Below are positions 1-64,000 of a stretch of DNA of 64,000 nt, in pieces. The stretch is from the NCBI RefSeq assembly GCF_021246445.1, contig NZ_JAJQXW010000005.1, positions 124,001 to 188,000 on the forward strand, in the 5' to 3' direction. The notes beneath the pieces are model-generated. The model saw only the letters and a list, made by a program, of their open reading frames with translations, did no database searches and had not been told where the DNA came from. This DNA comes from Rhabdothermincola salaria (GTDB lineage: Bacteria; Actinomycetota; Acidimicrobiia; Acidimicrobiales; Acidimicrobilacustridaceae). The position numbers were made by a program, and so were the translations under genes. Each line of letters begins with the position of its first letter. Position 1 is the first letter of the stretch.

Positions 1-1374
1 CTGGTGCTGGGCAAGGTGTACACGATCTCCAAGAGCGCAGTCGTGCCGGGCACCGTGCGCAACGACACCGAGCTGGTCGAGGCCAACTCCAAGCTCACCG
101 TGCTGTCCGCCGTGGTGGTGGTCATCGCCGCCGCCCCCGCCGGTGCCCTGCTCGCCCTCGGCGGGTCCCGCTGGTCGCTGGGGCTCAGCGCCATCCTCTT
201 CGTCGTGGCGACGGTGTTCGCCCTGCGCCTGCAGCCCACGGTGGTGGCCGACGAACCGGTCGGCGAAGCCGAGAAGGAAGAGCTGCGCAGCGCCGGCATC
301 TTCCTCGCCGGCACCGCCATGTCGCTGGTGCGCGGCGTGGTCGGGTTCCTCGCCTTCATGCTGGCCTTCGCCTTCAAGGACGCCGGCGCACCCCTGTGGC
401 AGCTCGGCGTGGTGGCCGCCACCGCCCAGATCGGCTTCTTCGTGGGCGCGGTCATCGCCCCGCGCCTGCGCCGCCTGGCCAACGAGGAGCAGATCCTGGT
501 CGGTGCCCTCGTCATCATCGCCGTCGGTGGTCTGGCCACCGCGGTCATCGGTGGCCTCTTCGGTGCCGCGGTGATGTCGATGCTGGTGGGGGCCACGGGC
601 AGTTCGGCCAAGCAGGCCTTCGACGCCATCCTCCAGCGTGACGCTCCCGATGCCAACCGCGGGCGGTCCTTCGCCCGTTTCGAGACCCGCTTCCAGCTCA
701 TCTGGGTGATCGGTGCGCTCGTGCCGATCGTGGTGCCCGTGTCGGCACAGGTGGGCTTCGCCCTCATCGCGGTGGCGGCGTCGATCACCGCCGGCTGGTA
801 CCTCCTCGAGCTGCGGCGCATCCGCCAGGGCAACGTGCCCGTCCGGCGGCGGGGCTGGAAGCTCCGGCCCCTCTTCGGTCCTGGGGTCCGCTCGCCGCAC
901 CCGCTCACCCCCGAACCCGAACCCGATTCCGACGGCGAATCCGACGGCGACCAGGTCGCGGCCACCGCCACCGCCGACCACGACCGACGTCCTGCGCCGC
1001 CCACCCCTGCGCCGCCCACCCCTGCGCCGCCCGACCCCACCCTCGTCGACGGCGACGCCACCACCGTGCGGCGCGGCTTCGCCGTCGACCCGCCGTGGGC
1101 GTCGCGCTCGTCCACCGCCAGCCGGCCCGGAGCCGACGTCACCACCGTCACCGACGCGCCGCCGCCACCCGATCGGGCCCGGCGGTGGATGCGCCGGGCC
1201 CCCGAACCGGACGCGGGGCCGAGCGGGGGCACCGGCGCGGCGCCGCCCGAGGTCTGTGGCCAGGGGATGCTGTTCGGCCCCGAGGCGTGGGACGAGGCGG
1301 TTCCCTCCGACGACGCGGTTCGCGGCGACGAGGCCGCGCCGGCCGACGCCGACGAGGCACCCCCGTCCCCCTGA
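1..1374 (+). CDS. MFS transporter (5' truncated by window) with Pro/Asp-rich C-terminal tail
   Basis: Multiple hydrophobic helices; 'ELVEANSKL' and 'DAPDANRGRSFARFETRFQLIWV' MFS-like loops; ORF open at window edge. Confidence 0.75.
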   Translation: MVLGKVYTISKSAVVPGTVRNDTELVEANSKLTVLSAVVVVIAAAPAGALLALGGSRWSLGLSAILFVVATVFALRLQPTVVADEPVGEAEKEELRSAGIFLAGTAMSLVRGVVGFLAFMLAFAFKDAGAPLWQLGVVAATAQIGFFVGAVIAPRLRRLANEEQILVGALVIIAVGGLATAVIGGLFGAAVMSMLVGATGSSAKQAFDAILQRDAPDANRGRSFARFETRFQLIWVIGALVPIVVPVSAQVGFALIAVAASITAGWYLLELRRIRQGNVPVRRRGWKLRPLFGPGVRSPHPLTPEPEPDSDGESDGDQVAATATADHDRRPAPPTPAPPTPAPPDPTLVDGDATTVRRGFAVDPPWASRSSTASRPGADVTTVTDAPPPPDRARRWMRRAPEPDAGPSGGTGAAPPEVCGQGMLFGPEAWDEAVPSDDAVRGDEAAPADADEAPPSP

Positions 1375-1410
1375 GTCCCGAGCCTGCCGGTCGGCGACCT
1401 GGGGGTCCGG

Positions 1411-2625
1411 TCAGTCGGGCAGGTCGATGCGGGCCAGCCAGAGGCCCGGGGCGTCGATCTCGGCGGGGGTGGGCAGCGTGCGGTCGGACTCCCACAACCG
1501 GGCCAGGCCCTCGGCACCGGAACGCTCGACCACCCCGCCGACGAAGGCCGCGCCGCGGTCGTAGCTGGCCTGGGAGAGCTCGAGGCCGAGGAGCTTCTCG
1601 ACGAAGCGGTCCGACGAGTGGGCCTCCACCCGTCGCCGGCGCAACGCCTCGGTGAGCATCGGGTAGTCCTGCACCAGCCCGTGGCCCACCGTGTCCATGA
1701 TGTGGTCGACGTAGCCGACGATGGCCATGACCAAGGCCTCGAGGCGGGGCAGCAGCTCGCGCTGGGCGGGCGACTGGATGGCGCCGAGCAGGATCTCGGG
1801 GTCGCCGAACATCGACTGCTGCAGGTTGGTGAGCGAGGAGGGATCGCCGGGGTCGATGTCGCCCAGGCGGTCCTCGAGGGCGGAGGAGTCGGGCTGGAAC
1901 CCGCTCACGTAGGCCAGCAGCAGCTCGTCGAGCCGGGTCCGGACGTGGGGGAGGCGCAGCACCGTGTGGGTGGCGACCTCCTGCACGCAGACCCAGAGGC
2001 GCAGGTCGTCGGGGGGCAGGCTCCACTCCTCGCCGAACTCGTCGAGGTTGGCCACCACCACCATGAGCTCGTCGGACGGGGGGCGGGGGATGGGGAGGTC
2101 GTACTGGCCGAGGGCCCGGCGGGCCAGGTGGCCGACCATCGATCCGGCGGTCATGCCGAGCATCATGGGGCCGACCATCTGCATCAGCGGGGCCATGAAG
2201 CCGAGCGGGTCGGCGGGGTCGGGGCTCTCGGGTTCGGCGGCAGGGGAGTGCAGCGCACCGGCGAGCGCTTCGAAGAGGGGACGCCAGGCGTCGAGCGTGG
2301 CGTTCACCCACTGGCCGCGCGTGACCGGGGTGATGGCGATGCCCCGGCCGGTGGCCGAGGAGGGCAGCCCGGTGGCGGTGCCCACGTGGAGCTCGGCCAC
2401 TCGGGCCAGCTGCTCGATCTTGATCCGCTCGAGCGGATCGACGTTGGTCTCCTGGCCTCCGTCGGTGGCGACGGTGTAGGCCAGCTGCCGGGCAGCGTCC
2501 CATCCGACCGGGCCCTGCTGGGAGAACAACCGGGCGAGGTCGCCGAAGATGGGCAGCCCTTCGAAGGGGTTGGTGCCCCCCTGTCCGAAGGGGTCGTCGG
2601 GGGTGTCGGGGGGTTCCGGGCTCAC
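1411..2625 (-). CDS. Zinc-dependent metalloprotease-like protein (DUF2342/zincin family)
   Basis: 'ALGQYDLPIP', 'LRLWVCVQEVATH', 'LEALVMAIVGYVDH', 'LPTPAEIDAPGLWLARI'; GTG 2625 lies 7 nt after TACGCT. Confidence 0.8.
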   Translation of the reverse strand: MSPEPPDTPDDPFGQGGTNPFEGLPIFGDLARLFSQQGPVGWDAARQLAYTVATDGGQETNVDPLERIKIEQLARVAELHVGTATGLPSSATGRGIAITPVTRGQWVNATLDAWRPLFEALAGALHSPAAEPESPDPADPLGFMAPLMQMVGPMMLGMTAGSMVGHLARRALGQYDLPIPRPPSDELMVVVANLDEFGEEWSLPPDDLRLWVCVQEVATHTVLRLPHVRTRLDELLLAYVSGFQPDSSALEDRLGDIDPGDPSSLTNLQQSMFGDPEILLGAIQSPAQRELLPRLEALVMAIVGYVDHIMDTVGHGLVQDYPMLTEALRRRRVEAHSSDRFVEKLLGLELSQASYDRGAAFVGGVVERSGAEGLARLWESDRTLPTPAEIDAPGLWLARIDLPD

Positions 2626-2706
2626 CCGGTTCAGCGTAGGCCCCATGCGCGTCGTCCCCGCCTCGGGTGTGCCGGTTCCGCCGACGTCGGGGCATGATGG
2701 GCCCGG

Positions 2707-3780
2707 ATGGGCAACGTCGTGGTGGTGACCGGAGCTGCGGGCTCGATCGGCCGGCGGGTCGTGGACGACGTGGCGTCCGACCGCCTCGTCCGCCGCGTGG
2801 TCGCCGTCGATCGCGCCGGGATGGCGTCGTCGACCCCCGGATCGACGCACCGCGCCGAGGTGCGATCGGTGCCCTTCGCGCTCGACGATCCTCGTCTGGC
2901 CGGCGCCGTGGCCGGAGCCACCGAGGTGATCTTGGTGAGCGCCGCGTCGGGCCCGGAGCTCGACGGCACGGGCGGAGCCGAGGTCGACCTCGACGGCGTC
3001 TCGGCCCTGCTCGGGGTGCTCGGGGACGTCGACACCCTGGAGCACATGGTGGTGGTGTCGTCAGGGCTGGTCTACGGCTCGAGCCCCGACAACCCTCTGC
3101 CCCTCACCGAGCGGGTGCGGGCCCGCCCCGATCCCGAGGTGCCCGCCGCCGTGGCCAAGGCCGAGCTCGAGCACCGGGTGCGGCGCTGGGCCGTGCAGCA
3201 CCAGGTCCCGTGCACGGTGCTGCGGCCCAGCGTGGTGGTGGCCCCCGAGAACGCCCGTTGGCTGGGTCGGTCGCCGTGGTCCAGCGCCGGGCTGCAGGTG
3301 GCGGGGGCCGAGCCGCCCGTGCAGTTCCTCCACGTCGACGACCTGGTGACCGCGGTCGCCGCCGTGCGTCGGTCTCGTCCCGATGCGGTGGTCAACGTGG
3401 CCCCCGACGGCTGGATCACCGCCGACGAGCGCCGGGCGCTCAAGGGCCCGGCGGCTCGGGTGCGCCTGCCGCGAGCCGTCGCGGTGGGGGTGGCCCGCCT
3501 CGGTCGCGGGCTGCGCGTCGACTGGGGCGACCCGTCCGCGGTCATCGCCAGCGCCGCCCCATGGGTGTTGGCCAACGATCGCCTCAAGGCCACGGGCTGG
3601 CGCCCCACCCACACCAGCGAGGAGGCCTTCGTGGTGGTCGACCCGGGTGGGCCGTGGTCTCGGCTCACTCCCCGCGACCGCCAGACGCTGGCCCTGGGCT
3701 CGCTCGGCGTCGCGGTGGCGACGGCCCTCGGCGTCGTGCTGGCGGTGGTGCAGCGCCTGCGCCGAGCCGGTCGCCGCTGA
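2707..3780 (+). CDS. NAD-dependent epimerase/dehydratase family protein
   Basis: 'VVVTGAAGSIG' Rossmann motif, 'VVSSGLVYG', 'VLRPSVVV', 'QFLHVDDL'. Confidence 0.8.
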   Translation: MGNVVVVTGAAGSIGRRVVDDVASDRLVRRVVAVDRAGMASSTPGSTHRAEVRSVPFALDDPRLAGAVAGATEVILVSAASGPELDGTGGAEVDLDGVSALLGVLGDVDTLEHMVVVSSGLVYGSSPDNPLPLTERVRARPDPEVPAAVAKAELEHRVRRWAVQHQVPCTVLRPSVVVAPENARWLGRSPWSSAGLQVAGAEPPVQFLHVDDLVTAVAAVRRSRPDAVVNVAPDGWITADERRALKGPAARVRLPRAVAVGVARLGRGLRVDWGDPSAVIASAAPWVLANDRLKATGWRPTHTSEEAFVVVDPGGPWSRLTPRDRQTLALGSLGVAVATALGVVLAVVQRLRRAGRR

Positions 3781-3783
3781 CCC

Positions 3784-3936
3784 GACCGACCGACCGGGCC
3801 GACCGACCGACTGGGCCGACCGACCGACTGGGCCGGCCGACCGACTGGGCCGACCGACCGACTGGGCCGACCGACCGACTGGGCCGACCGACCGACTGGG
3901 CCGACCGACCGACTGGGCCGACCGACCGACTGGGCC
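3784..3936. repeat. Tandem repeat, 9 x 17 bp (GACCGACCGACTGGGCC)
   Basis: Nine head-to-tail units, two with single substitutions, between convergent genes. Confidence 0.95.
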
Positions 3937-3946
3937 GGCTCGGGTG

Positions 3947-5203
3947 TCAGCTCTGGGCGCCGAGGGTGACGGGCAGATCGACCGTGTCCCCGTCGCGTAT
4001 GACCGTGACGGTGACCTCGTCGCCGGGTTCGTGGGCCCGGATGGCGACCACCAGCGACGAGACGGACAGCACCTCGGCGCCGTCGAGGTGCACGACGATG
4101 TCGCCCGGGCGCAGCCCGGCCGTGTCGGCCGGGCTGTCGGGGGTGACCTCGGTGAGCACGGCGCCGGCCCGGCCCAGCTCCCCGGCGAGGTCGGTGTCGA
4201 GGTCGTCGCCCATCACGCCCAGCCAGGCCCGGGTGGTGCGCCCCGTGGCGATCAACTCGTCGGCCGCCACGATGGCGGCATCGATCGGGGTGGCGTAGTG
4301 GACCATGGGACCCTCCGACGCGTCGTTCGTCGTCGTCGGGACGGGTGCCGCGGTGGAGACGGGGGCGATGCCGGTCCCTTCGCCGGGCAGGGCGACGAGG
4401 ACCAGCCCGAGGACGGCGCCGGCCTCGGTGCACACGACGGCGCCCGGGGTGGTCGGCGCGGCGTCGAACGACGCGCCGATGAGGTCGTGCCAGGTGCCCT
4501 GGGGGGCGTCGACCCGCCAGCCCATCCCGTTGATGGTCCCCGTGCTGACGGCGGGTGATCCGGCAGGGTCCGGCGGGTGCGACACCGACAGCGCGGGGTC
4601 ACCGGGGTCCACCCCGTCGACGTCGGCGAGCACCGCCGCACTCAGCTCGTCGGCGTCGACCTTCACCACGGCCACGCCGCTGACCTCGTCGACGCCGACC
4701 ACGCCGGCGTCGAGGACGCGACCGTCGGCGAGGGTCACGACCACGTCGTCGGCGTCGGCGACCACCGCGGCGGCGGTGAGCACGTGGCCGTCGGAGCGGT
4801 AGACGACGCCGCTGGCCGTGGTGGTCGTGGACCCGGCTCGGGCATCGACGCGGGCGAGGGCCGTGCCGAGCACGTCGACGGGGTCGGCGCCGCCCCCGTT
4901 GGGCAGCGCCACCGCCACCTGTTCCACCACGACCGGGCTGCGGGTCTGGTCGAAGGTGCCGATCAGGGCCAGCAGGGCGAGCGTGGCCACGGCCCCGGCG
5001 GCCATGGCCAGCACCACCGTGCGCCCCCGAGCGGCGTCGCCGACGCCGGCGCCGGACGGGGCGGCGATCACCTCGACGGCAGGCCGGGGGGGCTCGCCGG
5101 ACGCGGATCGACCCAGCTCCGAGGGGTGGCGCCAGATCCGATCCTCTGGTGGGAGAGGCGGCACGAACCCGTCGGCGTCGTCGGAATCGTCAGGCCTCGC
5201 CAT
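3947..5203 (-). CDS. HtrA/S1C-like protein (TM + trypsin-like + PDZ) with degenerate catalytic triad
   Basis: 'PPEDRIWRHPSE' N-terminus, TM, 'ASGVVYRSDGHVLT', PDZ 'RAWLGV...SPADTAGLRPGDIV'. Confidence 0.8.
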   Translation of the reverse strand: MARPDDSDDADGFVPPLPPEDRIWRHPSELGRSASGEPPRPAVEVIAAPSGAGVGDAARGRTVVLAMAAGAVATLALLALIGTFDQTRSPVVVEQVAVALPNGGGADPVDVLGTALARVDARAGSTTTTASGVVYRSDGHVLTAAAVVADADDVVVTLADGRVLDAGVVGVDEVSGVAVVKVDADELSAAVLADVDGVDPGDPALSVSHPPDPAGSPAVSTGTINGMGWRVDAPQGTWHDLIGASFDAAPTTPGAVVCTEAGAVLGLVLVALPGEGTGIAPVSTAAPVPTTTNDASEGPMVHYATPIDAAIVAADELIATGRTTRAWLGVMGDDLDTDLAGELGRAGAVLTEVTPDSPADTAGLRPGDIVVHLDGAEVLSVSSLVVAIRAHEPGDEVTVTVIRDGDTVDLPVTLGAQS

Positions 5204-5263
5204 GGCCGCGGATCGTACCGGCGACGCCGGTCGCGTTGGACGCGCCCCCACTACGATGGGGTA

Positions 5264-5755
5264 GTGACCATCGACGCCCCGCATGCCGACGACTGGGTGG
5301 CCCTCACCGACGAGGTGCTCGACGTCGGTCTCGCCACCGACTGGGTGACGCGCCCCGGGTGCGGAGCGATCGTGGCCTTCAGCGGCGTGGTGCGCGACCA
5401 CGCCGACGGCACGGTCGACGTCACCCACATCGACTACGAGGCGTGGTCCGAGCAGGTGCTACCCCGTCTCGGCGACATCGCCGCCGACATGCGGCGTCGC
5501 TGGCCGGATCTCGGGCGCATCGTGCTGTGGCATCGTGACGGCGTGGTGCACCTGGGTGAGTCGTCAGTGGTCGTGGCCGTGTCGGCCCCTCATCGGGGCG
5601 AGGCGTTCGACGCCGCCGAGCACGGCATCGACACCCTCAAGGCCACCGTCCCGATCTGGAAGAAGGAGCACTGGCCGGGCGGCGCCACCTGGGCCCGAGC
5701 CACCCAGCCCATCACCGACGTCGACGACCTCGCCACCGACGGGGTGACGCGGTGA
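5264..5755 (+). CDS. moaE: Molybdopterin synthase catalytic subunit
   Basis: 'GAIVAFSGVVRDH', 'IDYEAW', 'VAVSAPHRGEAF', 'LKATVPIWKKE'. Confidence 0.92.
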   Translation: MTIDAPHADDWVALTDEVLDVGLATDWVTRPGCGAIVAFSGVVRDHADGTVDVTHIDYEAWSEQVLPRLGDIAADMRRRWPDLGRIVLWHRDGVVHLGESSVVVAVSAPHRGEAFDAAEHGIDTLKATVPIWKKEHWPGGATWARATQPITDVDDLATDGVTR

Positions 5756-6039
5756 GCGGTGGGGTGGGCTTCCTGCTCATCGTCGTGGTCATCACCGTGG
5801 TGGGCTCGCTGGTGCTGTGGTTGCGCAACCGCAAGCCCACGACGTACATGTCGAGCGTCGACGAGTTCCAACAGGAGATGCAGGCGCTCGGCCGCGATCC
5901 GAACCAGGCTCCCGAGCGGTCGCGCCGCTCGTCTCGCCCACGGGGCGCGGCCCCGCCCCCCAGCCGCACCTCCCCGCCCCCCACGTCGAATCGACGTGAT
6001 CGTCGGTCGCGCACCGACGACCAGGGTGGGGGGCAGTAG
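5752..6039 (+). CDS. Small single-TM hypothetical protein
   Basis: N-terminal TM helix, 'SSVDEFQQEMQAL'; overlaps moaE stop (GTGA). Confidence 0.65.
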   Translation: MSGGVGFLLIVVVITVVGSLVLWLRNRKPTTYMSSVDEFQQEMQALGRDPNQAPERSRRSSRPRGAAPPPSRTSPPPTSNRRDRRSRTDDQGGGQ

Positions 6040-6041
6040 CT

Positions 6042-7037
6042 CTGGCTCGCGACCTGGCCATCGACCTCGGCACCGCCAACACCCTCGTGTACGTGCGCGG
6101 CGAGGGCATCGTGCTCAACGAGCCGTCGGTGATCGCCCTCAACAGCCGTACGCAGGACGTCCTGGCCATGGGCCACGAGGCGTGGCAGATGATCGGGCGC
6201 ACCCCCAGCTACATCGTGGCCGTGCGTCCCCTGCGCAAGGGCGCCATCACCGACTTCGAGGTGACGCAGCGCATGATCCGCCTGCTGCTGCAGCGCGTGG
6301 GGGTGAACCGGTTCAACCGCCCGCGGGTCGTCATCTGCGTGCCGTCGGCCATCACCGCGGTCGAGCAGCGCGCCGTCACCGAAGCGGCGCGTCGGGCCGG
6401 GGCGGCCGAGGCCCACCTCATCGAACAGCCCATGGCTGCCGCCATCGGGTCCGGCCTGCCCATCAACGAGCCGCTCGGCAACATGGTCATCGACATCGGC
6501 GGTGGCACGTCGGAGGTGGCGCTCATCTCCCTCGGGGGGGTGGTGGCGCTCGAGGCGGTGCGCGTCGGCAGCTTCGACATCGACGCCGCGATCCAGACCT
6601 ACATCCGACGCGAATACGGCATCGCCATCGGCGAACGCACGGCCGAGGAGATCAAGGTCACCATCGGCTCGGCGTGGCCCACCGAGCACGAGTTCGCGGC
6701 CGAGGTCCGGGGTCGCGAGCTCATGAGCGGGCTCCCCAAGACCGTCATCCTCACGGCCGAGGAGGTGCGCGAGGCCATCGACGAGCCGGTGTCGGCCATG
6801 GTCGACGCCGCCATCGCCTGTCTCGGCCAGGCTCCGCCGGAGCTGGCCCAGGACCTCATCGGCCAGGGCATCCACCTGGTGGGCGGTGGCGGCATGCTGC
6901 GGGGCCTCGACCTGCGTCTCGAGCACGAGACCGACATCCCGGTGCACCTCGTCGATCTGCCGCTCGAGTCGGTGGTGCTGGGCGCGGGGCACTGCGTGGA
7001 GTCCTTCGACCAGCTCAAGGTCATGTTCATGGAGTGA
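6042..7037 (+). CDS. mreB: Rod shape-determining actin homologue, probable CTG start
   Basis: 'ARDLAIDLGTANTLV', 'EPSVIA', 'IEQPMAAAIG', 'DIGGGTSE', 'GERTAEEIK', 'GGGGMLRG'. Confidence 0.92.
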   Translation: MARDLAIDLGTANTLVYVRGEGIVLNEPSVIALNSRTQDVLAMGHEAWQMIGRTPSYIVAVRPLRKGAITDFEVTQRMIRLLLQRVGVNRFNRPRVVICVPSAITAVEQRAVTEAARRAGAAEAHLIEQPMAAAIGSGLPINEPLGNMVIDIGGGTSEVALISLGGVVALEAVRVGSFDIDAAIQTYIRREYGIAIGERTAEEIKVTIGSAWPTEHEFAAEVRGRELMSGLPKTVILTAEEVREAIDEPVSAMVDAAIACLGQAPPELAQDLIGQGIHLVGGGGMLRGLDLRLEHETDIPVHLVDLPLESVVLGAGHCVESFDQLKVMFME

Positions 7038-7091
7038 CCGCCGATCGGGCATCGCTGCTCGGTCCTGGGTGGTCCTCTACGATGGCGGTTG

Positions 7092-7146
7092 GGTGACGAT
7101 TTCGTCACCGAGTGGCGGGGGGCCGGCGCCATGTGACTACAGTCAC
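7092..7146. promoter_or_regulatory. Two palindromic operator-like sites upstream of ABC operon
   Basis: GGTGACGA-TT-TCGTCACC (7092-7109) and GTGACT-AC-AGTCAC (7133-7146, contains TACAGT). Confidence 0.5.
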
Positions 7147-7202
7147 GGCCCATGACGGCTCGCCGGGGGTGGGCCGGAGAGGTCCCTGGGGGGTGACGCG
7201 TG

Positions 7203-8030
7203 ATGGCTGCGCAATCGACGATCGTGCCTGCACCGGACGTGGTCCTCGCCGTCAACAACCTCGAGGTCGTCTACAACGACGTGATCCTGGCCGTGCGCGG
7301 CATCAGCCTGCAGGTCCCCCGCGGCAGCATCGTGGCCGTCCTCGGTGCCAACGGGGCGGGCAAGACCACGGTGCTGCGAGCCATCACCGGCCTGCTCGAC
7401 GTGCACCGGGCCCGCATCACCAAGGGCGGCGTCGAGCTCGAGGGGCGACGCATCGACAGCGACGACCCCGCCGCCATCGTGCGTTCGGGCGTGTCGCAGG
7501 TCATGGAGGGCCGGCGGGTGTTCTCCGCCCTGAGCGTCGACGAGAACCTGCGCGCCGGCGCCTACACGCGCCGCTCCAAGGCCGAGATCACCGAGAGCTT
7601 CGACCGCGTCATGGAGCTGTTCCCGATCCTGCGGGACCGCCGCCGTTCGATCGCGGGCTACCTCTCCGGCGGCGAGCAGCAGATGGTCGCCATGGGGCGG
7701 GCCCTGATGGCCTCGCCCAAGGTGTTGTTGCTCGACGAACCGTCGCTCGGCCTGGCCCCGCTCATCGTCGAGCAGATCGGCGAGATCATCGGCGAGGTCA
7801 ACCGCCAGGGCACCAGCGTGGTGCTGGTCGAGCAGAACGCAGCGATGGCCCTGGGGGTCTCCCACCACGGCTACGTCGTCGAGAACGGCCGGGTGGTCAA
7901 GGACGGTCCGGCCGACGAGCTGCGCGACGACAAGGACATCCAGGAGTTCTACCTGGGCGTCGGTGAGGCCGGCCGCAAGTCGTTCCGCGACGTCAAGACC
8001 TACCGGCGCCGCAAGCGGTGGAGCGCCTGA
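7203..8030 (+). CDS. ABC transporter ATP-binding protein (LivF-like)
   Basis: Walker A GANGAGKTT, LSGGEQQM, LLLDEPSLGLAP. Confidence 0.92.
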   Translation: MAAQSTIVPAPDVVLAVNNLEVVYNDVILAVRGISLQVPRGSIVAVLGANGAGKTTVLRAITGLLDVHRARITKGGVELEGRRIDSDDPAAIVRSGVSQVMEGRRVFSALSVDENLRAGAYTRRSKAEITESFDRVMELFPILRDRRRSIAGYLSGGEQQMVAMGRALMASPKVLLLDEPSLGLAPLIVEQIGEIIGEVNRQGTSVVLVEQNAAMALGVSHHGYVVENGRVVKDGPADELRDDKDIQEFYLGVGEAGRKSFRDVKTYRRRKRWSA

Positions 8031-8064
8031 TGGCGCCCGAGCACCACGTCGGGGAGGAGCCGGC

Positions 8065-8850
8065 ATGACCGAGTCGAGCAGCGATGAGCCGCTGTTGGTG
8101 GCCCGCGGCGTCTCGCTGCGCTTCGGCGGGGTGAGCGCCCTCACCGACGTCAGCTTCGAGGTGCGCCAACGGGAGCTGTTCGCCGTCATCGGACCCAACG
8201 GCGCCGGCAAGACCTCGATCTTCAACTGCCTCAACGGGGTGTACCGCCCCCAGAGCGGATCCATCCGATTGCGGGGCCGCGAGCTGGTGGGCATGGGTTC
8301 GCGCCGCATCGCCGAGCTGGGAGTGGCCCGTACCTTCCAGAACCTGGGGCTCTTCGCCAACCTCAACGTGATCGACAACCTGATGCTCGGGCGCCACCAT
8401 CTCATGCGCACCGGCTTCTTCGCCGGGGCGCTGTGGTGGGGGCGAGCCCGCAACGAGGAGATCGCCAACCGGCAAGCCGTCGAGGAGATCATCGAGCTGC
8501 TCGAGCTGCAGGCCTACCGCTACCGGCCCGTGGGGCTGCTGCCCTACGGAATCCAGAAGCGCATCGAGCTGGGGCGGGCACTGGCCATGGAGCCTGCCCT
8601 GCTGCTGCTCGACGAGCCGGTGGCCGGCATGAACCAGGAGGAGACCGAGGACACCGCTCGCTACCTCCTCGAGATCCGTGAGGCCCTGAACCTGTCGATG
8701 ATCCTGGTCGAGCACGACATGCACATGGTCATGGACCTCGCCGACCGGGTGATGGCGCTCGACTTCGGGGTGCCCATCGCCACCGGCACCCCCGCCGAGA
8801 TCCAGTCCGACCAGCGGGTGGTCGACGCCTACCTGGGGGTGGGCTCGTGA
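8065..8850 (+). CDS. ABC transporter ATP-binding protein (LivG-like)
   Basis: GPNGAGKTS, 'ARTFQN', LLLDEPVAG, 'VEHDM'; GGAGG RBS. Confidence 0.92.
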   Translation: MTESSSDEPLLVARGVSLRFGGVSALTDVSFEVRQRELFAVIGPNGAGKTSIFNCLNGVYRPQSGSIRLRGRELVGMGSRRIAELGVARTFQNLGLFANLNVIDNLMLGRHHLMRTGFFAGALWWGRARNEEIANRQAVEEIIELLELQAYRYRPVGLLPYGIQKRIELGRALAMEPALLLLDEPVAGMNQEETEDTARYLLEIREALNLSMILVEHDMHMVMDLADRVMALDFGVPIATGTPAEIQSDQRVVDAYLGVGS

Positions 8851-10703
8851 CCGCCACCCACACCGTCACCTCGGTGGCCGGCCCCGCGTTGGAGTCCGAT
8901 CTCGAGCCCACCCTTCCGGCGGTGCTGGTGCGCCGAGCCCGGGAGACCCCGAACGGCCTGGCCCTGCGCAAGAAGCAGCTCGGCCGGTGGAAGTCCTACA
9001 CCTGGCGCGGCTACGCCGAGCGCACCGCGGTGGCCGCGGCCGGCCTCGAGAAGCTGGGCGTCGGGCCCGGCGACCGGGTGGCGGTGCTCTCGGAGAACCG
9101 GCCGGCCTGGGTGTTCGTCGACCTGGCGGTGCAGGCCCTGGGGGGCGTCACCGTGGGCATCTACCCGACCTCCCCGGCCGCCGAGCTCGAGTACCTCCTC
9201 GACCACAGCGGGGCCACCGTGCTCGTGGCCGAGGACGAAGAGCAGGTCGACAAGTACCTCGAGATCCGCGACCGGCTCCCGGGGCTCACCAAGGTCGTCG
9301 TGCTCTCGCCGAGGGGGGTGCACGCCATCGCCGGCGACCCGGCCCTCATGACCTACGCCGCCCTCGAAGAACTGGGGCGGGGCGCCACCGTCGACGACCT
9401 GGAAGCCCGAGCCGATCGGGTCGACCCGAGCGCCACGGCGATCATCGTCTACACCTCCGGCACCACCGGCCCGCCCAAGGGGGCGATGCTGTCGCACACC
9501 AACCTCACCGTGGCGGCCGCTGCGGCCAAGGCCCAGTTCTCGGTCGACGCCCGCAGCGAGGTGCTCTCCTACCTGCCGTTGTGCCATGTGGCCGAGCGCC
9601 TCATCTCGGTGATGGGGGCCCTGGGGGCGGGCTACGTCGTGAACTTCGGCGAGGGCGGCGACGCCTTCGCAGGTGAGCTGCGCGAGGTCCAGCCCACCTT
9701 CTTCCTCGGGGTGCCGCGCATCTGGGAGAAGATGATGGCCTCGGTGGAGATCCGGATGGCCGACGCCAGTCGGATCAAGCGGGCCACCTACGCCTTCTGG
9801 ACCACGCGCGGCGCCCGGCTGGCCGAACGTCGCCTGGCGGGCAAGCTCGGCGTGGGCGGGCGCTTCGTCTACGGCTTGGGCTGGCTGTTGCTCTATCGGC
9901 CGCTGCGCAAGAAGCTGGGCTTGTTGCGGGTCACCGACGCGTTGTCCGGCGCCGCGCCCATCTCTCCGGAGGTGTTGCGCTTCTTCTGGTCGCTCGGGGT
10001 ACCGGTGCGCGAGGGCTACGGCCAGACCGAGAACACCGCCCAGGCCACCCTCACGCCGCCCGACGACGTGCGGATCGGCACGGTGGGCCTCCCGGTGCCG
10101 GGCAGCGAGATCCGCATCGCCGAGGACGGCGAGATCCTCACCCGGGGCCCCGGCACCTTCCAGGGCTACTACCGCAACCCCGAGGCCACTGCCGACACGC
10201 TCGACGCCGATGGCTGGCTGCACACCGGCGACGTGGGGGTGCTCGACGCCGACGGCCATCTCAGCATCACCGACCGCAAGAAGGACATCATCATCACCGC
10301 CGGCGGCAAGAACGTGTCCCCGTCGGAGATCGAGAACCGGCTGAAGGTCTCGCCGTACGTCCGTGAGGCGATCGTCATCGGCGACCAGCGCAAGTACCTC
10401 ACTGCGCTCATCGGCATCGAGACCGACACGGTGGCCAACTGGGCCCAGCAACACCGGATCGTGTTCACCACCTACGAGGACCTCTCGTCCAAGCCCGAGG
10501 TGGTCGAGCTGGTGCGGGCCTGGGTCGACGAGGTCAACCTCGACCTCGCCCAGGTCGAGACCATCAAGGCGTTCCGCCTGCTGCCCAAGGAGCTCGACCA
10601 GGAGGACGGGGAGATCACCGCCACGGCCAAGGTGAAACGCAAGGCGATCGCCGAGGAGTTCTCGAACCTCATCGAGTCCATGTACGGCGCGGGGGAGGCC
10701 TGA
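8847..10703 (+). CDS. Long-chain fatty acyl-CoA synthetase (AMP-binding)
   Basis: YTSGTTGPPKG, EGYGQTE, WLHTGDVG, DRKKDIIITAGGKN. Confidence 0.92.
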   Translation: MTATHTVTSVAGPALESDLEPTLPAVLVRRARETPNGLALRKKQLGRWKSYTWRGYAERTAVAAAGLEKLGVGPGDRVAVLSENRPAWVFVDLAVQALGGVTVGIYPTSPAAELEYLLDHSGATVLVAEDEEQVDKYLEIRDRLPGLTKVVVLSPRGVHAIAGDPALMTYAALEELGRGATVDDLEARADRVDPSATAIIVYTSGTTGPPKGAMLSHTNLTVAAAAAKAQFSVDARSEVLSYLPLCHVAERLISVMGALGAGYVVNFGEGGDAFAGELREVQPTFFLGVPRIWEKMMASVEIRMADASRIKRATYAFWTTRGARLAERRLAGKLGVGGRFVYGLGWLLLYRPLRKKLGLLRVTDALSGAAPISPEVLRFFWSLGVPVREGYGQTENTAQATLTPPDDVRIGTVGLPVPGSEIRIAEDGEILTRGPGTFQGYYRNPEATADTLDADGWLHTGDVGVLDADGHLSITDRKKDIIITAGGKNVSPSEIENRLKVSPYVREAIVIGDQRKYLTALIGIETDTVANWAQQHRIVFTTYEDLSSKPEVVELVRAWVDEVNLDLAQVETIKAFRLLPKELDQEDGEITATAKVKRKAIAEEFSNLIESMYGAGEA

Positions 10704-11602
10704 TGGAGGAGTTCCTCCAGTTCGTGCTCTCGGGCATCGCCCTGGGCTTCAAGTACGCCCTGGTGGCCCTGGGGTTCGTCATCATCTTCAAGGCCACCAG
10801 CGTCATCAACTTCGCCCAGGGCGGCTTCGTGATGCTCGGGGCCTACTTCACCTACAACTTCGGCACCACGTGGGGTCTGCCGTTCTGGTTGGCCGTCATC
10901 ATGGCCATGGTCGCCACCGGCCTGGTGGGCATGGTGCTCGAACGCCTCGTGCTGCGCCGCATGGTGGGCCAGCCGCCGTTCGCCCTCATCATGATCACCG
11001 TCGGGCTTCTGTTCGTGATCCAGGAGGTGGTCACCACCATCTGGGGCTTCGACAACCTCAACCTGGGCGACCCGTGGGGGGTCGACGTCGTGAACATCGG
11101 ATCCCTCGTCATCTCGGTGTCCGACATCTGGACCATCGTCCTCGGCCTCGTGGTGGTGGCCGCGTTCTTCGCCTTCTTCCGCTTCTCCAGGTTGGGTCTG
11201 GCCATGCGGGCCACCGCCCTCGACCAGGAGGCGGCCCTCGCCCAGGGCATGAGCGCCAAGAAGGTGTGGGCCATCTCGTGGGCCATCGCCGGCGCCGTGG
11301 CCGCCCTGGCCGGGGTGACCATCGCTTCCGGGGCCGGCAACCTCAGTCCTCAGGTGCAGTTCATCGCCCTCTTGGCCTTCCCCGCCATCATCCTCGGCGG
11401 TGTCGACTCCCCGGGCGGGGCCATCGTCGGCGGGGTCATCATCGGCGTCACCCAGACCCTCACCGCCGGCTACCAGAAGGACATCGGCCTGGCCTGGCTC
11501 GGTGAGGGGTTCCAGTCGGTGATGCCCTACGTGGTGATGCTCGTCATCTTGTTGGTACGGCCCTACGGCCTTTTCGGGACGAAGGAGGTGAAGCGGGTCT
11601 GA
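10703..11602 (+). CDS. ABC transporter permease (LivH-like)
   Basis: 'VINFAQG', 'GLAMRATA', multiple TM, 'VRPYGLFG'. Confidence 0.9.
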   Translation: MEEFLQFVLSGIALGFKYALVALGFVIIFKATSVINFAQGGFVMLGAYFTYNFGTTWGLPFWLAVIMAMVATGLVGMVLERLVLRRMVGQPPFALIMITVGLLFVIQEVVTTIWGFDNLNLGDPWGVDVVNIGSLVISVSDIWTIVLGLVVVAAFFAFFRFSRLGLAMRATALDQEAALAQGMSAKKVWAISWAIAGAVAALAGVTIASGAGNLSPQVQFIALLAFPAIILGGVDSPGGAIVGGVIIGVTQTLTAGYQKDIGLAWLGEGFQSVMPYVVMLVILLVRPYGLFGTKEVKRV

Positions 11603-12723
11603 TGGCTGCCATCCGACGTCGCCGCAGTCCGGAGATGGTCACCGAGTACGCCGACGATGTCGGCCTGTTCAAGACCCGCGGCTTCCAGATCGGGATGCTG
11701 TTGCTGCTGGTGGCCTACCTGGCCGTCCCCAACACCCTCGACGACTTCTGGATCGGGGTGCTCAACTACTGCGCCTTCTTCGCCATCGGGGGCATCGGCC
11801 TCAACCTGCTCACCGGGTACACCGGGCAGGTCTCGTTGGGCCACGCCTTCTTCGTCGGTGTGGGGGCCTACTCGGCCGCCTGGTTCGGCGGCCAACAGGG
11901 GTGGCCCATGCTGCTGTGGCTGCCCATGGCCGCGCTGATCGGCGGGGCGCTGGGGGCGCTCATCGGGCCGGTCGCCCTCCGCCTGCACGGGAACTACCTG
12001 GCCATCGTGACGCTCGGGTTGCTGTTCCTCGGCGAGCACATCTTCATCGAGTGGGACTCCGTCACCGGCGGCAGTCGCGGTACCCAGGTCGACGCGTCGC
12101 TCGCCGTCGGTCCGCTCGACTTCACCGCCCTCGAGCTCTTCGGCACCACCTTCAGCCGGGAGCAAGGCGTGTTCTGGCTGTTGTGGGCGGTCGTGGGCAT
12201 CTGTGCCCTCATCGCCAAGAACGTGGTGCGCACCCGTCCGGGGCGGGCCATGCAGGCCATCCGCGACCGCGACGTCGCCGCCGAGGTGGTCGGTGTGTCG
12301 CTCGTGCGCTACAAGGTGGGTGCCTTCGCCATCTCCTCGGCCATGGCCGCCGTGGCTGGCGCCTTCTACGGCGCCGCCATCCAGCGCTACGTCTCGCCGG
12401 TCGAGTTCGGCGGCACGTTCGGGTTGATCCTGTCGATCACGTTCGTGGCCGTCATCATCGTGGGGGGCATGGGCACCGTGTTCGGCTCCATCCTCGGGGC
12501 GTTGGTGGTGGGTGCCCTGCCCCGCATCATCCAGGAGTACAGCGGAGACATCCCGTTCCTGCAGACCTCGCCCACCAGCGACGGGATCCTCAGCGTGGCG
12601 TCGTTCAACAACATGTTGTTCGGGGCGCTCATCATCGTCTTCTTGTTGGTCGAGCCCCGGGGTCTGGCCGCGCTCTGGTTGCGGGCCAAGGCCTGGTTCA
12701 AGTTCTGGCCGTTCTCGTACTGA
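11602..12723 (+). CDS. ABC transporter permease (LivM-like)
   Basis: 'GYTGQVSLGHAFF', 'GNYLAIVTL', 'GRAMQAIRD', 'IIVGGMGT'. Confidence 0.9.
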   Translation: MAAIRRRRSPEMVTEYADDVGLFKTRGFQIGMLLLLVAYLAVPNTLDDFWIGVLNYCAFFAIGGIGLNLLTGYTGQVSLGHAFFVGVGAYSAAWFGGQQGWPMLLWLPMAALIGGALGALIGPVALRLHGNYLAIVTLGLLFLGEHIFIEWDSVTGGSRGTQVDASLAVGPLDFTALELFGTTFSREQGVFWLLWAVVGICALIAKNVVRTRPGRAMQAIRDRDVAAEVVGVSLVRYKVGAFAISSAMAAVAGAFYGAAIQRYVSPVEFGGTFGLILSITFVAVIIVGGMGTVFGSILGALVVGALPRIIQEYSGDIPFLQTSPTSDGILSVASFNNMLFGALIIVFLLVEPRGLAALWLRAKAWFKFWPFSY

Positions 12724-12862
12724 TCTCCATCGCGGTCGCATTGATCGCACCGTTCTGACCGGGGCGGTCTCCGGCCCACCGCCGGGATCGCCCCGTTCAC
12801 CAGATGCTCCTCGGCGCCGAGGCGGGGAGGAGCTCCCACACACCCATCAAGGGGGAAGCAAC

Positions 12863-14161
12863 ATGCGACACCGCAGGATCATCCGCTTGGCGGCGGTGGT
12901 CATGGCCCTGGGCCTGATCGCAGCCGGCTGCCGCGGCAGCGACAACGACGACGCCGAGTCAGCCACCACCACGGCCGAGGGCGGGGGCGGCGAGGAGACG
13001 AGCGAGGTCACCCCCGGCCCGGGCTTCGACGGCACCAACATCAGCCTGGGTGTGCTCACCCCGCAGACCGGCGCCGCGGCCGTCATCGGCAACCCCCTCA
13101 CCCAGGGCAACGAGGTCTTCTTCCAGGGCCTCAACGCCTCCGGGGGCATCGCCGGGCAGTACCCGGTGAGCCTCGAGGTGCTCGACACCAAGTACGAGCC
13201 GCCCACCGCGGTGCAGCAGTACCAGGCCTCCAAGGGCGACGTGGCGGCCTTCTTGCAGGTGCTGGGCACCCCCGTCGTCGACGCGCTGCTGCCGCAGCTC
13301 GAGACCGACGAGATGCTCGCCGGGCCGGCTTCGCTCGACGCCTTCTGGGTGCGCGAGCCCAACCTCATGCCCATCGGTGGCCCCTACCAGGTGCAGGTCA
13401 TCAACGGCATCGACTACGCCATGCGCGAGCTCGACGCGGCCGACAAGACCATCTGCGCCCTCACCAAGGACGACCCCTACGGCGAGACCGGCCTGGCCGG
13501 GCTGGAGTTCGCCGCCGAGGAGATGGACTTCGAGATCGCGGCCACGGCCACCTTCCGCCAAGGGGACCAGAACTTCACCGCGCCCATCAGCCAGCTGAAG
13601 GGTGCCGGGTGCGAGATCACGGTGTTCGTGGCCCTGCCCAACGAGACCAGCCCCATCCTCTCGGAGGCCGTGGCCCAGGAGTTCGCCCCGATGTGGTTGG
13701 CCGCTTCGCCCACCTGGGTGAGCGCGTTCGCCGGGTCGGCCCTGGCTCCCTACCTGCAGGAGAACTTCCTGCTCATCTCCGAGGGTCCGGAGTGGGGTGA
13801 CACCTCCAACCCGGGCATGGCCAAGATGCTCGAGGACATCGCCGCCTACGCACCGGACCAGACGCCGGACATCTACTTCCAGTTCGGCTACGCCCAGGCG
13901 TGGGCCATGGCCCAGATCCTGGAGCAGGCCGTCGAGGACGGGGATCTCTCCCCGGCCGGCATCGTGGCCGCAGCCCAGACGATCGAGATGCTCACGTTCG
14001 AGGAGCTCACCGGCGACTACGCCTACGGTCCGGTCGAGGACCGTGACCCGCCCCGGACCTCGACGATCAACGCCATCGATCCGAGCATCCCCGGCGGTCT
14101 GACGGCCCTCGAGGTCGACGTCGCCTCCGAGGCGGCCGAGGCCTACCAGTTCGACGGCTGA
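12863..14161 (+). CDS. ABC transporter substrate-binding lipoprotein (Leu/Ile/Val-binding fold)
   Basis: Signal peptide with lipobox LIAAGC; 'LNASGGIAG', 'DTKYEP', 'DDPYG'. Confidence 0.88.
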   Translation: MRHRRIIRLAAVVMALGLIAAGCRGSDNDDAESATTTAEGGGGEETSEVTPGPGFDGTNISLGVLTPQTGAAAVIGNPLTQGNEVFFQGLNASGGIAGQYPVSLEVLDTKYEPPTAVQQYQASKGDVAAFLQVLGTPVVDALLPQLETDEMLAGPASLDAFWVREPNLMPIGGPYQVQVINGIDYAMRELDAADKTICALTKDDPYGETGLAGLEFAAEEMDFEIAATATFRQGDQNFTAPISQLKGAGCEITVFVALPNETSPILSEAVAQEFAPMWLAASPTWVSAFAGSALAPYLQENFLLISEGPEWGDTSNPGMAKMLEDIAAYAPDQTPDIYFQFGYAQAWAMAQILEQAVEDGDLSPAGIVAAAQTIEMLTFEELTGDYAYGPVEDRDPPRTSTINAIDPSIPGGLTALEVDVASEAAEAYQFDG

Positions 14162-14248
14162 TCCGTCGACGTGCGATGACCCGATGGCCGGCCTCCCCGA
14201 GCGGGGGCCGGCCATCGGCGCGTCGCCCGTCGGTCGCCGACCGGTGGC

Positions 14249-14911
14249 TCAGGCGGTGAGGTCCTCGGCAGCCTGGCGGACCTGCCAGTCGCGGTCCTCG
14301 AGCGCCCGAGCCAGGGCGGCATCGACCTCGGCTCCGTCGAAGGGTGCCAGCGCGATCACCGCCCGACGGCGGACGGTGGCCTTGTCGCGGGTGGCGGCGA
14401 GGATGGCGGGCAGGCCGCTTGCGTCGCCCACCGCACCGAGGGCCGCCACCGCCGCCTCCCGGCACAGGGCATCGGGGTGGTCGGTGGCCATGGTGGCCAG
14501 CCGGGCCACGACGGGTCCGTCGCCGGCCGGGCGTTCGCCGAGGGCGAAGGCGGCGGTCTCGGCCACGGTGGCGTCGTCGTCCTCCAACAGCTCCAGCAGG
14601 GCGGCGGTGACCGACGCGTCGTCGAGGAGGGCCCGGGCGGCTTCGTCGGCTGCTCTCCGGCGCACCCCGGCGTCGGGGTCGGCGGCGGCGGCCAGGAGCT
14701 CCGATGGCGAGATCGCCTCGAGGCGCACCAGCGCGCCCAGCGCGATGGCGCGGACCCCGGGATCGTCGTCGAGGAGCAGGGCTCGGGCCTCGTCGCGGTC
14801 GCCGCGGTGGCCGGCGAGGGCGGCTCTCCGTCGACGTCGGAGGTGGTCGGCTAGCGTCCGCTCCGCCGGGAGGTGCCCGGTGGAGGCCGGTCCGATGGCG
14901 GGGTCGGGCAT
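14249..14911 (-). CDS. HEAT repeat protein
   Basis: Repeated 'DDDPGVRAIALGAL', 'DPDAGVRRRAA', 'LEDRDWQVRQAA'. Confidence 0.82.
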   Translation of the reverse strand: MPDPAIGPASTGHLPAERTLADHLRRRRRAALAGHRGDRDEARALLLDDDPGVRAIALGALVRLEAISPSELLAAAADPDAGVRRRAADEAARALLDDASVTAALLELLEDDDATVAETAAFALGERPAGDGPVVARLATMATDHPDALCREAAVAALGAVGDASGLPAILAATRDKATVRRRAVIALAPFDGAEVDAALARALEDRDWQVRQAAEDLTA

Positions 14912-14929
14912 CCCCGTAGTGGATCACGT

Positions 14930-15550
14930 ATGACCGAACGACGCCCACCCACCAAACGCCAGCTCCAAGCCGCCGAGACCCGTGGGCGGATGCTCGCGGC
15001 CGCGGCCGTGGTGTTCGCCCGCCAGGGCTACCGGGCCACGACCGTCGGCGCCATCACCGGGGAGGCCAGCACCGCCCACGGCACGTTCTACCTCTACTTC
15101 CGCAACAAGGACGACGCGCTCATCCAGGTCCTGCAGGCCGTCACCGATCGGGTGCTGGTGCGCCCCGAGGTGGCCCCCGACGCCGGCCGCCGCGACCGCA
15201 TCGAGGTCATGGTGCGCGGCTACGTGGGAGCCCTGGCCGCCAACCCGGGCCTGTACCGGGCGTTGCTCGAGGGGATGCTGTCGAGCCCGCTCATCGAGCG
15301 GGTGTGGCTCGACATGCGCGAGGAGTTCGTGTCCCGCATCAGCGCCGGCATCGATCGGGTGGTGGCGCGGGGCGAGATGCGTCCGGTCGCCGACAGCGGC
15401 CAGGCCGCCCGGGCACTGGTGTCGATGTGCGAGTGGCACGCGTTCGTGGCGCTCGGCCTGGGCCACGAGGCGCCCACCGAGGCCATGGTGGAGCAGGCCA
15501 TCGGCACCGTCACCGAGCTGTGGGCCCGCGCCACGTGGGGCACGGCGTAG
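14930..15550 (+). CDS. TetR/AcrR family transcriptional regulator
   Basis: 'AAAVVFARQGYRATTVGAI...AHGTFYLYFRNKDD' HTH. Confidence 0.9.
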   Translation: MTERRPPTKRQLQAAETRGRMLAAAAVVFARQGYRATTVGAITGEASTAHGTFYLYFRNKDDALIQVLQAVTDRVLVRPEVAPDAGRRDRIEVMVRGYVGALAANPGLYRALLEGMLSSPLIERVWLDMREEFVSRISAGIDRVVARGEMRPVADSGQAARALVSMCEWHAFVALGLGHEAPTEAMVEQAIGTVTELWARATWGTA

Positions 15551-15626
15551 GGGACCCTGGTGCCCGGCCGTCCCCTCCGGCTCCGCCAGTGGGACGGCGG
15601 CCGGCGGGGTCGGGAAGCGTCGCCGA

Positions 15627-15803
15627 TCAGAGGGCGTTGTTGAGCACGATGACGCTGACGAGCACGAGCAGGGTGATGACGATCGCGGCGACCACGCCGA
15701 GCACGGCGAGCAGGGCGACCAGCCCGACGGCGGAACGGACGCGCCGGCTGGCTGGTGGGGCGATGCGGGCGGTACTGGCTTCGAAGCTGTCGTCGGTGGT
15801 CAC
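15627..15803 (-). CDS. Small membrane protein
   Basis: GTG start after GGGAGAG; C-terminal hydrophobic helix. Confidence 0.5.
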   Translation of the reverse strand: MTTDDSFEASTARIAPPASRRVRSAVGLVALLAVLGVVAAIVITLLVLVSVIVLNNAL

Positions 15804-15888
15804 GGCTCTCCCGTTGCATCCCGCGCCGTGGAAGGAGGAGTCGACCGTGGCAGGCTGAGCGCCACCATCGCCCGGAAGCCCTCTACCC

Positions 15889-17046
15889 ATGGACACCGTC
15901 GAGTCGACTCTACCGCCCCCCTGGCCCCCCGCCGGTGGCGAACCGCCGGCCGGTGACCCGCGGGCGGGTTCGGCCGACGAGCCCCGCCCGAAGTGGTCGC
16001 CCCGCCGCAAGTGGGTGGTGGGGTCGCTGGCGGTCGCGGTCGTGGGGCTGTTGTCGGGGGCGGTCTTCTGGCGGCTGCCCTACTACACGTTGTCGCCCGG
16101 CGCCGTCCGCGACACCGAGAGCTTCATCGCCGTCGAGGGGACGGAGACCTTCGTCGACGACGCGGGGACCATCAGCTACCTCACCGTGTCGGTGAAGCAG
16201 GCCACCCCGTTGGAGGTGTTGGCTGCCTGGATCGACCCGGCGGTGGAGGTGGTGGAGGCGGAGAGGATCCTCGGCGACCAGACGCCTCAGGAGAACCGTG
16301 AGCTCAACCTGCAGCTCATGGCCGGGTCCAAGGACTCGGCCACCTACCAGGCGTTGAGCCGCATGGGCTACGACATCCCGACCGACGGCACGGGTGCCGT
16401 GGTGGCGTCGGTGGCCGACGACGTGCCGGCGGCGGCCGTGCTCACCCGTGGTGACACCATCGTCAGCGTCGATGGCGAGTCGGTGGCGTTGAGCGACGAG
16501 CTGATCGATGCCCTCTCGACCCGGTCCCCGGGCGACGTGGTCGAGCTCGGCGTGCAGGCCCTCGACAGCGACGACACCCGAGTGGAGGCGGTCGAGCTGG
16601 TGGGCCGCCCCGACGACCCGAGCCAGCCCATGCTCGGCATCACCACGTTCACCCGGGACCTCAGCTTCGACTTCCCCGTCGACGTCACCATCGACTCCGG
16701 TCGGGTGGGCGGGCCGTCGGCGGGGTTGGCGTTCACCCTCGGCATCCTCGACGCCCTCACGCCGGACAGCGTGACCGGCGGGACGAAGGTGGCCACCACG
16801 GGCACGATGGAGCTCGACGGGCAGGTGGGGCCGGTCGGCGGCGTGCACCAGAAGGTGGTGGCTGCCCGGCGGGCCGGCGTCGACCTCATGATGGTGCCGG
16901 CCGCCGAGATCGACGAGGCCCGTCGCTACGCCGACGGGTTGCGCGTGGAGCCGGTCGAGGACCTCGACGACGCCTTGGCCGTGCTGGCCACCGTCGGTGG
17001 GGGCGATGCCGTGCTGCCCGCCGAAGCGGTGAGCACCCCGTCGTGA
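15889..17046 (+). CDS. PDZ domain/Lon-like (S16) protease, YlbL family
   Basis: N-terminal TM; 'GGPSAGLAF', 'ATTGTM...VGPVGGVHQK' Ser-Lys dyad. Confidence 0.9.
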   Translation: MDTVESTLPPPWPPAGGEPPAGDPRAGSADEPRPKWSPRRKWVVGSLAVAVVGLLSGAVFWRLPYYTLSPGAVRDTESFIAVEGTETFVDDAGTISYLTVSVKQATPLEVLAAWIDPAVEVVEAERILGDQTPQENRELNLQLMAGSKDSATYQALSRMGYDIPTDGTGAVVASVADDVPAAAVLTRGDTIVSVDGESVALSDELIDALSTRSPGDVVELGVQALDSDDTRVEAVELVGRPDDPSQPMLGITTFTRDLSFDFPVDVTIDSGRVGGPSAGLAFTLGILDALTPDSVTGGTKVATTGTMELDGQVGPVGGVHQKVVAARRAGVDLMMVPAAEIDEARRYADGLRVEPVEDLDDALAVLATVGGGDAVLPAEAVSTPS

Positions 17047-17116
17047 TGCGGCCAAGGGTGTAGGTCCGGCCCGAGGGGTCACCGAGGGCGAGAGGTCCGC
17101 TCGGTACCATCCGCTC

Positions 17117-19273
17117 GTGGCCCAGGACTCGAGCGCTCCCATCGACCCCGACGACATCATCAAGCAGTCGTTCACCACGGTGCGGCGGGGGCTCGACCCC
17201 CTCGAGGTCCAGCGCTACCTGCTCGACCTGGCCAACCAGATGCGGGCCGCCCGCGAGCGCGAACGAGCGCTCGAAGGCCAGCTCCGCGACGCCGAGAAGC
17301 GGGCCACGCCCATCGACCAGCTCGACCCCAGCCGGCTGACCGCGCTGCTCGGCGAGGAGACGGCACGCGTGCTCGACGCCGCTCGGGCGGCGGCGTCGGA
17401 GATCCGGGCCAAGGCCGAGGAGAACGTGGCTCGTCTGTTGCGAGAGGCGCGCGACGAGGCCCAGCGGATGCGAGCCGATGCCGAGAGCATCCTGGTGGAG
17501 CGCACCGAGGAGGCCGAGGCGGAGGTGGCCCGCATCCGCGCCACCGCCGACGGGGTGAAGGAGCAGGCCGAGCTCGATGCCGACAGCCTGCGATCGGCGG
17601 CGGCGGCGTTGCGCGACGAGGCCGAGGCCGAGGCGGCCTCCTTGCGCGACGAGGTGGCCGCCGAGATCGCCGCCCAGCGCGAGGCCGTCGAGGCCGAGGT
17701 GGCCGAACGGCGGGAACGGGGCGAGGAGGACGCCGCCGAGCTCACCGAGGCCGGTCGTCTGGAAGGCCGCGAGATGGTGGCCGAGGCCCAGCGCGTCCGG
17801 CAGCGGATGCTCGACGACCTGGCCCGCCGTCGCAAGCTGCTGCGCCAGCAGATCGAGCAGCTGCAGGCCGGGCGCGACCGGCTCCTCTCCGCGTACGACG
17901 TGGTCCGCCAGACCCTCGACGTGGCCACCGAGGAGCTGCACGTCGCCCTGCCGGAGGCGAAGCTGGCCGCCGAGACGGCCAGCCTGCAGGCGACGGAGGA
18001 CGACGTCGCGTTCGCAGCCGAGGTGGAGGCGGCCAGCCGGGAGGAGGCGGTCGGCGATGAGGGCGAGCAGCCCCCGGTCGGCGACGACGCCGGCGCCGAG
18101 CGCCAGGACCAGGACGCCGATGCGACCGTCGCCGCCGACGCCGAGGCGTCCGACGCAGACGACGCGGGTGGCGGGGACGTGCCGGTCGGCGGCCTCGACG
18201 ACGAGTCCGGGACGGACGACGTCGAGCACGCCCCCGTCGGGTCCGATGAAGCACCCGACGACGCCGAGGGTACGAGCGGGGACGGCGAGGCGACGATCGC
18301 CGAGGAGCCGGCGCCGCCCGTCGACGTCGACGATGGCGACGAGCCGAGCGATACCGACGAGTCGAGCGCCGCCGACGGCGGGCGGCGGGCGCCCGATCCG
18401 AGCGAAGGCCGCCATTCGACCTCCGTGAGGGTCGTGCGGTCCGAGCGGGCCGAGCGCACCGCGGCGGTCTTCGCCCAGGTGCGCGACGACGAGGAAGAGG
18501 CGCCGGGCGCAGCGGTGCTCACCCATCCGGGCGAGACGTCGGCCGGCCCGGGTGCCGGTGAGGCGACCGAAGGGCCCGAGGGGTCCGCGGGCGACGAGGA
18601 CGAGAGACGTGAGGTCCACCCGCTCATCGAGGCTCGCGACCTCGCTGTCGCCGAGCTCGAGCGCAACCTGTCGCGTCGGCTCAAGCGCGACCTGTCCGAC
18701 GAGCAGAACGAGCTGCTCGACGCCGTCCGCCAGGTGAAGGGTTCTCCCGCCGCGGAGACCGTGCTGAGCGCACCCGACGTGCAGGTCGAGCGCTACCGCG
18801 ACCTGGCTCGTCCCCTCCTGGCCGACGCCGCCGAGGCCGGCGCCGAGCTGGCGGGTTCCGAGGGCGGGGGTGAGGTGGCCACCGACGTCGACGAGCTGGC
18901 GGGCGACCTGGCCATGGAGCTGGCGTTGCCGCTGCGTGAACGGCTGGAGCGGTGCTTCGCCGAGGCCGAGGGCGATCCCGACGAGCTCGCCGAGCGCATC
19001 CGGGCCTGCTACCGCGAGTGGAAGTCCCAGCGGGTCGACGGTCCGGCGTCGGCGGCGGTCGTCGCCGCGGCCGACCGGGGCCTGCTCGACGCCCTGGCCG
19101 ACGGCACGCCGGTGCGGTGGGTCGTCGACGATGGCCGCACCGCCTCTCCCGACTGCGAGGACAACGCCCTCGCCGAGGGCGTCGTGAAGGGCGAGCCCTT
19201 CCCGACCGGGCACGTGGCGCCCCCGGTGCACCCGTCGTGCCGTTGCCTGGTCGTGCCCGTGAGCGCCCACTGA
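17117..19273 (+). CDS. DivIVA-domain coiled-coil protein with C-terminal phage minor-head (MuF-like) Cys/His motif
   Basis: 'FTTVRRGLDPLEVQRYL' DivIVA; long coiled coil; acidic linker; 'PDCEDN...PFPTGHVAPPVHPSCRC'. Confidence 0.75.
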   Translation: MAQDSSAPIDPDDIIKQSFTTVRRGLDPLEVQRYLLDLANQMRAARERERALEGQLRDAEKRATPIDQLDPSRLTALLGEETARVLDAARAAASEIRAKAEENVARLLREARDEAQRMRADAESILVERTEEAEAEVARIRATADGVKEQAELDADSLRSAAAALRDEAEAEAASLRDEVAAEIAAQREAVEAEVAERRERGEEDAAELTEAGRLEGREMVAEAQRVRQRMLDDLARRRKLLRQQIEQLQAGRDRLLSAYDVVRQTLDVATEELHVALPEAKLAAETASLQATEDDVAFAAEVEAASREEAVGDEGEQPPVGDDAGAERQDQDADATVAADAEASDADDAGGGDVPVGGLDDESGTDDVEHAPVGSDEAPDDAEGTSGDGEATIAEEPAPPVDVDDGDEPSDTDESSAADGGRRAPDPSEGRHSTSVRVVRSERAERTAAVFAQVRDDEEEAPGAAVLTHPGETSAGPGAGEATEGPEGSAGDEDERREVHPLIEARDLAVAELERNLSRRLKRDLSDEQNELLDAVRQVKGSPAAETVLSAPDVQVERYRDLARPLLADAAEAGAELAGSEGGGEVATDVDELAGDLAMELALPLRERLERCFAEAEGDPDELAERIRACYREWKSQRVDGPASAAVVAAADRGLLDALADGTPVRWVVDDGRTASPDCEDNALAEGVVKGEPFPTGHVAPPVHPSCRCLVVPVSAH

Positions 19274-19341
19274 GGGCTTTCGGCACCCGAACGGTCGCCC
19301 CGCTCCTACGGCGGCGGGATTCACCCATAGGCTGACCGGCG

Positions 19342-22300
19342 ATGCGCGTCCCCACCGACATGCCGAAAAGGCGCCGCCGTGGCTCAGGCCGCGGCCGCGT
19401 CGTCTTCATCGCCATCGTCCTCGTCCTGTTCGTCCTCGTGATCTCGTTGCGAGGCGTTGCTGGGTTCTGGACGGACTACCTGTGGTTCGAGTCGCTCGAC
19501 CTGACCTCGGTCTTCACGGGGATCCTCGGGGCCAAGATCGCGCTCGGTGTCATCTTCACCGGCGCCTTCTTCGTGTTGTGCTTCGTGAGCCTCACGGTGG
19601 CCGACAAGGTGGCACCGGACTTCCGGCCCCAGGGGCCCGAGGACGAGATGCTGCACCGCTACCACTCGGTGGTGGGCCGCAAGGCGTGGCTGGTGCGCGC
19701 CGGCATCTCACTGCTGTTCGGCCTGGTCGCCGGGGTGGGCGTGTCGGGCCAGTGGCAGCAGTGGCTGCTGTTCCGCAACGGTGGCGACTTCGGTGTCCGC
19801 GACGCCACGTTCGACACCGACGTCGGCTTCTACGTGTTCAAGCTGCCCTTCTACACGACGGTGGTCGACTGGCTGTTCGCCTCGGGCGTCGTCATCCTCA
19901 TCATCACCCTGGTGGCCCACTACCTCAACGGCGGGATCCGCCTGCAGGCTCCGGTGCAGCGGGTGACTCCGGCGGTGAAGGGCCACATCTCGGTGATCCT
20001 GGCCCTGTTGGCGCTGGTCAAGGCGGTCGACTACTGGCTCGAGCGCTACACGCTGACGAACTCCACGGGCGGCACCGTCGACGGGGCCACCTACACCGAG
20101 GTGCAGGCCCAGCTCCCGGCGATCTACCTGCTGTTGTTCATCGCCCTGCTCTCCACCGGGCTGTTCATCTACAACATCTGGCGGCGGGGTTGGGTGCTCC
20201 CCGTCATCGCCGTGGGGTTGTGGGGCCTGGTGGCGGTCGTGGCCGGCACCGCCTACCCGGCGTTCATCCAGCGCTTCGTGGTGGAGCCCGAGGAGTCCGA
20301 GCGCGAGTCCGCTTACATCGAGCAGAACATCGCTGCCACCCGCCAGGCCTTCGGCCTCGACGGGGTCAACACCGAACCGTTCGACTACACCGAGGACCTC
20401 GGGGCCGCCACCGAGGCGGTCAACGAGAACCCCGGCACCATCCGCAACATCCGCCTGCTCGACCCGGGCATCGTGCTGCCCACCTTCGTGCGGTTGCAGA
20501 GCCAGTTCGCGGCCTACACCTTCCAGGACCTCGACGTCGACCGCTATCCCATCGAGACGGCCGACGGCAGCTTCGCCGAGACCCAGGTCGTCATCGGCGC
20601 TCGCGACCTCAACGTCGACAACATCCCCCAGCAGTCGTGGGAGGGCCGTCACCTCATCTACACCAGCGGCTTCGGCGTGACCATGGCGCCGGCCAACGCC
20701 ACCACCCCCGAAGGCCGTCCGTCGTTCGTGCTCGAGAACGTGCCGGTGGAGGTGAACCCGCCGGGCGCCATCAACGTGCCGCTCGACCAGCCGCAGATGT
20801 TCTACGGCCAGAACCTGCCCGGCTACGCCATCACCAACACCACGCGTGAGGGTCCGCCCGAGCTCGAGGAGGAGATCGGCGAGGAGGCGGTCCCCCAGGA
20901 CGAGGACGCCGGCGGCGGGGTCGAGCTCAGCTCCTGGTTCCGCAAGGCCGCGTTCGCGGCCCGCTTCGGCGACTGGAACCTGATGATCTCCAACTTCGTC
21001 ACCGAGGAGTCGCGCATCGTCTTCCAGCGCGACGTCGCCGAGCGGGTGCGCACCCTGGCGCCGTTCCTCGAGTTCGACGGCGACCCCTACCCGGTGATCC
21101 ACGACGGACGGGTGGTGTACCTGTTCGACGCCTTCACCACCACCGACCGCTACCCCAACTCCCAGCGGGCCGAGGTGGGCACCCTGGTGGCCGACTCCAC
21201 CCTTTCGGGCACGCGCTTCAACTACGTGCGCAACTCCGTCAAGGGCGTCGTCGACACCTACGACGGCTCGGTCACGTTCTACGTGATCGACCCCGACGAC
21301 CCTCTCGCGGCCGCCTATCAGCAGGCCTTCCCCGACCTGTTCGCCGACGGCGACGAGTTCCCCCAGGGTCTGCGCGCCCACTGGCGCTACCCGGAGGACA
21401 TCTACAAGGTCCAGACCAACATGTGGGCCCGCTACCACATCACCGATCCGGACGAGTTCTACGAGCGCACCACCGCCTGGTCGGTGGCCCCCGACCCCGG
21501 GGTGAGCCCAGGTGGCCCGGCGTCGCAGCCCGCCACCCAGCTGGTGCCCGGCCAGGGCCTGGTGCGCGCCGCCGAGGCCCGCATCGACCCCTACTACATG
21601 CTGTTGAAGCTGCCCGGCGAGGACGACGAGAGCTTCGTGTCGTTGCGCCCCTACGTGCCGTTCTCCGAGGACGACACCCGGCGCACCCTCACCGCGTTCA
21701 TGGTCGCCCACAGCGACCCTGATCGCTACGGCGAGATGCAGGTGTACGAGATGCCCTCGGGCACCAACATCGACGGCCCGTCCATCGTCAACGCCAACAT
21801 CCTCGCCGACGGCGAAGTCTCCGAACGGATCTCGTTGCTCAACCAACAGGGCTCGCGGGTGCTGTTGGGCAACATGTTGTTGATCCCGCTCGACGACTCG
21901 ATCCTCTACGTCCGCCCGATGTACGTCGAAGCCGACAACACCACTGCGGTGCCCGAGCTGCGCAACGTCATCGCCGTGTTCGGCCAGCGGGTGGTGATGT
22001 CCGACACGCTCGACGAGGCGTTGCGCGAACTGTTCCCCGGCGCCAGCCCGGAGACCTTCGAGGACACGGGGGACCCACCCGGCTCCGACGAGGAGCCGGC
22101 GGAGCCCGCCCCCGAGGAACCCGACGATCCGGACACGCCGCCGACGACGGAGCCGCCGTCCACCGGCGACGAGACGGTCGACCAGTTGCTGGCCGATGCC
22201 GCCACCCTGCTGGTCGAGGCCGAGGCCGATCTGCGGGCCACCGGCGACCTGGGGGCCTACCAGGAAGCGGTGCAAGCGGCCTCGGAGCTGCTGGCGCAGG

Positions 22301-22380
22301 CCCAGCAGCTGCTGTCGGCCGACGCGCTGCCACCCCCGGAGCCGGTGACCACCACCACCAGACCACCCACCCCGACCTGA
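19342..22380 (+). CDS. UPF0182 family membrane protein
   Basis: 'FWTDYLWFESL', 'DVGFYVFKLP', 'DLDVDRY', 'FNYVRNSVK', 'HWRYPED'. Confidence 0.93.
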   Translation: MRVPTDMPKRRRRGSGRGRVVFIAIVLVLFVLVISLRGVAGFWTDYLWFESLDLTSVFTGILGAKIALGVIFTGAFFVLCFVSLTVADKVAPDFRPQGPEDEMLHRYHSVVGRKAWLVRAGISLLFGLVAGVGVSGQWQQWLLFRNGGDFGVRDATFDTDVGFYVFKLPFYTTVVDWLFASGVVILIITLVAHYLNGGIRLQAPVQRVTPAVKGHISVILALLALVKAVDYWLERYTLTNSTGGTVDGATYTEVQAQLPAIYLLLFIALLSTGLFIYNIWRRGWVLPVIAVGLWGLVAVVAGTAYPAFIQRFVVEPEESERESAYIEQNIAATRQAFGLDGVNTEPFDYTEDLGAATEAVNENPGTIRNIRLLDPGIVLPTFVRLQSQFAAYTFQDLDVDRYPIETADGSFAETQVVIGARDLNVDNIPQQSWEGRHLIYTSGFGVTMAPANATTPEGRPSFVLENVPVEVNPPGAINVPLDQPQMFYGQNLPGYAITNTTREGPPELEEEIGEEAVPQDEDAGGGVELSSWFRKAAFAARFGDWNLMISNFVTEESRIVFQRDVAERVRTLAPFLEFDGDPYPVIHDGRVVYLFDAFTTTDRYPNSQRAEVGTLVADSTLSGTRFNYVRNSVKGVVDTYDGSVTFYVIDPDDPLAAAYQQAFPDLFADGDEFPQGLRAHWRYPEDIYKVQTNMWARYHITDPDEFYERTTAWSVAPDPGVSPGGPASQPATQLVPGQGLVRAAEARIDPYYMLLKLPGEDDESFVSLRPYVPFSEDDTRRTLTAFMVAHSDPDRYGEMQVYEMPSGTNIDGPSIVNANILADGEVSERISLLNQQGSRVLLGNMLLIPLDDSILYVRPMYVEADNTTAVPELRNVIAVFGQRVVMSDTLDEALRELFPGASPETFEDTGDPPGSDEEPAEPAPEEPDDPDTPPTTEPPSTGDETVDQLLADAATLLVEAEADLRATGDLGAYQEAVQAASELLAQAQQLLSADALPPPEPVTTTTRPPTPT

Positions 22381-22521
22381 CGCCGGCCGCGCTGGTGCGC
22401 GGCGCCAGGTGGTCGGGATCGGCGCGAGCAGTGGCTTCCCGGTCGCGCCCTGGTGGAGGGGCTAACCTCTCGACGTCCCACGGGTGCCCGTGGGCGGGAA
22501 CGACACATGGAGCACGTGCGA

Positions 22522-23079
22522 ATGAACAAGACCCTGGGACGACTGGGTGTCGCCGCGGCGGCCACGGCCATGGTGGTGGGCCTCTCGGGGCTGCCCGCCG
22601 GGGCCGGCGACATCTCGGGCAACATCATGGTGACCGGTGAGGCCACCTGCGACACGGCCACCGGCACGTGGGACATCGAGTGGACCGTGTCGAACGACGA
22701 GCGGATTCCCCAGCTGACGTCCACGCCGTCCGGCATCGACTTCCCCTTCCTCACCGCCACCATCGACGACGCGGTGATGTCCGGCGCCGCCACCGGCACG
22801 GTCGCCGACCTGATCGGCGACTCGGTCGGCCCGCAGGAGTCCACCAGCGCCACGGTCACCGGCATCGCCAACGCCACCGGCGACGTGATGCTCACGGTCG
22901 ACTACAGCTGGGGCGAGGGCGAGCAGACCTACTCCGGCGTCGCCGTCGGCGATGTCACCCTCGACGGCTCCTGCACGCCGCCGCCCACCACGTCGGCGCC
23001 GAGCACGACCGTGGAGCCGACCACCACGACGGCGGTGGCGGCCGATGCGGTGGCGGCCCGCCCGACCTTCACCGGCTGA
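22522..23079 (+). CDS. Secreted Ig-like protein with Thr-rich stalk and C-terminal AARPTFTG (paralogue 1)
   Basis: Signal peptide, two Cys (TGEATC...LDGSC), Thr/Pro linker, ends PTFTG-stop. Confidence 0.75.
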   Translation: MNKTLGRLGVAAAATAMVVGLSGLPAGAGDISGNIMVTGEATCDTATGTWDIEWTVSNDERIPQLTSTPSGIDFPFLTATIDDAVMSGAATGTVADLIGDSVGPQESTSATVTGIANATGDVMLTVDYSWGEGEQTYSGVAVGDVTLDGSCTPPPTTSAPSTTVEPTTTTAVAADAVAARPTFTG

Positions 23080-23100
23080 TCGGTCGCGGTCGCTGTCGGT

Positions 23101-23134
23101 GCGAGAGAGGGGCCCTGCGGGGCTCCTCTCTCGC
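23101..23134 (+). terminator. Hairpin terminator after paralogue 1
   Basis: GCGAGAGAGGGGCCC-TGCG-GGGCTCCTCTCTCGC stem. Confidence 0.65.
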
Positions 23135-23260
23135 GTCCGGCACCGCGCCGCTGGTCGTCTCGGGGCCTGCGGCGACCCTCGACACGGGTGAGGTGGGCGC
23201 GTTAGCGTCCGGGCGTGCTTCCCGACGGGGGGAGGGCAGACGAATCAGGAGAGTTGGCCC

Positions 23261-23809
23261 ATGAAGTTGTCCTCACGAGTCGGCGTGGCCGGCGCGGCCG
23301 TTGCCATGGTGGCCGGGCTCACCGCGCTGCCGGCCTCTGCGGGAATCCCGCAGGTCGACGTCACGGTCACGGGTGAGGCCACCTGCAACCTGGCCACCGG
23401 CCACGAGACGTGGACGCTCGCGTGGACGGTGTCGAACACGACGCCCGTGCTGGAGCCGTTTGCGCTCAACAGCCCAGCCGGCGGCATCGGCACGGCGATC
23501 GACATCACCTCGGCCGACCAGTCCGGCGCCTGGACCGGTTCCGTCGACACCCTCGTGGGCGAGACGGTCCTCCCCGGCGACTCGGTCATGGGCACCGACG
23601 GGCCGGTCCCCAACACCACCGGCACGGTGACGCTCACCGTTGGCTACGACTTCTACAACGGCGATGCCAGCGGTGAGGCCGTGGGGACCATCGAGCTCGA
23701 CGGGTCGTGCGAGGCCGAGCCCACCACCACCACGACGACCGTGGAGTCGACCACCACCACGGCGGTGGCGGCCGATGCGGTGGCCGCCCGCCCCACCTTC
23801 ACCGGCTGA
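23261..23809 (+). CDS. Secreted Ig-like protein with Thr-rich stalk and C-terminal AARPTFTG (paralogue 2)
   Basis: AGGAG RBS, signal peptide, same Cys pair and identical C-terminal TTTAVAADAVAARPTFTG. Confidence 0.78.
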   Translation: MKLSSRVGVAGAAVAMVAGLTALPASAGIPQVDVTVTGEATCNLATGHETWTLAWTVSNTTPVLEPFALNSPAGGIGTAIDITSADQSGAWTGSVDTLVGETVLPGDSVMGTDGPVPNTTGTVTLTVGYDFYNGDASGEAVGTIELDGSCEAEPTTTTTTVESTTTTAVAADAVAARPTFTG

Positions 23810-23832
23810 TCGACGGTCGAGACCGGTTCGTG

Positions 23833-23858
23833 GAGAGGGGCCCTGCGGGGCCCCTCTC
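23833..23858 (+). terminator. Hairpin terminator after paralogue 2 (copy of the previous one)
   Basis: GAGAGGGGCCC-TGCG-GGGCCCCTCTC. Confidence 0.65.
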
Positions 23859-23872
23859 TCGCGTCCGGGCCT

Positions 23873-24685
23873 TCAGGCCCTGGCCGGTGCGGGCGGTGCG
23901 CCCGGCAGGAACGGGTTGATGTCGCCGGCCAGCCAGCCGCCGTCGACGACGAACTCACCGCCCGTGCAGTAGCTGGCCTCGTCGGAGGCGAGGAACAGCA
24001 CCATGGCTGCGATCTCCTCGGGCATGGCCGAGCGTTGCAGGGCGAGCTGGGAGTGGGCGGCGTCGAGCATCTTCTTGCTGATGTCGCCATTCATGGGGGT
24101 GAAGACGCCGCCGGGGTGCACGGAGTTGACCCGGATGCGGTGTTGGCCGAGCTCGAGGGCGGCGGTCTTGGTCATCGAGCGGATGGCGCCCTTGGAGCTG
24201 GAGTAGGCGACGAGGGAGTTCTTGGAGCCGATGCCGTCGATCGACGAGATGTTGACGATGGAGCCCCCGCCGGACCGGGTCATGGGCTCGATGGCCGAGC
24301 GCATCCCCAGGAAGGTGCCGACCTGGTTGACCATGATGACCTGGAGGTACTCCTCCAGGGTGGTGTCGGCGATGCTCGTGAAGCGCAGGATGGCGGCGTT
24401 GTTGACCAGCACCGACAGCGGGCCGACCTCCTCGGTGGCGGCGATCGCCGCGGCCCAGTCGTCCTCCTGGGACACGTCGAGGTGCACGTAGCGGGCCCGC
24501 TCGCCGATGTCGGCGGCCACGGCCTCGCCCTCGGCGTCGAGCACGTCGGCGAGCACCACCTGGGCGCCCTCGGCCGCGAAGAGGCGGGCCTCGGCCTCGC
24601 CCTGCCCCCGGGCGGCGCCGGTGATGAGCGCCACCTTGCCGTCGAGTCGGCCGGGTCGGTGGGTGGGGGAGTCGGTGCTGGTCAT
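23873..24685 (-). CDS. Short-chain dehydrogenase/reductase (hydroxysteroid dehydrogenase-like)
   Basis: TGAARGQG, NNAA, YSSSK, 'IRVNSVHPG'. Confidence 0.92.
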   Translation of the reverse strand: MTSTDSPTHRPGRLDGKVALITGAARGQGEAEARLFAAEGAQVVLADVLDAEGEAVAADIGERARYVHLDVSQEDDWAAAIAATEEVGPLSVLVNNAAILRFTSIADTTLEEYLQVIMVNQVGTFLGMRSAIEPMTRSGGGSIVNISSIDGIGSKNSLVAYSSSKGAIRSMTKTAALELGQHRIRVNSVHPGGVFTPMNGDISKKMLDAAHSQLALQRSAMPEEIAAMVLFLASDEASYCTGGEFVVDGGWLAGDINPFLPGAPPAPARA

Positions 24686-24736
24686 GGGGTCCTCTCGGGA
24701 GGGTCGTGGTGAGCGCGGGTGCCGGGCTCGCTCGCG

Positions 24737-26104
24737 CTAGGCGTCGAGCTCGGACCAGGTCCGCTCGGGGTAGAGCGAGACGGCGGGCTCGTGGAGCCAC
24801 TCGTCGCGCAGGGCGCGGCGGGTGAGGTAGGTGATGACGGCGTCGTCGTCGAACGTGCCGGTGCGGATGAGGTCGTCGAGGGCCTGCAGCCCCTCGGCTT
24901 TGGTGGCGGGCCGGGCGCCGAGGAGCGGCGCCATCTCGTCGCACTCGACGGCGTCGATGATCGCCCCGTAGCGGCGGCGCCGGTCCATGAGGCGGATGAG
25001 GCGGGTGGCGTCGGTGGCGCGTGACGCAGCGAAGGCGTCGGTGAGCTTGGGGGCCACGTCGCGCTCGATGGAGTACACGGCGGCGGCGGCGACGATGTCC
25101 TTGGCGCCCTCGGCGGCGGGCATCTCCGGCACCTCGACGGCGACGCCCGCCGCCTCGGCGAGCGCCTGGCAGGTGGCCCGATCGCCCAGGTAGCGGTAGC
25201 AGAGGTACCAGGCCAGCGACTCCCGAGGGTGGGCATTCTCGGTGACCGCGTGGATCGGGATCATGCCGCGCACGTTCTGTTGCACCCGGTAGTACTGGGC
25301 CGCGAAGCGGGTGTAGGGGATGCCGGACTCCTGCTCGTAGAGGTGGAAGAGCCCGTCCAGCCCGCCGGAGGGGTTCCAGAACTCGCGCACGCAGATGTTG
25401 CCGATGTCCTCGAGGGGGTCGCCGTAGTGGGCCCACTCGAGGTCGATGATGGCGCTCACCCGGTCGCCGTCGAACATGAAGTTCACCGGGCCGGTGTCGC
25501 CCTGCACCAGCGAGAGGCGGTGCAGCTCGGTGGGGGCGTTCCGTCGCAGCCAGCTCACCCCGTAGGTGATGAGCGGCTCGGTGTAGTGCTCGAGGAAGCC
25601 CTGCCACTGCTCGAGGGCCAGGTCCACGTCGTTGAGGGCGGCCTCGGCGGGGGTGGTGGGCAGGTAGGGCATGGCATCGGCCAGGCCGAGCTCGTCGAGG
25701 TCGAGGGTGTGCATGCGGGCGATGACCCGGATGAAGTCCTCCATGACCGCTCGTTGCTGGACGGGGTCGTCGAGGGCGTCGATGTCGGAGCGGCCCCGGA
25801 CCCGTTCGAACAGGGTGCAGCGCAGTTCGTCGTTGCGGCCGTACACGGCCGGCACCGGGATGTCGGTGTCAGCCAGGGCCTGGATGACCTTGGTCTCTCG
25901 CACGAGCGACGTGGAGGAGTTGGCCGGCACCTCGTGGCGGTCGAGGCGCAGGAACCCCTCGAGCACCGAGCCGTCGGGCCGGGTCACGTCGACCACCCAC
26001 GCCTCGCGCCGGGCCACGTGGCGTTCGAGACGGGTGATCTCCCCGCCGCCTGTCTGCGCGATCCACTCGAACATCCCGTCCGGCAGATCGTGATCTGGTG
26101 CCAT
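24737..26104 (-). CDS. APH/ACAD10-like phosphotransferase family protein
   Basis: 'DIPVPAV', 'LVQGDTGPVNFMF', 'IIDLEWAHYGDPLED'. Confidence 0.85.
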   Translation of the reverse strand: MAPDHDLPDGMFEWIAQTGGGEITRLERHVARREAWVVDVTRPDGSVLEGFLRLDRHEVPANSSTSLVRETKVIQALADTDIPVPAVYGRNDELRCTLFERVRGRSDIDALDDPVQQRAVMEDFIRVIARMHTLDLDELGLADAMPYLPTTPAEAALNDVDLALEQWQGFLEHYTEPLITYGVSWLRRNAPTELHRLSLVQGDTGPVNFMFDGDRVSAIIDLEWAHYGDPLEDIGNICVREFWNPSGGLDGLFHLYEQESGIPYTRFAAQYYRVQQNVRGMIPIHAVTENAHPRESLAWYLCYRYLGDRATCQALAEAAGVAVEVPEMPAAEGAKDIVAAAAVYSIERDVAPKLTDAFAASRATDATRLIRLMDRRRRYGAIIDAVECDEMAPLLGARPATKAEGLQALDDLIRTGTFDDDAVITYLTRRALRDEWLHEPAVSLYPERTWSELDA

Positions 26105-26251
26105 TGGTCCTCCCCCGGGCGGCGATCGTAGTCAGCGCCCGGGTGGTGGGAGCGCTCGGGGTGGGATTCCGGAGACGTCGGCGCCCGGGGGAGGGGCCGC
26201 GCCGACGGGACGGCACCGGCTCACGGTGGTTCCCCGGGACGTGCCCGGTGT

Positions 26252-27241
26252 TCAGCACGGCTCAGGGAACCGCAGCACGAGCTTGCCCACCGCCTCGCCG
26301 GCGTCCACCGTCTCGAGCGCGTCGGGCAGATCGTCGAAGGCCACCGCGGTGGTGGCGTCGCGGAGGCGGCCATCGGCGCGGAGAGCAAGGAGCGCCTCGT
26401 GGTCGGCCTCGTTCTCGGCCCGGGGGAGCCCGCCGGCGAACACGCCGACGAGCGAGACGTTGCGACGAACCAGCTCGGCGGTGTCGGGCCGCACCCAGGC
26501 GCCGCTGGCGAAGCCGACGGCGAGGAGCCGGCCTCCAGGGGCGAGGCCGCGCACGGTGGCGTCGGCCGCGGGCCCGCCGACCGGGTCGTAGACCACGTCG
26601 ACGCCGGCGCCACCGGTGGTGTCGAGCGCCGCGGCGGGCACGTCGTGGGTGGTGCGGTCGATGACGGTGTGGGCGCCCAGACGGCGACAGAGTTCGGCCT
26701 TCTCCGGGCCGGAGACCACCGCGAGCACCTCGGCGCCGAGCGCCCGGCCCAGAGAGACGGCGGCGGCGCCGGACCCGCCGGCGGCACCGAGCACGAGCAG
26801 CCGCTCGCCAGGCTCGAGGTGGCCGCGACGGACGAGGCCGATCCAGGCGGTGGAGTAGCCGATGCGGAAGGCGGCGGCTTCCGCGTCGCCCATGTCGTCG
26901 GGCACCCGGTAGGCGGTGTCGGCCCGGGCGATGGTGGCTTCGGCGAAGCCGCCTCGACCGTCGTAGAAGTTGGTGACCACCATCAGGCGACTGCCGACCA
27001 GGGCGGGATCGACCCCCTCGCCCACCGCGTCGACCGTGCCGCAGACCTCCTGGCCGGCGACGAAGGGCAGCTCGGGTCGGAAGGCGTAGGTGCCGTGGCA
27101 CAGGAAGGCGTCGGGCCGTCCGATGGCCGCGGCGTGCACCCGCAGGCGGAGCTCACCGGCCCCGGGAGTGGGCTCGTCGACGTCGGTGAGACGGAGGGCC
27201 TCACGAGGGGCGGCGTTGCGGTGGACCTGCCAGGCACGCAT
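26252..27241 (-). CDS. NADPH:quinone oxidoreductase (MDR family)
   Basis: 'LPFVAGQEVCG', 'GGFAE', 'LVLGAAGGSG', 'VDVVYDPVGG', 'GKLVL'. Confidence 0.9.
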   Translation of the reverse strand: MRAWQVHRNAAPREALRLTDVDEPTPGAGELRLRVHAAAIGRPDAFLCHGTYAFRPELPFVAGQEVCGTVDAVGEGVDPALVGSRLMVVTNFYDGRGGFAEATIARADTAYRVPDDMGDAEAAAFRIGYSTAWIGLVRRGHLEPGERLLVLGAAGGSGAAAVSLGRALGAEVLAVVSGPEKAELCRRLGAHTVIDRTTHDVPAAALDTTGGAGVDVVYDPVGGPAADATVRGLAPGGRLLAVGFASGAWVRPDTAELVRRNVSLVGVFAGGLPRAENEADHEALLALRADGRLRDATTAVAFDDLPDALETVDAGEAVGKLVLRFPEPC

Positions 27242-27347
27242 GCGGACGGACGCTACCGGGGTCGCCGGTCGTGAGGTCGGGTGACGGCTGGGTCGGCGCT
27301 GTCGGGTTGGCGATCGTTCGGCGTCCCCGGTAGATTCATCCGCACGC

Positions 27348-27426
<79 letters not shown>

Positions 27427-27439
27427 GAAACAGCAGGTC

Positions 27440-27465
27440 AGGGCCCATCCGAGAGGATGGGCCCT
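27440..27465 (+). terminator. Island-supplied hairpin downstream of tRNA
   Basis: AGGGCCCATCC-GAGA-GGATGGGCCCT perfect 11-bp stem. Confidence 0.7.
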
Positions 27466-27482
27466 CGCCGTTTCCGGACCGA

Positions 27483-27503
27483 CTTCTAACGGATCTTCTA
27501 ACG
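27483..27503. repeat. Putative integrase arm-type sites (left)
   Basis: CTTCTAACG-GAT-CTTCTAACG, identical to 44012-44032. Confidence 0.75.
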
Positions 27504-27657
27504 GGTTGCGGCTCTCAACGGGTTCCCTGCAGCCAGGACACGAACCCAAGGCCCGTGCCCGTGTCCGTCGATCGGGGGTCAGGATCCGTCCAACGCCCTC
27601 CGCGGTCGATCAAACTCGCATCGGCGATGATCGAGCCGATGGCGGAAGGCGACTGGC

Positions 27658-29265
27658 GTGCGCATCAGCAGGCTGACGGTTTGCAATCACTTGGCGGTAC
27701 CTGAGATTGACATCGAGGTGCGAGAGCACCTCGTGCTCGTAGGTCCCAACGAGTCTGGCAAGACCTCATTGTTGAGGCTTCTGGATGGGATGCTGTGCGG
27801 GTCCCTTGGCAGGCTCTACGGCCTCATTGACGTCGGGGACCTACGAGACCCGAGCCGACCGATGACCTGCGAGATTGAGTTCAGGGACTTCACTGAGGAC
27901 GAGAAGGCATCCTTGCCGGAGCAGATCGAGGTGCTCCCCGACAGCGCTCAGAGATTGCGCCTACTGCTGCGTGCAACTCCGGATCCCGCTGGTGACGAAG
28001 TCGCCCTGGAAAGGGTGTTCATCAAGCCGGGTCTTGCGATTGCCGCTACTGCAGCGCACCTCGAATGCGTCGGTTGGACGCTCCTGCCTGCTGGAAGATC
28101 CCCCGATCGGGAGCTGGGGGCAGGGCGACGTAGCGCCATTGGTGGACTTCTCGGCTCCGTGGACCTCGGAGCTTCGCTCTCAGAGATCGTGTCGGCGGTC
28201 GAGAACCTCCACGGCGTGGTCCATGACGCGCCTGCCTTGGTGAAACTCAGGGAGAGCCTGGCTTCCGCGCTCGGTGAACTGCTTCCGAGGGGTGTTGAGG
28301 CCGACGATCTCGTGCTCGAGCTTCCTCGCGCCGATGCCCACGCCCCACTCGCCGATGTCGACGTGAAGCTGAAGCACGGGACAGCGCCTCGTCCGCTCCG
28401 AGACCAATCGGACGGTGTCCGTGCCATGTCGACTGTCGCCATTCAACTTCTCGCAAGGGGTGGGGCCCGGATCATCGCTGTGGACGAACCTGAGATTCAT
28501 CTTCATCCACGCGCTCAGGCGCGAACAGGGTCGATGCTCCGCGACAAGGCCGGGCAGGCGGTCATTGCTACCCACGCTCCTGCTGTACTCACGCAGTTCT
28601 CCCCCATGCACGCTGTCGCGTTCGTTGGTGGCGCATGCCGGCAGCTCTCCGTCGAGCCGTTCCACGACGAACCGAAGGCGGCAGACCAGTGGTGGACGAC
28701 GCCGACGCTTGAGCCGCTCACCAGCCGGTGTGTGGTGCTCGTTGAAGGAGTCGCCGACCGAGTGATGGTCGAGGCATGCGCTATTGCACTTGGGTTCGAC
28801 TTCGATCGACTCGGCATTGTCGTTGCGGCCGTAAACGGCGCTGGCGGGTTCAAGATGGCCCTCCGGTTGTTCGGAGCCCAGGGCTTTGGCGTTCCGCTCG
28901 TCGGCCTGGTGGACCTGAGTGAAGCCGATGATGTGGCCAAGTACCTGGGAATCAATCGCTCGGAGGTGCCTGGAGCGGGATTCCTGATCTGCGACCCGGA
29001 CCTCGAGATGGAGTGCGTCCGGGGGTTGGGAGCGGAAGCCCACGCCAGACGCCTGATCGCGACGGGATTCTTCAAGGAGTCGGCTATCTGCGCTGGCAAC
29101 AGCGTGGCTGGTCTTGCCTCCCTCCAGAACGAGCCCTACGCCGCCTGGTGTCGCACTCGCAAGACCGAGGTCGCAGCGGCGCTAGCGTCCGAACTGACCA
29201 AGTCCGATGCATCGAGCCTTGAGGTCCTCGCCGCTGTCGTGGCCGATGCTGTGGCCAGGGTTTGA
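27658..29265 (+). CDS. OLD-family ATP-dependent nuclease (ABC ATPase + TOPRIM), GajA-like
   Basis: Walker A GPNESGKTS, 'QSDG' signature, Walker B 'AVDEPEIHLHP', 'ATHAP', TOPRIM 'VLVEGVAD'. Confidence 0.85.
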   Translation: MRISRLTVCNHLAVPEIDIEVREHLVLVGPNESGKTSLLRLLDGMLCGSLGRLYGLIDVGDLRDPSRPMTCEIEFRDFTEDEKASLPEQIEVLPDSAQRLRLLLRATPDPAGDEVALERVFIKPGLAIAATAAHLECVGWTLLPAGRSPDRELGAGRRSAIGGLLGSVDLGASLSEIVSAVENLHGVVHDAPALVKLRESLASALGELLPRGVEADDLVLELPRADAHAPLADVDVKLKHGTAPRPLRDQSDGVRAMSTVAIQLLARGGARIIAVDEPEIHLHPRAQARTGSMLRDKAGQAVIATHAPAVLTQFSPMHAVAFVGGACRQLSVEPFHDEPKAADQWWTTPTLEPLTSRCVVLVEGVADRVMVEACAIALGFDFDRLGIVVAAVNGAGGFKMALRLFGAQGFGVPLVGLVDLSEADDVAKYLGINRSEVPGAGFLICDPDLEMECVRGLGAEAHARRLIATGFFKESAICAGNSVAGLASLQNEPYAAWCRTRKTEVAAALASELTKSDASSLEVLAAVVADAVARV

Positions 29266-30914
29266 TGGCGACGGTCGTGGATCCACCGTGGTACGAGACT
29301 CACGAACTCAGCTCGGCGTTGGTTCTCGCGCCTCCAGGATGCGGCAAGACCGAGAGCCTCGCTCGATGGGTCGAGTCGCTTGTCGACCGCGGCCTGGTCA
29401 ATTCGCCTAAGCGCATCCTCGGCCTCACGTTCTCGAACAAGGCCAAGGCGAATCTTCGAGCTCGCTTGAAAGCCCACCTCGGTACCAGGTGGTACCGCCA
29501 TGCCCTCGTAACCAACTTCCACGGGCTGGCATACCGGGTCTATCAGCACCATGCGGGCGCAATCGGGCGTGTGCCGCTAGAGATAGCGCCTCAACGAGGG
29601 TGGCTCAAGGGCTTCACCAACGGGATCGTCAAGTCCACCGGATGTGACTCGGCTGAGCTCGCCTGTGTGCTTCGCTCCGCCAAGTGCGGACCGTTCGATG
29701 ACGAGCAGGTGTTGGCGCGGCTCGAGGCCGCCGGGCTGCACGCTGCGATGGAGTACGAAGCGGCGCTTCGGGCGCAGAACAGGGTGGACTTCGACGATGT
29801 GATTCGCTTGGGCCACCTGACGCTGGCCCACCCCGGGGTCCAGGACCTATATCAGTCGAGCTTCACAGCGGTCATCGTTGACGAGGTGCAGGACCTTTCT
29901 CTTGGCCAACTGGAACTGGCCCGCCGCATCGGTGGAGGGCGATCAGTGTACGCAGGCGACCTTGCGCAAGGGATCTACGGATTCGCAGGAGCGGAGCCAA
30001 TTGCCGTCCTTGAGAGCATCCGGGTCGAGGTGGACGCTGAGTATCGACTTGAGTCTTCCTATCGCTCATCGCCTGCAGTCCTGCGGGCCGTCAGCTCGGT
30101 GTCGAGGGAACTTGGAGGAGCAACCGTTCTCTCCGCCATCCCCGATGAGTGGAGCGATCGAGGGACCTTCAGGATTCTCCGCACGCGGCACGTGCTCGCC
30201 GAGGCTGAGGTTGTCTCGGAGCTGGTTGCCGGCTGGGTTAGGGCGTTCCCGGCTGACTCTGTAGCGGTCATCGCTCGCACGGCGTCGCGGCGGCGTGCCC
30301 TCGACCGGGCGATCGACGAGTCGGGTATCGCTGCGGAGATCTGGGACTTTCCTGCGCATCGCCCCCTCATTGCTGAGCTCTTGGCCCGTCACCTCGAGCT
30401 CGCCCTGCTCGTTGGGGATCCGCCCTTGGCATTGCAGGAGCTCTACAGCCGGTGCCTGGTGGACCTCGACGAACAGGACCTCGACGCCCTCGACGAGCTA
30501 CAGGAGGCTCTGGAGGCCATCGAAGAGCTGGTGGGGGAGGGGTACTCCCTGGCGGATGTGGTTTCGGGCATCCGGGTGTCCTCGGACCCCGATGCTCCGG
30601 TCGGCCCGGGTCTGCACCTCTTGAACGGGCATCTCGGCAAAGGTCAGCAGTTCGACCGGGTGGTGGTCCTGGGCTTGGAGGAGGCGATCCTCCCTCACTA
30701 TGCGGCGATGCTCGCTGAGCGATCTGGGGATCGTTCCCAGATCACCGAGGAACTCGCGGTCCTCCACGTGATGTTGTCGAGAGCTCGAGAGGATCTCGTC
30801 GTGACCGTTGCGGACGTCGTTCCGAAATGGAATGGGCAGGACATGGATCGGACACCAAGTCGCTTCTTGACGTTGTTGACGGCCGAGGCCGACGAGGTGC
30901 TTGATCGGCGTTAG
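29265..30914 (+). CDS. UvrD/SF1 helicase, GajB-like
   Basis: APPGCGKT, LTFSNKA, VDEVQD, GDLAQGIYGFAGA, SYRS, KGQQFD; TGATG coupling to upstream gene. Confidence 0.87.
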   Translation: MATVVDPPWYETHELSSALVLAPPGCGKTESLARWVESLVDRGLVNSPKRILGLTFSNKAKANLRARLKAHLGTRWYRHALVTNFHGLAYRVYQHHAGAIGRVPLEIAPQRGWLKGFTNGIVKSTGCDSAELACVLRSAKCGPFDDEQVLARLEAAGLHAAMEYEAALRAQNRVDFDDVIRLGHLTLAHPGVQDLYQSSFTAVIVDEVQDLSLGQLELARRIGGGRSVYAGDLAQGIYGFAGAEPIAVLESIRVEVDAEYRLESSYRSSPAVLRAVSSVSRELGGATVLSAIPDEWSDRGTFRILRTRHVLAEAEVVSELVAGWVRAFPADSVAVIARTASRRRALDRAIDESGIAAEIWDFPAHRPLIAELLARHLELALLVGDPPLALQELYSRCLVDLDEQDLDALDELQEALEAIEELVGEGYSLADVVSGIRVSSDPDAPVGPGLHLLNGHLGKGQQFDRVVVLGLEEAILPHYAAMLAERSGDRSQITEELAVLHVMLSRAREDLVVTVADVVPKWNGQDMDRTPSRFLTLLTAEADEVLDRR

Positions 30915-32068
30915 GTCGCTTTCTCGCTGAACATTGCCTCGCCGAATACCCGAGCGGCCTCGGCCTGCATGCCTGGGAGGACGTGCTGGTAGACGGTCAT
31001 GGTGAAGGCGGGGCTGCTGTGGCCGAGGCGTTCGCTGACGACCTTCACCGGGACGCCGGCCTTGAGCAGGATCGTTGCGTGGGTGTGGCGCAGGTCGTGG
31101 AGGCGGATCCTCGGCAGTGACGACTTGGCCAGGTGACGCTCGAAGCACTGGCTGACGTAGTCGGGGTGGATCGGCTCGCCGTCGGGGCGGGCGAACACGA
31201 AGCCGTCCTCGCTCCACCGTCGGCCGGTCAGCTGGTGCTCGGCGATCTGCGTCTTCCGCCACGCTCGTAGAACGTCGACTGTCCGAGCGTCGAGGTCGAC
31301 CATGCGGCGGCCGGTCTCGGTCTTCACGTCGCCGAGGCGCTTCTCGTAGGCGACGTTGGTGACGGCCTGGTGGACCGAGAGGCGGGCGGCGTCGAGGTCG
31401 ACGTCGCTCCACTGGAGCCCCAGTACCTCGCCACGGCGCATCCCGGTGTGGGCGGCGAGGTGGAACGCGGTGCCGAGCGGGTGGTCCTCGATCTCGGCGA
31501 GGAACTGGCGGAGCTGGGCGGCGTCCCACACCGTCATCGCCGAACGTCGACGCACCCGCGGCGGGTCGGCGAGGCCGGCCACGTTGCGCTGGACGGTGCC
31601 CTTGCGGCAGGCGTCGGCGAGCGCCTTGTGCAGCATGCCGTGGATGTTCCGCACGGTCTTGGGGGAGAGCCCTCCACCACCGCCGTTGAGCCGGCCCTCG
31701 GTGAGCAAGTCGGCGTAGAAGCCCTCGAGGTCCTCGGGGGTGAGGCGCTGCAGCGGGATCATCCCGATGCGGGGGAGCACGTGGGAGTTGATCGTCTGGC
31801 GGTACGAGGCGTAGGTGCTGTGGCCGACCTGGGTCTTGCGGACAGGGAGCCACCGCTCGACGAGGTAGTCACCGAGGGTGATCCGCTCGGGGGAGCGGTA
31901 GTCGCCGTCGTGCATCCGCTTCACGAGCTCGGTGAGCACCCGCTCGGCTTCTCGGCGGGTGGCGCCGCCCTGGTACCAGCGGCGGCGTTCTTTGCCGGTG
32001 GCCGGGTCGGTGCCCTCGTAGACGACGGCGTAGTAGCGGTTGCCCTTCTTGGCGACGTGGCCTCTCAC
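30911..32068 (-). CDS. Tyrosine recombinase/integrase
   Basis: TGMRRGE, VKT, LHDLRH, LGH, VY catalytic set; N-terminal arm-binding-like segment; AGGAGGAG RBS before GTG 32068. Confidence 0.95.
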   Translation of the reverse strand: MRGHVAKKGNRYYAVVYEGTDPATGKERRRWYQGGATRREAERVLTELVKRMHDGDYRSPERITLGDYLVERWLPVRKTQVGHSTYASYRQTINSHVLPRIGMIPLQRLTPEDLEGFYADLLTEGRLNGGGGGLSPKTVRNIHGMLHKALADACRKGTVQRNVAGLADPPRVRRRSAMTVWDAAQLRQFLAEIEDHPLGTAFHLAAHTGMRRGEVLGLQWSDVDLDAARLSVHQAVTNVAYEKRLGDVKTETGRRMVDLDARTVDVLRAWRKTQIAEHQLTGRRWSEDGFVFARPDGEPIHPDYVSQCFERHLAKSSLPRIRLHDLRHTHATILLKAGVPVKVVSERLGHSSPAFTMTVYQHVLPGMQAEAARVFGEAMFSEKAT

Positions 32069-32394
32069 GGCTCCTCCTGGCGTGCAGCCACGACCGGTCC
32101 GCTCGTCAGGGGACGACGGTCGAGGCGCCGACGTCGTCGAGGGCGTGCCTGGGCGAGGTCGGATCGGGTTGGAGGAGCACGTCGCACCGCAACCGGCCCG
32201 TGCTCGAGGCCGTCCACTTCGGCGGTGAGCCGATTGTGGCCCGGCATCTCGAGACGGTCCAGCGGCCACGGAGGCGGGGGAGTGGCCCACAGTCTCCGAA
32301 GGACGCGACGCCAGCGGCCGTGGGGAGTGGGATCAGGAGGGGAGGGCCGTCGAGCGCGTCGACGCCCGCCGTCACGGTCACCAGGAGGCCACCC

Positions 32395-32730
32395 GTGGAG
32401 ACGCCCCAGCTGCTGCCGGACTTCCTCACCGTCGAAGAGGCCGCCCGGGTGCTGCGGATCGGCCGCACCGCGGCCTACGGGCTGACCCGGCAGTGGCGGG
32501 CAACCGCGGGCGCCGAGGGTCTCCCAGTCGTGCGCTTCGGTCGTCAGCTCCGCGTGCCACGGGCGGCGCTCGAGACCTACGCCGGTGGTCCGCTCACGGC
32601 GCCGCCGACCGGGCGCGTTGCGAACAAGGTCCATACCTCCAAGACCCACCCCGTGAAGGCCGTCGCGTCGCGCCGCTTGTCGAATCCCTCGATCAGCTGC
32701 GAGCAGCCTTCGCTGTTCGACGAAGCCTGA
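32395..32730 (+). CDS. Excisionase-like HTH protein
   Basis: 'FLTVEEAARVLRIGRTAAY...LPVVRFGRQLRVP'; AGGAGG RBS; divergent from integrase. Confidence 0.85.
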   Translation: METPQLLPDFLTVEEAARVLRIGRTAAYGLTRQWRATAGAEGLPVVRFGRQLRVPRAALETYAGGPLTAPPTGRVANKVHTSKTHPVKAVASRRLSNPSISCEQPSLFDEA

Positions 32731-33003
32731 GCGCCGACGGAACTGCCGCTCGGGCCTGAGCTCGGGGCACATGCGCGTCTGACGTCGTAGATCGTCGCGG
32801 TCGTGATCGGGGCCGAGCCGCGCCGTGACCTCGTCGCGCCCCTGCCCGTCTTGAGACCCTTCACGGCCGTCGGCGGGACGCGGAGCGCCGGTGCGCTCTC
32901 GGCCCGCGAGACCTGTTTCGACGCGGCATCACCATGTCACCTACACAGATCATCACCGTCGGTGTGCACATGACTTTCGTCGCGTCCGCTTAGGCTGCCG
33001 TCC

Positions 33004-33372
33004 GTGTCGGAGGAGAGCGCGGAGGGCGATGGTTCTGCCCGTCGAGGGCGGCCCCGGAAGTGGGCGTCCGAGGCGGAACGTAAGCGTGCCTACCGGGCCC
33101 GTAAGGCCGACGAGCTGGCCGAGCCCGAGCGGCTTCGTGCTGAGCTTCGCGATGCCCGCTCCGAGGTCCGGCGCCTCGAGAAGGAGTGCGCACGGCGGGA
33201 GAGGCTCGTCGGCATGGCGGAGCGCCGGTTGGCGAAGGAGACCCGGGAGCGGAAGGAGCTGGAGGCGAAGATCGTCCAGCAGGACAACGTCGTCGCCTTC
33301 TGGGAGAACCGGGCCCGGATCGCCGAGCGACGGCTCTGGGATCTCCACCACCCCGGGGACTCATCCGAGTAG
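33004..33372 (+). CDS. Hypothetical coiled-coil protein with GRPR/'RKRAYRAR' DNA-binding-like N-terminus
   Basis: 'RRGRPRKWASEAERKRAYRAR' followed by charged heptad region. Confidence 0.6.
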   Translation: MSEESAEGDGSARRGRPRKWASEAERKRAYRARKADELAEPERLRAELRDARSEVRRLEKECARRERLVGMAERRLAKETRERKELEAKIVQQDNVVAFWENRARIAERRLWDLHHPGDSSE

Positions 33373-33553
33373 GCGCAGGTCAGCCGGCCGTCGGGACCGA
33401 TACCGGGACCACTTCCGGGACCGAGATCTGGCCCAGGGGCGCAACGCAACGGTTGCCCGACCGGCGAAATCCGTCTGGAATCGTCTCGGCTAGGTTCGCA
33501 AGGGGAGGCGGGGACGGCCCGCATCTGGAAGGCATGGCCACCGTCAGGCGCTC

Positions 33554-34171
33554 GTGGTGGCGAGCTCGTACCGAAGGAGCTGTGTGGGGTTTCGAGAGGT
33601 CCCGGCTGCTGACCCAGACGATGTCATCCGTGGAACTGACCGGCGGCTCGTCGACTTCTGGAGGTGGGGCTACTCGGACCTCGTCTCCAACGACGTTCGC
33701 AGCGTCTTCGCCGAGTACCTCGTCGCCACCGCCCTCGGGGTGACCGATTCGACCCGGGTCTCGTGGGCGAAGTTCGACCTCACCTACCAAGGTCGTGGCA
33801 TCGAGGTGAAGGCCACAGGTGACCACCAGTCGTGGGGGGCCAGCGTGGGGCGTCCGAGACGGGTCTGGGGAATCGGGCCGACCCGTGGCTGGGATCCTGC
33901 GACCAACAGCTATGCCGATGAGGCTCGGAGATCAGCGTGCGCGTACGTGTTTGCCCACTGGCGCGGGGCCGATGATGCACCCCTCGGTCCGCTCGACGTC
34001 GGATCGTGGGTGTTCTACGTGGTGGCGACATCTGTCCTGGATGGGCGCTTTCGGGAGGCGAAGACTCTGTCGCTGAGTTCGGTCCAACGCCTCGTCGGAG
34101 AGGGACTCGCCGTGGCGTGCGGTCACGAGGATCTGCGAGAAGCCGTCGACGGGGTGCTCGGCCCCGGCTAG
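33554..34171 (+). CDS. PD-(D/E)XK restriction-endonuclease-like protein (start uncertain)
   Basis: 'FAEYLVATAL...FDLTYQGRGIEVK' E...D...EXK pattern; 'YVFAH', 'WVFYVV'. Confidence 0.65.
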   Translation: MVASSYRRSCVGFREVPAADPDDVIRGTDRRLVDFWRWGYSDLVSNDVRSVFAEYLVATALGVTDSTRVSWAKFDLTYQGRGIEVKATGDHQSWGASVGRPRRVWGIGPTRGWDPATNSYADEARRSACAYVFAHWRGADDAPLGPLDVGSWVFYVVATSVLDGRFREAKTLSLSSVQRLVGEGLAVACGHEDLREAVDGVLGPG

Positions 34172-34236
34172 CAGTCCCGATAGCCGCTGGTCGAGAGCCG
34201 GTGCCCTCGAGTCTTGCGTCGTAGGCTCGGATCTCG

Positions 34237-37059
34237 ATGACCCAGGCGGATTCTTCCTACGTTCCTCCGGAGCAGCGCGCCCGGCAGCGGATCGACGCCA
34301 TGCTCGAAGCCGCCGGTTGGGTTGTGCAGGACTACAAGGCGATCAACCTGTACGGGGGCATCGGTGTGGCCGTGCGAGAGCTCGTGACGACAGCGGGGCC
34401 GGCGGACTACGTGCTGTTCGTGAACCGCCAGGCCGTCGGGGTGATCGAAGCCAAGAAGCAGGGCACCACGCTTTCCGGTGTGGAGTGGCAGACGGTCAAG
34501 TACCAGACCAACGTGCCTGACGCTCTTCCCTCGTTCCTGATCGACGGCCGGCTGCCCTACGGCTACGAGTCGACCGGTGAGGAGACGTGGTTCACCTGTC
34601 GCCTGGACCCGGAGCCGACCTCTCGTCGAGTGTTCTGGTTCCATCGTCCCGAGACGCTCGAGTGGGAGATCGAAGGCCAGGTCGACCACGGCGGCGGCAC
34701 GTTGCGGGCCCGCATCCCCGCCATGCCAGAGCTCGTGCACGATCCGGCTCGCCTCCGGGATGCCCAGTTCGAGGCGATCACCAACGTCGAGGCGTCGCTG
34801 AAGGGCAACCGCTCCCGAGCACTCATCCAGATGGCGACAGGGTCGGGCAAGACGTTCGCCGCGGCGAACATCTGCGAGCGGCTCATCTCCAACGCTCAAG
34901 CCAAGCGCATCTTGTTCCTCGTCGACCGCGGCAACCTGGGCGAGCAGACGCTCAAGGAGTTCCAGGGCTTCGAGGTCCCGGGCTCGGGCCACAAGTTCAC
35001 CGAGCTCTACAACGTGCAGCACCTCACCCACAACAAGGTCGACTCGGTGGCCAGCGTCTCCATCGGCACGATCCAGCGGGTCTATTCGATGCTGCGCGGC
35101 GACGTCGAGCTGGCCGACGACATCGACGAACTGTCGACCTTCGACACCAGCCCCACCCGACCGGTCGAAGTCGACTACCAACCGGCGCTGCCGATCGAGG
35201 CGTTCGACGTGATCATCGTCGACGAGTGCCACCGCTCGATCTACGGGGTGTGGCGCCAAGTCCTCGAGTACTTCGACGCCTTCCTCATCGGGCTCACCGC
35301 CACCCCCGGCAAGCAGACCTTCGGGTTCTTCAACAAGAACCTGGTGATGGAGTACGGGTTCCCCCAGGCCGTGGCCGACGGGGTCAACGTCGACTTCGAC
35401 GTGTTCCGGCTCTCCACCGCCATCAGCGAGCAGGGCTCGACGATCGAAGGCGGACAGGGCTACGTCACCACCTTCCGCGACCGCGAGACCCGCACCGAGC
35501 GGCTCGAGGAGGTCGACGAGGACCTCACCTACGACGAGAAGGCCCTCGACAAGAAGGTCGTGGCCAAGGATCAGATCCGCACGGTCGTCCGGGCCATCCG
35601 AGACAACCTGCCGGCGATGTTCCCCGACCGTGAGCTCGATGAGCACGGTCGGCTGCGTCACATCCCGAAGACGCTGATCTTCGCCAAGGACGACAGCCAT
35701 GCCGAGGACATCGTCCGCATCGCTCGTGAGGAGCTCGGCAAGGGCAACGAGGTGATCGCCAAGATCACCTACAAGACCTCCGACGGATCGACTCCGAAGG
35801 AGGTGCTGCAGGCGTTCCGCGGCAGCTACTTCCCGCGCATCGCCGTCACCGTCGACATGATCGCCACCGGCACCGACGTGAAGCCGATCGAGATGGTCGT
35901 GTTCATGCGGATGGTGCGCTCCCGGAACTTCTTCGAGCAGATGAAGGGCCGCGGCGTGCGCACCATCGACGACCACGACCTGATCCAGGTCACCCCGGAC
36001 GCGCACCACAAGGACCGGTTCGTGCTCGTCGACGCCGTCGGGGTGACCGAGACCAAGCTCATCGAGTCCACCCCACTCGAGCGCAAGCGCGGGGTGTCGC
36101 TCGAGAAGCTTCTCCACCAGGTCTCCCTCGGTCAGATCAGCGAGGACCTCGTCTCGTCGCTGGCTTCCCGGCTGGCCCGCATCGACGTCCGCATCTCGCC
36201 CGCCGATCGCGACAAGATCGAAGCGGTTGCTGGTCATTCGATGAAGTCGATCGAGCACGGCCTCATCCGAGCCATCGACCCCGACGAACAGCTCGCTGCA
36301 GCTCGAGCCGCGGCCGGCACCAGCGAGCCGACCGATGCCGAGTTGGAGAAGGCCAAGAGGGTCCTGTTCGATGAGGCAGTCATGCCTCTCGCTGCCAACC
36401 CCGATCTCCGCGTCGAACTGGTCAACGTGCAGCGCAGCTTCGACCAGGTCATCGACGAGATCAGCATCGACACCGTCACCCGAGCGGAGTTCTCCGTCGA
36501 CGCCCGCGCCCGGGCCGAAGCCACCATCGACTCGTTCAAGGCGTTCCTCGACGAGCACAAGGACGAGATCACCGCGCTCCAGGTGCTCTACAGCCGCCCC
36601 TACGTCAAGCGCCTCACCTACGCCGACGTAAAAGAACTGGCCGATGCCATCAGCCGGCCCCCGCACCGCTGGACCGCCGAACGGCTTTGGGAGGCCTACG
36701 AGACCCTTGACGCTGCCAAGGTCCACGGCGCGGCGGGCACCCTGCTCACCAACATCGTCTCCCTCGTTCGGTACACGCTCGGCGTCGACGACGAGCTCGC
36801 CCCGTTCCCCCAGCAGGTCGAAGAACGCTTTGAGGCCTGGCTCACCCAACAGCAGAATGCTGGCCGGACCTTCACTGACGAACAGCTCGCTTGGCTCCGA
36901 CTCATCCGGGACCACCTCGCCGCATCACTGTCCATCGAGCCACGGGAACTGCTTGACCCGCCCTTCAGCCAGCACGGCGGCCTCGGCCGCGCCCGTGAGC
37001 TATTTGGTCACGATCTCGACGACCTGCTAGCCGACCTCGCCGAGACAGTCGCGGCATGA
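34237..37059 (+). CDS. hsdR: Type I restriction endonuclease subunit R (EcoEI/EcoAI-like)
   Basis: 'PADYVL...VIEAKK' nuclease, MATGSGKT, VDECHRS, GLTATP, 'FEQMKGRG', C-terminal 'PPFSQHGG'. Confidence 0.93.
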   Translation: MTQADSSYVPPEQRARQRIDAMLEAAGWVVQDYKAINLYGGIGVAVRELVTTAGPADYVLFVNRQAVGVIEAKKQGTTLSGVEWQTVKYQTNVPDALPSFLIDGRLPYGYESTGEETWFTCRLDPEPTSRRVFWFHRPETLEWEIEGQVDHGGGTLRARIPAMPELVHDPARLRDAQFEAITNVEASLKGNRSRALIQMATGSGKTFAAANICERLISNAQAKRILFLVDRGNLGEQTLKEFQGFEVPGSGHKFTELYNVQHLTHNKVDSVASVSIGTIQRVYSMLRGDVELADDIDELSTFDTSPTRPVEVDYQPALPIEAFDVIIVDECHRSIYGVWRQVLEYFDAFLIGLTATPGKQTFGFFNKNLVMEYGFPQAVADGVNVDFDVFRLSTAISEQGSTIEGGQGYVTTFRDRETRTERLEEVDEDLTYDEKALDKKVVAKDQIRTVVRAIRDNLPAMFPDRELDEHGRLRHIPKTLIFAKDDSHAEDIVRIAREELGKGNEVIAKITYKTSDGSTPKEVLQAFRGSYFPRIAVTVDMIATGTDVKPIEMVVFMRMVRSRNFFEQMKGRGVRTIDDHDLIQVTPDAHHKDRFVLVDAVGVTETKLIESTPLERKRGVSLEKLLHQVSLGQISEDLVSSLASRLARIDVRISPADRDKIEAVAGHSMKSIEHGLIRAIDPDEQLAAARAAAGTSEPTDAELEKAKRVLFDEAVMPLAANPDLRVELVNVQRSFDQVIDEISIDTVTRAEFSVDARARAEATIDSFKAFLDEHKDEITALQVLYSRPYVKRLTYADVKELADAISRPPHRWTAERLWEAYETLDAAKVHGAAGTLLTNIVSLVRYTLGVDDELAPFPQQVEERFEAWLTQQQNAGRTFTDEQLAWLRLIRDHLAASLSIEPRELLDPPFSQHGGLGRARELFGHDLDDLLADLAETVAA

Positions 37060-38444
37060 CGCTTCGCGTGCACCCGGATGAGATCGTCGCTTCCTCCTCG
37101 TCACCCCTTCTTGGTGTCGCCCCATGGTGGGAGCGAGCTCGACTCGGTGACCTGGTCGAGGTGACGAACGGGGCGGCATTCAAGTCCGACCTATTCAACA
37201 ACGACGGCGTAGGGGAGCCGCTCGTCCGAATCCGTGACGTTGGTCGGGACTTCACCCAGGTGCACTACGCGGGGCCGTTTGAGGAGCGCCACGTCATTGG
37301 TCCTGGGGACATCCTTGTCGGCATGGACGGCGACTTCCGGGTAGCCCCCTGGCTTGGCCCGCGAGCGGTACTGAATCAGCGAGTCTGTCGGCTCCGCGTG
37401 CTCGATCCCAGTACCTACGACGAGCGCTTTCTCCTCCTCGTTCTGCAGCCGTATCTGGACGCGGTACACGCCGTAACTTCTGCCGTCACCGTCAAGCACC
37501 TGTCCTCCCGCACGATCGAGGACTTGCCGATTCCCCTGCCTCCGAGAGCCGAGCAGGAGAAGATCGTCGCAGCGCTCGACGAACGCCTCTCTGGCATAGA
37601 CAACGCAATCCAAGCGCTGACGCGGGCCCGAGTCCGTCTTAGTCAGCTTCGCTCGCAGCTCGTCGGAGCAGTACTTGGTCTGTCGGGCGCGCCGAACCTC
37701 AATGACGACGATCCGTCGGTGCCACTACCGATGGGTTGGCGTTGGGTCCGAGCATCAGACGCGTGCGAGATGGTGTCCTCGGGGAGCACTCCGAAGGCCG
37801 CCGACCTCTATCCCGACTCTGGCGAGATCCCGTTCATCAAGGTCTACAACCTCGGATTCGATGGCAGATTGGACTTCGCCATCAAGCCCACGTTCGTCAC
37901 GAGGAAGACACACGAATCACTGCTCCGCCGCTCGCGGCTACGTCCGGGCGACGTACTGATCAACATTGTCGGACCGCCGCTCGGGAAGCTCTCGGTGGTG
38001 CCAGATGACTATCCCGAATGGAACATGAACCAGGCTGTCGCGGCATTTCGTCCGCGCCCGATCCTCCGCAGCGAGTTCCTCGCGTACCTCTTAATGGATC
38101 GAATAGTCGTCGATCCGCTGTTGCGGACGGGGAAGGCCACGGCCGGACAGATCAATCTGAACATATCGGCCTGCCGCCGGCTCTGGCTCCCTGTGCCTCC
38201 GGCCGAGGTGCAGGCCCAGCTGGTCAACCGACTCGATGCCGCGATGAGTTCGTGGACGTCCGCTCTTGATCAGGTGAATGCTTCGAGCTCAAGAGGTCAC
38301 GCCTTGCGTCGGTCGGTCCTCGCTGCAGGGTTGTCGGGACAGCTCGTGCCTCGGGAACAAGATGACGGTTCGGCATACGTGCCGCTCGAGCGGAGGCGGC
38401 GGGTGGGCTTGGTGAAGCGCAACCGGAGGGTGAAGGCGTCGTGA
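37056..38444 (+). CDS. hsdS: Type I R-M specificity subunit
   Basis: Two TRDs with conserved 'IPLPPRAEQEKIV', 'LPMGWRW', 'PVPPAEVQ', 'SGQLVP'. Confidence 0.92.
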   Translation: MTLRVHPDEIVASSSSPLLGVAPWWERARLGDLVEVTNGAAFKSDLFNNDGVGEPLVRIRDVGRDFTQVHYAGPFEERHVIGPGDILVGMDGDFRVAPWLGPRAVLNQRVCRLRVLDPSTYDERFLLLVLQPYLDAVHAVTSAVTVKHLSSRTIEDLPIPLPPRAEQEKIVAALDERLSGIDNAIQALTRARVRLSQLRSQLVGAVLGLSGAPNLNDDDPSVPLPMGWRWVRASDACEMVSSGSTPKAADLYPDSGEIPFIKVYNLGFDGRLDFAIKPTFVTRKTHESLLRRSRLRPGDVLINIVGPPLGKLSVVPDDYPEWNMNQAVAAFRPRPILRSEFLAYLLMDRIVVDPLLRTGKATAGQINLNISACRRLWLPVPPAEVQAQLVNRLDAAMSSWTSALDQVNASSSRGHALRRSVLAAGLSGQLVPREQDDGSAYVPLERRRRVGLVKRNRRVKAS

Positions 38445-39922
38445 GCGACACCAAGGTGATCGTCGACAAGTTGTGGAACTATTGCGACATCCTTCGGGAT
38501 GACGGCCTGTCGTACGGCGACTACCTGGAGCAGTTGACATACCTGCTGTTCTTGAAGATGGCCGAGGAGCAGCGGGAGCTCGGGCTCGATCGGATCATGC
38601 CAGAGGGCTACGACTGGCCGTCGCTGCTCGGCAGAAAGGGCGAGGCGCTCGAGGCGCATTACATCGCGATCCTCAACCACCTCGGCGGCACCGACGACCT
38701 GCTCGGTGTCATCTTCCGCAAGGCCCAGAACCGCATCCAGGACCCGGCCAAGCTCGAGCGATTGATCAAGGATCTGATCGGCCAAGAGACCTGGATGACC
38801 CTCGGCGCCGATGTGAAGGGCGACGCCTACGAGGGCCTGCTTGAGCGAAACGCGGCTGACACGAAGTCCGGCGCCGGGCAGTACTTCACGCCGCGTGCGT
38901 TGATCTCGGCGATGGTCGACGTGATGCAGCCGAGCCCGGACATGCGGATCTGCGACCCGGCCTGTGGCACCGGCGGTTTTTTCCTCGCTGCGTTCGACAA
39001 CATCGTCCGCAACAACCCGAACCTCGATCCCGACCAGAAGCGGCACATCCGCTCGGGCCTATTCACCGGCTGGGAGATCGTCGACAACACCGCCCGCCTG
39101 TGTGCGATGAACCTGCTGCTGCACGGCATCGAGTCACCTGAGTCGGACAGCCCGATCCACGTCGACGACGCCCTGCGGGCCGACCCGGGTGAGCGGTTCG
39201 ACATGGTGCTCACCAACCCGCCGTTCGGAAAGAAGTCGTCGGTCCAGATCGTCACTGCCGAGGGCAAGGCCGAGCGGCAGAGCCTCACCGTGGTGCGTGA
39301 TGATTTTTGGGCGTCGACGTCCAACAAGCAGCTCAACTTCGTCCAGCACGTGAAGACCCTGCTCAAGGTCGAGGGCACTGCCGCTGTGGTGGTACCCGAC
39401 AACGTGTTGTTCGAGGGCGGCGCCGGCGAGACCATTCGACGCAAGCTGCTCCACGAGTGCGACGTCCACACGCTGCTGCGCCTGCCGACCGGGATCTTCT
39501 ACGCCCAAGGTGTGAAGGCCAACGTTCTGTTCTTCGACCGCAAGCCCGGCTCCGACACCCCGTGGACCGAGGACCTGTGGATCTACGACCTGCGGACGAA
39601 CAAGCACTTCACCCTCAAGACCAACTCCCTCGCGCGCGCTGACCTCGATGACTTCGTCGAGTGCTACAAGCCCGGCCACCGTGGCAAGCGGGAGGAGAGC
39701 GAGCGGTTCCATCGCTTCAGCTACGACGAACTCATCGCTCGTGACAAGGCCAGCCTCGACATCTCCTGGCTCCGCGACGAGAGCCTCGAGGACACTGACA
39801 ACCTTCCGGCCCCCGGTGTGATCGCCGCCGAGATCGTCGAGGACCTCCAGGCCGCCCTCGAGGAGTTCACCGCCCTGGCTGAATCTCTCCAGGCCATCGG
39901 CGTCGACGTCGAGGAGGCGTGA
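38441..39922 (+). CDS. hsdM: Type I R-M N6-adenine methyltransferase
   Basis: 'GQYFTPR', 'DPACGTGGF', NPPF, 'LRLPTGIFY'. Confidence 0.95.
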   Translation: MSDTKVIVDKLWNYCDILRDDGLSYGDYLEQLTYLLFLKMAEEQRELGLDRIMPEGYDWPSLLGRKGEALEAHYIAILNHLGGTDDLLGVIFRKAQNRIQDPAKLERLIKDLIGQETWMTLGADVKGDAYEGLLERNAADTKSGAGQYFTPRALISAMVDVMQPSPDMRICDPACGTGGFFLAAFDNIVRNNPNLDPDQKRHIRSGLFTGWEIVDNTARLCAMNLLLHGIESPESDSPIHVDDALRADPGERFDMVLTNPPFGKKSSVQIVTAEGKAERQSLTVVRDDFWASTSNKQLNFVQHVKTLLKVEGTAAVVVPDNVLFEGGAGETIRRKLLHECDVHTLLRLPTGIFYAQGVKANVLFFDRKPGSDTPWTEDLWIYDLRTNKHFTLKTNSLARADLDDFVECYKPGHRGKREESERFHRFSYDELIARDKASLDISWLRDESLEDTDNLPAPGVIAAEIVEDLQAALEEFTALAESLQAIGVDVEEA

Positions 39923-40167
39923 TGGCCAAGTACGACCCACTGCACGAGCACCTCGTATCGAAGCCCGACTCGTTGCTGAAGCTCTCGTTCTCGGAGATCG
40001 AGCGGATCTTCGGCGAGCCGCTTCCGGCGTCGGCACGGAAGCACCAGGCGTGGTGGGCCAACGAGTCCGACGGGAGCCACGTCGAAGCTCGGGCCTGGCT
40101 GGACGCCGGCTATCGCACCCAAGGGCTCGATCTCAACTCCGAGACCATCGAGTTCGTCCGAGGCTGA
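39922..40167 (+). CDS. Small DUF7662-like protein coupled to hsdM
   Basis: 'KYDPL...LSFSEIERI...LPASA...WWAN...AWLDAGY' pattern (family recalled from memory); TGATG overlap. Confidence 0.7.
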   Translation: MAKYDPLHEHLVSKPDSLLKLSFSEIERIFGEPLPASARKHQAWWANESDGSHVEARAWLDAGYRTQGLDLNSETIEFVRG

Positions 40168-40184
40168 GCAGGGGATCGCCTTCG

Positions 40185-40862
40185 TCAGGCCCCGTTTCGC
40201 CGCTTGGCAAGCACCTGCTGGCCGTAGCGGAACAACCCATACTCGACCTCGTCGGGACGGAAGCCGGAGGCTTCGAAGGATCGCGCCATCTCGACATAGG
40301 CGAGATACGAGCCCTTCTGCTCGACGCTTCGCGGGATCTTGAACGCCTCCCAGGCTCCCCACGAGGTGTTGATGTCGGCGATCAGCGACACTGGCTTCTC
40401 CGGGCTATCGCGCAATGACGCGAAGTAGGTGACCTTGGTACCGAAAGCGATCCCCAGCCCGGTGACCCGGGAGGCGGAGGAGCGGATGGCATCCCAGCTC
40501 TCGGCGGGGCCGAGGGCGCCCGCAGCCGTGATGGCCGCCAGTCGCTCGGCGAACGTCGGGCCGGTCTTCGTGACCATCTCGCCGACCCGGTGCGGTCCGT
40601 AGCCAACGGGACCGAATCCGAAGACCATGGCCCCCAGGAAGAGCCGCTCGTCGGTTGCGCCCAACGCGATCACGTCGTTTCGTGAGATGCGCCCTGGATG
40701 GGAGACGGTGAGGTCGACCGCGTCCTCCAGGAACGCGTTGGTCGAGGAGAGTGGCACCGCCCGCCACGCCTCAGGGTTCCACGCCACGCTGTGATGAAGG
40801 ATCGATCCGTCGCTCTGCAAATCGGAGATCGACCGAACGACTGCTTCTGGTAGTTCGGCCAT
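40185..40862 (-). CDS. OGG-fold/helix-hairpin-helix DNA glycosylase-like protein
   Basis: 'ISRNDV', 'AMVFGFG..GYGPHR', HhH-like 'VTGLGIAFGTKVTYF', 'LIAD', 'YLAY', 'DEVEYGLF'; TACGAT 6 nt before ATG. Confidence 0.65.
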   Translation of the reverse strand: MAELPEAVVRSISDLQSDGSILHHSVAWNPEAWRAVPLSSTNAFLEDAVDLTVSHPGRISRNDVIALGATDERLFLGAMVFGFGPVGYGPHRVGEMVTKTGPTFAERLAAITAAGALGPAESWDAIRSSASRVTGLGIAFGTKVTYFASLRDSPEKPVSLIADINTSWGAWEAFKIPRSVEQKGSYLAYVEMARSFEASGFRPDEVEYGLFRYGQQVLAKRRNGA

Positions 40863-40949
40863 CCCATGATCGTAGGCAGGGCCACCGACAAGAGTGCGGG
40901 GATGTCGCAGACACCGGGCATCGTGCGTTCTGGCCGTAAGGAGTCGCAC

Positions 40950-41480
40950 ATGACAGTCGAGAGACCGGAACGCCAGGCACCCGATGGGTCAGTGGGACCG
41001 AGTCGGAGACCCGAGCACGCCACCGTTCGTGTCGTCGTGGGTGAACTGAGCGCTGACGTCGATGCCGGGCTCGCCGGCATCATCGAAGGGATCTGGCGGC
41101 TCGGCATACCAACTCGCGCCTGCTGTGAAGGCGGCATCACAGCTGCGGCCGGCGCTACCCGCGAGAACCGGGCCTACATCTCCTTCGACACGGCTGAGCA
41201 GCTGGAGAGGTTCCTCGACCTCTTCGATGCGACGCGCCTGTCGGAGCACAGATGGCAGAAGTTCGACTGGTCGGATGGGCCGGGTAGCACCGTCGTCGAA
41301 CTGGAGCCGATCGGCTGGCGATACGACATCAGCGTTCGCCGCCCCATCCCCGGGATCCGCGGGATGCAGGTCGGTGGCAGCGTTCGCATTCCGGTGGGAG
41401 ACCTCGCCGAGATCGAGTCGGTCCTGGTGACGATGCTGGCGGAACGCGATGCCGCACCTCCGGAGAGGGCACTGCTCTAA
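40950..41480 (+). CDS. Hypothetical protein
   Basis: AAGGAG RBS; 'VDAGLAGIIEGIWRLGIPTRACCEG...AYISF'. Confidence 0.6.
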   Translation: MTVERPERQAPDGSVGPSRRPEHATVRVVVGELSADVDAGLAGIIEGIWRLGIPTRACCEGGITAAAGATRENRAYISFDTAEQLERFLDLFDATRLSEHRWQKFDWSDGPGSTVVELEPIGWRYDISVRRPIPGIRGMQVGGSVRIPVGDLAEIESVLVTMLAERDAAPPERALL

Positions 41481-42166
41481 CCGGTCGCATGGGGTGAACG
41501 GCGAAACCCCGGCGATGTGCCGAGGGCAGGGATCGTTCCGGGGTCTTGGGGTTGCCACGATACCGGTGTGAGCGGAGCCCTAGTCTGGATTAACTGTGGA
41601 AGTGGCTGGGGGCGTCCAGCGGACTTGTCCACCTAGCTCCAGGGTTCGGCTCATGCCTGAGTTCGAGGAGGTCGGCGTCGTACCTCCAGGCAAGCGGCTC
41701 GAGGTACGACAAGGGCGACGATCGGTAAGAGCGCGTGGCAGGGGAGGTGGCACGGGAGTTCGGTTTCCGTCGGCTCAGGTCGAGCTCGCCGCTACCGTCG
41801 GGCCGACAAGGAGGTCCGAGGCGTTGCGTCCCAGGGGAGGGGGCGCGGCTTTGCTGCCGCTTTGATGCAGTCCGTAGTGATTGGGCCCCTGCTTCGTTCA
41901 GCCGCTGCGCTGGGTCACGAAGAGGGCGGGCAGACGCTTCTGGGCCGCTAGGCAGGCGGGCCGGGGGCTGAGAGAAGGGCGCGGCTGTGCAATCTCGACT
42001 GACTCCCGTGGCCTCTTAGTTCTGCGCCACCATTGGGTGAAGCTCGCATCGCTCGAGGCAGCGCGTCCCTGTGCGACAGTTGTGCTATGGGAATTCGTGG
42101 ATCCGCTGGCGATCGGATTGGCCGGCAGGCGACGTCGGATCGCTATGCCGGTACCCTGGTCGGGCC

Positions 42167-42703
42167 GTGAACGAGAACCAGCCGGAGACGCCGTCGAAGG
42201 CCCCATCGGTTTCTAGGGCCAAGGCCGATCTATACCGGCTCGCGTACACCGAGAGCCGGGCGAGAGTCCACGACCAGACCGAAGAGTTGTCCACGATGAA
42301 GCAGCGGGCGGTTCAATTCGTGGCGTTCATTGGGGCTTCTACGGCCTTCCTGGTCGGGTCTGTCGTCGGTAATTCCGGGTCCATTGGTGCGGGTGGACAG
42401 ATTCTCGCCGGAGTCGCGACCGTTTTTCTTATCGGGATGCTCGCGTCACTCACGCTGTTGTTGTGGCCGGGCAAGTGGTCCCTATCCGTCCAGGCGCAAC
42501 CCCTCCTGACTGATTGGATCGATTCCGATATTCATCCACCCGGACCAGCGATCTACAAGGAGCTTGCTGAGGAGGTCGATAAGAAGGCGGACGGAAATGA
42601 GTTGGAGCTTGGGCGGCGACGCTGGCTCTACGTGGCGGCAATTCTCTGCGGGATGGGCCAACTTGCGCTGTGGATCGCACTCGGATGGTTGACGCTTAGC
42701 TGA
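42167..42703 (+). CDS. Three-TM membrane protein resembling Pycsar/SLATT-type effectors (start uncertain)
   Basis: N-terminal helix, two adjacent TM helices, soluble loop, 'N...RRRWL' then terminal TM; A/T-richer codons. Confidence 0.55.
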
Positions 42704-42734
42704 GTTGCGGGCGAAACAACTACAGTGCCGGTCC

Positions 42735-43916
42735 GTGTCGGACCCCGATCGCCCATCTCCGGATGCCCGTTTCCCGTTTCGTCGGAGAGATACACCGCCT
42801 CCTCCTCCTCCTACGCCTGCGCCTCCTGAGTCTGAGCCGAACCCCTCGACTCCGTCAGCGCCAAAGCCGGCAAGGCGTACCTTCATCCCCGAGACACCAC
42901 GGGCAACAGCCTCGCCAGCTGTAGTGACGATGAGCCAGTTGCTTGAAGCTGGCGTGCATTACGGGGGCTCGACCCGCCGCTGGAACCCGAAGATGAAGCG
43001 CTTCATCCACGGTGAGCGCAACGGTATCTACATCATCGACCTGCAGCAGACGCTGGGTCGCATCGAGACCGCCTACGTCTACGTGCGCGACCTGGTCGCC
43101 GATGGCGGCACGATCCTGTTCGTCGGCACCAAAAGGCAAGCTCAGGATTCGGTGCAGTTCTATGCCGAGAAGTGCGGGATGCCCTACGTGAACGAGCGCT
43201 GGCTCGGCGGGATGCTCACCAACTTCCAGACGATCTCCAAGCGTGTGGCGAAGATGAAGGAGTACCTGCGCATGCGGGACTCCGGTGAGTTCGAGGCGAT
43301 GCCCAAGAAGGAAGCCCTCCTCATCTCCCGTGAGCTCGAGAAGCTCGAGCGCAACCTCGGTGGCGTCCGCAACATGGAGCGCCTGCCCGACGCGGTCTTC
43401 GTGCTCGACACCAAGAAGGAAGACATCGCGGTCACGGAGGCCAACAAGCTCGGTCTCCCGATCGTCGCCGTGGTCGACACCAACTGCGATCCCGACATCA
43501 TCCAGTACGTCATCCCGGGTAACGACGACGCCATCCGCTCCGCCAACCTCATGGCCCGTGTGGTCGCCGATGCCGTCGAGGAGGGCCGGTTCATCGCCTC
43601 GCGTAAGCGCGGCGCTGCGGCCGATGCCGCCGCTCCCGCCGTGCAGGAGCGCAGCGCCGAGGAGGTGGCCGCCCACGAGGCCGCTCAGGCCAAGGCCCGC
43701 CGTCAGGCCGCCGAGGCCGCGGCCGCCCGCGATGCCCGCATCGCCGCCGAGCAGGCCGAGCCGGCCCAGTCCGCGGAGGAGACCGAGGCCCTCGCCGCCG
43801 ACCAGCCCACCGAGGCCGGCCTCACCCCAGAGAACGTCGAGAACCTCGAGGCCGACGCCGAGGCTGCCGGTCAGGGCGCCGCCGAGAACCTCCGCCCCCG
43901 CCCAAAGGAGGCCTGA
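42735..43916 (+). CDS. rpsB: Ribosomal protein S2 homologue with Pro-rich N-terminal extension (island-borne)
   Basis: '[14 protein letters not shown]', 'TRRWNPKM', 'NGIYIIDL', 'LFVGTK', 'RWLGGMLTN', 'VDTNCDPD', 'PGNDDAIRS'; GTG 42735 follows TACAGT. Confidence 0.9.
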
Positions 43917-44011
43917 CACCTGTGGCTGGTTTCAATGCCCTGGTTCGCTTACCGCATGATCCGATGACTGGTGTTGCCGACACGCGATCTGTTCGTGTTG
44001 GCGGTCATGGG

Positions 44012-44032
44012 CTTCTAACGGATCTTCTAACG
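44012..44032. repeat. Putative integrase arm-type sites (right)
   Basis: CTTCTAACG-GAT-CTTCTAACG identical to 27483-27503. Confidence 0.75.
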
Positions 44033-44149
44033 AACGGGCCGATATGACCCGGAACTGACGCAATCGGGTTGATGGCAGCAGCCCACGAAACCCCAGGTCA
44101 GGCGCATGATCCGGCATTCAGCGGTATCCGCCGACATGGGCCTTGGCTA

Positions 44150-44197
44150 GCTCATAACCCGAAGGTCGCAGGTTCAAATCCTGCCCCCGCCACCAAC
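44150..44197 (+). repeat. attR core (48-bp duplicate of tRNA-Met 3' half)
   Basis: Identical to 27379-27426; lacks tRNA 5' half. Confidence 0.95.
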
Positions 44198-44212
44198 TTC
44201 CGAGATGTCGGC

Positions 44213-44248
44213 TCGAGAACCCCCCTGCGGTGGGGTTCTCGACGTTTT
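44213..44248 (+). terminator. Probable original tRNA terminator displaced by island
   Basis: TCGAGAACCCC...GGGGTTCTCGA stem followed by CGTTTT. Confidence 0.65.
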
Positions 44249-44618
44249 CGGGGTGTTTCACCCGTTTCCCCGGGCTGCGGTGCGGATCTCTCGGGTGGTT
44301 CGGGGCTACGACCCGACGCAACTCTCGACGGGTCGTTCATCGACGACATGACGGCCACCGAGGTGTACCAGATCTGCTGCCAAGGGCTGTTACCCACAAC
44401 GAACCTGGGATGCCGAGACTGGCCTGGATGGTCGACCATCACCCCAACGAACCATTCGGGGAGCTCACCCACCAACCCTCATCGCCGCCCGGCGGACACC
44501 AACCGCAGCGGACACCGGCCCCAACCGTGGGGGGTCTGTTGGCATGGAGGACCGACGATGAGCTGACGGAGACGGCGCAGCTCCTGCTCGCCGCCGAGGC
44601 GACGTCGACGCAGCGTGC

Positions 44619-45179
44619 TCACTCCCTCCAGTACTCCGGACGGTCCATCGCCGTCGCGCAGGCCACCCTGCCCCGGAGCCGGCCGATGCAGCCCGGCTTC
44701 AACTCCTGCACCATCCAGGCGTCGGCGACGTCGTCGGGGATGGGGTAGGGCGCCTCGAAGCCGAGGACACCGGCCGGCCGGAAGCCGTGGCGGGGGTAGT
44801 AGTCGGGGTGCCCCAGAACGAAGACGAGGTCAGCACCCGCTCGGCGCAGGGCATCGAGGCCCGCCTCGATCAGCCGGCCGCCGACGCCCTGGCTCTGCGC
44901 GTCGGGAACCACGGCGAGGGGTGCCAACAGGAAGACGACGGGCTGACCTCCTTCCGTCTGAAGGTGTCCTTTCGTGAACAAGATGTGGCCGACCGGACGA
45001 TCCTCCCGCAGGGCGAGCAAGGACACCCAGGGTGCCGCTGTCGGGTCGACGAGCAGGTTCTCCACCAACTCGTCGATGGGCTCCGCGTCGAACGCCGCCC
45101 GTTCGATGGCGAGGACCTCGGCGAGATCTGCCGGCTCGGCGTTGCGGATCACGGTCGGCGGGGTCGGCGGGTCGTTCAT
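44619..45179 (-). CDS. GNAT N-acetyltransferase (YhbS-like)
   Basis: 'VGHILF', 'LAPLAVVPDAQSQGVGGRLI', 'VLGHPDYYPRHGF'. Confidence 0.9.
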   Translation of the reverse strand: MNDPPTPPTVIRNAEPADLAEVLAIERAAFDAEPIDELVENLLVDPTAAPWVSLLALREDRPVGHILFTKGHLQTEGGQPVVFLLAPLAVVPDAQSQGVGGRLIEAGLDALRRAGADLVFVLGHPDYYPRHGFRPAGVLGFEAPYPIPDDVADAWMVQELKPGCIGRLRGRVACATAMDRPEYWRE

Positions 45180-45493
45180 GTCGTGAGCTTCGCGTGCCCG
45201 CGCGTGAGGCGGTTGACGAGCTGACCACGCATCGGCCGACCCGGCTCGCGTGCTCCGGGCACCCATCGGCGCCGATGCTTGCGACGGGTGCTTCCGCCAC
45301 TCTCTTCGTGGAGGGCTACGGAGCACCCCCCTCGGAGCGAACTGTGCACGTCCGAGTGACGTCAGCGGAACGCGAACACTGCGTCGAGCGCGCTGCCGTC
45401 ATCCGCCTCCGATGTCGCCTCGTCGACGGCCGGCGCGTTGCGGTCGTCGACTGCGGGAAGCACGGAGAGTCAGCAGGGGCTTCGCAGGGCCCT

Positions 45494-45943
45494 TCAGTCG
45501 GGCGATGACACCCCGGCCGGCAGCACGCCACCGGCGGCGATCCATCGCCCGAACACCTCGGCTCCCTCCGTGGGGTTGTACAGGTCCTCCTGGTAGGAGA
45601 ACTGGCCGTCGCCGGCGTACTCGAGGATCGTGACGCATCCGAAGCGGAAGTCCTCCCCCTGCCCGGTGGGGTGGGGGAGGACCTGCCAGGGGTAGTACAC
45701 GACGCGGTTGCCCTCGACGACGACCCACTCCACGGGGAAGGTCATGGTCGACGGGGCCTGGGCCATCACGTCGACGATGGCGCGCCTGATCGCCTCTCGA
45801 CCCTCGAAGCGCCCGAGGTGGTGCTCCACCCAGACGCCGTCGACCGTGTGCAGGTCGGCCCAGGCGTTCCAGTCGCCGCTCTCGCCCACGGCCACGAACT
45901 GGTCGTAGGCGGCGCGGACCTCGGCCTCGTCGAACGTCGTCAT
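45494..45943 (-). CDS. SnoaL/NTF2-like protein
   Basis: 'WNAWADLHT.DG', 'FEGREAIR', 'EYAGDGQFSYQEDLYN'. Confidence 0.85.
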   Translation of the reverse strand: MTTFDEAEVRAAYDQFVAVGESGDWNAWADLHTVDGVWVEHHLGRFEGREAIRRAIVDVMAQAPSTMTFPVEWVVVEGNRVVYYPWQVLPHPTGQGEDFRFGCVTILEYAGDGQFSYQEDLYNPTEGAEVFGRWIAAGGVLPAGVSSPD

Positions 45944-46055
45944 CGCCACTCCCCTGTCAGGAGCGCCCCTCGCCCCACCGGGAGTTGTAGCGCGTGGTTG
46001 CGGCGGGTGCTGCCCGGCTAGGGGAGGTCCGCATCGACCGGGTGGAGCAAACGCG

Positions 46056-46751
46056 TCATCCAGGGACCACGTCGGGCCGGCCGGTGGCACCCGGGCAGGT
46101 CGGGCCTTGGCCTTCGCGGGCCACGATCGGTTCCTGAGGCGGCGCGGTGTCGTCGGATCCGAGGCTCCCAGTCCCGGCGGTCCGGCCGAAGCGCTGGGTG
46201 GCCCAGAGCACACCGTCGTCGCACACGAAGCCGATGCCGATGCGGTCGAACCCCGGTCGCAGCACGTTGGCCCGGTGACCCGCCGAGCGCATCCATCCCA
46301 CGTGGACGGTCGAGGCCGGTACCGGCCCGGCGCCGCGGAAGATGTTCTCGCCCACACCAGTGAACCCCTCGGACCGTTTCAACACCACCTGGGTGTCCTG
46401 GTGCTCCAGGGTCCCCTCCTCGGCCATCTGCGCGGTCCAGTCGCGCGCCAGGCCGGCCAGCTGGTCGTCCCACTCCAAGGGCTCGAGTGCGCGCTCGGTT
46501 CGCTCGGCGTTGACCAGGTCGAACACCATCCGTTCCATCCTCCGCTCGACGGCGACGTCGTCCTCGGGGGGCGGCGTACCCGCCTGAGAGGTCTGGGGCG
46601 AGCCGGTGTCGGTGGTCTCGGGGGCGCTGGTCTGGTCCGCTCCGCCCACGGTGGGTGCCGCGCCCGGCTCGTCGTTGGTCGAGCTGCAACCGGCGAGCGC
46701 CAGGAGACCGACGAAGGCGGACGCGACGGCGCGGTGGTGGAAAAGAGCCAT
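46056..46751 (-). CDS. CAP/SCP domain lipoprotein
   Basis: Lipobox LAGC; 'LVNAER', 'GENI', 'WMRSAGHRANVL'. Confidence 0.88.
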   Translation of the reverse strand: MALFHHRAVASAFVGLLALAGCSSTNDEPGAAPTVGGADQTSAPETTDTGSPQTSQAGTPPPEDDVAVERRMERMVFDLVNAERTERALEPLEWDDQLAGLARDWTAQMAEEGTLEHQDTQVVLKRSEGFTGVGENIFRGAGPVPASTVHVGWMRSAGHRANVLRPGFDRIGIGFVCDDGVLWATQRFGRTAGTGSLGSDDTAPPQEPIVAREGQGPTCPGATGRPDVVPG

Positions 46752-46817
46752 GGGCGAGGCTTACCCAGACCCTTGTGCCGTGGGACGCGCGGTGGCTGGT
46801 GACGGCCTCGCCGTCGA

Positions 46818-47978
46818 CTACGACCCCCGCACCCTGCGGAAGAAGCTCCGCACGTCGTCGACGAACAGCCCGGGTTGCTCGAGCGCGGCGAAGTGGCCGC
46901 CCCGGGGCATGTCGGTCCAGTGCACGACGTCGAAGCGTCGCTCCACCCAACGCCGCGAGGGCCGGAAGATCTCCTTGGGGAACAGCGCGCAGCCGGTGGG
47001 CACGGTGACGGGTCGCTCGCCGGTGGGCTCGGTCCGCTTGGGGCCGAACGACTCGTAGTACATGCGTGCCGACGACCCGGCGGTGTCGGTGAGCCAGTAG
47101 AGGGTGACGTTGTCGAGCAACCGGTCGCGGGTGATGACGTTCTCGGGATGGCCGTCGCTGTCGGTCCACGACCAGAACTTCTCGAGGATCCAGGCGGCCT
47201 GGCCCGCCGGCGAGTCGGCGAGCCCGTAGGCGAGCGTCTGGGGCCTGGTCATCTGCTGCTTGGCGTAGCCGGAGTCGACCTGGTCGTAGTGGGTGGCGGC
47301 GTCGAGACCGTCGCGCTCGGCGTCGGTGAGGTCGTCGAGGTCCTCGGGCGAGGGTCCGGCCGCCATCAGGTTGAGGTGCAGGCCGGCGCAGTGCTCGGGG
47401 TCGTGGGCGGCGAGGGCGGTGGACACGAACGAGCCCCAGTCGCCGCCCTGGGCGCCGTAGCGGTCGTAGCCGAGCCGCTCCATCAGTACCGCCCACGCCC
47501 GTGCTGTGCGTTCGACGCCCCATCCCCGCTCGGATGGCCGGTCGGAGAACCCATAGCCGGGCAACGACGGGCACACCACGTGGAAGGCGTCGGCGGCGTC
47601 GCCGCCGTGGGCGGTCGGGTCGGTGAGCGGCCCGATGACGTCGAGGAACTCGACGACCGATCCCGGCCACCCGTGGGTGATCACCAGCGGGAAGGCCTCG
47701 GGGTGCGGCGAGCGCACGTGGAGGAAGTGGACGCCGAGGCCGTCGATGGTCGTGCGGAACTGCTCGAAGTCGTTGAGGGTCTGCTCGAGGCGGCGCCAGT
47801 CGTAGCCCTCGGCCCAGTAGCCACAGACCTCCTGCACGTAGTCGAGGGGGATCCCGTAGTCCCATCCCGCGTCGGGTTGGGCGTCGGGCCAGCGGGTGCG
47901 GCGCAGGCGGAACTGCAGCTCCTCGAGGTCGGCGTCGGGAACCGCGACCCGGAACGGTTCGATCTGTGCGTCGCTCAT
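46818..47978 (-). CDS. Epoxide hydrolase
   Basis: HGWPGS, 'SLPGYGFS', GGDWG, 'GGHFAALE'. Confidence 0.92.
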   Translation of the reverse strand: MSDAQIEPFRVAVPDADLEELQFRLRRTRWPDAQPDAGWDYGIPLDYVQEVCGYWAEGYDWRRLEQTLNDFEQFRTTIDGLGVHFLHVRSPHPEAFPLVITHGWPGSVVEFLDVIGPLTDPTAHGGDAADAFHVVCPSLPGYGFSDRPSERGWGVERTARAWAVLMERLGYDRYGAQGGDWGSFVSTALAAHDPEHCAGLHLNLMAAGPSPEDLDDLTDAERDGLDAATHYDQVDSGYAKQQMTRPQTLAYGLADSPAGQAAWILEKFWSWTDSDGHPENVITRDRLLDNVTLYWLTDTAGSSARMYYESFGPKRTEPTGERPVTVPTGCALFPKEIFRPSRRWVERRFDVVHWTDMPRGGHFAALEQPGLFVDDVRSFFRRVRGS

Positions 47979-49675
47979 CGGGCGTCTCCCCCGTTGCCGA
48001 TCACCCGGCCGGGGAGTGCGCCGGTGAGCCGGCCGCCCAGCTGCACCGCCTCGCCGGCGACCAACGTGGCCCGGTAGCCGCCCTCGGGGCGCCGCAGTCG
48101 CGCCCCGCCGCCCGGGAGGTCCTCGACGAACACGTCGTCGTCGTAGTGGAGCTCGTCCAGCGCGAACACCACCAGGTCGGCGATGGCGCCCTCGACGACC
48201 GTTCCCCGCTGGGCGAAGCCGAAGACGGCCGCCTGCCGCCCGGTGAGCTCGTGCACCGCCTGCTCGAGGCCGAGGCCGAGGTCGCCGCGCTCGCGTACGT
48301 GGCGCGTCAGCAAGAGGGTGGGATCGCCCGACGCGCACAGCATCTGCATGTGGGCGCCGGCGTCGGAGGAGCTGATGAGCACCGAGGGATCGGCGAGGGT
48401 GTGACCGACGCCGTCGACGTCGGCGTTGGCCACGCCCACGGCGACCACGCCCGGGTGGCAGTCGTTGGCCAGGACGAAGTCGGCGAAGACGTCCGACGGG
48501 TGCCCGCCCCGCTCCGCCACCAGGTCGGCGAGCGTGCGGCCCAGCCAGGGTTCCTGGTCGGCGCGGTGCACCTCGACGAAGCGGACCTTCTCCAGGGCGT
48601 GGATCGGGAACATCGAGCGCTCCGTGCGGTCCCACTCGGCCCGGGCGGTGTCGCGCCACGCCGGGTCGGCCAACAGCCGCGCCTTCTCCGCCGGGTCGGC
48701 GGCGATCACCCGATGCCAGCCCTCGGGCATCGACATGAACATCATCGACGACGACCAGTTCAACCGGAAGTCGACCGTACGGGGGGAGAGCTGCGGGTAG
48801 CTCTCGACGCCCTCCTCGGCGAGCGAGCGGGTGAGCTCGAGCCAGCGCTGCGTGTTGGGCCCGGGGTTGTAGGTGAAGCCGGTCCAGGTGAGCGGTATCG
48901 AGCGGTGCCCGCAGCGTCGGGCCAGGTCGGTGAGCGCCGCGGCGGCGTCGGGCCCGAGCAGGTCGGGGACGTACTCGAGGACGCCACGCCCTTGGCGCGC
49001 GAGGACGTCGAGGAGGGCGTCGAACTCGGCGCCGTCGGCATGGCGGGACGGCACCGGCCGGCCGTCCTTGGCCACGTCGAGCGCCGAGGTGGACAGGCCC
49101 CATGCTCCGGCGGCCATGGCCTCGTCCAACATGGCGGCCATGGCGTCGCGCTCACCCTCGTCGGCCGGTCGTTCCCAGGCCGCCGGCCCCATGGCCTCGA
49201 GGCGCAGCATGCTGTGGCCCACGAGCGGGGCGAGGTTGGCGCCGGCACCGGTGGCGTTGACGGCATCTCGGTACCCGCTGAACTGGTTCCACGTCCACGG
49301 GACGCTGTCGTCGAAGAGGTGGCGGGGCACGTCCTCGATGTAGGCGAACAGGTCGGCCACCTCGGCTCGGGTGCGATCGCTCACCGGGAACAGGGTGAGG
49401 CTGCAGTTCCCGATCAGCATCGTGGTGACGCCGTGGAGGGGCTCGGGGTCGAGCGTGGGATCCCAGAACACCTGCGGATCGGTGTGGGCATGGGTGTCGA
49501 TGAACCCCGGCGTCACGAGCGCCCCGGAGGCGTCGAGCTCGTCCTCCCCGTCGGGGGTGAGGTCGGGGCCGACCTCGGCGATGCGCCCGCCCCGCACCCG
49601 CACGTCGGCCTGGAACCGCTCGCGGCCGGTGCCGTCGACGACCTCACCGCCACGGATCAACTTGTCGGTCGTCAC
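47975..49675 (-). CDS. Amidohydrolase (N-acyl-D-amino-acid deacylase family)
   Basis: 'PGFIDTHAH', 'HGVTT..IGNC', 'SDAGAH', 'ADLVVF'. Confidence 0.88.
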   Translation of the reverse strand: MTTDKLIRGGEVVDGTGRERFQADVRVRGGRIAEVGPDLTPDGEDELDASGALVTPGFIDTHAHTDPQVFWDPTLDPEPLHGVTTMLIGNCSLTLFPVSDRTRAEVADLFAYIEDVPRHLFDDSVPWTWNQFSGYRDAVNATGAGANLAPLVGHSMLRLEAMGPAAWERPADEGERDAMAAMLDEAMAAGAWGLSTSALDVAKDGRPVPSRHADGAEFDALLDVLARQGRGVLEYVPDLLGPDAAAALTDLARRCGHRSIPLTWTGFTYNPGPNTQRWLELTRSLAEEGVESYPQLSPRTVDFRLNWSSSMMFMSMPEGWHRVIAADPAEKARLLADPAWRDTARAEWDRTERSMFPIHALEKVRFVEVHRADQEPWLGRTLADLVAERGGHPSDVFADFVLANDCHPGVVAVGVANADVDGVGHTLADPSVLISSSDAGAHMQMLCASGDPTLLLTRHVRERGDLGLGLEQAVHELTGRQAAVFGFAQRGTVVEGAIADLVVFALDELHYDDDVFVEDLPGGGARLRRPEGGYRATLVAGEAVQLGGRLTGALPGRVIGNGGDAR

Positions 49676-49896
49676 GCGTCACTCCTGATCCGGGCCCGCG
49701 GCGGGCGAGGTGGGTGGCCTGGACCAGGGCGACCGGGAGCACGAGAGCTCGTGGCTGCGGCGCCCCCGGGACCTCGGCCGCAGGTCGGCGAGGCCCAGGA
49801 GGACGCTCGCCGGGCACGAGCCTCGCACAGCGGCGCGGACGACGTCGGGGTCGTGAGCGTCGGGGTCGATCAGCCGCCCCCGGAGGCACCCGGCTC

Positions 49897-49990
49897 CGAC
49901 CCCAGCATCATGGAGGAGAGCAAGTACGCCATGGGCATGACCCAGAAGTACGGCAACAAGGCCGAGATGCTGATCGGCGACGAGGCCTGA
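49897..49990 (+). pseudogene. Orphan copy of 3' end of the EthD-like gene
   Basis: 94 bp matching 59874-59967 with 5 mismatches, ending at the same stop. Confidence 0.85.
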
Positions 49991-50023
49991 ACCAAGGGGC
50001 CCGGTCCGGCCCCGCCACGGTCG

Positions 50024-50635
50024 TCAGCGGTCGCTGCGATCGAGCCACTTCTCGTTGGACGGTGGCTGCCACGTCGCCATCTGCTCGAGGAGCTGACGCG
50101 GGTCGTCGTCGGTGATGACCATGGCTCGATGCTGCGAGCTGATGAAGCGGCTCTCGGTCGCGGAGTCGATGAAGTCGACCAGCGGGGTGAAGAACCCGTT
50201 CACATCGAGAACTGCGCACGGTTTGGAGTGGATGCCGAGCTGCGTCCAGGTGACGGCCTCGAAGAACTCATCGAGCGTGCCGAAGCCACCGGGAAGCATC
50301 AGGAAGCCGTCGGCGAGATCGGACATGCGAGCTTTCCGTTCGTGCATCGTGTCGACGACGTCGAGCCTCGTGAGACCTCGGTGGGCGACCTCGCGGTCAC
50401 GAAGCGCCGTGGTGATGACCCCGTGCACCTCGCCGCCTGCGGCGAGGACGGCATCGGCCAGCCTCCCCATGAGCCCGACGTGCCCGCCGCCGTAGACCAA
50501 TCGGAGCCCCTGCTCGACCATCAGGCCTCCCAGCTCCTCGGCGACCGAAGCGAAACGAGGATCGGCTCCAGGACTGGACCCGCAGAACACGCACAGAGAG
50601 GAGAGCTCTCCTGGCGACGGGTTCCCGATGGTCAT
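50024..50635 (-). CDS. LOG family protein (TIGR00730-type)
   Basis: 'CVFCGSS', 'LVYGGGHVGLMG', 'MHERK', PGGFGTLDE. Confidence 0.92.
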   Translation of the reverse strand: MTIGNPSPGELSSLCVFCGSSPGADPRFASVAEELGGLMVEQGLRLVYGGGHVGLMGRLADAVLAAGGEVHGVITTALRDREVAHRGLTRLDVVDTMHERKARMSDLADGFLMLPGGFGTLDEFFEAVTWTQLGIHSKPCAVLDVNGFFTPLVDFIDSATESRFISSQHRAMVITDDDPRQLLEQMATWQPPSNEKWLDRSDR

Positions 50636-50769
50636 CCGGGCGATCGTAACGGGCTCGAATCGAGCTCTCCTCTGCACACCTCCCGTCGATCTGAGCGGCA
50701 CGCGCACGCGCAGCCATGTCCGTCGGGGGCAGCGCGGCCGACGTGGCGCTGTCAGGGGATCGAGGGCAC

Positions 50770-52980
50770 CTATCGGAGACGAGGTTGTTCGGTGGCGCTG
50801 TCGTCGGCCTCCACGTCGGCGATCCGGCGAGCTCGCTCGATGGGTACCTCGGCCGCCGGGGTGGGACGGCCGAAGAAGTAGCCCTGACCGAACGTGCAGC
50901 CCATGGACTCGAGCAGCAGGTGCTGCCACTGGGTCTCGATCCCCTCGGCCACGGCGACCAGACCGAGCTCGGCGGCGAGCGAGAGGATGGACCGGACGAT
51001 GGCGTTGTCGTTGCCCCCGCTCCCCATGCCGGCCACGAAGCTGCGGTCGATCTTCAGGGTGTGCACCGGAAAGCTCTGCAGGTAGGTGAGGCTCGCCCAG
51101 CCGGTACCGAAGTCGTCGATGGACACGCCCACGCCGAGCCCGACCAAGGTCCGCAGGGCGTGGGACGCCTTGTCGAGCTCCTCGACGAGTGCGGTCTCGG
51201 TGATCTCGAGCCACAGATGGGCGGGATCGAAACCCGATGCTCGAATGATCTCGCTGAACCGCTCGGCCAGACCCGGGTCGGCCAGCTGTCGCGTCGACAC
51301 GTTCACGGCGAGCCCGATGTCGATGCCGGAGCGACGCCACTGTGCGGCCTGACGGCAGGCGGCGTCGAGCACGATCTCGCCCAGTTCCACGATGAGGCCC
51401 GTCCGCTCGGCCGTCTCGAGGAACTCCGCCGGTGCGAGGGTGCCGCGTTCGGGATGCTCCCAGCGCACCAGCGCCTCGACCGTCAGGACGTGCCCGTCGG
51501 TGAGATCGATGACCGGCTGGTAGTGGACCACGAACTCGTCGTCGGCGATGCCCTGCTTGACCCGGGCGGCGAGGGCGGTGTCCAGCTCCAACATCCGCAT
51601 GTGTCCGGCCACTTCGACGGGCCGGTTGACGGAGACGACGCCGATCGGCTCGCCCCCGTGATCACGCAGGAGGGTCTGCGAGCCCAGGATCTCGACCGTC
51701 GAGCCGTCGCGGGTGACCTGCCGGACCGTGCCGTGCCATCGGCCCGTCCGTTCGAGCTGGTCCCGCGCCTCGGCCGGCTGTCCGCCGTCCCCCACGCTCC
51801 GCAGCACGTCGAGGACGTGTCGCCCGAGCACCGCATCCTCGGACCATCCGTAGAGACGTTCTGCCGCGTGGTTCCAGCTCTGGATGTGGGAGTGCAGGTC
51901 GGTGATGACCACGGCATCGCCGACCTCGGCGAGGACGCCGGTGACCAGCCCGCGGAGCCGGTCTGGTGCATCGGTCACGGCCGTGACCTCCACCCGCCGC
52001 GCCTGCTCGCCGTGCCAGTCCACTGCTGTCGATGACACCTCGGCCACGACCATCTCGCCGTCACTTCGGCGGATCTGCATGATCTCCGACCGGCGGACAT
52101 GGCCGGCCTCGATCTCTTCCCGGCGCGCCGCCACTGCCGCCTCCGACGTCGGCGCGGCCAGATCCTGGATGTTCTTCCCCACCAGGGTCGCCCGGTCGGA
52201 CCCGCCGATGAGATCCTGGGCTGCGTCGTCCGCGAACACGATGAGGCCGTCGACGTGGACGATCACTCCCTCACGGGGCAGTGGAGGCGCAACCGCCCGG
52301 GGCACGTCGTGCGGGGCCGGCAGATCCAGTCGGTAGCCGGCCCCGGGAACGGTGACCAGGACCGCTGGGGCACCAGGATCGGTCTCGATCTTCTCGCGCA
52401 GCCGCCGGATGTGCTCGGTCACCGTCGCGGGCTGCTGCCGCTCCGATACCGAGCGCCACACGGCATGGAGGAGCTGCTTGTGGCTGAACACGTGGCCTGG
52501 ACGCACGGCCAGGTAGGCGAGCAGAGCGAACTCCTTCGCGGTGAGGTCGACGACCTCGCCGCCGCACGTGACCTGCCGAGAGCCCAGATCGATGTCGCAG
52601 CGCCCGAGCTGGATGCGGGTGTCGCTTCGGACGTTCCGCCGACGCCGCACCGCCAGCACCCGTTCGGTCAGCTCTTGGAGGAAGAAGGGCTTCAGGACGT
52701 AGTCGTCCGCGCCCCGCTGCAGCGCGTCCACGCGGTCGGCCTCGGCGGTCGAGTCACCCAGGACGATGACGTGCGCAGTGGACCCCGACTCCCGGAGCAC
52801 GTCGACGAGGTCCAACCCCGACACCGCCGGCAGCGCCAGATCCAGGATCACCACCAAGAAGGACTGCAGCTCGATGGCGGTCGTTGCCTCCGCCGCCGTC
52901 CCGGCGACGGCCACCTGGATGCCACGGTCTTGGAGCTGGTCCCGGAGGTCTGGCTCTGCGCCGACGATCAGCGCGTCCAT
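50770..52980 (-). CDS. REC-winged helix-PAS-PAS-EAL signalling protein
   Basis: REC 'ILDLALP...GADDYVLKPF'; wHTH 'LTAKEFALL...HIRRLREKIE...GAGYRL'; PAS 'WNHAAERLYGW'; EAL 'EALVRW', 'DDFGTG', 'KIDRSF', 'EGIET'. Confidence 0.88.
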   Translation of the reverse strand: MDALIVGAEPDLRDQLQDRGIQVAVAGTAAEATTAIELQSFLVVILDLALPAVSGLDLVDVLRESGSTAHVIVLGDSTAEADRVDALQRGADDYVLKPFFLQELTERVLAVRRRRNVRSDTRIQLGRCDIDLGSRQVTCGGEVVDLTAKEFALLAYLAVRPGHVFSHKQLLHAVWRSVSERQQPATVTEHIRRLREKIETDPGAPAVLVTVPGAGYRLDLPAPHDVPRAVAPPLPREGVIVHVDGLIVFADDAAQDLIGGSDRATLVGKNIQDLAAPTSEAAVAARREEIEAGHVRRSEIMQIRRSDGEMVVAEVSSTAVDWHGEQARRVEVTAVTDAPDRLRGLVTGVLAEVGDAVVITDLHSHIQSWNHAAERLYGWSEDAVLGRHVLDVLRSVGDGGQPAEARDQLERTGRWHGTVRQVTRDGSTVEILGSQTLLRDHGGEPIGVVSVNRPVEVAGHMRMLELDTALAARVKQGIADDEFVVHYQPVIDLTDGHVLTVEALVRWEHPERGTLAPAEFLETAERTGLIVELGEIVLDAACRQAAQWRRSGIDIGLAVNVSTRQLADPGLAERFSEIIRASGFDPAHLWLEITETALVEELDKASHALRTLVGLGVGVSIDDFGTGWASLTYLQSFPVHTLKIDRSFVAGMGSGGNDNAIVRSILSLAAELGLVAVAEGIETQWQHLLLESMGCTFGQGYFFGRPTPAAEVPIERARRIADVEADDSATEQPRLR

Positions 52981-53552
52981 CGGCCCGCTGTTCCCGAGAT
53001 CCCCGTCCCCGACGCTCGCACCATCGTCGTGGGCGAGCGATTCTCGTTCGGCCAGGACCGCAAGCGGGTCGAGACGTCGATCTGCCGGTGCTCGACAACG
53101 AGGAACTCGGACACGAGGCCGCCTTCTGATGACCTGGGCGCCCCCACCAGGAAACCCTCGCGGGCGAGCGTGCGAGCAACGCTAACAGGGGCGGTCCGCA
53201 CCCGACGGCCCGCGCCGAGGCGGTGAGACCTGCCGATGATCGCCGAGGCGACGGCCGAGCTCGACCTCTCGGGTGTCTCGAGCGCCGACATCGTGATGGC
53301 CGGCAGTGGGCCGGGGCAGACGGAGAACGCGTACCGGTTCGAGCTGGCGGACGTCACGTTCTGATCGCGCCGTTGAGCTCGGGTCCGCTCGTGGGTGTCC
53401 GATCGCTGGTCGACCCCTCCATCCGGGGCCTCAGCTCCGATGGGACTCGCCAAGATGACGTCGCACGCCAAGACGGCGTTCAGCGGCCCGCCGCGAGGCA
53501 GCGACGTCGTAGGCCACCCATGAGGAGGCAGGCCCGGGAATATGTTGTGGTC

Positions 53553-54299
53553 ATGGAGGACCTCGAGAACGTGCGGATCGCCGACGAGGACCGGGTGCGG
53601 ACGATCTCGATGCACCGTCCCGAGCGGCTCAACGCCTTCGACGGTGGCCTGGTGGTGGACCTGGCCGCCGCCCTCGAGGCGGCGGCCGGCGAACCCGAGG
53701 TGCGCGTCGTGGTGGTGACCGGGAGCGGACGAGCGTTCAGCACCGGCGCCGACCTCAAGGCCCTGGCCGAGCCCCGACCGGAGGAGGGCGGCCCAAGGGA
53801 GACCGGGGACGGCAACGGCTTCGACCGGCTCCTCGACACGCTGGCCGACTTCCCCAAGCCCCTCCTGATGGCCGTGAACGGCTATGCGGTCGGGTTCGGC
53901 ATGACGATGCTCGCCTTCGCCGACGTCGTGTTCATGTCGACCGAGGCGCGCCTGCGTTGCCCGTTCACGGAGCTCGGGGCCCCGACCGAGGCCGGCTCCA
54001 GCTATCTGTTCCCGCAGCTGCTCGGTCGCCAGCAAGCGGCGTGGACGTTGCTGTCGTCGGAGTGGATCACCGCCGACGAGGCCAAGGGGATGGGGCTGGC
54101 CTGGCAGCTCTGCGAGCCCGAGGACCTGCTGGCCGTCACCCATGACCACGCCCAGCGGCTGGCGATCCACTCCCTGGAGGCGCTGTCGTCGGTGAAGCGG
54201 CTCCTGAACGCCCCGGAGCGAGCGGAGCTCGCCGCCGCCTTCGGGCGGGAGCGCGAGGCGTTGGCGGTGTTCGTCGCCGGGTTCTCGTCGCCCCGCTGA
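53553..54299 (+). CDS. Enoyl-CoA hydratase/isomerase
   Basis: 'RPERLNA', 'AFSTGADL', 'AVNGYAVGFG'; TATGTT 6 nt before ATG. Confidence 0.9.
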   Translation: MEDLENVRIADEDRVRTISMHRPERLNAFDGGLVVDLAAALEAAAGEPEVRVVVVTGSGRAFSTGADLKALAEPRPEEGGPRETGDGNGFDRLLDTLADFPKPLLMAVNGYAVGFGMTMLAFADVVFMSTEARLRCPFTELGAPTEAGSSYLFPQLLGRQQAAWTLLSSEWITADEAKGMGLAWQLCEPEDLLAVTHDHAQRLAIHSLEALSSVKRLLNAPERAELAAAFGREREALAVFVAGFSSPR

Positions 54300-54353
54300 C
54301 CGCGACTGCACTTCCGGGCGGACGGACATGACATCGGTCACTACGCTCGGACC

Positions 54354-55484
54354 ATGTCCGACACGGCCACGCCCGACGGCTCCACCGAGCCCCACGCCCC
54401 GAAGACCACGGTCGATCGCAGCTCCTACGCGTCGGGGCTGGCCAGGTGGTTCGAACAGCGAGACGACGGTCGTCGCGACATCGAGGTCAGCGGCGTCGAC
54501 ATCCCGATGGCGACCGGCTTCTCCAACGAGACCGCGTTCTTCGAGCTCGACTGGAACGACGACGACGGTGCCCACCACCAGCGCTACGTCGCCCGCATCG
54601 AGCCCGGGACCGGACCGCTCTTCCCGCCGCAGACCGCCGCCACCGCGGTCTCGGTCGGGCTGCAGTACCGCATCATGGCCACCGTTCGTGAGTACGGCAT
54701 CCCCGTCCCGCCGGTGGTCGACTACGAGCCCGGCTCGTCGGCGCTGGGCAACCCGTTCTTCGTCATGGAGTTCGTCGACGGGGTGATCCCGTCCGACACG
54801 CCCCGCTACAGCCAGGCCGGCTTCATCGTCGACGAGGCCACTCCCGAGGAGCGGCGGCGGATGGTCCGCACCGGGTTGGAGGCCATGGCGGCCATCCATG
54901 CCATCGACTGGCGCGCCGCAGGGCTCGACTGGCTCGACACTTCCACCGACGGCAACCCCACCCAGGCCGACCAGCTGCGCCTGTACCGGTCGTGGGTCGA
55001 CCACCACCTCGCCGGTCGGCCGCACCCCGTGATCGACCGGGCACTCGACTGGCTGTCGGCCAACGACCCGCAGGACGAGCGCATCGGGCTCATCTGGGGC
55101 GACAGCCGGCTGGGCAACATCATCTGGAAGGACTACTCGCCCGCCGCGGTGGTCGACTGGGAGGCCTGCGCCCTCTCGCCCGGCGAGGCCGACCTCGGTT
55201 GGTGGCTGATGTTCGATCGCATGTCGTTCGACGACCTGGGTGCGCCTCGCCCCGAGGGGTTCCCCACCCGCGAGGAGATGGTCACGATGTACGAGGAGGC
55301 GTCGGGCCGAGAGGTCCGCCACCCCGGGTACTGGGAGATCTTCGGGGCGATGCGCTTCTGCGCCATCATGATCCCGCTCGGCGACCGCATGGTCGCCGCC
55401 GGGCTGATGCCGGCCGAGGCATCGATGGCCGTCGAGAACGACGTCACCGCGGCGGTCGCCCGCCTGCTCGACCAGTTCGCCTGA
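54354..55484 (+). CDS. APH-like phosphotransferase
   Basis: 'GFSNET', 'PFFVMEFVDG', 'WGDSRLGN', 'VVDWE'. Confidence 0.88.
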   Translation: MSDTATPDGSTEPHAPKTTVDRSSYASGLARWFEQRDDGRRDIEVSGVDIPMATGFSNETAFFELDWNDDDGAHHQRYVARIEPGTGPLFPPQTAATAVSVGLQYRIMATVREYGIPVPPVVDYEPGSSALGNPFFVMEFVDGVIPSDTPRYSQAGFIVDEATPEERRRMVRTGLEAMAAIHAIDWRAAGLDWLDTSTDGNPTQADQLRLYRSWVDHHLAGRPHPVIDRALDWLSANDPQDERIGLIWGDSRLGNIIWKDYSPAAVVDWEACALSPGEADLGWWLMFDRMSFDDLGAPRPEGFPTREEMVTMYEEASGREVRHPGYWEIFGAMRFCAIMIPLGDRMVAAGLMPAEASMAVENDVTAAVARLLDQFA

Positions 55485-55696
55485 GATCCGAGCCGAGCCC
55501 GGGCGACGAGCCGCTCGAGCTCGTACTCGACTGGTCGGCGCACGGCATCCACGAACAGAACGTTCGACCTCGACGTGGCGGCCCGCGAGATGCTGACGCC
55601 GCCGAGAGCACGATCGGCCTGGCGTCGTCGGGGTGAGACCCCTGGCCAACGGGTACGAGACGGGTGGATCATGCAACCGAGCAACGGGAGGCAAGC

Positions 55697-56797
55697 GTGC
55701 GACGTCCGCTCTCGGGCCTGTGCACTGCGTTCGTCCTGGTCCTGGTCCTGGCCGCCTGCGGCGGCGACGAGGAAGACGACGCGTCCCCGACCACCGAGCC
55801 GCCGAGTTCGACGACCACCGACGCACCGGACGGCACCGAGCCGTCCGAGGACACGGACGCCTGGCAGCCGTGTGAGAGCTCGGCGGGATTCTCGTTGTCG
55901 TACCCGGCCGATTGGGAGACGAACGCCGGCGACGTCGTCGGCCCGTGTTCGCAGTTCGATCCGGAGCCCTTCGAGGTGCCCGAGGCGACCGACGAGCGCG
56001 TGGCGGTGATCAACGCCTACGTCGACCCGGTGGGCTTCGCCGATGCCGCCGCCCCTGGTTCGGACCGGATGGAGACCGAGCGCGCGACGACGGTCGTCGA
56101 CGGCCGTCAGACCGTGCGCCTGGAGGGGCCGGCCAGCGAGCTCTTCGGCGAGGGAACCACGGCGGTGCGCTACCTCGTGGACGTTCCGTCCGGCGACGAC
56201 GGGCAGCCGCGCACGCTGGTCGTCGATGCGGTGGAGCGGGCCGGCGGTGACTTCGACCGGGCGGTCGAGGTGCTCGACCGGATGGTCCGCAGCATCGACA
56301 TCGGAGGCGCGGACGGCATCGTCGATGGGCAGACCGTGGTCGCCCGCTACGGCGGCGGGGGAACCCCCTTCGCCGCAGGGGTGGAGCCCCGCGACGGCGA
56401 GCACTGCCTCACCGTGCCGTTGGAGGGCGACTCGGTCGAGGAGTGCTTCTCGGTCGGCGGTCCCGACGACGTTCGCGTCGCCGACCTCAGCGGCGATCTG
56501 CTCCCCGTGCTCGGCGGCATCACCGGCGCCGACGTGTTCCGCGTCGACGTGGAGCGCGCCGACGGCACCACGTTCTCGACGCTGCCGGTCCCCGTCGAGG
56601 ACGGCGGAGCCCGAGGCTTCGCCGTACCGGTCGACCCTGACGAGGTGACAGGGCTCTCGTGGTCGTCAATGGACGGGACCCAGCTCGGATCCCGGGATCT
56701 CGATGCGGAGAGTGACGTCGAACCCGTCGTGGGGCTCGAGTCGCCGTCCGTCGCCGGTGCGTCGTACCCGGCTGCTGGTTCCGCAGCGGCATGGTGA
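55697..56797 (+). CDS. Putative lipoprotein
   Basis: GGAGG RBS, lipobox LAAC, Thr/Pro linker, 'GFSLSYPADW'. Confidence 0.75.
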   Translation: MRRPLSGLCTAFVLVLVLAACGGDEEDDASPTTEPPSSTTTDAPDGTEPSEDTDAWQPCESSAGFSLSYPADWETNAGDVVGPCSQFDPEPFEVPEATDERVAVINAYVDPVGFADAAAPGSDRMETERATTVVDGRQTVRLEGPASELFGEGTTAVRYLVDVPSGDDGQPRTLVVDAVERAGGDFDRAVEVLDRMVRSIDIGGADGIVDGQTVVARYGGGGTPFAAGVEPRDGEHCLTVPLEGDSVEECFSVGGPDDVRVADLSGDLLPVLGGITGADVFRVDVERADGTTFSTLPVPVEDGGARGFAVPVDPDEVTGLSWSSMDGTQLGSRDLDAESDVEPVVGLESPSVAGASYPAAGSAAAW

Positions 56798-57243
56798 ACG
56801 CGGCACAGGAGGACCGACCTCGGGACCATGGGCGCAGACCAGTCCTCCACCCCGTCCGGACGTTGGGCACGGCACTCGTGGGCGGCACGGTCGGCGCGGC
56901 GGTCGTCGGGGGGGTCGTCGGGTACGTCGTCGCCGACGGAGGAGGGCTGGCGACGCTGGGAGCCGTGATCGTCGCAGCTGTGCTCGGGGCGCTGGGTGGC
57001 GTCTCGGTCGCCATGGCCATCGAGCTGCGTGATCGACCGCTGCGGTCTCGAGGGACGACGATCCTGACGGTGCTCGTCGTGGGTCCACCGCTGTGCGCGC
57101 TCGTCGCGTGGGGTATCGCACAGACAGAGCTCTTCGGCGAGGTCGACACCCGACATCTCTTCGTCGTGTGGATCGGGATCGTGCTGCCGGCGACGGCGCT
57201 GTTGGGCCGTTGGTTCTCATCCAGGACGTCGCCCGACCCCTGA
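56791..57243 (+). CDS. Four-TM membrane protein
   Basis: Four hydrophobic segments; overlaps lipoprotein stop. Confidence 0.65.
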   Translation: MVNAAQEDRPRDHGRRPVLHPVRTLGTALVGGTVGAAVVGGVVGYVVADGGGLATLGAVIVAAVLGALGGVSVAMAIELRDRPLRSRGTTILTVLVVGPPLCALVAWGIAQTELFGEVDTRHLFVVWIGIVLPATALLGRWFSSRTSPDP

Positions 57244-57523
57244 CGCTCGTGGTTGCGAGAGCCACGCAGCGGCATTCCGGGAGCGGCGCAGGGTCGTCCC
57301 GGTGCCTGCCGAGTACTCCTTCGTGGCCGAGGAAGCCTCCAGCCCGCAACCTGCACGTCAGCGCAGCCCTCTCCCGACTGCTCGACCAGTTCGCCTGAGA
57401 TCTGCGCCGAGACGGTGGGGTCGGGGGTCGAGGTGGTCCTTCCCGGCGAGCTGCGGGAGACGATGGCCGGCATCGGTCGCCGCATCGCCGCGCTCCACGG
57501 TTCGCGCTGACGGCGACGACGTC

Positions 57524-59407
57524 CTAGGCGTAGCGGATCGCGTCGGGGTCCCAGTCGGGGTAGGACACCATCCGGTAGTAGTCGCTGGTCTCCCACGGGG
57601 CGTTGACCTGCATGCGGCCTTGGCCGTTCACGTAGTAGTTGCGCCGGGCGATGGCCTCGTCGGTGACCATGATGAGGTTCTGTGACTCCTCGACCAGGCG
57701 CTCGTTGTAGGCCTTGAACGCCTCGTGGGTGACCTCGACGGTCGACGTGCCGCGCTCGATCATCGTCGTGAGGCACCGAGCCACGAAGCCGGCCCACATC
57801 TGGTACCAGGCCGGCAGGGCGACCCCGCCCGACACCGGCTGCGAGTTCGGGCCGTACAAGACGAACAGGTTGGGGAAGTCGGGGACCATCATCCCCACGT
57901 AGGCCATCGGCGACTCCTCGTCCCACCGCTCGTGCAGGTTGGCTCCCTGACGGCCGTAGTACTCGGCCGGCCACAGGTACTTCACGATGTCGTACCCGGT
58001 CGCGCAGATCACGACGTCCACCTCGTGCACGACGCCGTCCTCGGTCTCGATCCCCGAGTCGGTGAACCGGGCGATCCCATCGGTGACCAGCTCGACGTTG
58101 TCGCGGGTGAGGGCGCGATACCAGCCGTTGTCCACGATCGGTCGCCGGACCATCGGCGCATAGTCCGGGACCAGCGCGTCGATCAGGTCCTGGCGACCGC
58201 CGGTCTCGCTGCGGATGTACTCGGTGAGCATGTTCCGGACGAACTCGCTCTTCTGGGTGATGCGGCCACCGGTGGCCTCGAACTCCGGGTCCCGGATGAG
58301 GAAGTCCTTGTGGAAGTCGAACAGGTGCATGATCGACGTGATCCGGCACCAGTTCCAGTACCCCGGCATCTCGTCGATGAGCCAACGGACCTCGGGCTCG
58401 ACCGGGTCGCCGTACTTGTCCCGGGGGCTGATCCACTGCGGGGTCCGCTGGAACACCTCGACGTGCGCCGACATCTCCGCCACCCGGCCGAGCAACTGGA
58501 CGCCCGTCGATCCGTTGCCGATCACCGCCACCCGCTTGTCGCTCAGGTCGATGTCGTCCGGCCACGCCGTCGGGTGGATCACGGTCCCCCCGAAGGCGTC
58601 GACGCCGGGGAACTCGGGCACCATCGGGTTGGCGAACAAGCCGGCCGCGCTGACCACGGCGTTCGCCTGATGCGAGACGGTGGAGCCGTCATCGAGACGG
58701 AAGGTGACGTGCCAGACCTCGGCGTCGTCGTCGAAGCGGGCCTCGACCAGGTCGTGGCCGAAGCGCACGTTCGGCAGCACGTCGAACTTCTCGGCGATGT
58801 GCTCGAGGTACCGCTTCACCTCCGGGCCCCGGGCGAAGTACTCCGACCAGGCGAAGTCCTTCTCGAAGCTGAACTCATAGGACGAGCTCAGGGTGTCGAC
58901 GCGGATGTCGGGGTAGCGGTTGATGCTCCAGGTCCCGCCGAGCTCGCCCCGCCGCTCGTACACCGTGTAGGGGATGCCGAGCTGCTCGAGTTGCACGGCG
59001 GTGGCGATCCCGTTGAAGCCCCCGCCGACCACGGCCACGTGGAACCCGTCGGGCACGGCGCCGACACCGGATGGCCAGTCGGCGAAGAACGGGAACTCGT
59101 CGAACGAGAGCACGCCCTTGCGCAACTCGAAGTCGCCCTCCGGCGTGGGCACCCCGAGCACGAGGTCGAGCATCGTGCGGATCTCGTCGTCGCTCGGAAC
59201 CCGCAGCTCCCAGGAGTCGAGGTCGCGCTCGATGAGCTCGACGCAGCGATCGACGAGACGCGCCCGATCCTCCGAGCTGAGCTGGGCCACCGGGCCCAGC
59301 GCGGCGACCTCGGCGTCGCCGCTGGCCTGGTAGACGGCGATTCGGAGCGCGGCGAGGTCTGAGCATTCGACGGCGCGGCGGATGTGGGCGTGAGTGACCT
59401 GGGGCAC
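57524..59407 (-). CDS. Flavin-containing monooxygenase (BVMO/HAPMO-like)
   Basis: GGGFNG, 'GGTWSINRYP', 'FGGTVIHPTAWP', GNGSTG, 'ATGY'; GAGGAG RBS. Confidence 0.9.
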   Translation of the reverse strand: MPQVTHAHIRRAVECSDLAALRIAVYQASGDAEVAALGPVAQLSSEDRARLVDRCVELIERDLDSWELRVPSDDEIRTMLDLVLGVPTPEGDFELRKGVLSFDEFPFFADWPSGVGAVPDGFHVAVVGGGFNGIATAVQLEQLGIPYTVYERRGELGGTWSINRYPDIRVDTLSSSYEFSFEKDFAWSEYFARGPEVKRYLEHIAEKFDVLPNVRFGHDLVEARFDDDAEVWHVTFRLDDGSTVSHQANAVVSAAGLFANPMVPEFPGVDAFGGTVIHPTAWPDDIDLSDKRVAVIGNGSTGVQLLGRVAEMSAHVEVFQRTPQWISPRDKYGDPVEPEVRWLIDEMPGYWNWCRITSIMHLFDFHKDFLIRDPEFEATGGRITQKSEFVRNMLTEYIRSETGGRQDLIDALVPDYAPMVRRPIVDNGWYRALTRDNVELVTDGIARFTDSGIETEDGVVHEVDVVICATGYDIVKYLWPAEYYGRQGANLHERWDEESPMAYVGMMVPDFPNLFVLYGPNSQPVSGGVALPAWYQMWAGFVARCLTTMIERGTSTVEVTHEAFKAYNERLVEESQNLIMVTDEAIARRNYYVNGQGRMQVNAPWETSDYYRMVSYPDWDPDAIRYA

Positions 59408-59652
59408 GGTGCTCCTCGCAGGGCCGGGAACCTCGCGGCGGCCCTTTCGCAATATAGAAAGATCCTTCAGTGCTCTGTAGGAGCCTACGAACGGGCCGAG
59501 ACCGAGGTCAATCCGCCCCCCGATCCCGCCCACAGGTCGGCCGGCACCCGCCGACCCGGTCACGAGGGAACCGGCGTCCTGGGTCGCGACGAGGTCACCG
59601 TCGTCCGAGGGGAAGGGGAGTGAACGGCGCGGCAACCAGATAGAGAGGGCGC

Positions 59653-59967
59653 ATGGCAAACCTCACCGTTCTCTACACCAAGCCCGAAACCGACGCCGAG
59701 GCGTTCCTCGCCGAGTACAAGCAGGACCACCTGCCGATCGCCGCCAAGTTCCCCAAGATGACCTCGCACACCACGACGGTGTTCAGCGGCACGCCGCGAG
59801 GCACCGAGCCCCCGTACTACGTGATGTTCGTCGGCACCTGGGCCTCACAGGAGGACATGCAGGCGGCGATGAGCGACCCGAGCATCATGGAGGCGAGCAA
59901 GCACGCCATGGGCATGACCCAGAAGTACGGCAACAAGGCCGAGATGTTGGTCGGCGACGAGGCCTGA
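59653..59967 (+). CDS. EthD-like reductase/dimeric alpha-beta barrel protein
   Basis: 'LTVLYTKP...AFLAEYKQDHLPIA..FP'. Confidence 0.8.
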   Translation: MANLTVLYTKPETDAEAFLAEYKQDHLPIAAKFPKMTSHTTTVFSGTPRGTEPPYYVMFVGTWASQEDMQAAMSDPSIMEASKHAMGMTQKYGNKAEMLVGDEA

Positions 59968-60104
59968 CTCGCGGCACCGCAGGTCGGAGGCCCGCTTCGG
60001 CGGGCCTCCGTCGCGCTCGGGCGCCCGTCGATCCGCAGATCGGTAGGTTCGAGCCCGGTCACCCCGCTCATGATGTCGCGATCCGAGAGGAGGCCTGGTC
60101 CCCC

Positions 60105-61445
60105 GTGACGGAACCGGTGCCAGCAACCGATGCCGCTCGACCCGGGACGGAGACGTCGAAGGATCGCGGGCAGTGGACGTCGGAGCCCGCGTTCATCTTC
60201 TCGATGGCCGCAGCGGCCGTCGGCCTCGGCAACCTCTGGCGCTTCCCGTATCTCGCCGGCGAGTACGGGGGTGGAGGGTTCATCCTCGCCTACCTCATCG
60301 CCATGGCGGTCGTGTGCCTGCCGTTGATGTACCTCGAGGTGGCCGCTGGTCGCCTCGCCCAGGGCAACACCGTGCACACGTATCGGCAGGTCCGCCGCAG
60401 CGGTGCGTGGTACGGCTGGTTCGTCGTCGGGCTCACTGCGGTGATCACCAGCTACTACCTGGTGATCACCGGCTGGACGATGGGCTACGCCGTCGACGCG
60501 GTACGCCTGGACGTCGGCTCGTTCTCGGACTTCTCCGACGGCTACGCCTCCCTCGGCTGGCTCCTGGTCGTCCTCGCCCTCGGTGCGTTCGTGCTCCTAC
60601 GTGGCCTCAAGGCCCTCGAGACCTTCTCCAAGTTCATGATGCCGGTCCTGTTGCTGGTCGTGGTCGGGCTGGTCGTCGCCGCCAGCCGCACGGCCGGGTG
60701 GGCAGAGGCCAAGGACTTCCTGCTCGACACCGACCTGTCCGCCCTCAGGGATCCCTCGTTGTGGGTGATCGCGTTCGGGCAAGGCTTCTACTCCCTGGCC
60801 ATCGGCCAGGGGTACCTGGTCACTTACGGCAGCTACATCCCGAAGAAGACCCACGTGCCCCGAGCGTCGCTCATCGTGGCGGGCACCGAGACCTGCATCG
60901 CGCTGCTGGCCGGCTGGATGATCTTCCCGTTCGTGTTCACCCACGGCCTCGACCCGGGCGAGGGCAGCCAGCTCGCCTTCAACACGCTGCCGCGAGCCTT
61001 CGAGGCCATGGCCTGGGGGGCACCGTTGGCCATCGCCTTCTTCGGTCTGTTCTTCGTCGCCGCGTTCAGTTCGAGCCTGGCTGGTCTGAAGGTGATCCTC
61101 AGCACCGTCGCCGAGGAGTTCCGACTTCGCCATCGCAAGGCCGTCGTGGTGGTGATCGGCCTCATGCTGGTCCTGGCGTTGCCGTCCGCGCTCAGCTTCA
61201 CCCCCTTGGAGCTGAGCATCGGCGACACGCGGTTCCTCGACTGGGTGGACCAGAACGTGGGCGGGCAGGTGATCCTGTTCTCCGGGATCTTCGGGGCGGG
61301 CTTCTTCTGCTGGCTGGTGCCACCGAGCCGGCTGCAGCGAGCCCTGGGCACCTCTTCGAGGTGGTGGGTGGCGCGGATCTACCTCGTCGGCCGCTGGCTC
61401 CCGGCCGCCGTGCTGGTCTGGATCGCCATCACCGTCGTGTGGTGA
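60105..61445 (+). CDS. Sodium-dependent transporter (NSS/SNF family)
   Basis: 'AVGLGNLWRFPY', 'GGGFILAY', 'YGSY', 'AAFSSS'. Confidence 0.92.
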   Translation: MTEPVPATDAARPGTETSKDRGQWTSEPAFIFSMAAAAVGLGNLWRFPYLAGEYGGGGFILAYLIAMAVVCLPLMYLEVAAGRLAQGNTVHTYRQVRRSGAWYGWFVVGLTAVITSYYLVITGWTMGYAVDAVRLDVGSFSDFSDGYASLGWLLVVLALGAFVLLRGLKALETFSKFMMPVLLLVVVGLVVAASRTAGWAEAKDFLLDTDLSALRDPSLWVIAFGQGFYSLAIGQGYLVTYGSYIPKKTHVPRASLIVAGTETCIALLAGWMIFPFVFTHGLDPGEGSQLAFNTLPRAFEAMAWGAPLAIAFFGLFFVAAFSSSLAGLKVILSTVAEEFRLRHRKAVVVVIGLMLVLALPSALSFTPLELSIGDTRFLDWVDQNVGGQVILFSGIFGAGFFCWLVPPSRLQRALGTSSRWWVARIYLVGRWLPAAVLVWIAITVVW

Positions 61446-61609
61446 GGGGCAGATGAGTTCCGCTGGAGCTCCACATGGGTAGCGACGCCTCGCTGGTCGC
61501 TCGCAGCTTCGACATCGAGTCGATGGGCCGACGGCGACGTGGTCGACGTCGAGCTCGAGGTCACCTGCTGAGGCTCGGTCGGCGCTCCCCGTCTACACGG
61601 CGACGATCG

Positions 61610-62737
61610 TCACGAGGCGGCCCAGAGGTCGAGCACCTCGGCGGCGCGGGATTCCGCGTCGTCGCTGTCGACGTTGCACGTCACGGCCACCGCCACGCCC
61701 GACGCAGGTTCCATGGTGATGGCCGAGGAATAGCCGATCCACGAGCCCCCGTGGCTGATCACCGGACCTCGGTCGCCGTCGGTCAGCTCGAGTCCGCCGC
61801 CGTAGCGGGTGCCGTCCTCGTCGGCGAGCGGTCCGGGTGACAACATCACGTCGAGCCACGCGGGTGAGCCGAGCCCTTCTTCGGCGATGGGGTCGAGCAG
61901 GAACAACTCGGCCCACCGCAGCAGCTCGAGCGCCGTCGAGTGGAGCGCTCCGTCTCCGGTCTGCCGCCACGCCGACCCGATCGCGACCCAGCCGTCTCCG
62001 TCGTCGTCGGTCGTCTCGGCATCGTCGGCGAAGGCGTAGCCGGGAGCTTGGTCGGCCAGCAGCACGCCCTGGTCGTCGCGTACGACGGAGGACGACATGC
62101 CGAGCTGACCGAGGATCTCGGTGTCGACGACGTCGGGGAAGGGACGTCCGGTGACCGCCTCCACGATCAGGGCGAGCAGGACGTAGTTCGTGTTGGAGTA
62201 CTCGAAGCGCTCGCCCGGCGCCGCGGTGGGAGCGCCGTCGTCGGAGACGACGACCTCCACGGCGTCTGCCATCGTCGTGGGTTCGTCCAGTTCGGCGTCG
62301 AGCAGCGAGATGTAGTCCGGTAGGCCGCTCGTGTGGTGGAGCAGGTCTCCGACCGTGATGGTGTCGTCGAAGCGTCCGAGGTCGGGGAGGAGCTCGGTGA
62401 TGTCGTCGTCGAGGGCGAGGTCGCCGTCGACGACGAGCAGCGCGATCGCGCCGGCGGTGAACTGCTTGGAGACCGAGCCGACGTCGAAGAGCGTGTCCCG
62501 GTCGATCAGGACCCCTTCCTGCACGTCCGCCGCGCCGACGTGCAGGTCGAAGGTGCCCTCCGGGTGGCGGACCGCGACCGAGCACCCCGGTGATCCGGCG
62601 TCGAGATCAGCGAACACCTCGGCGGTCCTCGACGGCGCCTTCGAGCGGCTGGTCTGTTCGGGATCGGACGACTCCGCTCCGCCTGCGCACGCCGTGAGCA
62701 GCAGACCGGCGGCGAGGCTCCACGTCGTCCTCCCCAT
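61610..62737 (-). CDS. Serine hydrolase/beta-lactamase-family lipoprotein
   Basis: Lipobox LTAC; SVSK, 'LLHHTSG', YSN, HGG. Confidence 0.9.
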   Translation of the reverse strand: MGRTTWSLAAGLLLTACAGGAESSDPEQTSRSKAPSRTAEVFADLDAGSPGCSVAVRHPEGTFDLHVGAADVQEGVLIDRDTLFDVGSVSKQFTAGAIALLVVDGDLALDDDITELLPDLGRFDDTITVGDLLHHTSGLPDYISLLDAELDEPTTMADAVEVVVSDDGAPTAAPGERFEYSNTNYVLLALIVEAVTGRPFPDVVDTEILGQLGMSSSVVRDDQGVLLADQAPGYAFADDAETTDDDGDGWVAIGSAWRQTGDGALHSTALELLRWAELFLLDPIAEEGLGSPAWLDVMLSPGPLADEDGTRYGGGLELTDGDRGPVISHGGSWIGYSSAITMEPASGVAVAVTCNVDSDDAESRAAEVLDLWAAS

Positions 62738-62793
62738 GGCCGGCGACGCTACCCGTTCCGTCGCGGCGGTGGCCTGGGCCGCCCGCTGACCCG

Positions 62794-64000
62794 TCAGGAG
62801 GCCGGGCGGGGGCCGGGGTGGGAGGCGCGGTACTGCTCGAGCTTGCGGGGCGCGTCGACGCCGAAGAGGATCTCGGCCACGTGCTCCAGCCCGTCGGAGT
62901 CGAGGTACTGCACCGCCGGCACCACGAGCTCGATCTTGGAGCGACGCCGCATGAAGTCCTCCAGACGGGTGACCATCTCCGTCGACGCGGCCAGGTGCAG
63001 CTCCACCCGCAGGTAGTCGGTGCCTCCGAGGATGTCGTCGGCCATGGTGGGGTCGGAACGGATGGCTTCGAGCATGGAGAAGGCCCGACGCCCGTACCGG
63101 CGCCAGAGACGGTCCGACAGCGGCTCGACCCCCGGCCGGTCCCGCCGGTCGTCGAGGCGCATGAGCCGGGCCTGGCGATGGAACTCGGCTCGGGTGTCCG
63201 CCGCCGGCTCGCCGTACCAGTTGCCCTGGTCGGGCTCCAGCACGAGGCCCAGCGACTCGACCGCCGCGGCCACCTCTTCGCCGACGTTGATGCAGTCGGT
63301 GAGCTTCCCGCCGAACACGGTGACCGCGCGGCGGCGCCGGTCGACCTCGATCTCGTGCTTGCGGCTGAGCGCGGTCCAGTCGACGTCGCTGGTGTCGCCG
63401 CCGTCGGTGGGGACCACCAGCGGGCGCACCCCGGAGCGCTCGGCGATCACGTCGTCGGTGGTGAGCGGCTCGGCGAGCTCGAGGCGGGCGTTGATCTGGG
63501 ACAGCAGGAAGGAGCGGTCCTCGTCGTCCACTGCGGAGTACGGGCTGTCGACCCGGGTGTCGGTGGTGCCGATCACCGACCGCACGCCCATGGGGATCAC
63601 GTAGAAGAGGCGCTGGGTGTCGTCGAAGAACGCCAGCACCCGGTCGTCGTCGCCGGTGGTGAGCCGGGGGACGACCAGGTGGATGCCCTTGGAGTAGACG
63701 ATGCGGTGCGTGGTCTGCACGCCCATGTCGGCGTTGAGCCCGTCGACGAACGGTCCGGCCGCGTTGACCACGATCCCGGCGCTGCTCTCGAACTCCTCGT
63801 CGGTCTCGAGGTCGCGCAGGCGCAACCGCCAGCCGCTCCCGCTCGGCTCGGCGGTGACCAGCTCCACGTAGTTGGCCGCCGTCGCGCCGGCCTCGATGGC
63901 CGAGCGCACGAACGAGAACACGAAACGGGCGTCGTTGTCCTTCAGGATGCAGTCGCGGTACTCGATGCCGCCCCGGACGGAGGTGGTGTCGATCACCGGC
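62794..64000 (-). CDS. FAD-dependent glycerol-3-phosphate dehydrogenase/oxidase (5' part beyond window)
   Basis: 'DNDARF', 'VVNAAGPF', 'SKGIHLVV', 'IGTTDT', 'SGVRPL', 'GGKLT'. Confidence 0.85.
   Translation of the reverse strand, partial: PVIDTTSVRGGIEYRDCILKDNDARFVFSFVRSAIEAGATAANYVELVTAEPSGSGWRLRLRDLETDEEFESSAGIVVNAAGPFVDGLNADMGVQTTHRIVYSKGIHLVVPRLTTGDDDRVLAFFDDTQRLFYVIPMGVRSVIGTTDTRVDSPYSAVDDEDRSFLLSQINARLELAEPLTTDDVIAERSGVRPLVVPTDGGDTSDVDWTALSRKHEIEVDRRRRAVTVFGGKLTDCINVGEEVAAAVESLGLVLEPDQGNWYGEPAADTRAEFHRQARLMRLDDRRDRPGVEPLSDRLWRRYGRRAFSMLEAIRSDPTMADDILGGTDYLRVELHLAASTEMVTRLEDFMRRRSKIELVVPAVQYLDSDGLEHVAEILFGVDAPRKLEQYRASHPGPRPAS

Follow-up and report, generated by a model that had tools for sequence, protein, structure and literature searches.

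We analysed a window of 64,000 nucleotides (the whole stretch of DNA under study) from an Acidimicrobiia-type actinobacterial genome and found that a mobile, integrative defence island of 16.8 kb, located at a tRNA-Met gene, carries a real and intact second gene for ribosomal protein S2 (uS2), a finding that is well supported. The gene (42930..43916, + strand; PF00318, TIGR01011) encodes 328 aa counted from a conserved internal Met, and the protein on record (P0001) likewise begins at the ATG at 42930. The open reading frame that contains it (42705..43916, + strand) has 403 aa and matched the Pfam Ribosomal_S2 model over its full length at aa 79-294 (profile positions 1-216 of 216; E 4.4e-95; 317.5 bits against a cut-off of 26.1 for PF00318). 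With TIGR01011, the island copy scored 326.6 bits and the canonical copy 344.2 (cut-off 76.3). No stop codon or frameshift was present in the 328 codons, nor in the 403 counted with the upstream extension. The initial annotation had called a full-length, intact S2 within att repeats, and the complete profile coverage and the position of the gene inside a perfect 48-nt repeat bear this out.

The genome contains exactly two S2 genes, and the other one is in an rpsB-tsf arrangement on contig C3, where the canonical rpsB is followed by the genes for EF-Ts (PF00889, E 1.3e-45) and RRF. The initial annotation had proposed a search for such a separate locus; it is present, so the island copy is not the sole rpsB. 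The island protein is 92% identical to the canonical S2 of the host (91.5% at the nucleotide level), and because the genes differ at 8.5% of bases, the island S2 is not a collapsed repeat. No tsf lies 3' of it, as had been annotated: homology to rpsB ends at the stop codon.

The island and its cargo slot

The island is flanked by a perfect direct repeat of 48 nt (27379-27426 and 44150-44197, 100% identical). The left copy is the 3' half of the tRNA-Met (CAT) gene that serves as the integration target (27348..27424, + strand; ARAGORN), and the right copy (44150..44197, + strand) is a partial tRNA-Met 3' end. Just inside attL is a 21-nt repeat, CTTCTAACGGATCTTCTAACG (27483..27503, + strand), with an exact second copy at 44012..44032 (+ strand), 96 nt past the S2 stop. 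This pair likely represents arm-type integrase sites, because the integrase has an Arm-DNA-bind_4 domain and the motif also occurs in the attR arm of the sister island in G003.

The defence genes of the island include a Gabija pair (27658..30914, + strand; gajA 27658-29265, gajB 29262-30914), found by PADLOC as the adjacent pair that defines this system (GajA E 2e-121, GajB E 3.2e-123) and by Pfam (AAA_21/OLD TOPRIM and UvrD). A type I restriction-modification operon, hsdR-hsdS-hsdM, occupies 34237..39922 (+ strand; Pfam EcoEI_R_C/ResIII, Methylase_S and N6_Mtase), and a tyrosine integrase with an arm-binding domain is encoded at 30911..32290 (− strand; Pfam Phage_integrase E 1.7e-24, Arm-DNA-bind_4). 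The GC content is 0.62-0.66 in the island compared with 0.70-0.73 in the flanks. The locus therefore shows every feature by which a tRNA-targeting integrative defence island is recognised, namely the tRNA 3'-end repeat, the tyrosine integrase, the deviant composition, and the variable cargo. When an empty integration site was sought, the right flank (44198-45500) was not conserved in five relatives, and no tRNA was found near the conserved part.

Sister islands in two congeners, G003 and G001, have integrases that are 93% and 88% identical to that of the present island, respectively, and share its backbone and attR arm; hsdR and hsdM are also common to the G003 island (83-85% nucleotide identity). 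By blastn against these islands, a 2.4-kb cargo block (41574..44009, + strand), flanked on one side by a conserved 77-bp segment (41497-41573) and on the other by the attR arm, belongs to this island only. The corresponding attR-side slot holds 717 bp with an Abi_2-like gene in G003 (blastn) and other cargo, a helicase-nuclease, in G001, and both sister islands are without an S2 copy. It is thus well supported that S2 is the last gene of the island and resides in the attR-side variable cargo slot, where the sister islands keep defence genes.

An altered zinc/S1 motif in a mosaic gene

Does the island copy differ from ordinary uS2 at a place that matters? uS2 is the docking platform of S1, which governs the mRNAs on which the bacterial ribosome starts, and S2 deficiency favours leaderless translation. 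As the initial annotation pointed out, the motif GVHFGHQ reads GVHYGGS in the island S2; all 30 of the 30 relatives' S2 proteins keep GHQ (29 as GVHFGHQ and one as GVHCGHQ). In the alignment (offset +5), the lost histidine is the equivalent of E. coli His18, and E. coli positions 16, 18 and 19 are Y, G and S compared with F, H and Q. According to the S1-S2 structure paper (Byrgazov et al., PMC4288201), the Zn2+ at the S1 interface is bound by four residues, His18, Asp188, Asp204 and Asp205, and the neighbouring Phe16 and His15 take part in contacting S1; the authors pose as an open question what the uS2 zinc pocket is for. The alignment and this source agree with the earlier placement of the histidine in the zinc pocket. 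One of the four zinc ligands (His18) is lost from the island copy; the remaining zinc and S1 residues, H15, D188, N203, D204, D205 and R208, are retained. A second proposed change, from KKEHIA to KKEDIA, did not survive comparison: KKEDIA is found as well in the canonical S2 of the host and in those close homologues that were inspected, so this motif is not special to the island copy.

The nucleotide sequence provides good support for the island S2 being a recombination mosaic. Its body resembles the ordinary rpsB of the genus. A diverged 5' patch (42918..42971, + strand), which encodes the replaced residues 16, 18 and 19 (Y, G and S; E. coli numbering), has only 67% nucleotide identity compared with 97% in the next 60 nt. 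Its first 42 nt hold 11 island-private bases, a number that none of 2000 permutations equalled. The codon maps and the list of private states revealed a second diverged patch, rich in AT-ending codons (codons 68-78; 43131..43165, + strand), with the replacements K69R, P74S and S77F in addition to synonymous changes. Both patches (codons 1-14 and 68-78) are lower in GC. The private bases are clustered, with 16 of the 29 lying within 75 of 678 nt, and 17 of the 29 private changes are GC>AT.

The Ala/Glu-rich C-terminal tail (43691..43885, + strand) is closest to the resident canonical rpsB, from which 60-nt windows differ little (95-98% identity). Its score to the host copy in one multiple alignment was 0.845, compared with 0.64-0.76 in the listed comparisons of either copy of this genome (G000) with a relative's gene. 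Small indels have scrambled the final ~10 codons when these are set against the canonical tail. These data lend good support to two conclusions: that the tail was homogenised with the resident rpsB, and that the first 14 codons and the second short patch came from a far more diverged, lower-GC S2-like source that was without the initiator Met and carried Tyr-Gly-Gly-Ser in place of the Phe-Gly-His-Gln of normal S2. A template-switch origin of the 5' patch was considered and rejected, as the rest of the genome shares with 42700-42980 no more than 12-mers at chance level.

The dN/dS of the island copy, a check named in the initial annotation, was 0.088 against the host copy, compared with 0.08-0.17 for pairs of the host gene and a relative's orthologue, with no sign of decay outside the N-terminus. 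Outside codons 1-14, the polarised changes were 18 synonymous to 7 non-synonymous on the island branch and 10 to 5 on the canonical branch. In the N-terminal patch taken alone, the base changes (six non-synonymous and six synonymous) are only weakly distinguishable from neutral change. Of the first 18 compared codons, 12 differ synonymously and 5 non-synonymously, and this patch therefore also evolved as a protein. Its non-synonymous changes strike F16, H18 and Q19, which are otherwise invariant or nearly so. The low dN/dS could be a legacy of the donor rpsB, or could be maintained in a functionless copy as the working gene converts it; the values of 0.088 and 18:7 cannot separate selection after capture from donor history or gene conversion.

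Start region, neighbour and related proteins

Where the normal protein has its initiator Met, the island copy has Pro (..SPAVVTM compared with MAPVVTM in the canonical protein), and both the initiator ATG and the GGAGGAG (SD) of the canonical gene are missing. Compared with canonical uS2 (PF00318, TIGR01011), the island copy is alike in its full-length match to both models, its long Ala/Glu-rich tail and its set of retained zinc and S1 residues, and unlike in its three replaced residues, its location on an integrative island, and its lack of the tsf, start codon and SD that the canonical locus has.

The frame is open for 75 codons 5' of the conserved Met (42705..42929, + strand; open reading frame list), forming a Pro-rich, putative extension. 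The initial annotation had described a Pro-rich extension of ~60 aa read through the initiator position. The open frame and the Pro at that position stand; on the other hand, its GC1/2/3 of 0.67/0.72/0.55, above all GC3, is not coding-like for this genome. By a hand estimate made with no tool, the chance of 75 stop-free codons at the local base composition is ~0.11. No DNA homologue of the stretch was found among 300 genomes of the order. A scan of 41400-44300 for promoters and terminators gave none upstream, no terminator, and one promoter-like site inside the S2 gene, and Rfam (E <= 1 over 41000-44400) gave only two sub-threshold, chance-level matches. We also considered whether the 5' recoding opens the mRNA at the start, and rejected this, since stronger folding is predicted around ATG 42930 than at the canonical start (-25.5 compared with -18.2 kcal/mol). 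The first 45 coding nucleotides of the island S2 gave -12.2, inside the range of the relatives.

A small membrane protein with three helices is encoded directly upstream (42167..42703, + strand; an open reading frame of 178 aa from GTG 42167 or 210 aa from 42071). The S2 open frame follows closely, with its first start codon (TTG 42705) 1 nt past the stop of this gene. In comparison with the Pycsar TM-effector clusters, the membrane protein reached 0.95 in ESM Atlas features and 0.73 in structure TM, which was under the bar. Its predicted fold and language-model features are like those of PycTM, which we take as a lead only. It is unlike PycTM in having no PycTM HMM match (nor one in Pfam, NCBIfam or PADLOC), and no cyclase family was found among the 13 island open reading frames scanned, so the locus does not qualify as Pycsar. 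A distant homologue of the membrane protein was present in 2 of 400 other Actinomycetota genomes, with no S2-like open reading frame among those listed in the 3.5 kb around either one.

How widespread is the variant? The protein cluster of the island S2 has one member. The pattern GVH[F/Y]GGxTRRWNP had no match in genome_contigs, IMG/VR or the JGI metagenome contigs, and no second full-length S2 was found in 60 relatives. Across the motif scans, these 60 relatives and 400 genomes of the class, the island-type S2 is thus not recurrent, and the expectation of further extra rpsB copies with the same substitutions failed in the collections searched as well as in the sister islands. S2 matches were present in 13 of 50,697 phage records, several of them oversized or fragmentary, and in 63 of 72,556 plasmid records, most of those listed being chromid-sized or larger. 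Separately, one DNA run was found (0.05 of words); its reads come from other organisms, fall on conserved stretches of S2 and on the end of the tRNA only, and leave 42000-42923 uncovered.

A rare family of S2-domain fusion proteins, represented by P0121 (G652:C73) and P0249, which are 47% identical over 451 aa, resembles the island S2 in several respects. The native Met residue or residues are lost, the His18-Gln19 pair is replaced (GST and GGR), a Pro-rich or Gly/Arg linker precedes the S2 part, which sets in at the same residue, and the context is mobile or accessory, with an IS1595 transposase nearby. The fusion gene in G652 stands behind a P-loop NTPase-like gene. Unlike the island S2, the fusions have a conserved N-domain of ~235 aa that is missing from the present genome; their S2 domain shares only 54% identity with the island copy, and R208 is also replaced in them. 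Searching both N-domains against the whole genome with tblastn gave nothing better than E 0.13, and the upstream membrane open reading frame is not homologous to the fusion N-domain (BLASTP E 1.4). Among 401 genomes of the class, the only one with the N-domain was G652 itself; no JGI metagenome contig contained it, and a word-indexed search gave no further protein. We also rejected a fusion-type S2 as the source of the 5' patch, which is identical to the G652 fusion gene at 36 of 54 nt and to the canonical gene at 35 of 54. To judge from these comparisons, the fusion family and the island S2 are of independent origin.

Ribosomal proteins on mobile genomes offer another comparison. In the part of Mizuno et al. 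(2019; PMC6375957) available to us, virus-encoded ribosomal proteins are proposed to replace the cellular version, bS21 and bL12 were shown to enter ribosomes, and the proteins named there are bS21, bL12, bL9, bL31, bL33, bS6, uS9, uS15 and HPF, not S2. The island S2 is like them in being a host-derived gene on a mobile genome, may share the purifying selection under which they stand, and is unlike them in that its carrier is an integrative island, not a phage.

Possible roles of the island uS2

We tentatively favour an expressed S2 variant with a disabled S1/zinc face, a reading that we hold to be somewhat short of an even chance. The island S2 would be translated from the internal ATG at 42930, or as an N-terminally extended protein by coupling to the stop of the membrane-protein gene. 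The product would fold as uS2, and since its whole rRNA-binding body appears intact, it would be able to compete with the normal uS2. Its S1-docking face would be disabled by the loss of the His18-equivalent zinc ligand and by the changes in the S1-contacting Phe16 and the neighbouring Gln19; an N-terminal extension, if there is one, would emerge at this same face. Consequently, 30S subunits with the island uS2 would hold S1 poorly, and the choice of mRNAs on which they initiate would be altered. Less likely, the free island protein may meet a factor that normally targets uS2. The fusion family, with its own loss of the His18-Gln19 pair and of the native start, is an independent parallel that speaks for the favoured reading. 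The initial annotation had proposed ribosome remodelling, exclusion of S1 or a decoy role; against this count the isolated occurrence of the copy in the collections searched, its absence from the sister islands, the lack of recognisable start signals, and the fact that one of the two substitutions cited, KKEDIA, is not specific to it.

Could the gene instead be a non-functional passenger? Recombination, either illegitimate or homologous, may have brought a piece of rpsB into the cargo slot, and gene conversion with resident rpsB copies may have patched it; we consider this possibility nearly as likely as an expressed variant. The start codon, the SD and three invariant residues would then be lost because nothing selects for them, and the copy would look intact because it is young, repeatedly repaired by conversion, or both. 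This would fit the missing initiation signals, the folded start region with no promoter-like site upstream, the non-coding-like GC3 of the Pro-rich frame, the scrambled last ~10 codons, and the 17 of 29 private changes that are GC>AT. It would also fit the uniqueness of the copy among the collections searched and its absence from the sister islands, and the mosaic shows that recombination with the working gene occurs. On the other hand, a passenger would hardly be expected to keep 328 codons (403 with the extension) free of stops and frameshifts, a ratio of 18 synonymous to 7 non-synonymous changes that is no worse than that of the canonical branch, and diverged patches that are themselves rich in synonymous change. 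Furthermore, the S2 homology extends from one of the first three codons as far as the stop codon, in frame with an open stretch upstream, which is unexpected for a random breakpoint, and the damage is concentrated on one functional surface, with the other zinc and S1 residues retained.

A broader reading would be that accessory, possibly antiviral systems have repeatedly been built with S2-derived proteins that are unable to hold zinc or S1. In the island, an abortive-infection cassette of two genes would pair the S1-blind uS2, as sensor or decoy, with the PycTM-like membrane protein as effector; the decoy would capture any phage factor directed at uS2, whether it attacks or only binds it, and the effector would then be triggered. 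The fusion proteins would show that this device arose once more, independently. We regard this as unlikely.

Actinobacteria have Zur-controlled zinc-free paralogues of S14, S18, L28, L31 and L33; to our knowledge, S2 is not among the zinc-free alternative ribosomal proteins. A zinc-sparing alternative uS2, swapped in when zinc is scarce, would nevertheless be suggested by His18 being the one zinc ligand that differs from the canonical copy. In the part of the mycobacterial AltRP paper available to us (PMC6094098), the paralogues likewise are second ribosomal-protein copies without a zinc ligand of the primary copy. The island S2 differs from them in losing one of four ligands while D188, D204 and D205 are retained, and in being borne on a mobile island rather than in a conserved chromosomal operon, with no recurrence. 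No Zur-box-like palindrome was found near the gene, and the sole match in the 64-kb window (three mismatches) is in gajA, although the motif used makes this a weak test. We consider zinc sparing very improbable. Least probable of all is an assembly artefact in which reads from related rpsB genes were joined into a chimera: the mosaic identity profile would fit it, but the gene lies within a 259-kb contig with unique island sequence on both sides, its S2 homology is continuous across 42971, the attR arm 3' of it matches the same place in the sister islands, and it differs from the canonical gene at 8.5% of bases.

The island thus presents a natural uS2 in which the zinc pocket and the adjoining S1 contact are altered, beside a normal copy in the same cell. 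If the gene is inert, it would be a clear case of gene conversion with an essential gene keeping a captured copy healthy-looking, and a caution for the use of dN/dS on extra gene copies. If it is active, this would apparently be the first defence island with a core ribosomal protein; the literature that we searched, with searches not aimed at that question, held no other. An altered uS2 in a slot for anti-phage genes, together with a normal copy, would be a ready-made experiment on ribosome specialisation.

A second S2 gene at the end of the island

The Ribosomal_S2 domain is complete in the plus-strand ORF 42705..43916 (403 aa; PF00318, residues 79–294, profile positions 1–216 of 216, E 4.4e-95), and the NCBIfam bacterial rpsB model gave 326.6 bits for this island copy (S2 gene at 42930–43916) and 344.2 for the canonical copy (cut-off 76.3). 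In the whole genome (7 contigs, 3.9 Mb), we found exactly two S2 matches, the island gene and a gene on contig C3, whose products are 92% identical over residues 1–320. The C3 gene (339 aa) lies between an M23 peptidase gene and the gene for EF-Ts (PF00889, E 1.3e-45), with RRF farther along, so a normal rpsB-tsf operon is located outside the island, as the initial annotation had proposed to verify in suggesting an alternative S2. The host also encodes S1, whose first OB domain contains a DIGYKSEGVIP loop that may correspond to E. coli S1 Lys43.

The sole tRNA gene in the window is tRNA-Met (27348–27424), and its 48-nt 3' part (27379–27426) is repeated perfectly at 44150–44197. The full-length S2 lies between these repeats, as had been described, and the GC content between them drops to 0.62–0.66 from 0.70–0.75. 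The island encodes Gabija (PADLOC GajA, E 2e-121; GajB, E 3.2e-123), a tyrosine integrase with an arm-binding domain, an HTH_17 protein, a type I R-M operon, a DUF7662 protein and an OGG-like protein, two proteins of no assigned family, a small membrane protein and then S2. At 39919–40949, the DUF7662 gene shares its first 4 nt with the end of hsdM, and the R-M operon is directly followed, on the opposite strand, by the OGG-like glycosylase-fold gene; both may be accessory to the R-M system. A 21-nt repeat just inside each island end (27483–27503 and 44012–44032) fits candidate arm-type integrase sites. The S2 stop codon falls 96 nt short of the right-hand repeat, which makes S2 the last gene of the excisable unit.

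DNA homology between the island and canonical genes extends from ~42918 to the stop codon and ends there on both sides; no tsf was found after the island gene, in agreement with the initial annotation. The canonical GGAGGAG and ATG are replaced in the island copy, which reads ..GCCTCGCCA GCT GTA GTG ACG ATG, and the normal initiator Met is indeed lost. Among 30 relatives, the S2 N-terminus is M(A/S/T)(P/A)VVTM(R/K)... with minor variation, and the F-G-H-Q stretch is kept in 29, with C for F in one. Alignment to solved ribosomes gave a constant offset (E. coli numbering = island numbering + 5). In E. coli numbering, the island copy has Y16, G18 and S19 compared with F16, H18 and Q19 in the canonical copy, bearing out the reported change of GVHFGHQ to GVHYGGS, while retaining H15, D188, N203, D204, D205 and R208. 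On the other hand, the supposed change of KKEHIA to KKEDIA is no change at all, as the canonical copy and all seven close homologues inspected also have KKEDIA.

The paper on the S2–S1 crystal structure gives the Zn2+ ligands as Asp188, Asp204, Asp205 and His18, places S1 Lys43 in contact with S2 Asp188, Asp205, Asn203 and Phe16, and describes S2 His15 as packing on S1 Phe9 (PMC4288201). By this account and the alignment of His18, the statement in the initial annotation that the GH histidine belongs to the S2 zinc pocket at the S1 interface was right.

The cargo slot and the rarity of the variant

Integrases 93% and 88% identical to that of the island occur in the congeners G003 and G001, respectively. 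In blastn, the parts common to the G003 and window islands (the tRNA/attL end, int-xis, hsdR and hsdM, a 77-bp segment at 41497–41573 and the attR arm at 44010–44197) were 74–87% identical, with the short att repeat reaching 100%. The 77-bp segment, non-coding and 87% conserved with the G003 island, forms the left edge of a variable cargo slot and may be a recombination or regulatory site. Between this segment and the attR arm, the G003 island has a 717-bp stretch with a gene for an Abi_2-like protein (Pfam E 8.4e-5, 23.4 bits, slightly below the cut-off) and the window island has 2.4 kb comprising the membrane protein, a Pro-rich stretch and S2. The G001 island carries a TIR-domain (CAP12/Pycsar-type) gene and a DUF3800 gene in its tRNA-to-int interval and, near attR, a ResIII helicase/MTES_1575 nuclease adjoining a 771-aa protein without a Pfam match. 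Both congener genomes contain a single S2. Since S2 is missing from the sister islands and other cargo takes the same position, S2 sits in a variable defence-gene slot, outside the island backbone. Across the sister islands, the same two slots hold differing defence-type cargo (loci L067, G003:C89 645–1430, minus strand; L066, G001:C4 2032–3899; L065, 12725–17096), and the G003 cargo further includes a MarR-like gene and a DUF3024 gene.

A degenerate pattern for GVH[F/Y]GGxTRRWNP had no match in genome_contigs (two scans), viral_contigs or metagenome_contigs. The protein cluster of the island S2 has one member; the best other match is 90% identical and, like six further top matches inspected, has a canonical N-terminus. 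The source names of close homologues assign the organism to Acidimicrobiia/Acidimicrobiales. No second full-length S2 was present in 60 relatives, seven of which gave two S2 matches; these either overlapped or were parts of a single gene interrupted by a frameshift or a contig boundary. S2 was matched in 387 of 400 other genomes of the class, twice in seven, and three of these seven were inspected: G523 has two near-identical copies, the second S2 of G639 (a 430-contig bin) has a proteobacterial-looking N-terminus and is probably contamination, and G652 has a genuinely different second copy. Tallies over 300 genomes of the order and 400 of the class include genomes flagged as unpublished (G078; G565, G511 and G547), on which no individual claim depends. 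A narrow literature search found no bacterial S2 paralogues among the titles and abstracts listed; virus-encoded ribosomal proteins have been surveyed, and the full list, in Supplementary Table 2 of that survey, may include S2 (PMC6375957).

Constraint, mosaic structure and start site

Is the island copy under constraint? Over a 226-codon core, 50 synonymous and 19 non-synonymous differences separate it from the canonical copy (dS 0.42, dN 0.037). The resulting dN/dS of 0.088, a check suggested in the initial annotation, is inside the range of host-versus-relative orthologue pairs (0.08–0.17), and the dS is about the host-versus-congener level (0.31–0.38) and above that of the host versus other genera (0.24–0.33). 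In the tree, the island copy groups weakly with the host copy (support 77/83), on an end branch of 0.094 compared with 0.011 for the host copy. When differences were polarised with seven outgroups, the island branch received 24 synonymous and 13 non-synonymous changes; without codons 1–14, the counts were 18 and 7, compared with 10 and 5 on the canonical branch, and the body of the gene therefore shows no relaxation of constraint. Seven private replacements (F11Y, H13G, Q14S, F51Y, K69R, S77F and I146V, island numbering) fall at columns conserved in at least 28 of the other 30 rows; copies from the same genus and from the closest genus show 0–2.

Identity to the canonical gene is uneven, being 67% at 42917–42976, 97% over the next 60 nt, 78% at 43097–43156, 92–98% over most of 43157–43576, 75–78% in the linker and 95–98% in the tail (43697–43876). 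The island copy has 29 private bases, shared with none of eight close canonical genes, and 16 of them lie in two diverged patches, codons 1–14 and 68–78, which make up 75 of 678 nt; the first 42 nt hold 11, a count reached in none of 2000 permutations. Both patches have AT-ending codons, and 17 of the 29 changes are GC>AT. The first 38 nt are 84–87% identical to S2 genes of other families and 67% to the host's. In one alignment of the fast-evolving tail, the island and host copies scored 0.845, and either copy against a relative's gene 0.64–0.76 in the comparisons listed. The simplest account would be recombination among S2 genes, in which a foreign, lower-GC S2-like 5' end with its upstream DNA was joined to genus-type rpsB sequence and the 3' end was most recently converted by, or copied from, the resident rpsB. 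In two congener bins (75–77% complete), the sole rpsB shifts frame after about residue 226, with tail homology in a second frame (G002:C4, L022; G004:C5, L027); either both assemblies contain a frameshift or the tail has genuinely changed.

The protein on record starts at ATG 42930 (328 aa). Reading the sequence directly, we saw no SD-like run before this ATG, GTG 42924, GTG 42735 or TTG 42705. Predicted folding from −25 to +45 is stronger around ATG 42930 than at the canonical start (−25.5 versus −18.2 kcal/mol), and a flanking inverted repeat, CCAGCT...AGCTGG (42914–42954), could sequester this internal start codon. The frame is open upstream to 42693, and TTG 42705 lies 1 nt past the TGA that ends the upstream gene, a spacing at which translation of the two could be coupled. 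The 75-codon Pro-rich stretch (GC1/2/3 0.67/0.72/0.55) is unlike the S2 core (0.61/0.37/0.90) and the upstream gene (0.61/0.50/0.71) and is non-coding-like in composition; in 300 genomes of the order, it had no DNA relatives beyond short low-complexity matches. On the minus strand, its CCT-repeat (42796–42815) reads AGGAGGAGGAGGAGG, a strong SD-like run directly before a small antisense ORF (55 aa, 42628–42795, GTG start at 42795) overlapping the membrane-protein gene at its end; this may be chance.

The neighbouring ORF (GTG 42167, 178 aa) has three membrane helices predicted from its sequence and no match in Pfam, NCBIfam or PADLOC. In the ESM Atlas, it adjoins clusters partly or wholly annotated as PycTM, the Pycsar membrane effector (feature score 0.95, structure TM 0.73/0.71), a likeness that serves only as a lead because the aligned part falls short of the threshold for naming a family. 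None of the 13 island ORFs scanned matched a cyclase family. A search of 400 other Actinomycetota genomes gave two distant homologues of the neighbour (29% and 23% identity), with no S2-like ORF among those listed in 3.5 kb around each.

Parallel fusion proteins and the nature of the island copy

The second copy in G652, a genome of the same order, encodes P0121 (503–512 aa; within locus L047, G652:C73 6437–8706), in which an N-domain of ~235 aa is joined through a Pro-rich linker to an S2 domain (PF00318 E 1.5e-81). The N-domain has no match in Pfam or PADLOC and a coding-type GC1/2/3 in frame (0.77/0.49/0.79). The S2 part starts QAVVSTRQLLTAGVHFGST, with both native Mets and His18-Gln19 gone. 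Just upstream, with a 28-nt overlap, is a 252-aa P-loop NTPase-like ORF in which GxxxxGKS and hhhhD motifs were read directly; genes for a dienelactone hydrolase and an IS1595 transposase follow. An exhaustive representative search found P0249 (539 aa), which aligns with P0121 over 451 residues, N-domain included (47% identity, E 6e-131), and reads PVVTARELLDARVHLGGR, again without the Mets and His18-Gln19. In both proteins, R208 is replaced (GNDDSIT and GNDDGIV). The fusion family is rare, with these two known members; of 401 genomes of the class, one gave a match to its N-domain, and JGI metagenome contigs gave none.

Among 389 S2-like proteins, which are best matches to queries rather than a random sample, only the island protein, P0121 and P0249 have a residue other than His at the His18 position of an alignable motif; P0345 and P0375 have no alignable motif. 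Neither the fusion N-domain nor the NTPase-like ORF has a homologue in the window's genome, and in its 5' DNA the island copy resembles the fusion gene no more closely than either resembles canonical genes. The zinc/S1 histidine and the native start have therefore been lost on at least two independent occasions, in S2 copies put to use outside rpsB-tsf. Another S2-domain protein, P0301 (504 aa; extensions of ~125 aa N-terminal and ~150 aa C-terminal), retains GHQ (MHFGHQ) and has lost the native start (PVVSLSQLI).

Could the island copy then be a non-functional product of recombination? We consider this quite possible, if short of probable: start signals are absent, the extension is non-coding-like, the gene is strictly unique, the sister islands have no S2, and gene conversion from the essential copy alone could keep the gene intact with a low dN/dS. 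That it is a zinc-sparing paralogue seems very improbable, and that it is an artefact slightly more so; a small share of the probability goes to no named reading.

We tentatively favor, at a little under an even chance, a uS2 variant that is expressed and whose S1/zinc face is disabled. A working protein is suggested by the intact frame and the ordinary constraint on its private branch, by diverged patches that are rich in synonymous changes and place their replacements on one functional surface while the remainder of that surface is kept, and by homology boundaries that coincide with the coding sequence, in frame with the upstream open frame. Furthermore, the gene occupies a defence-cargo slot, and the fusion family offers an independent parallel. 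Such a uS2 would most likely act on the 30S subunit and less likely as a free decoy.
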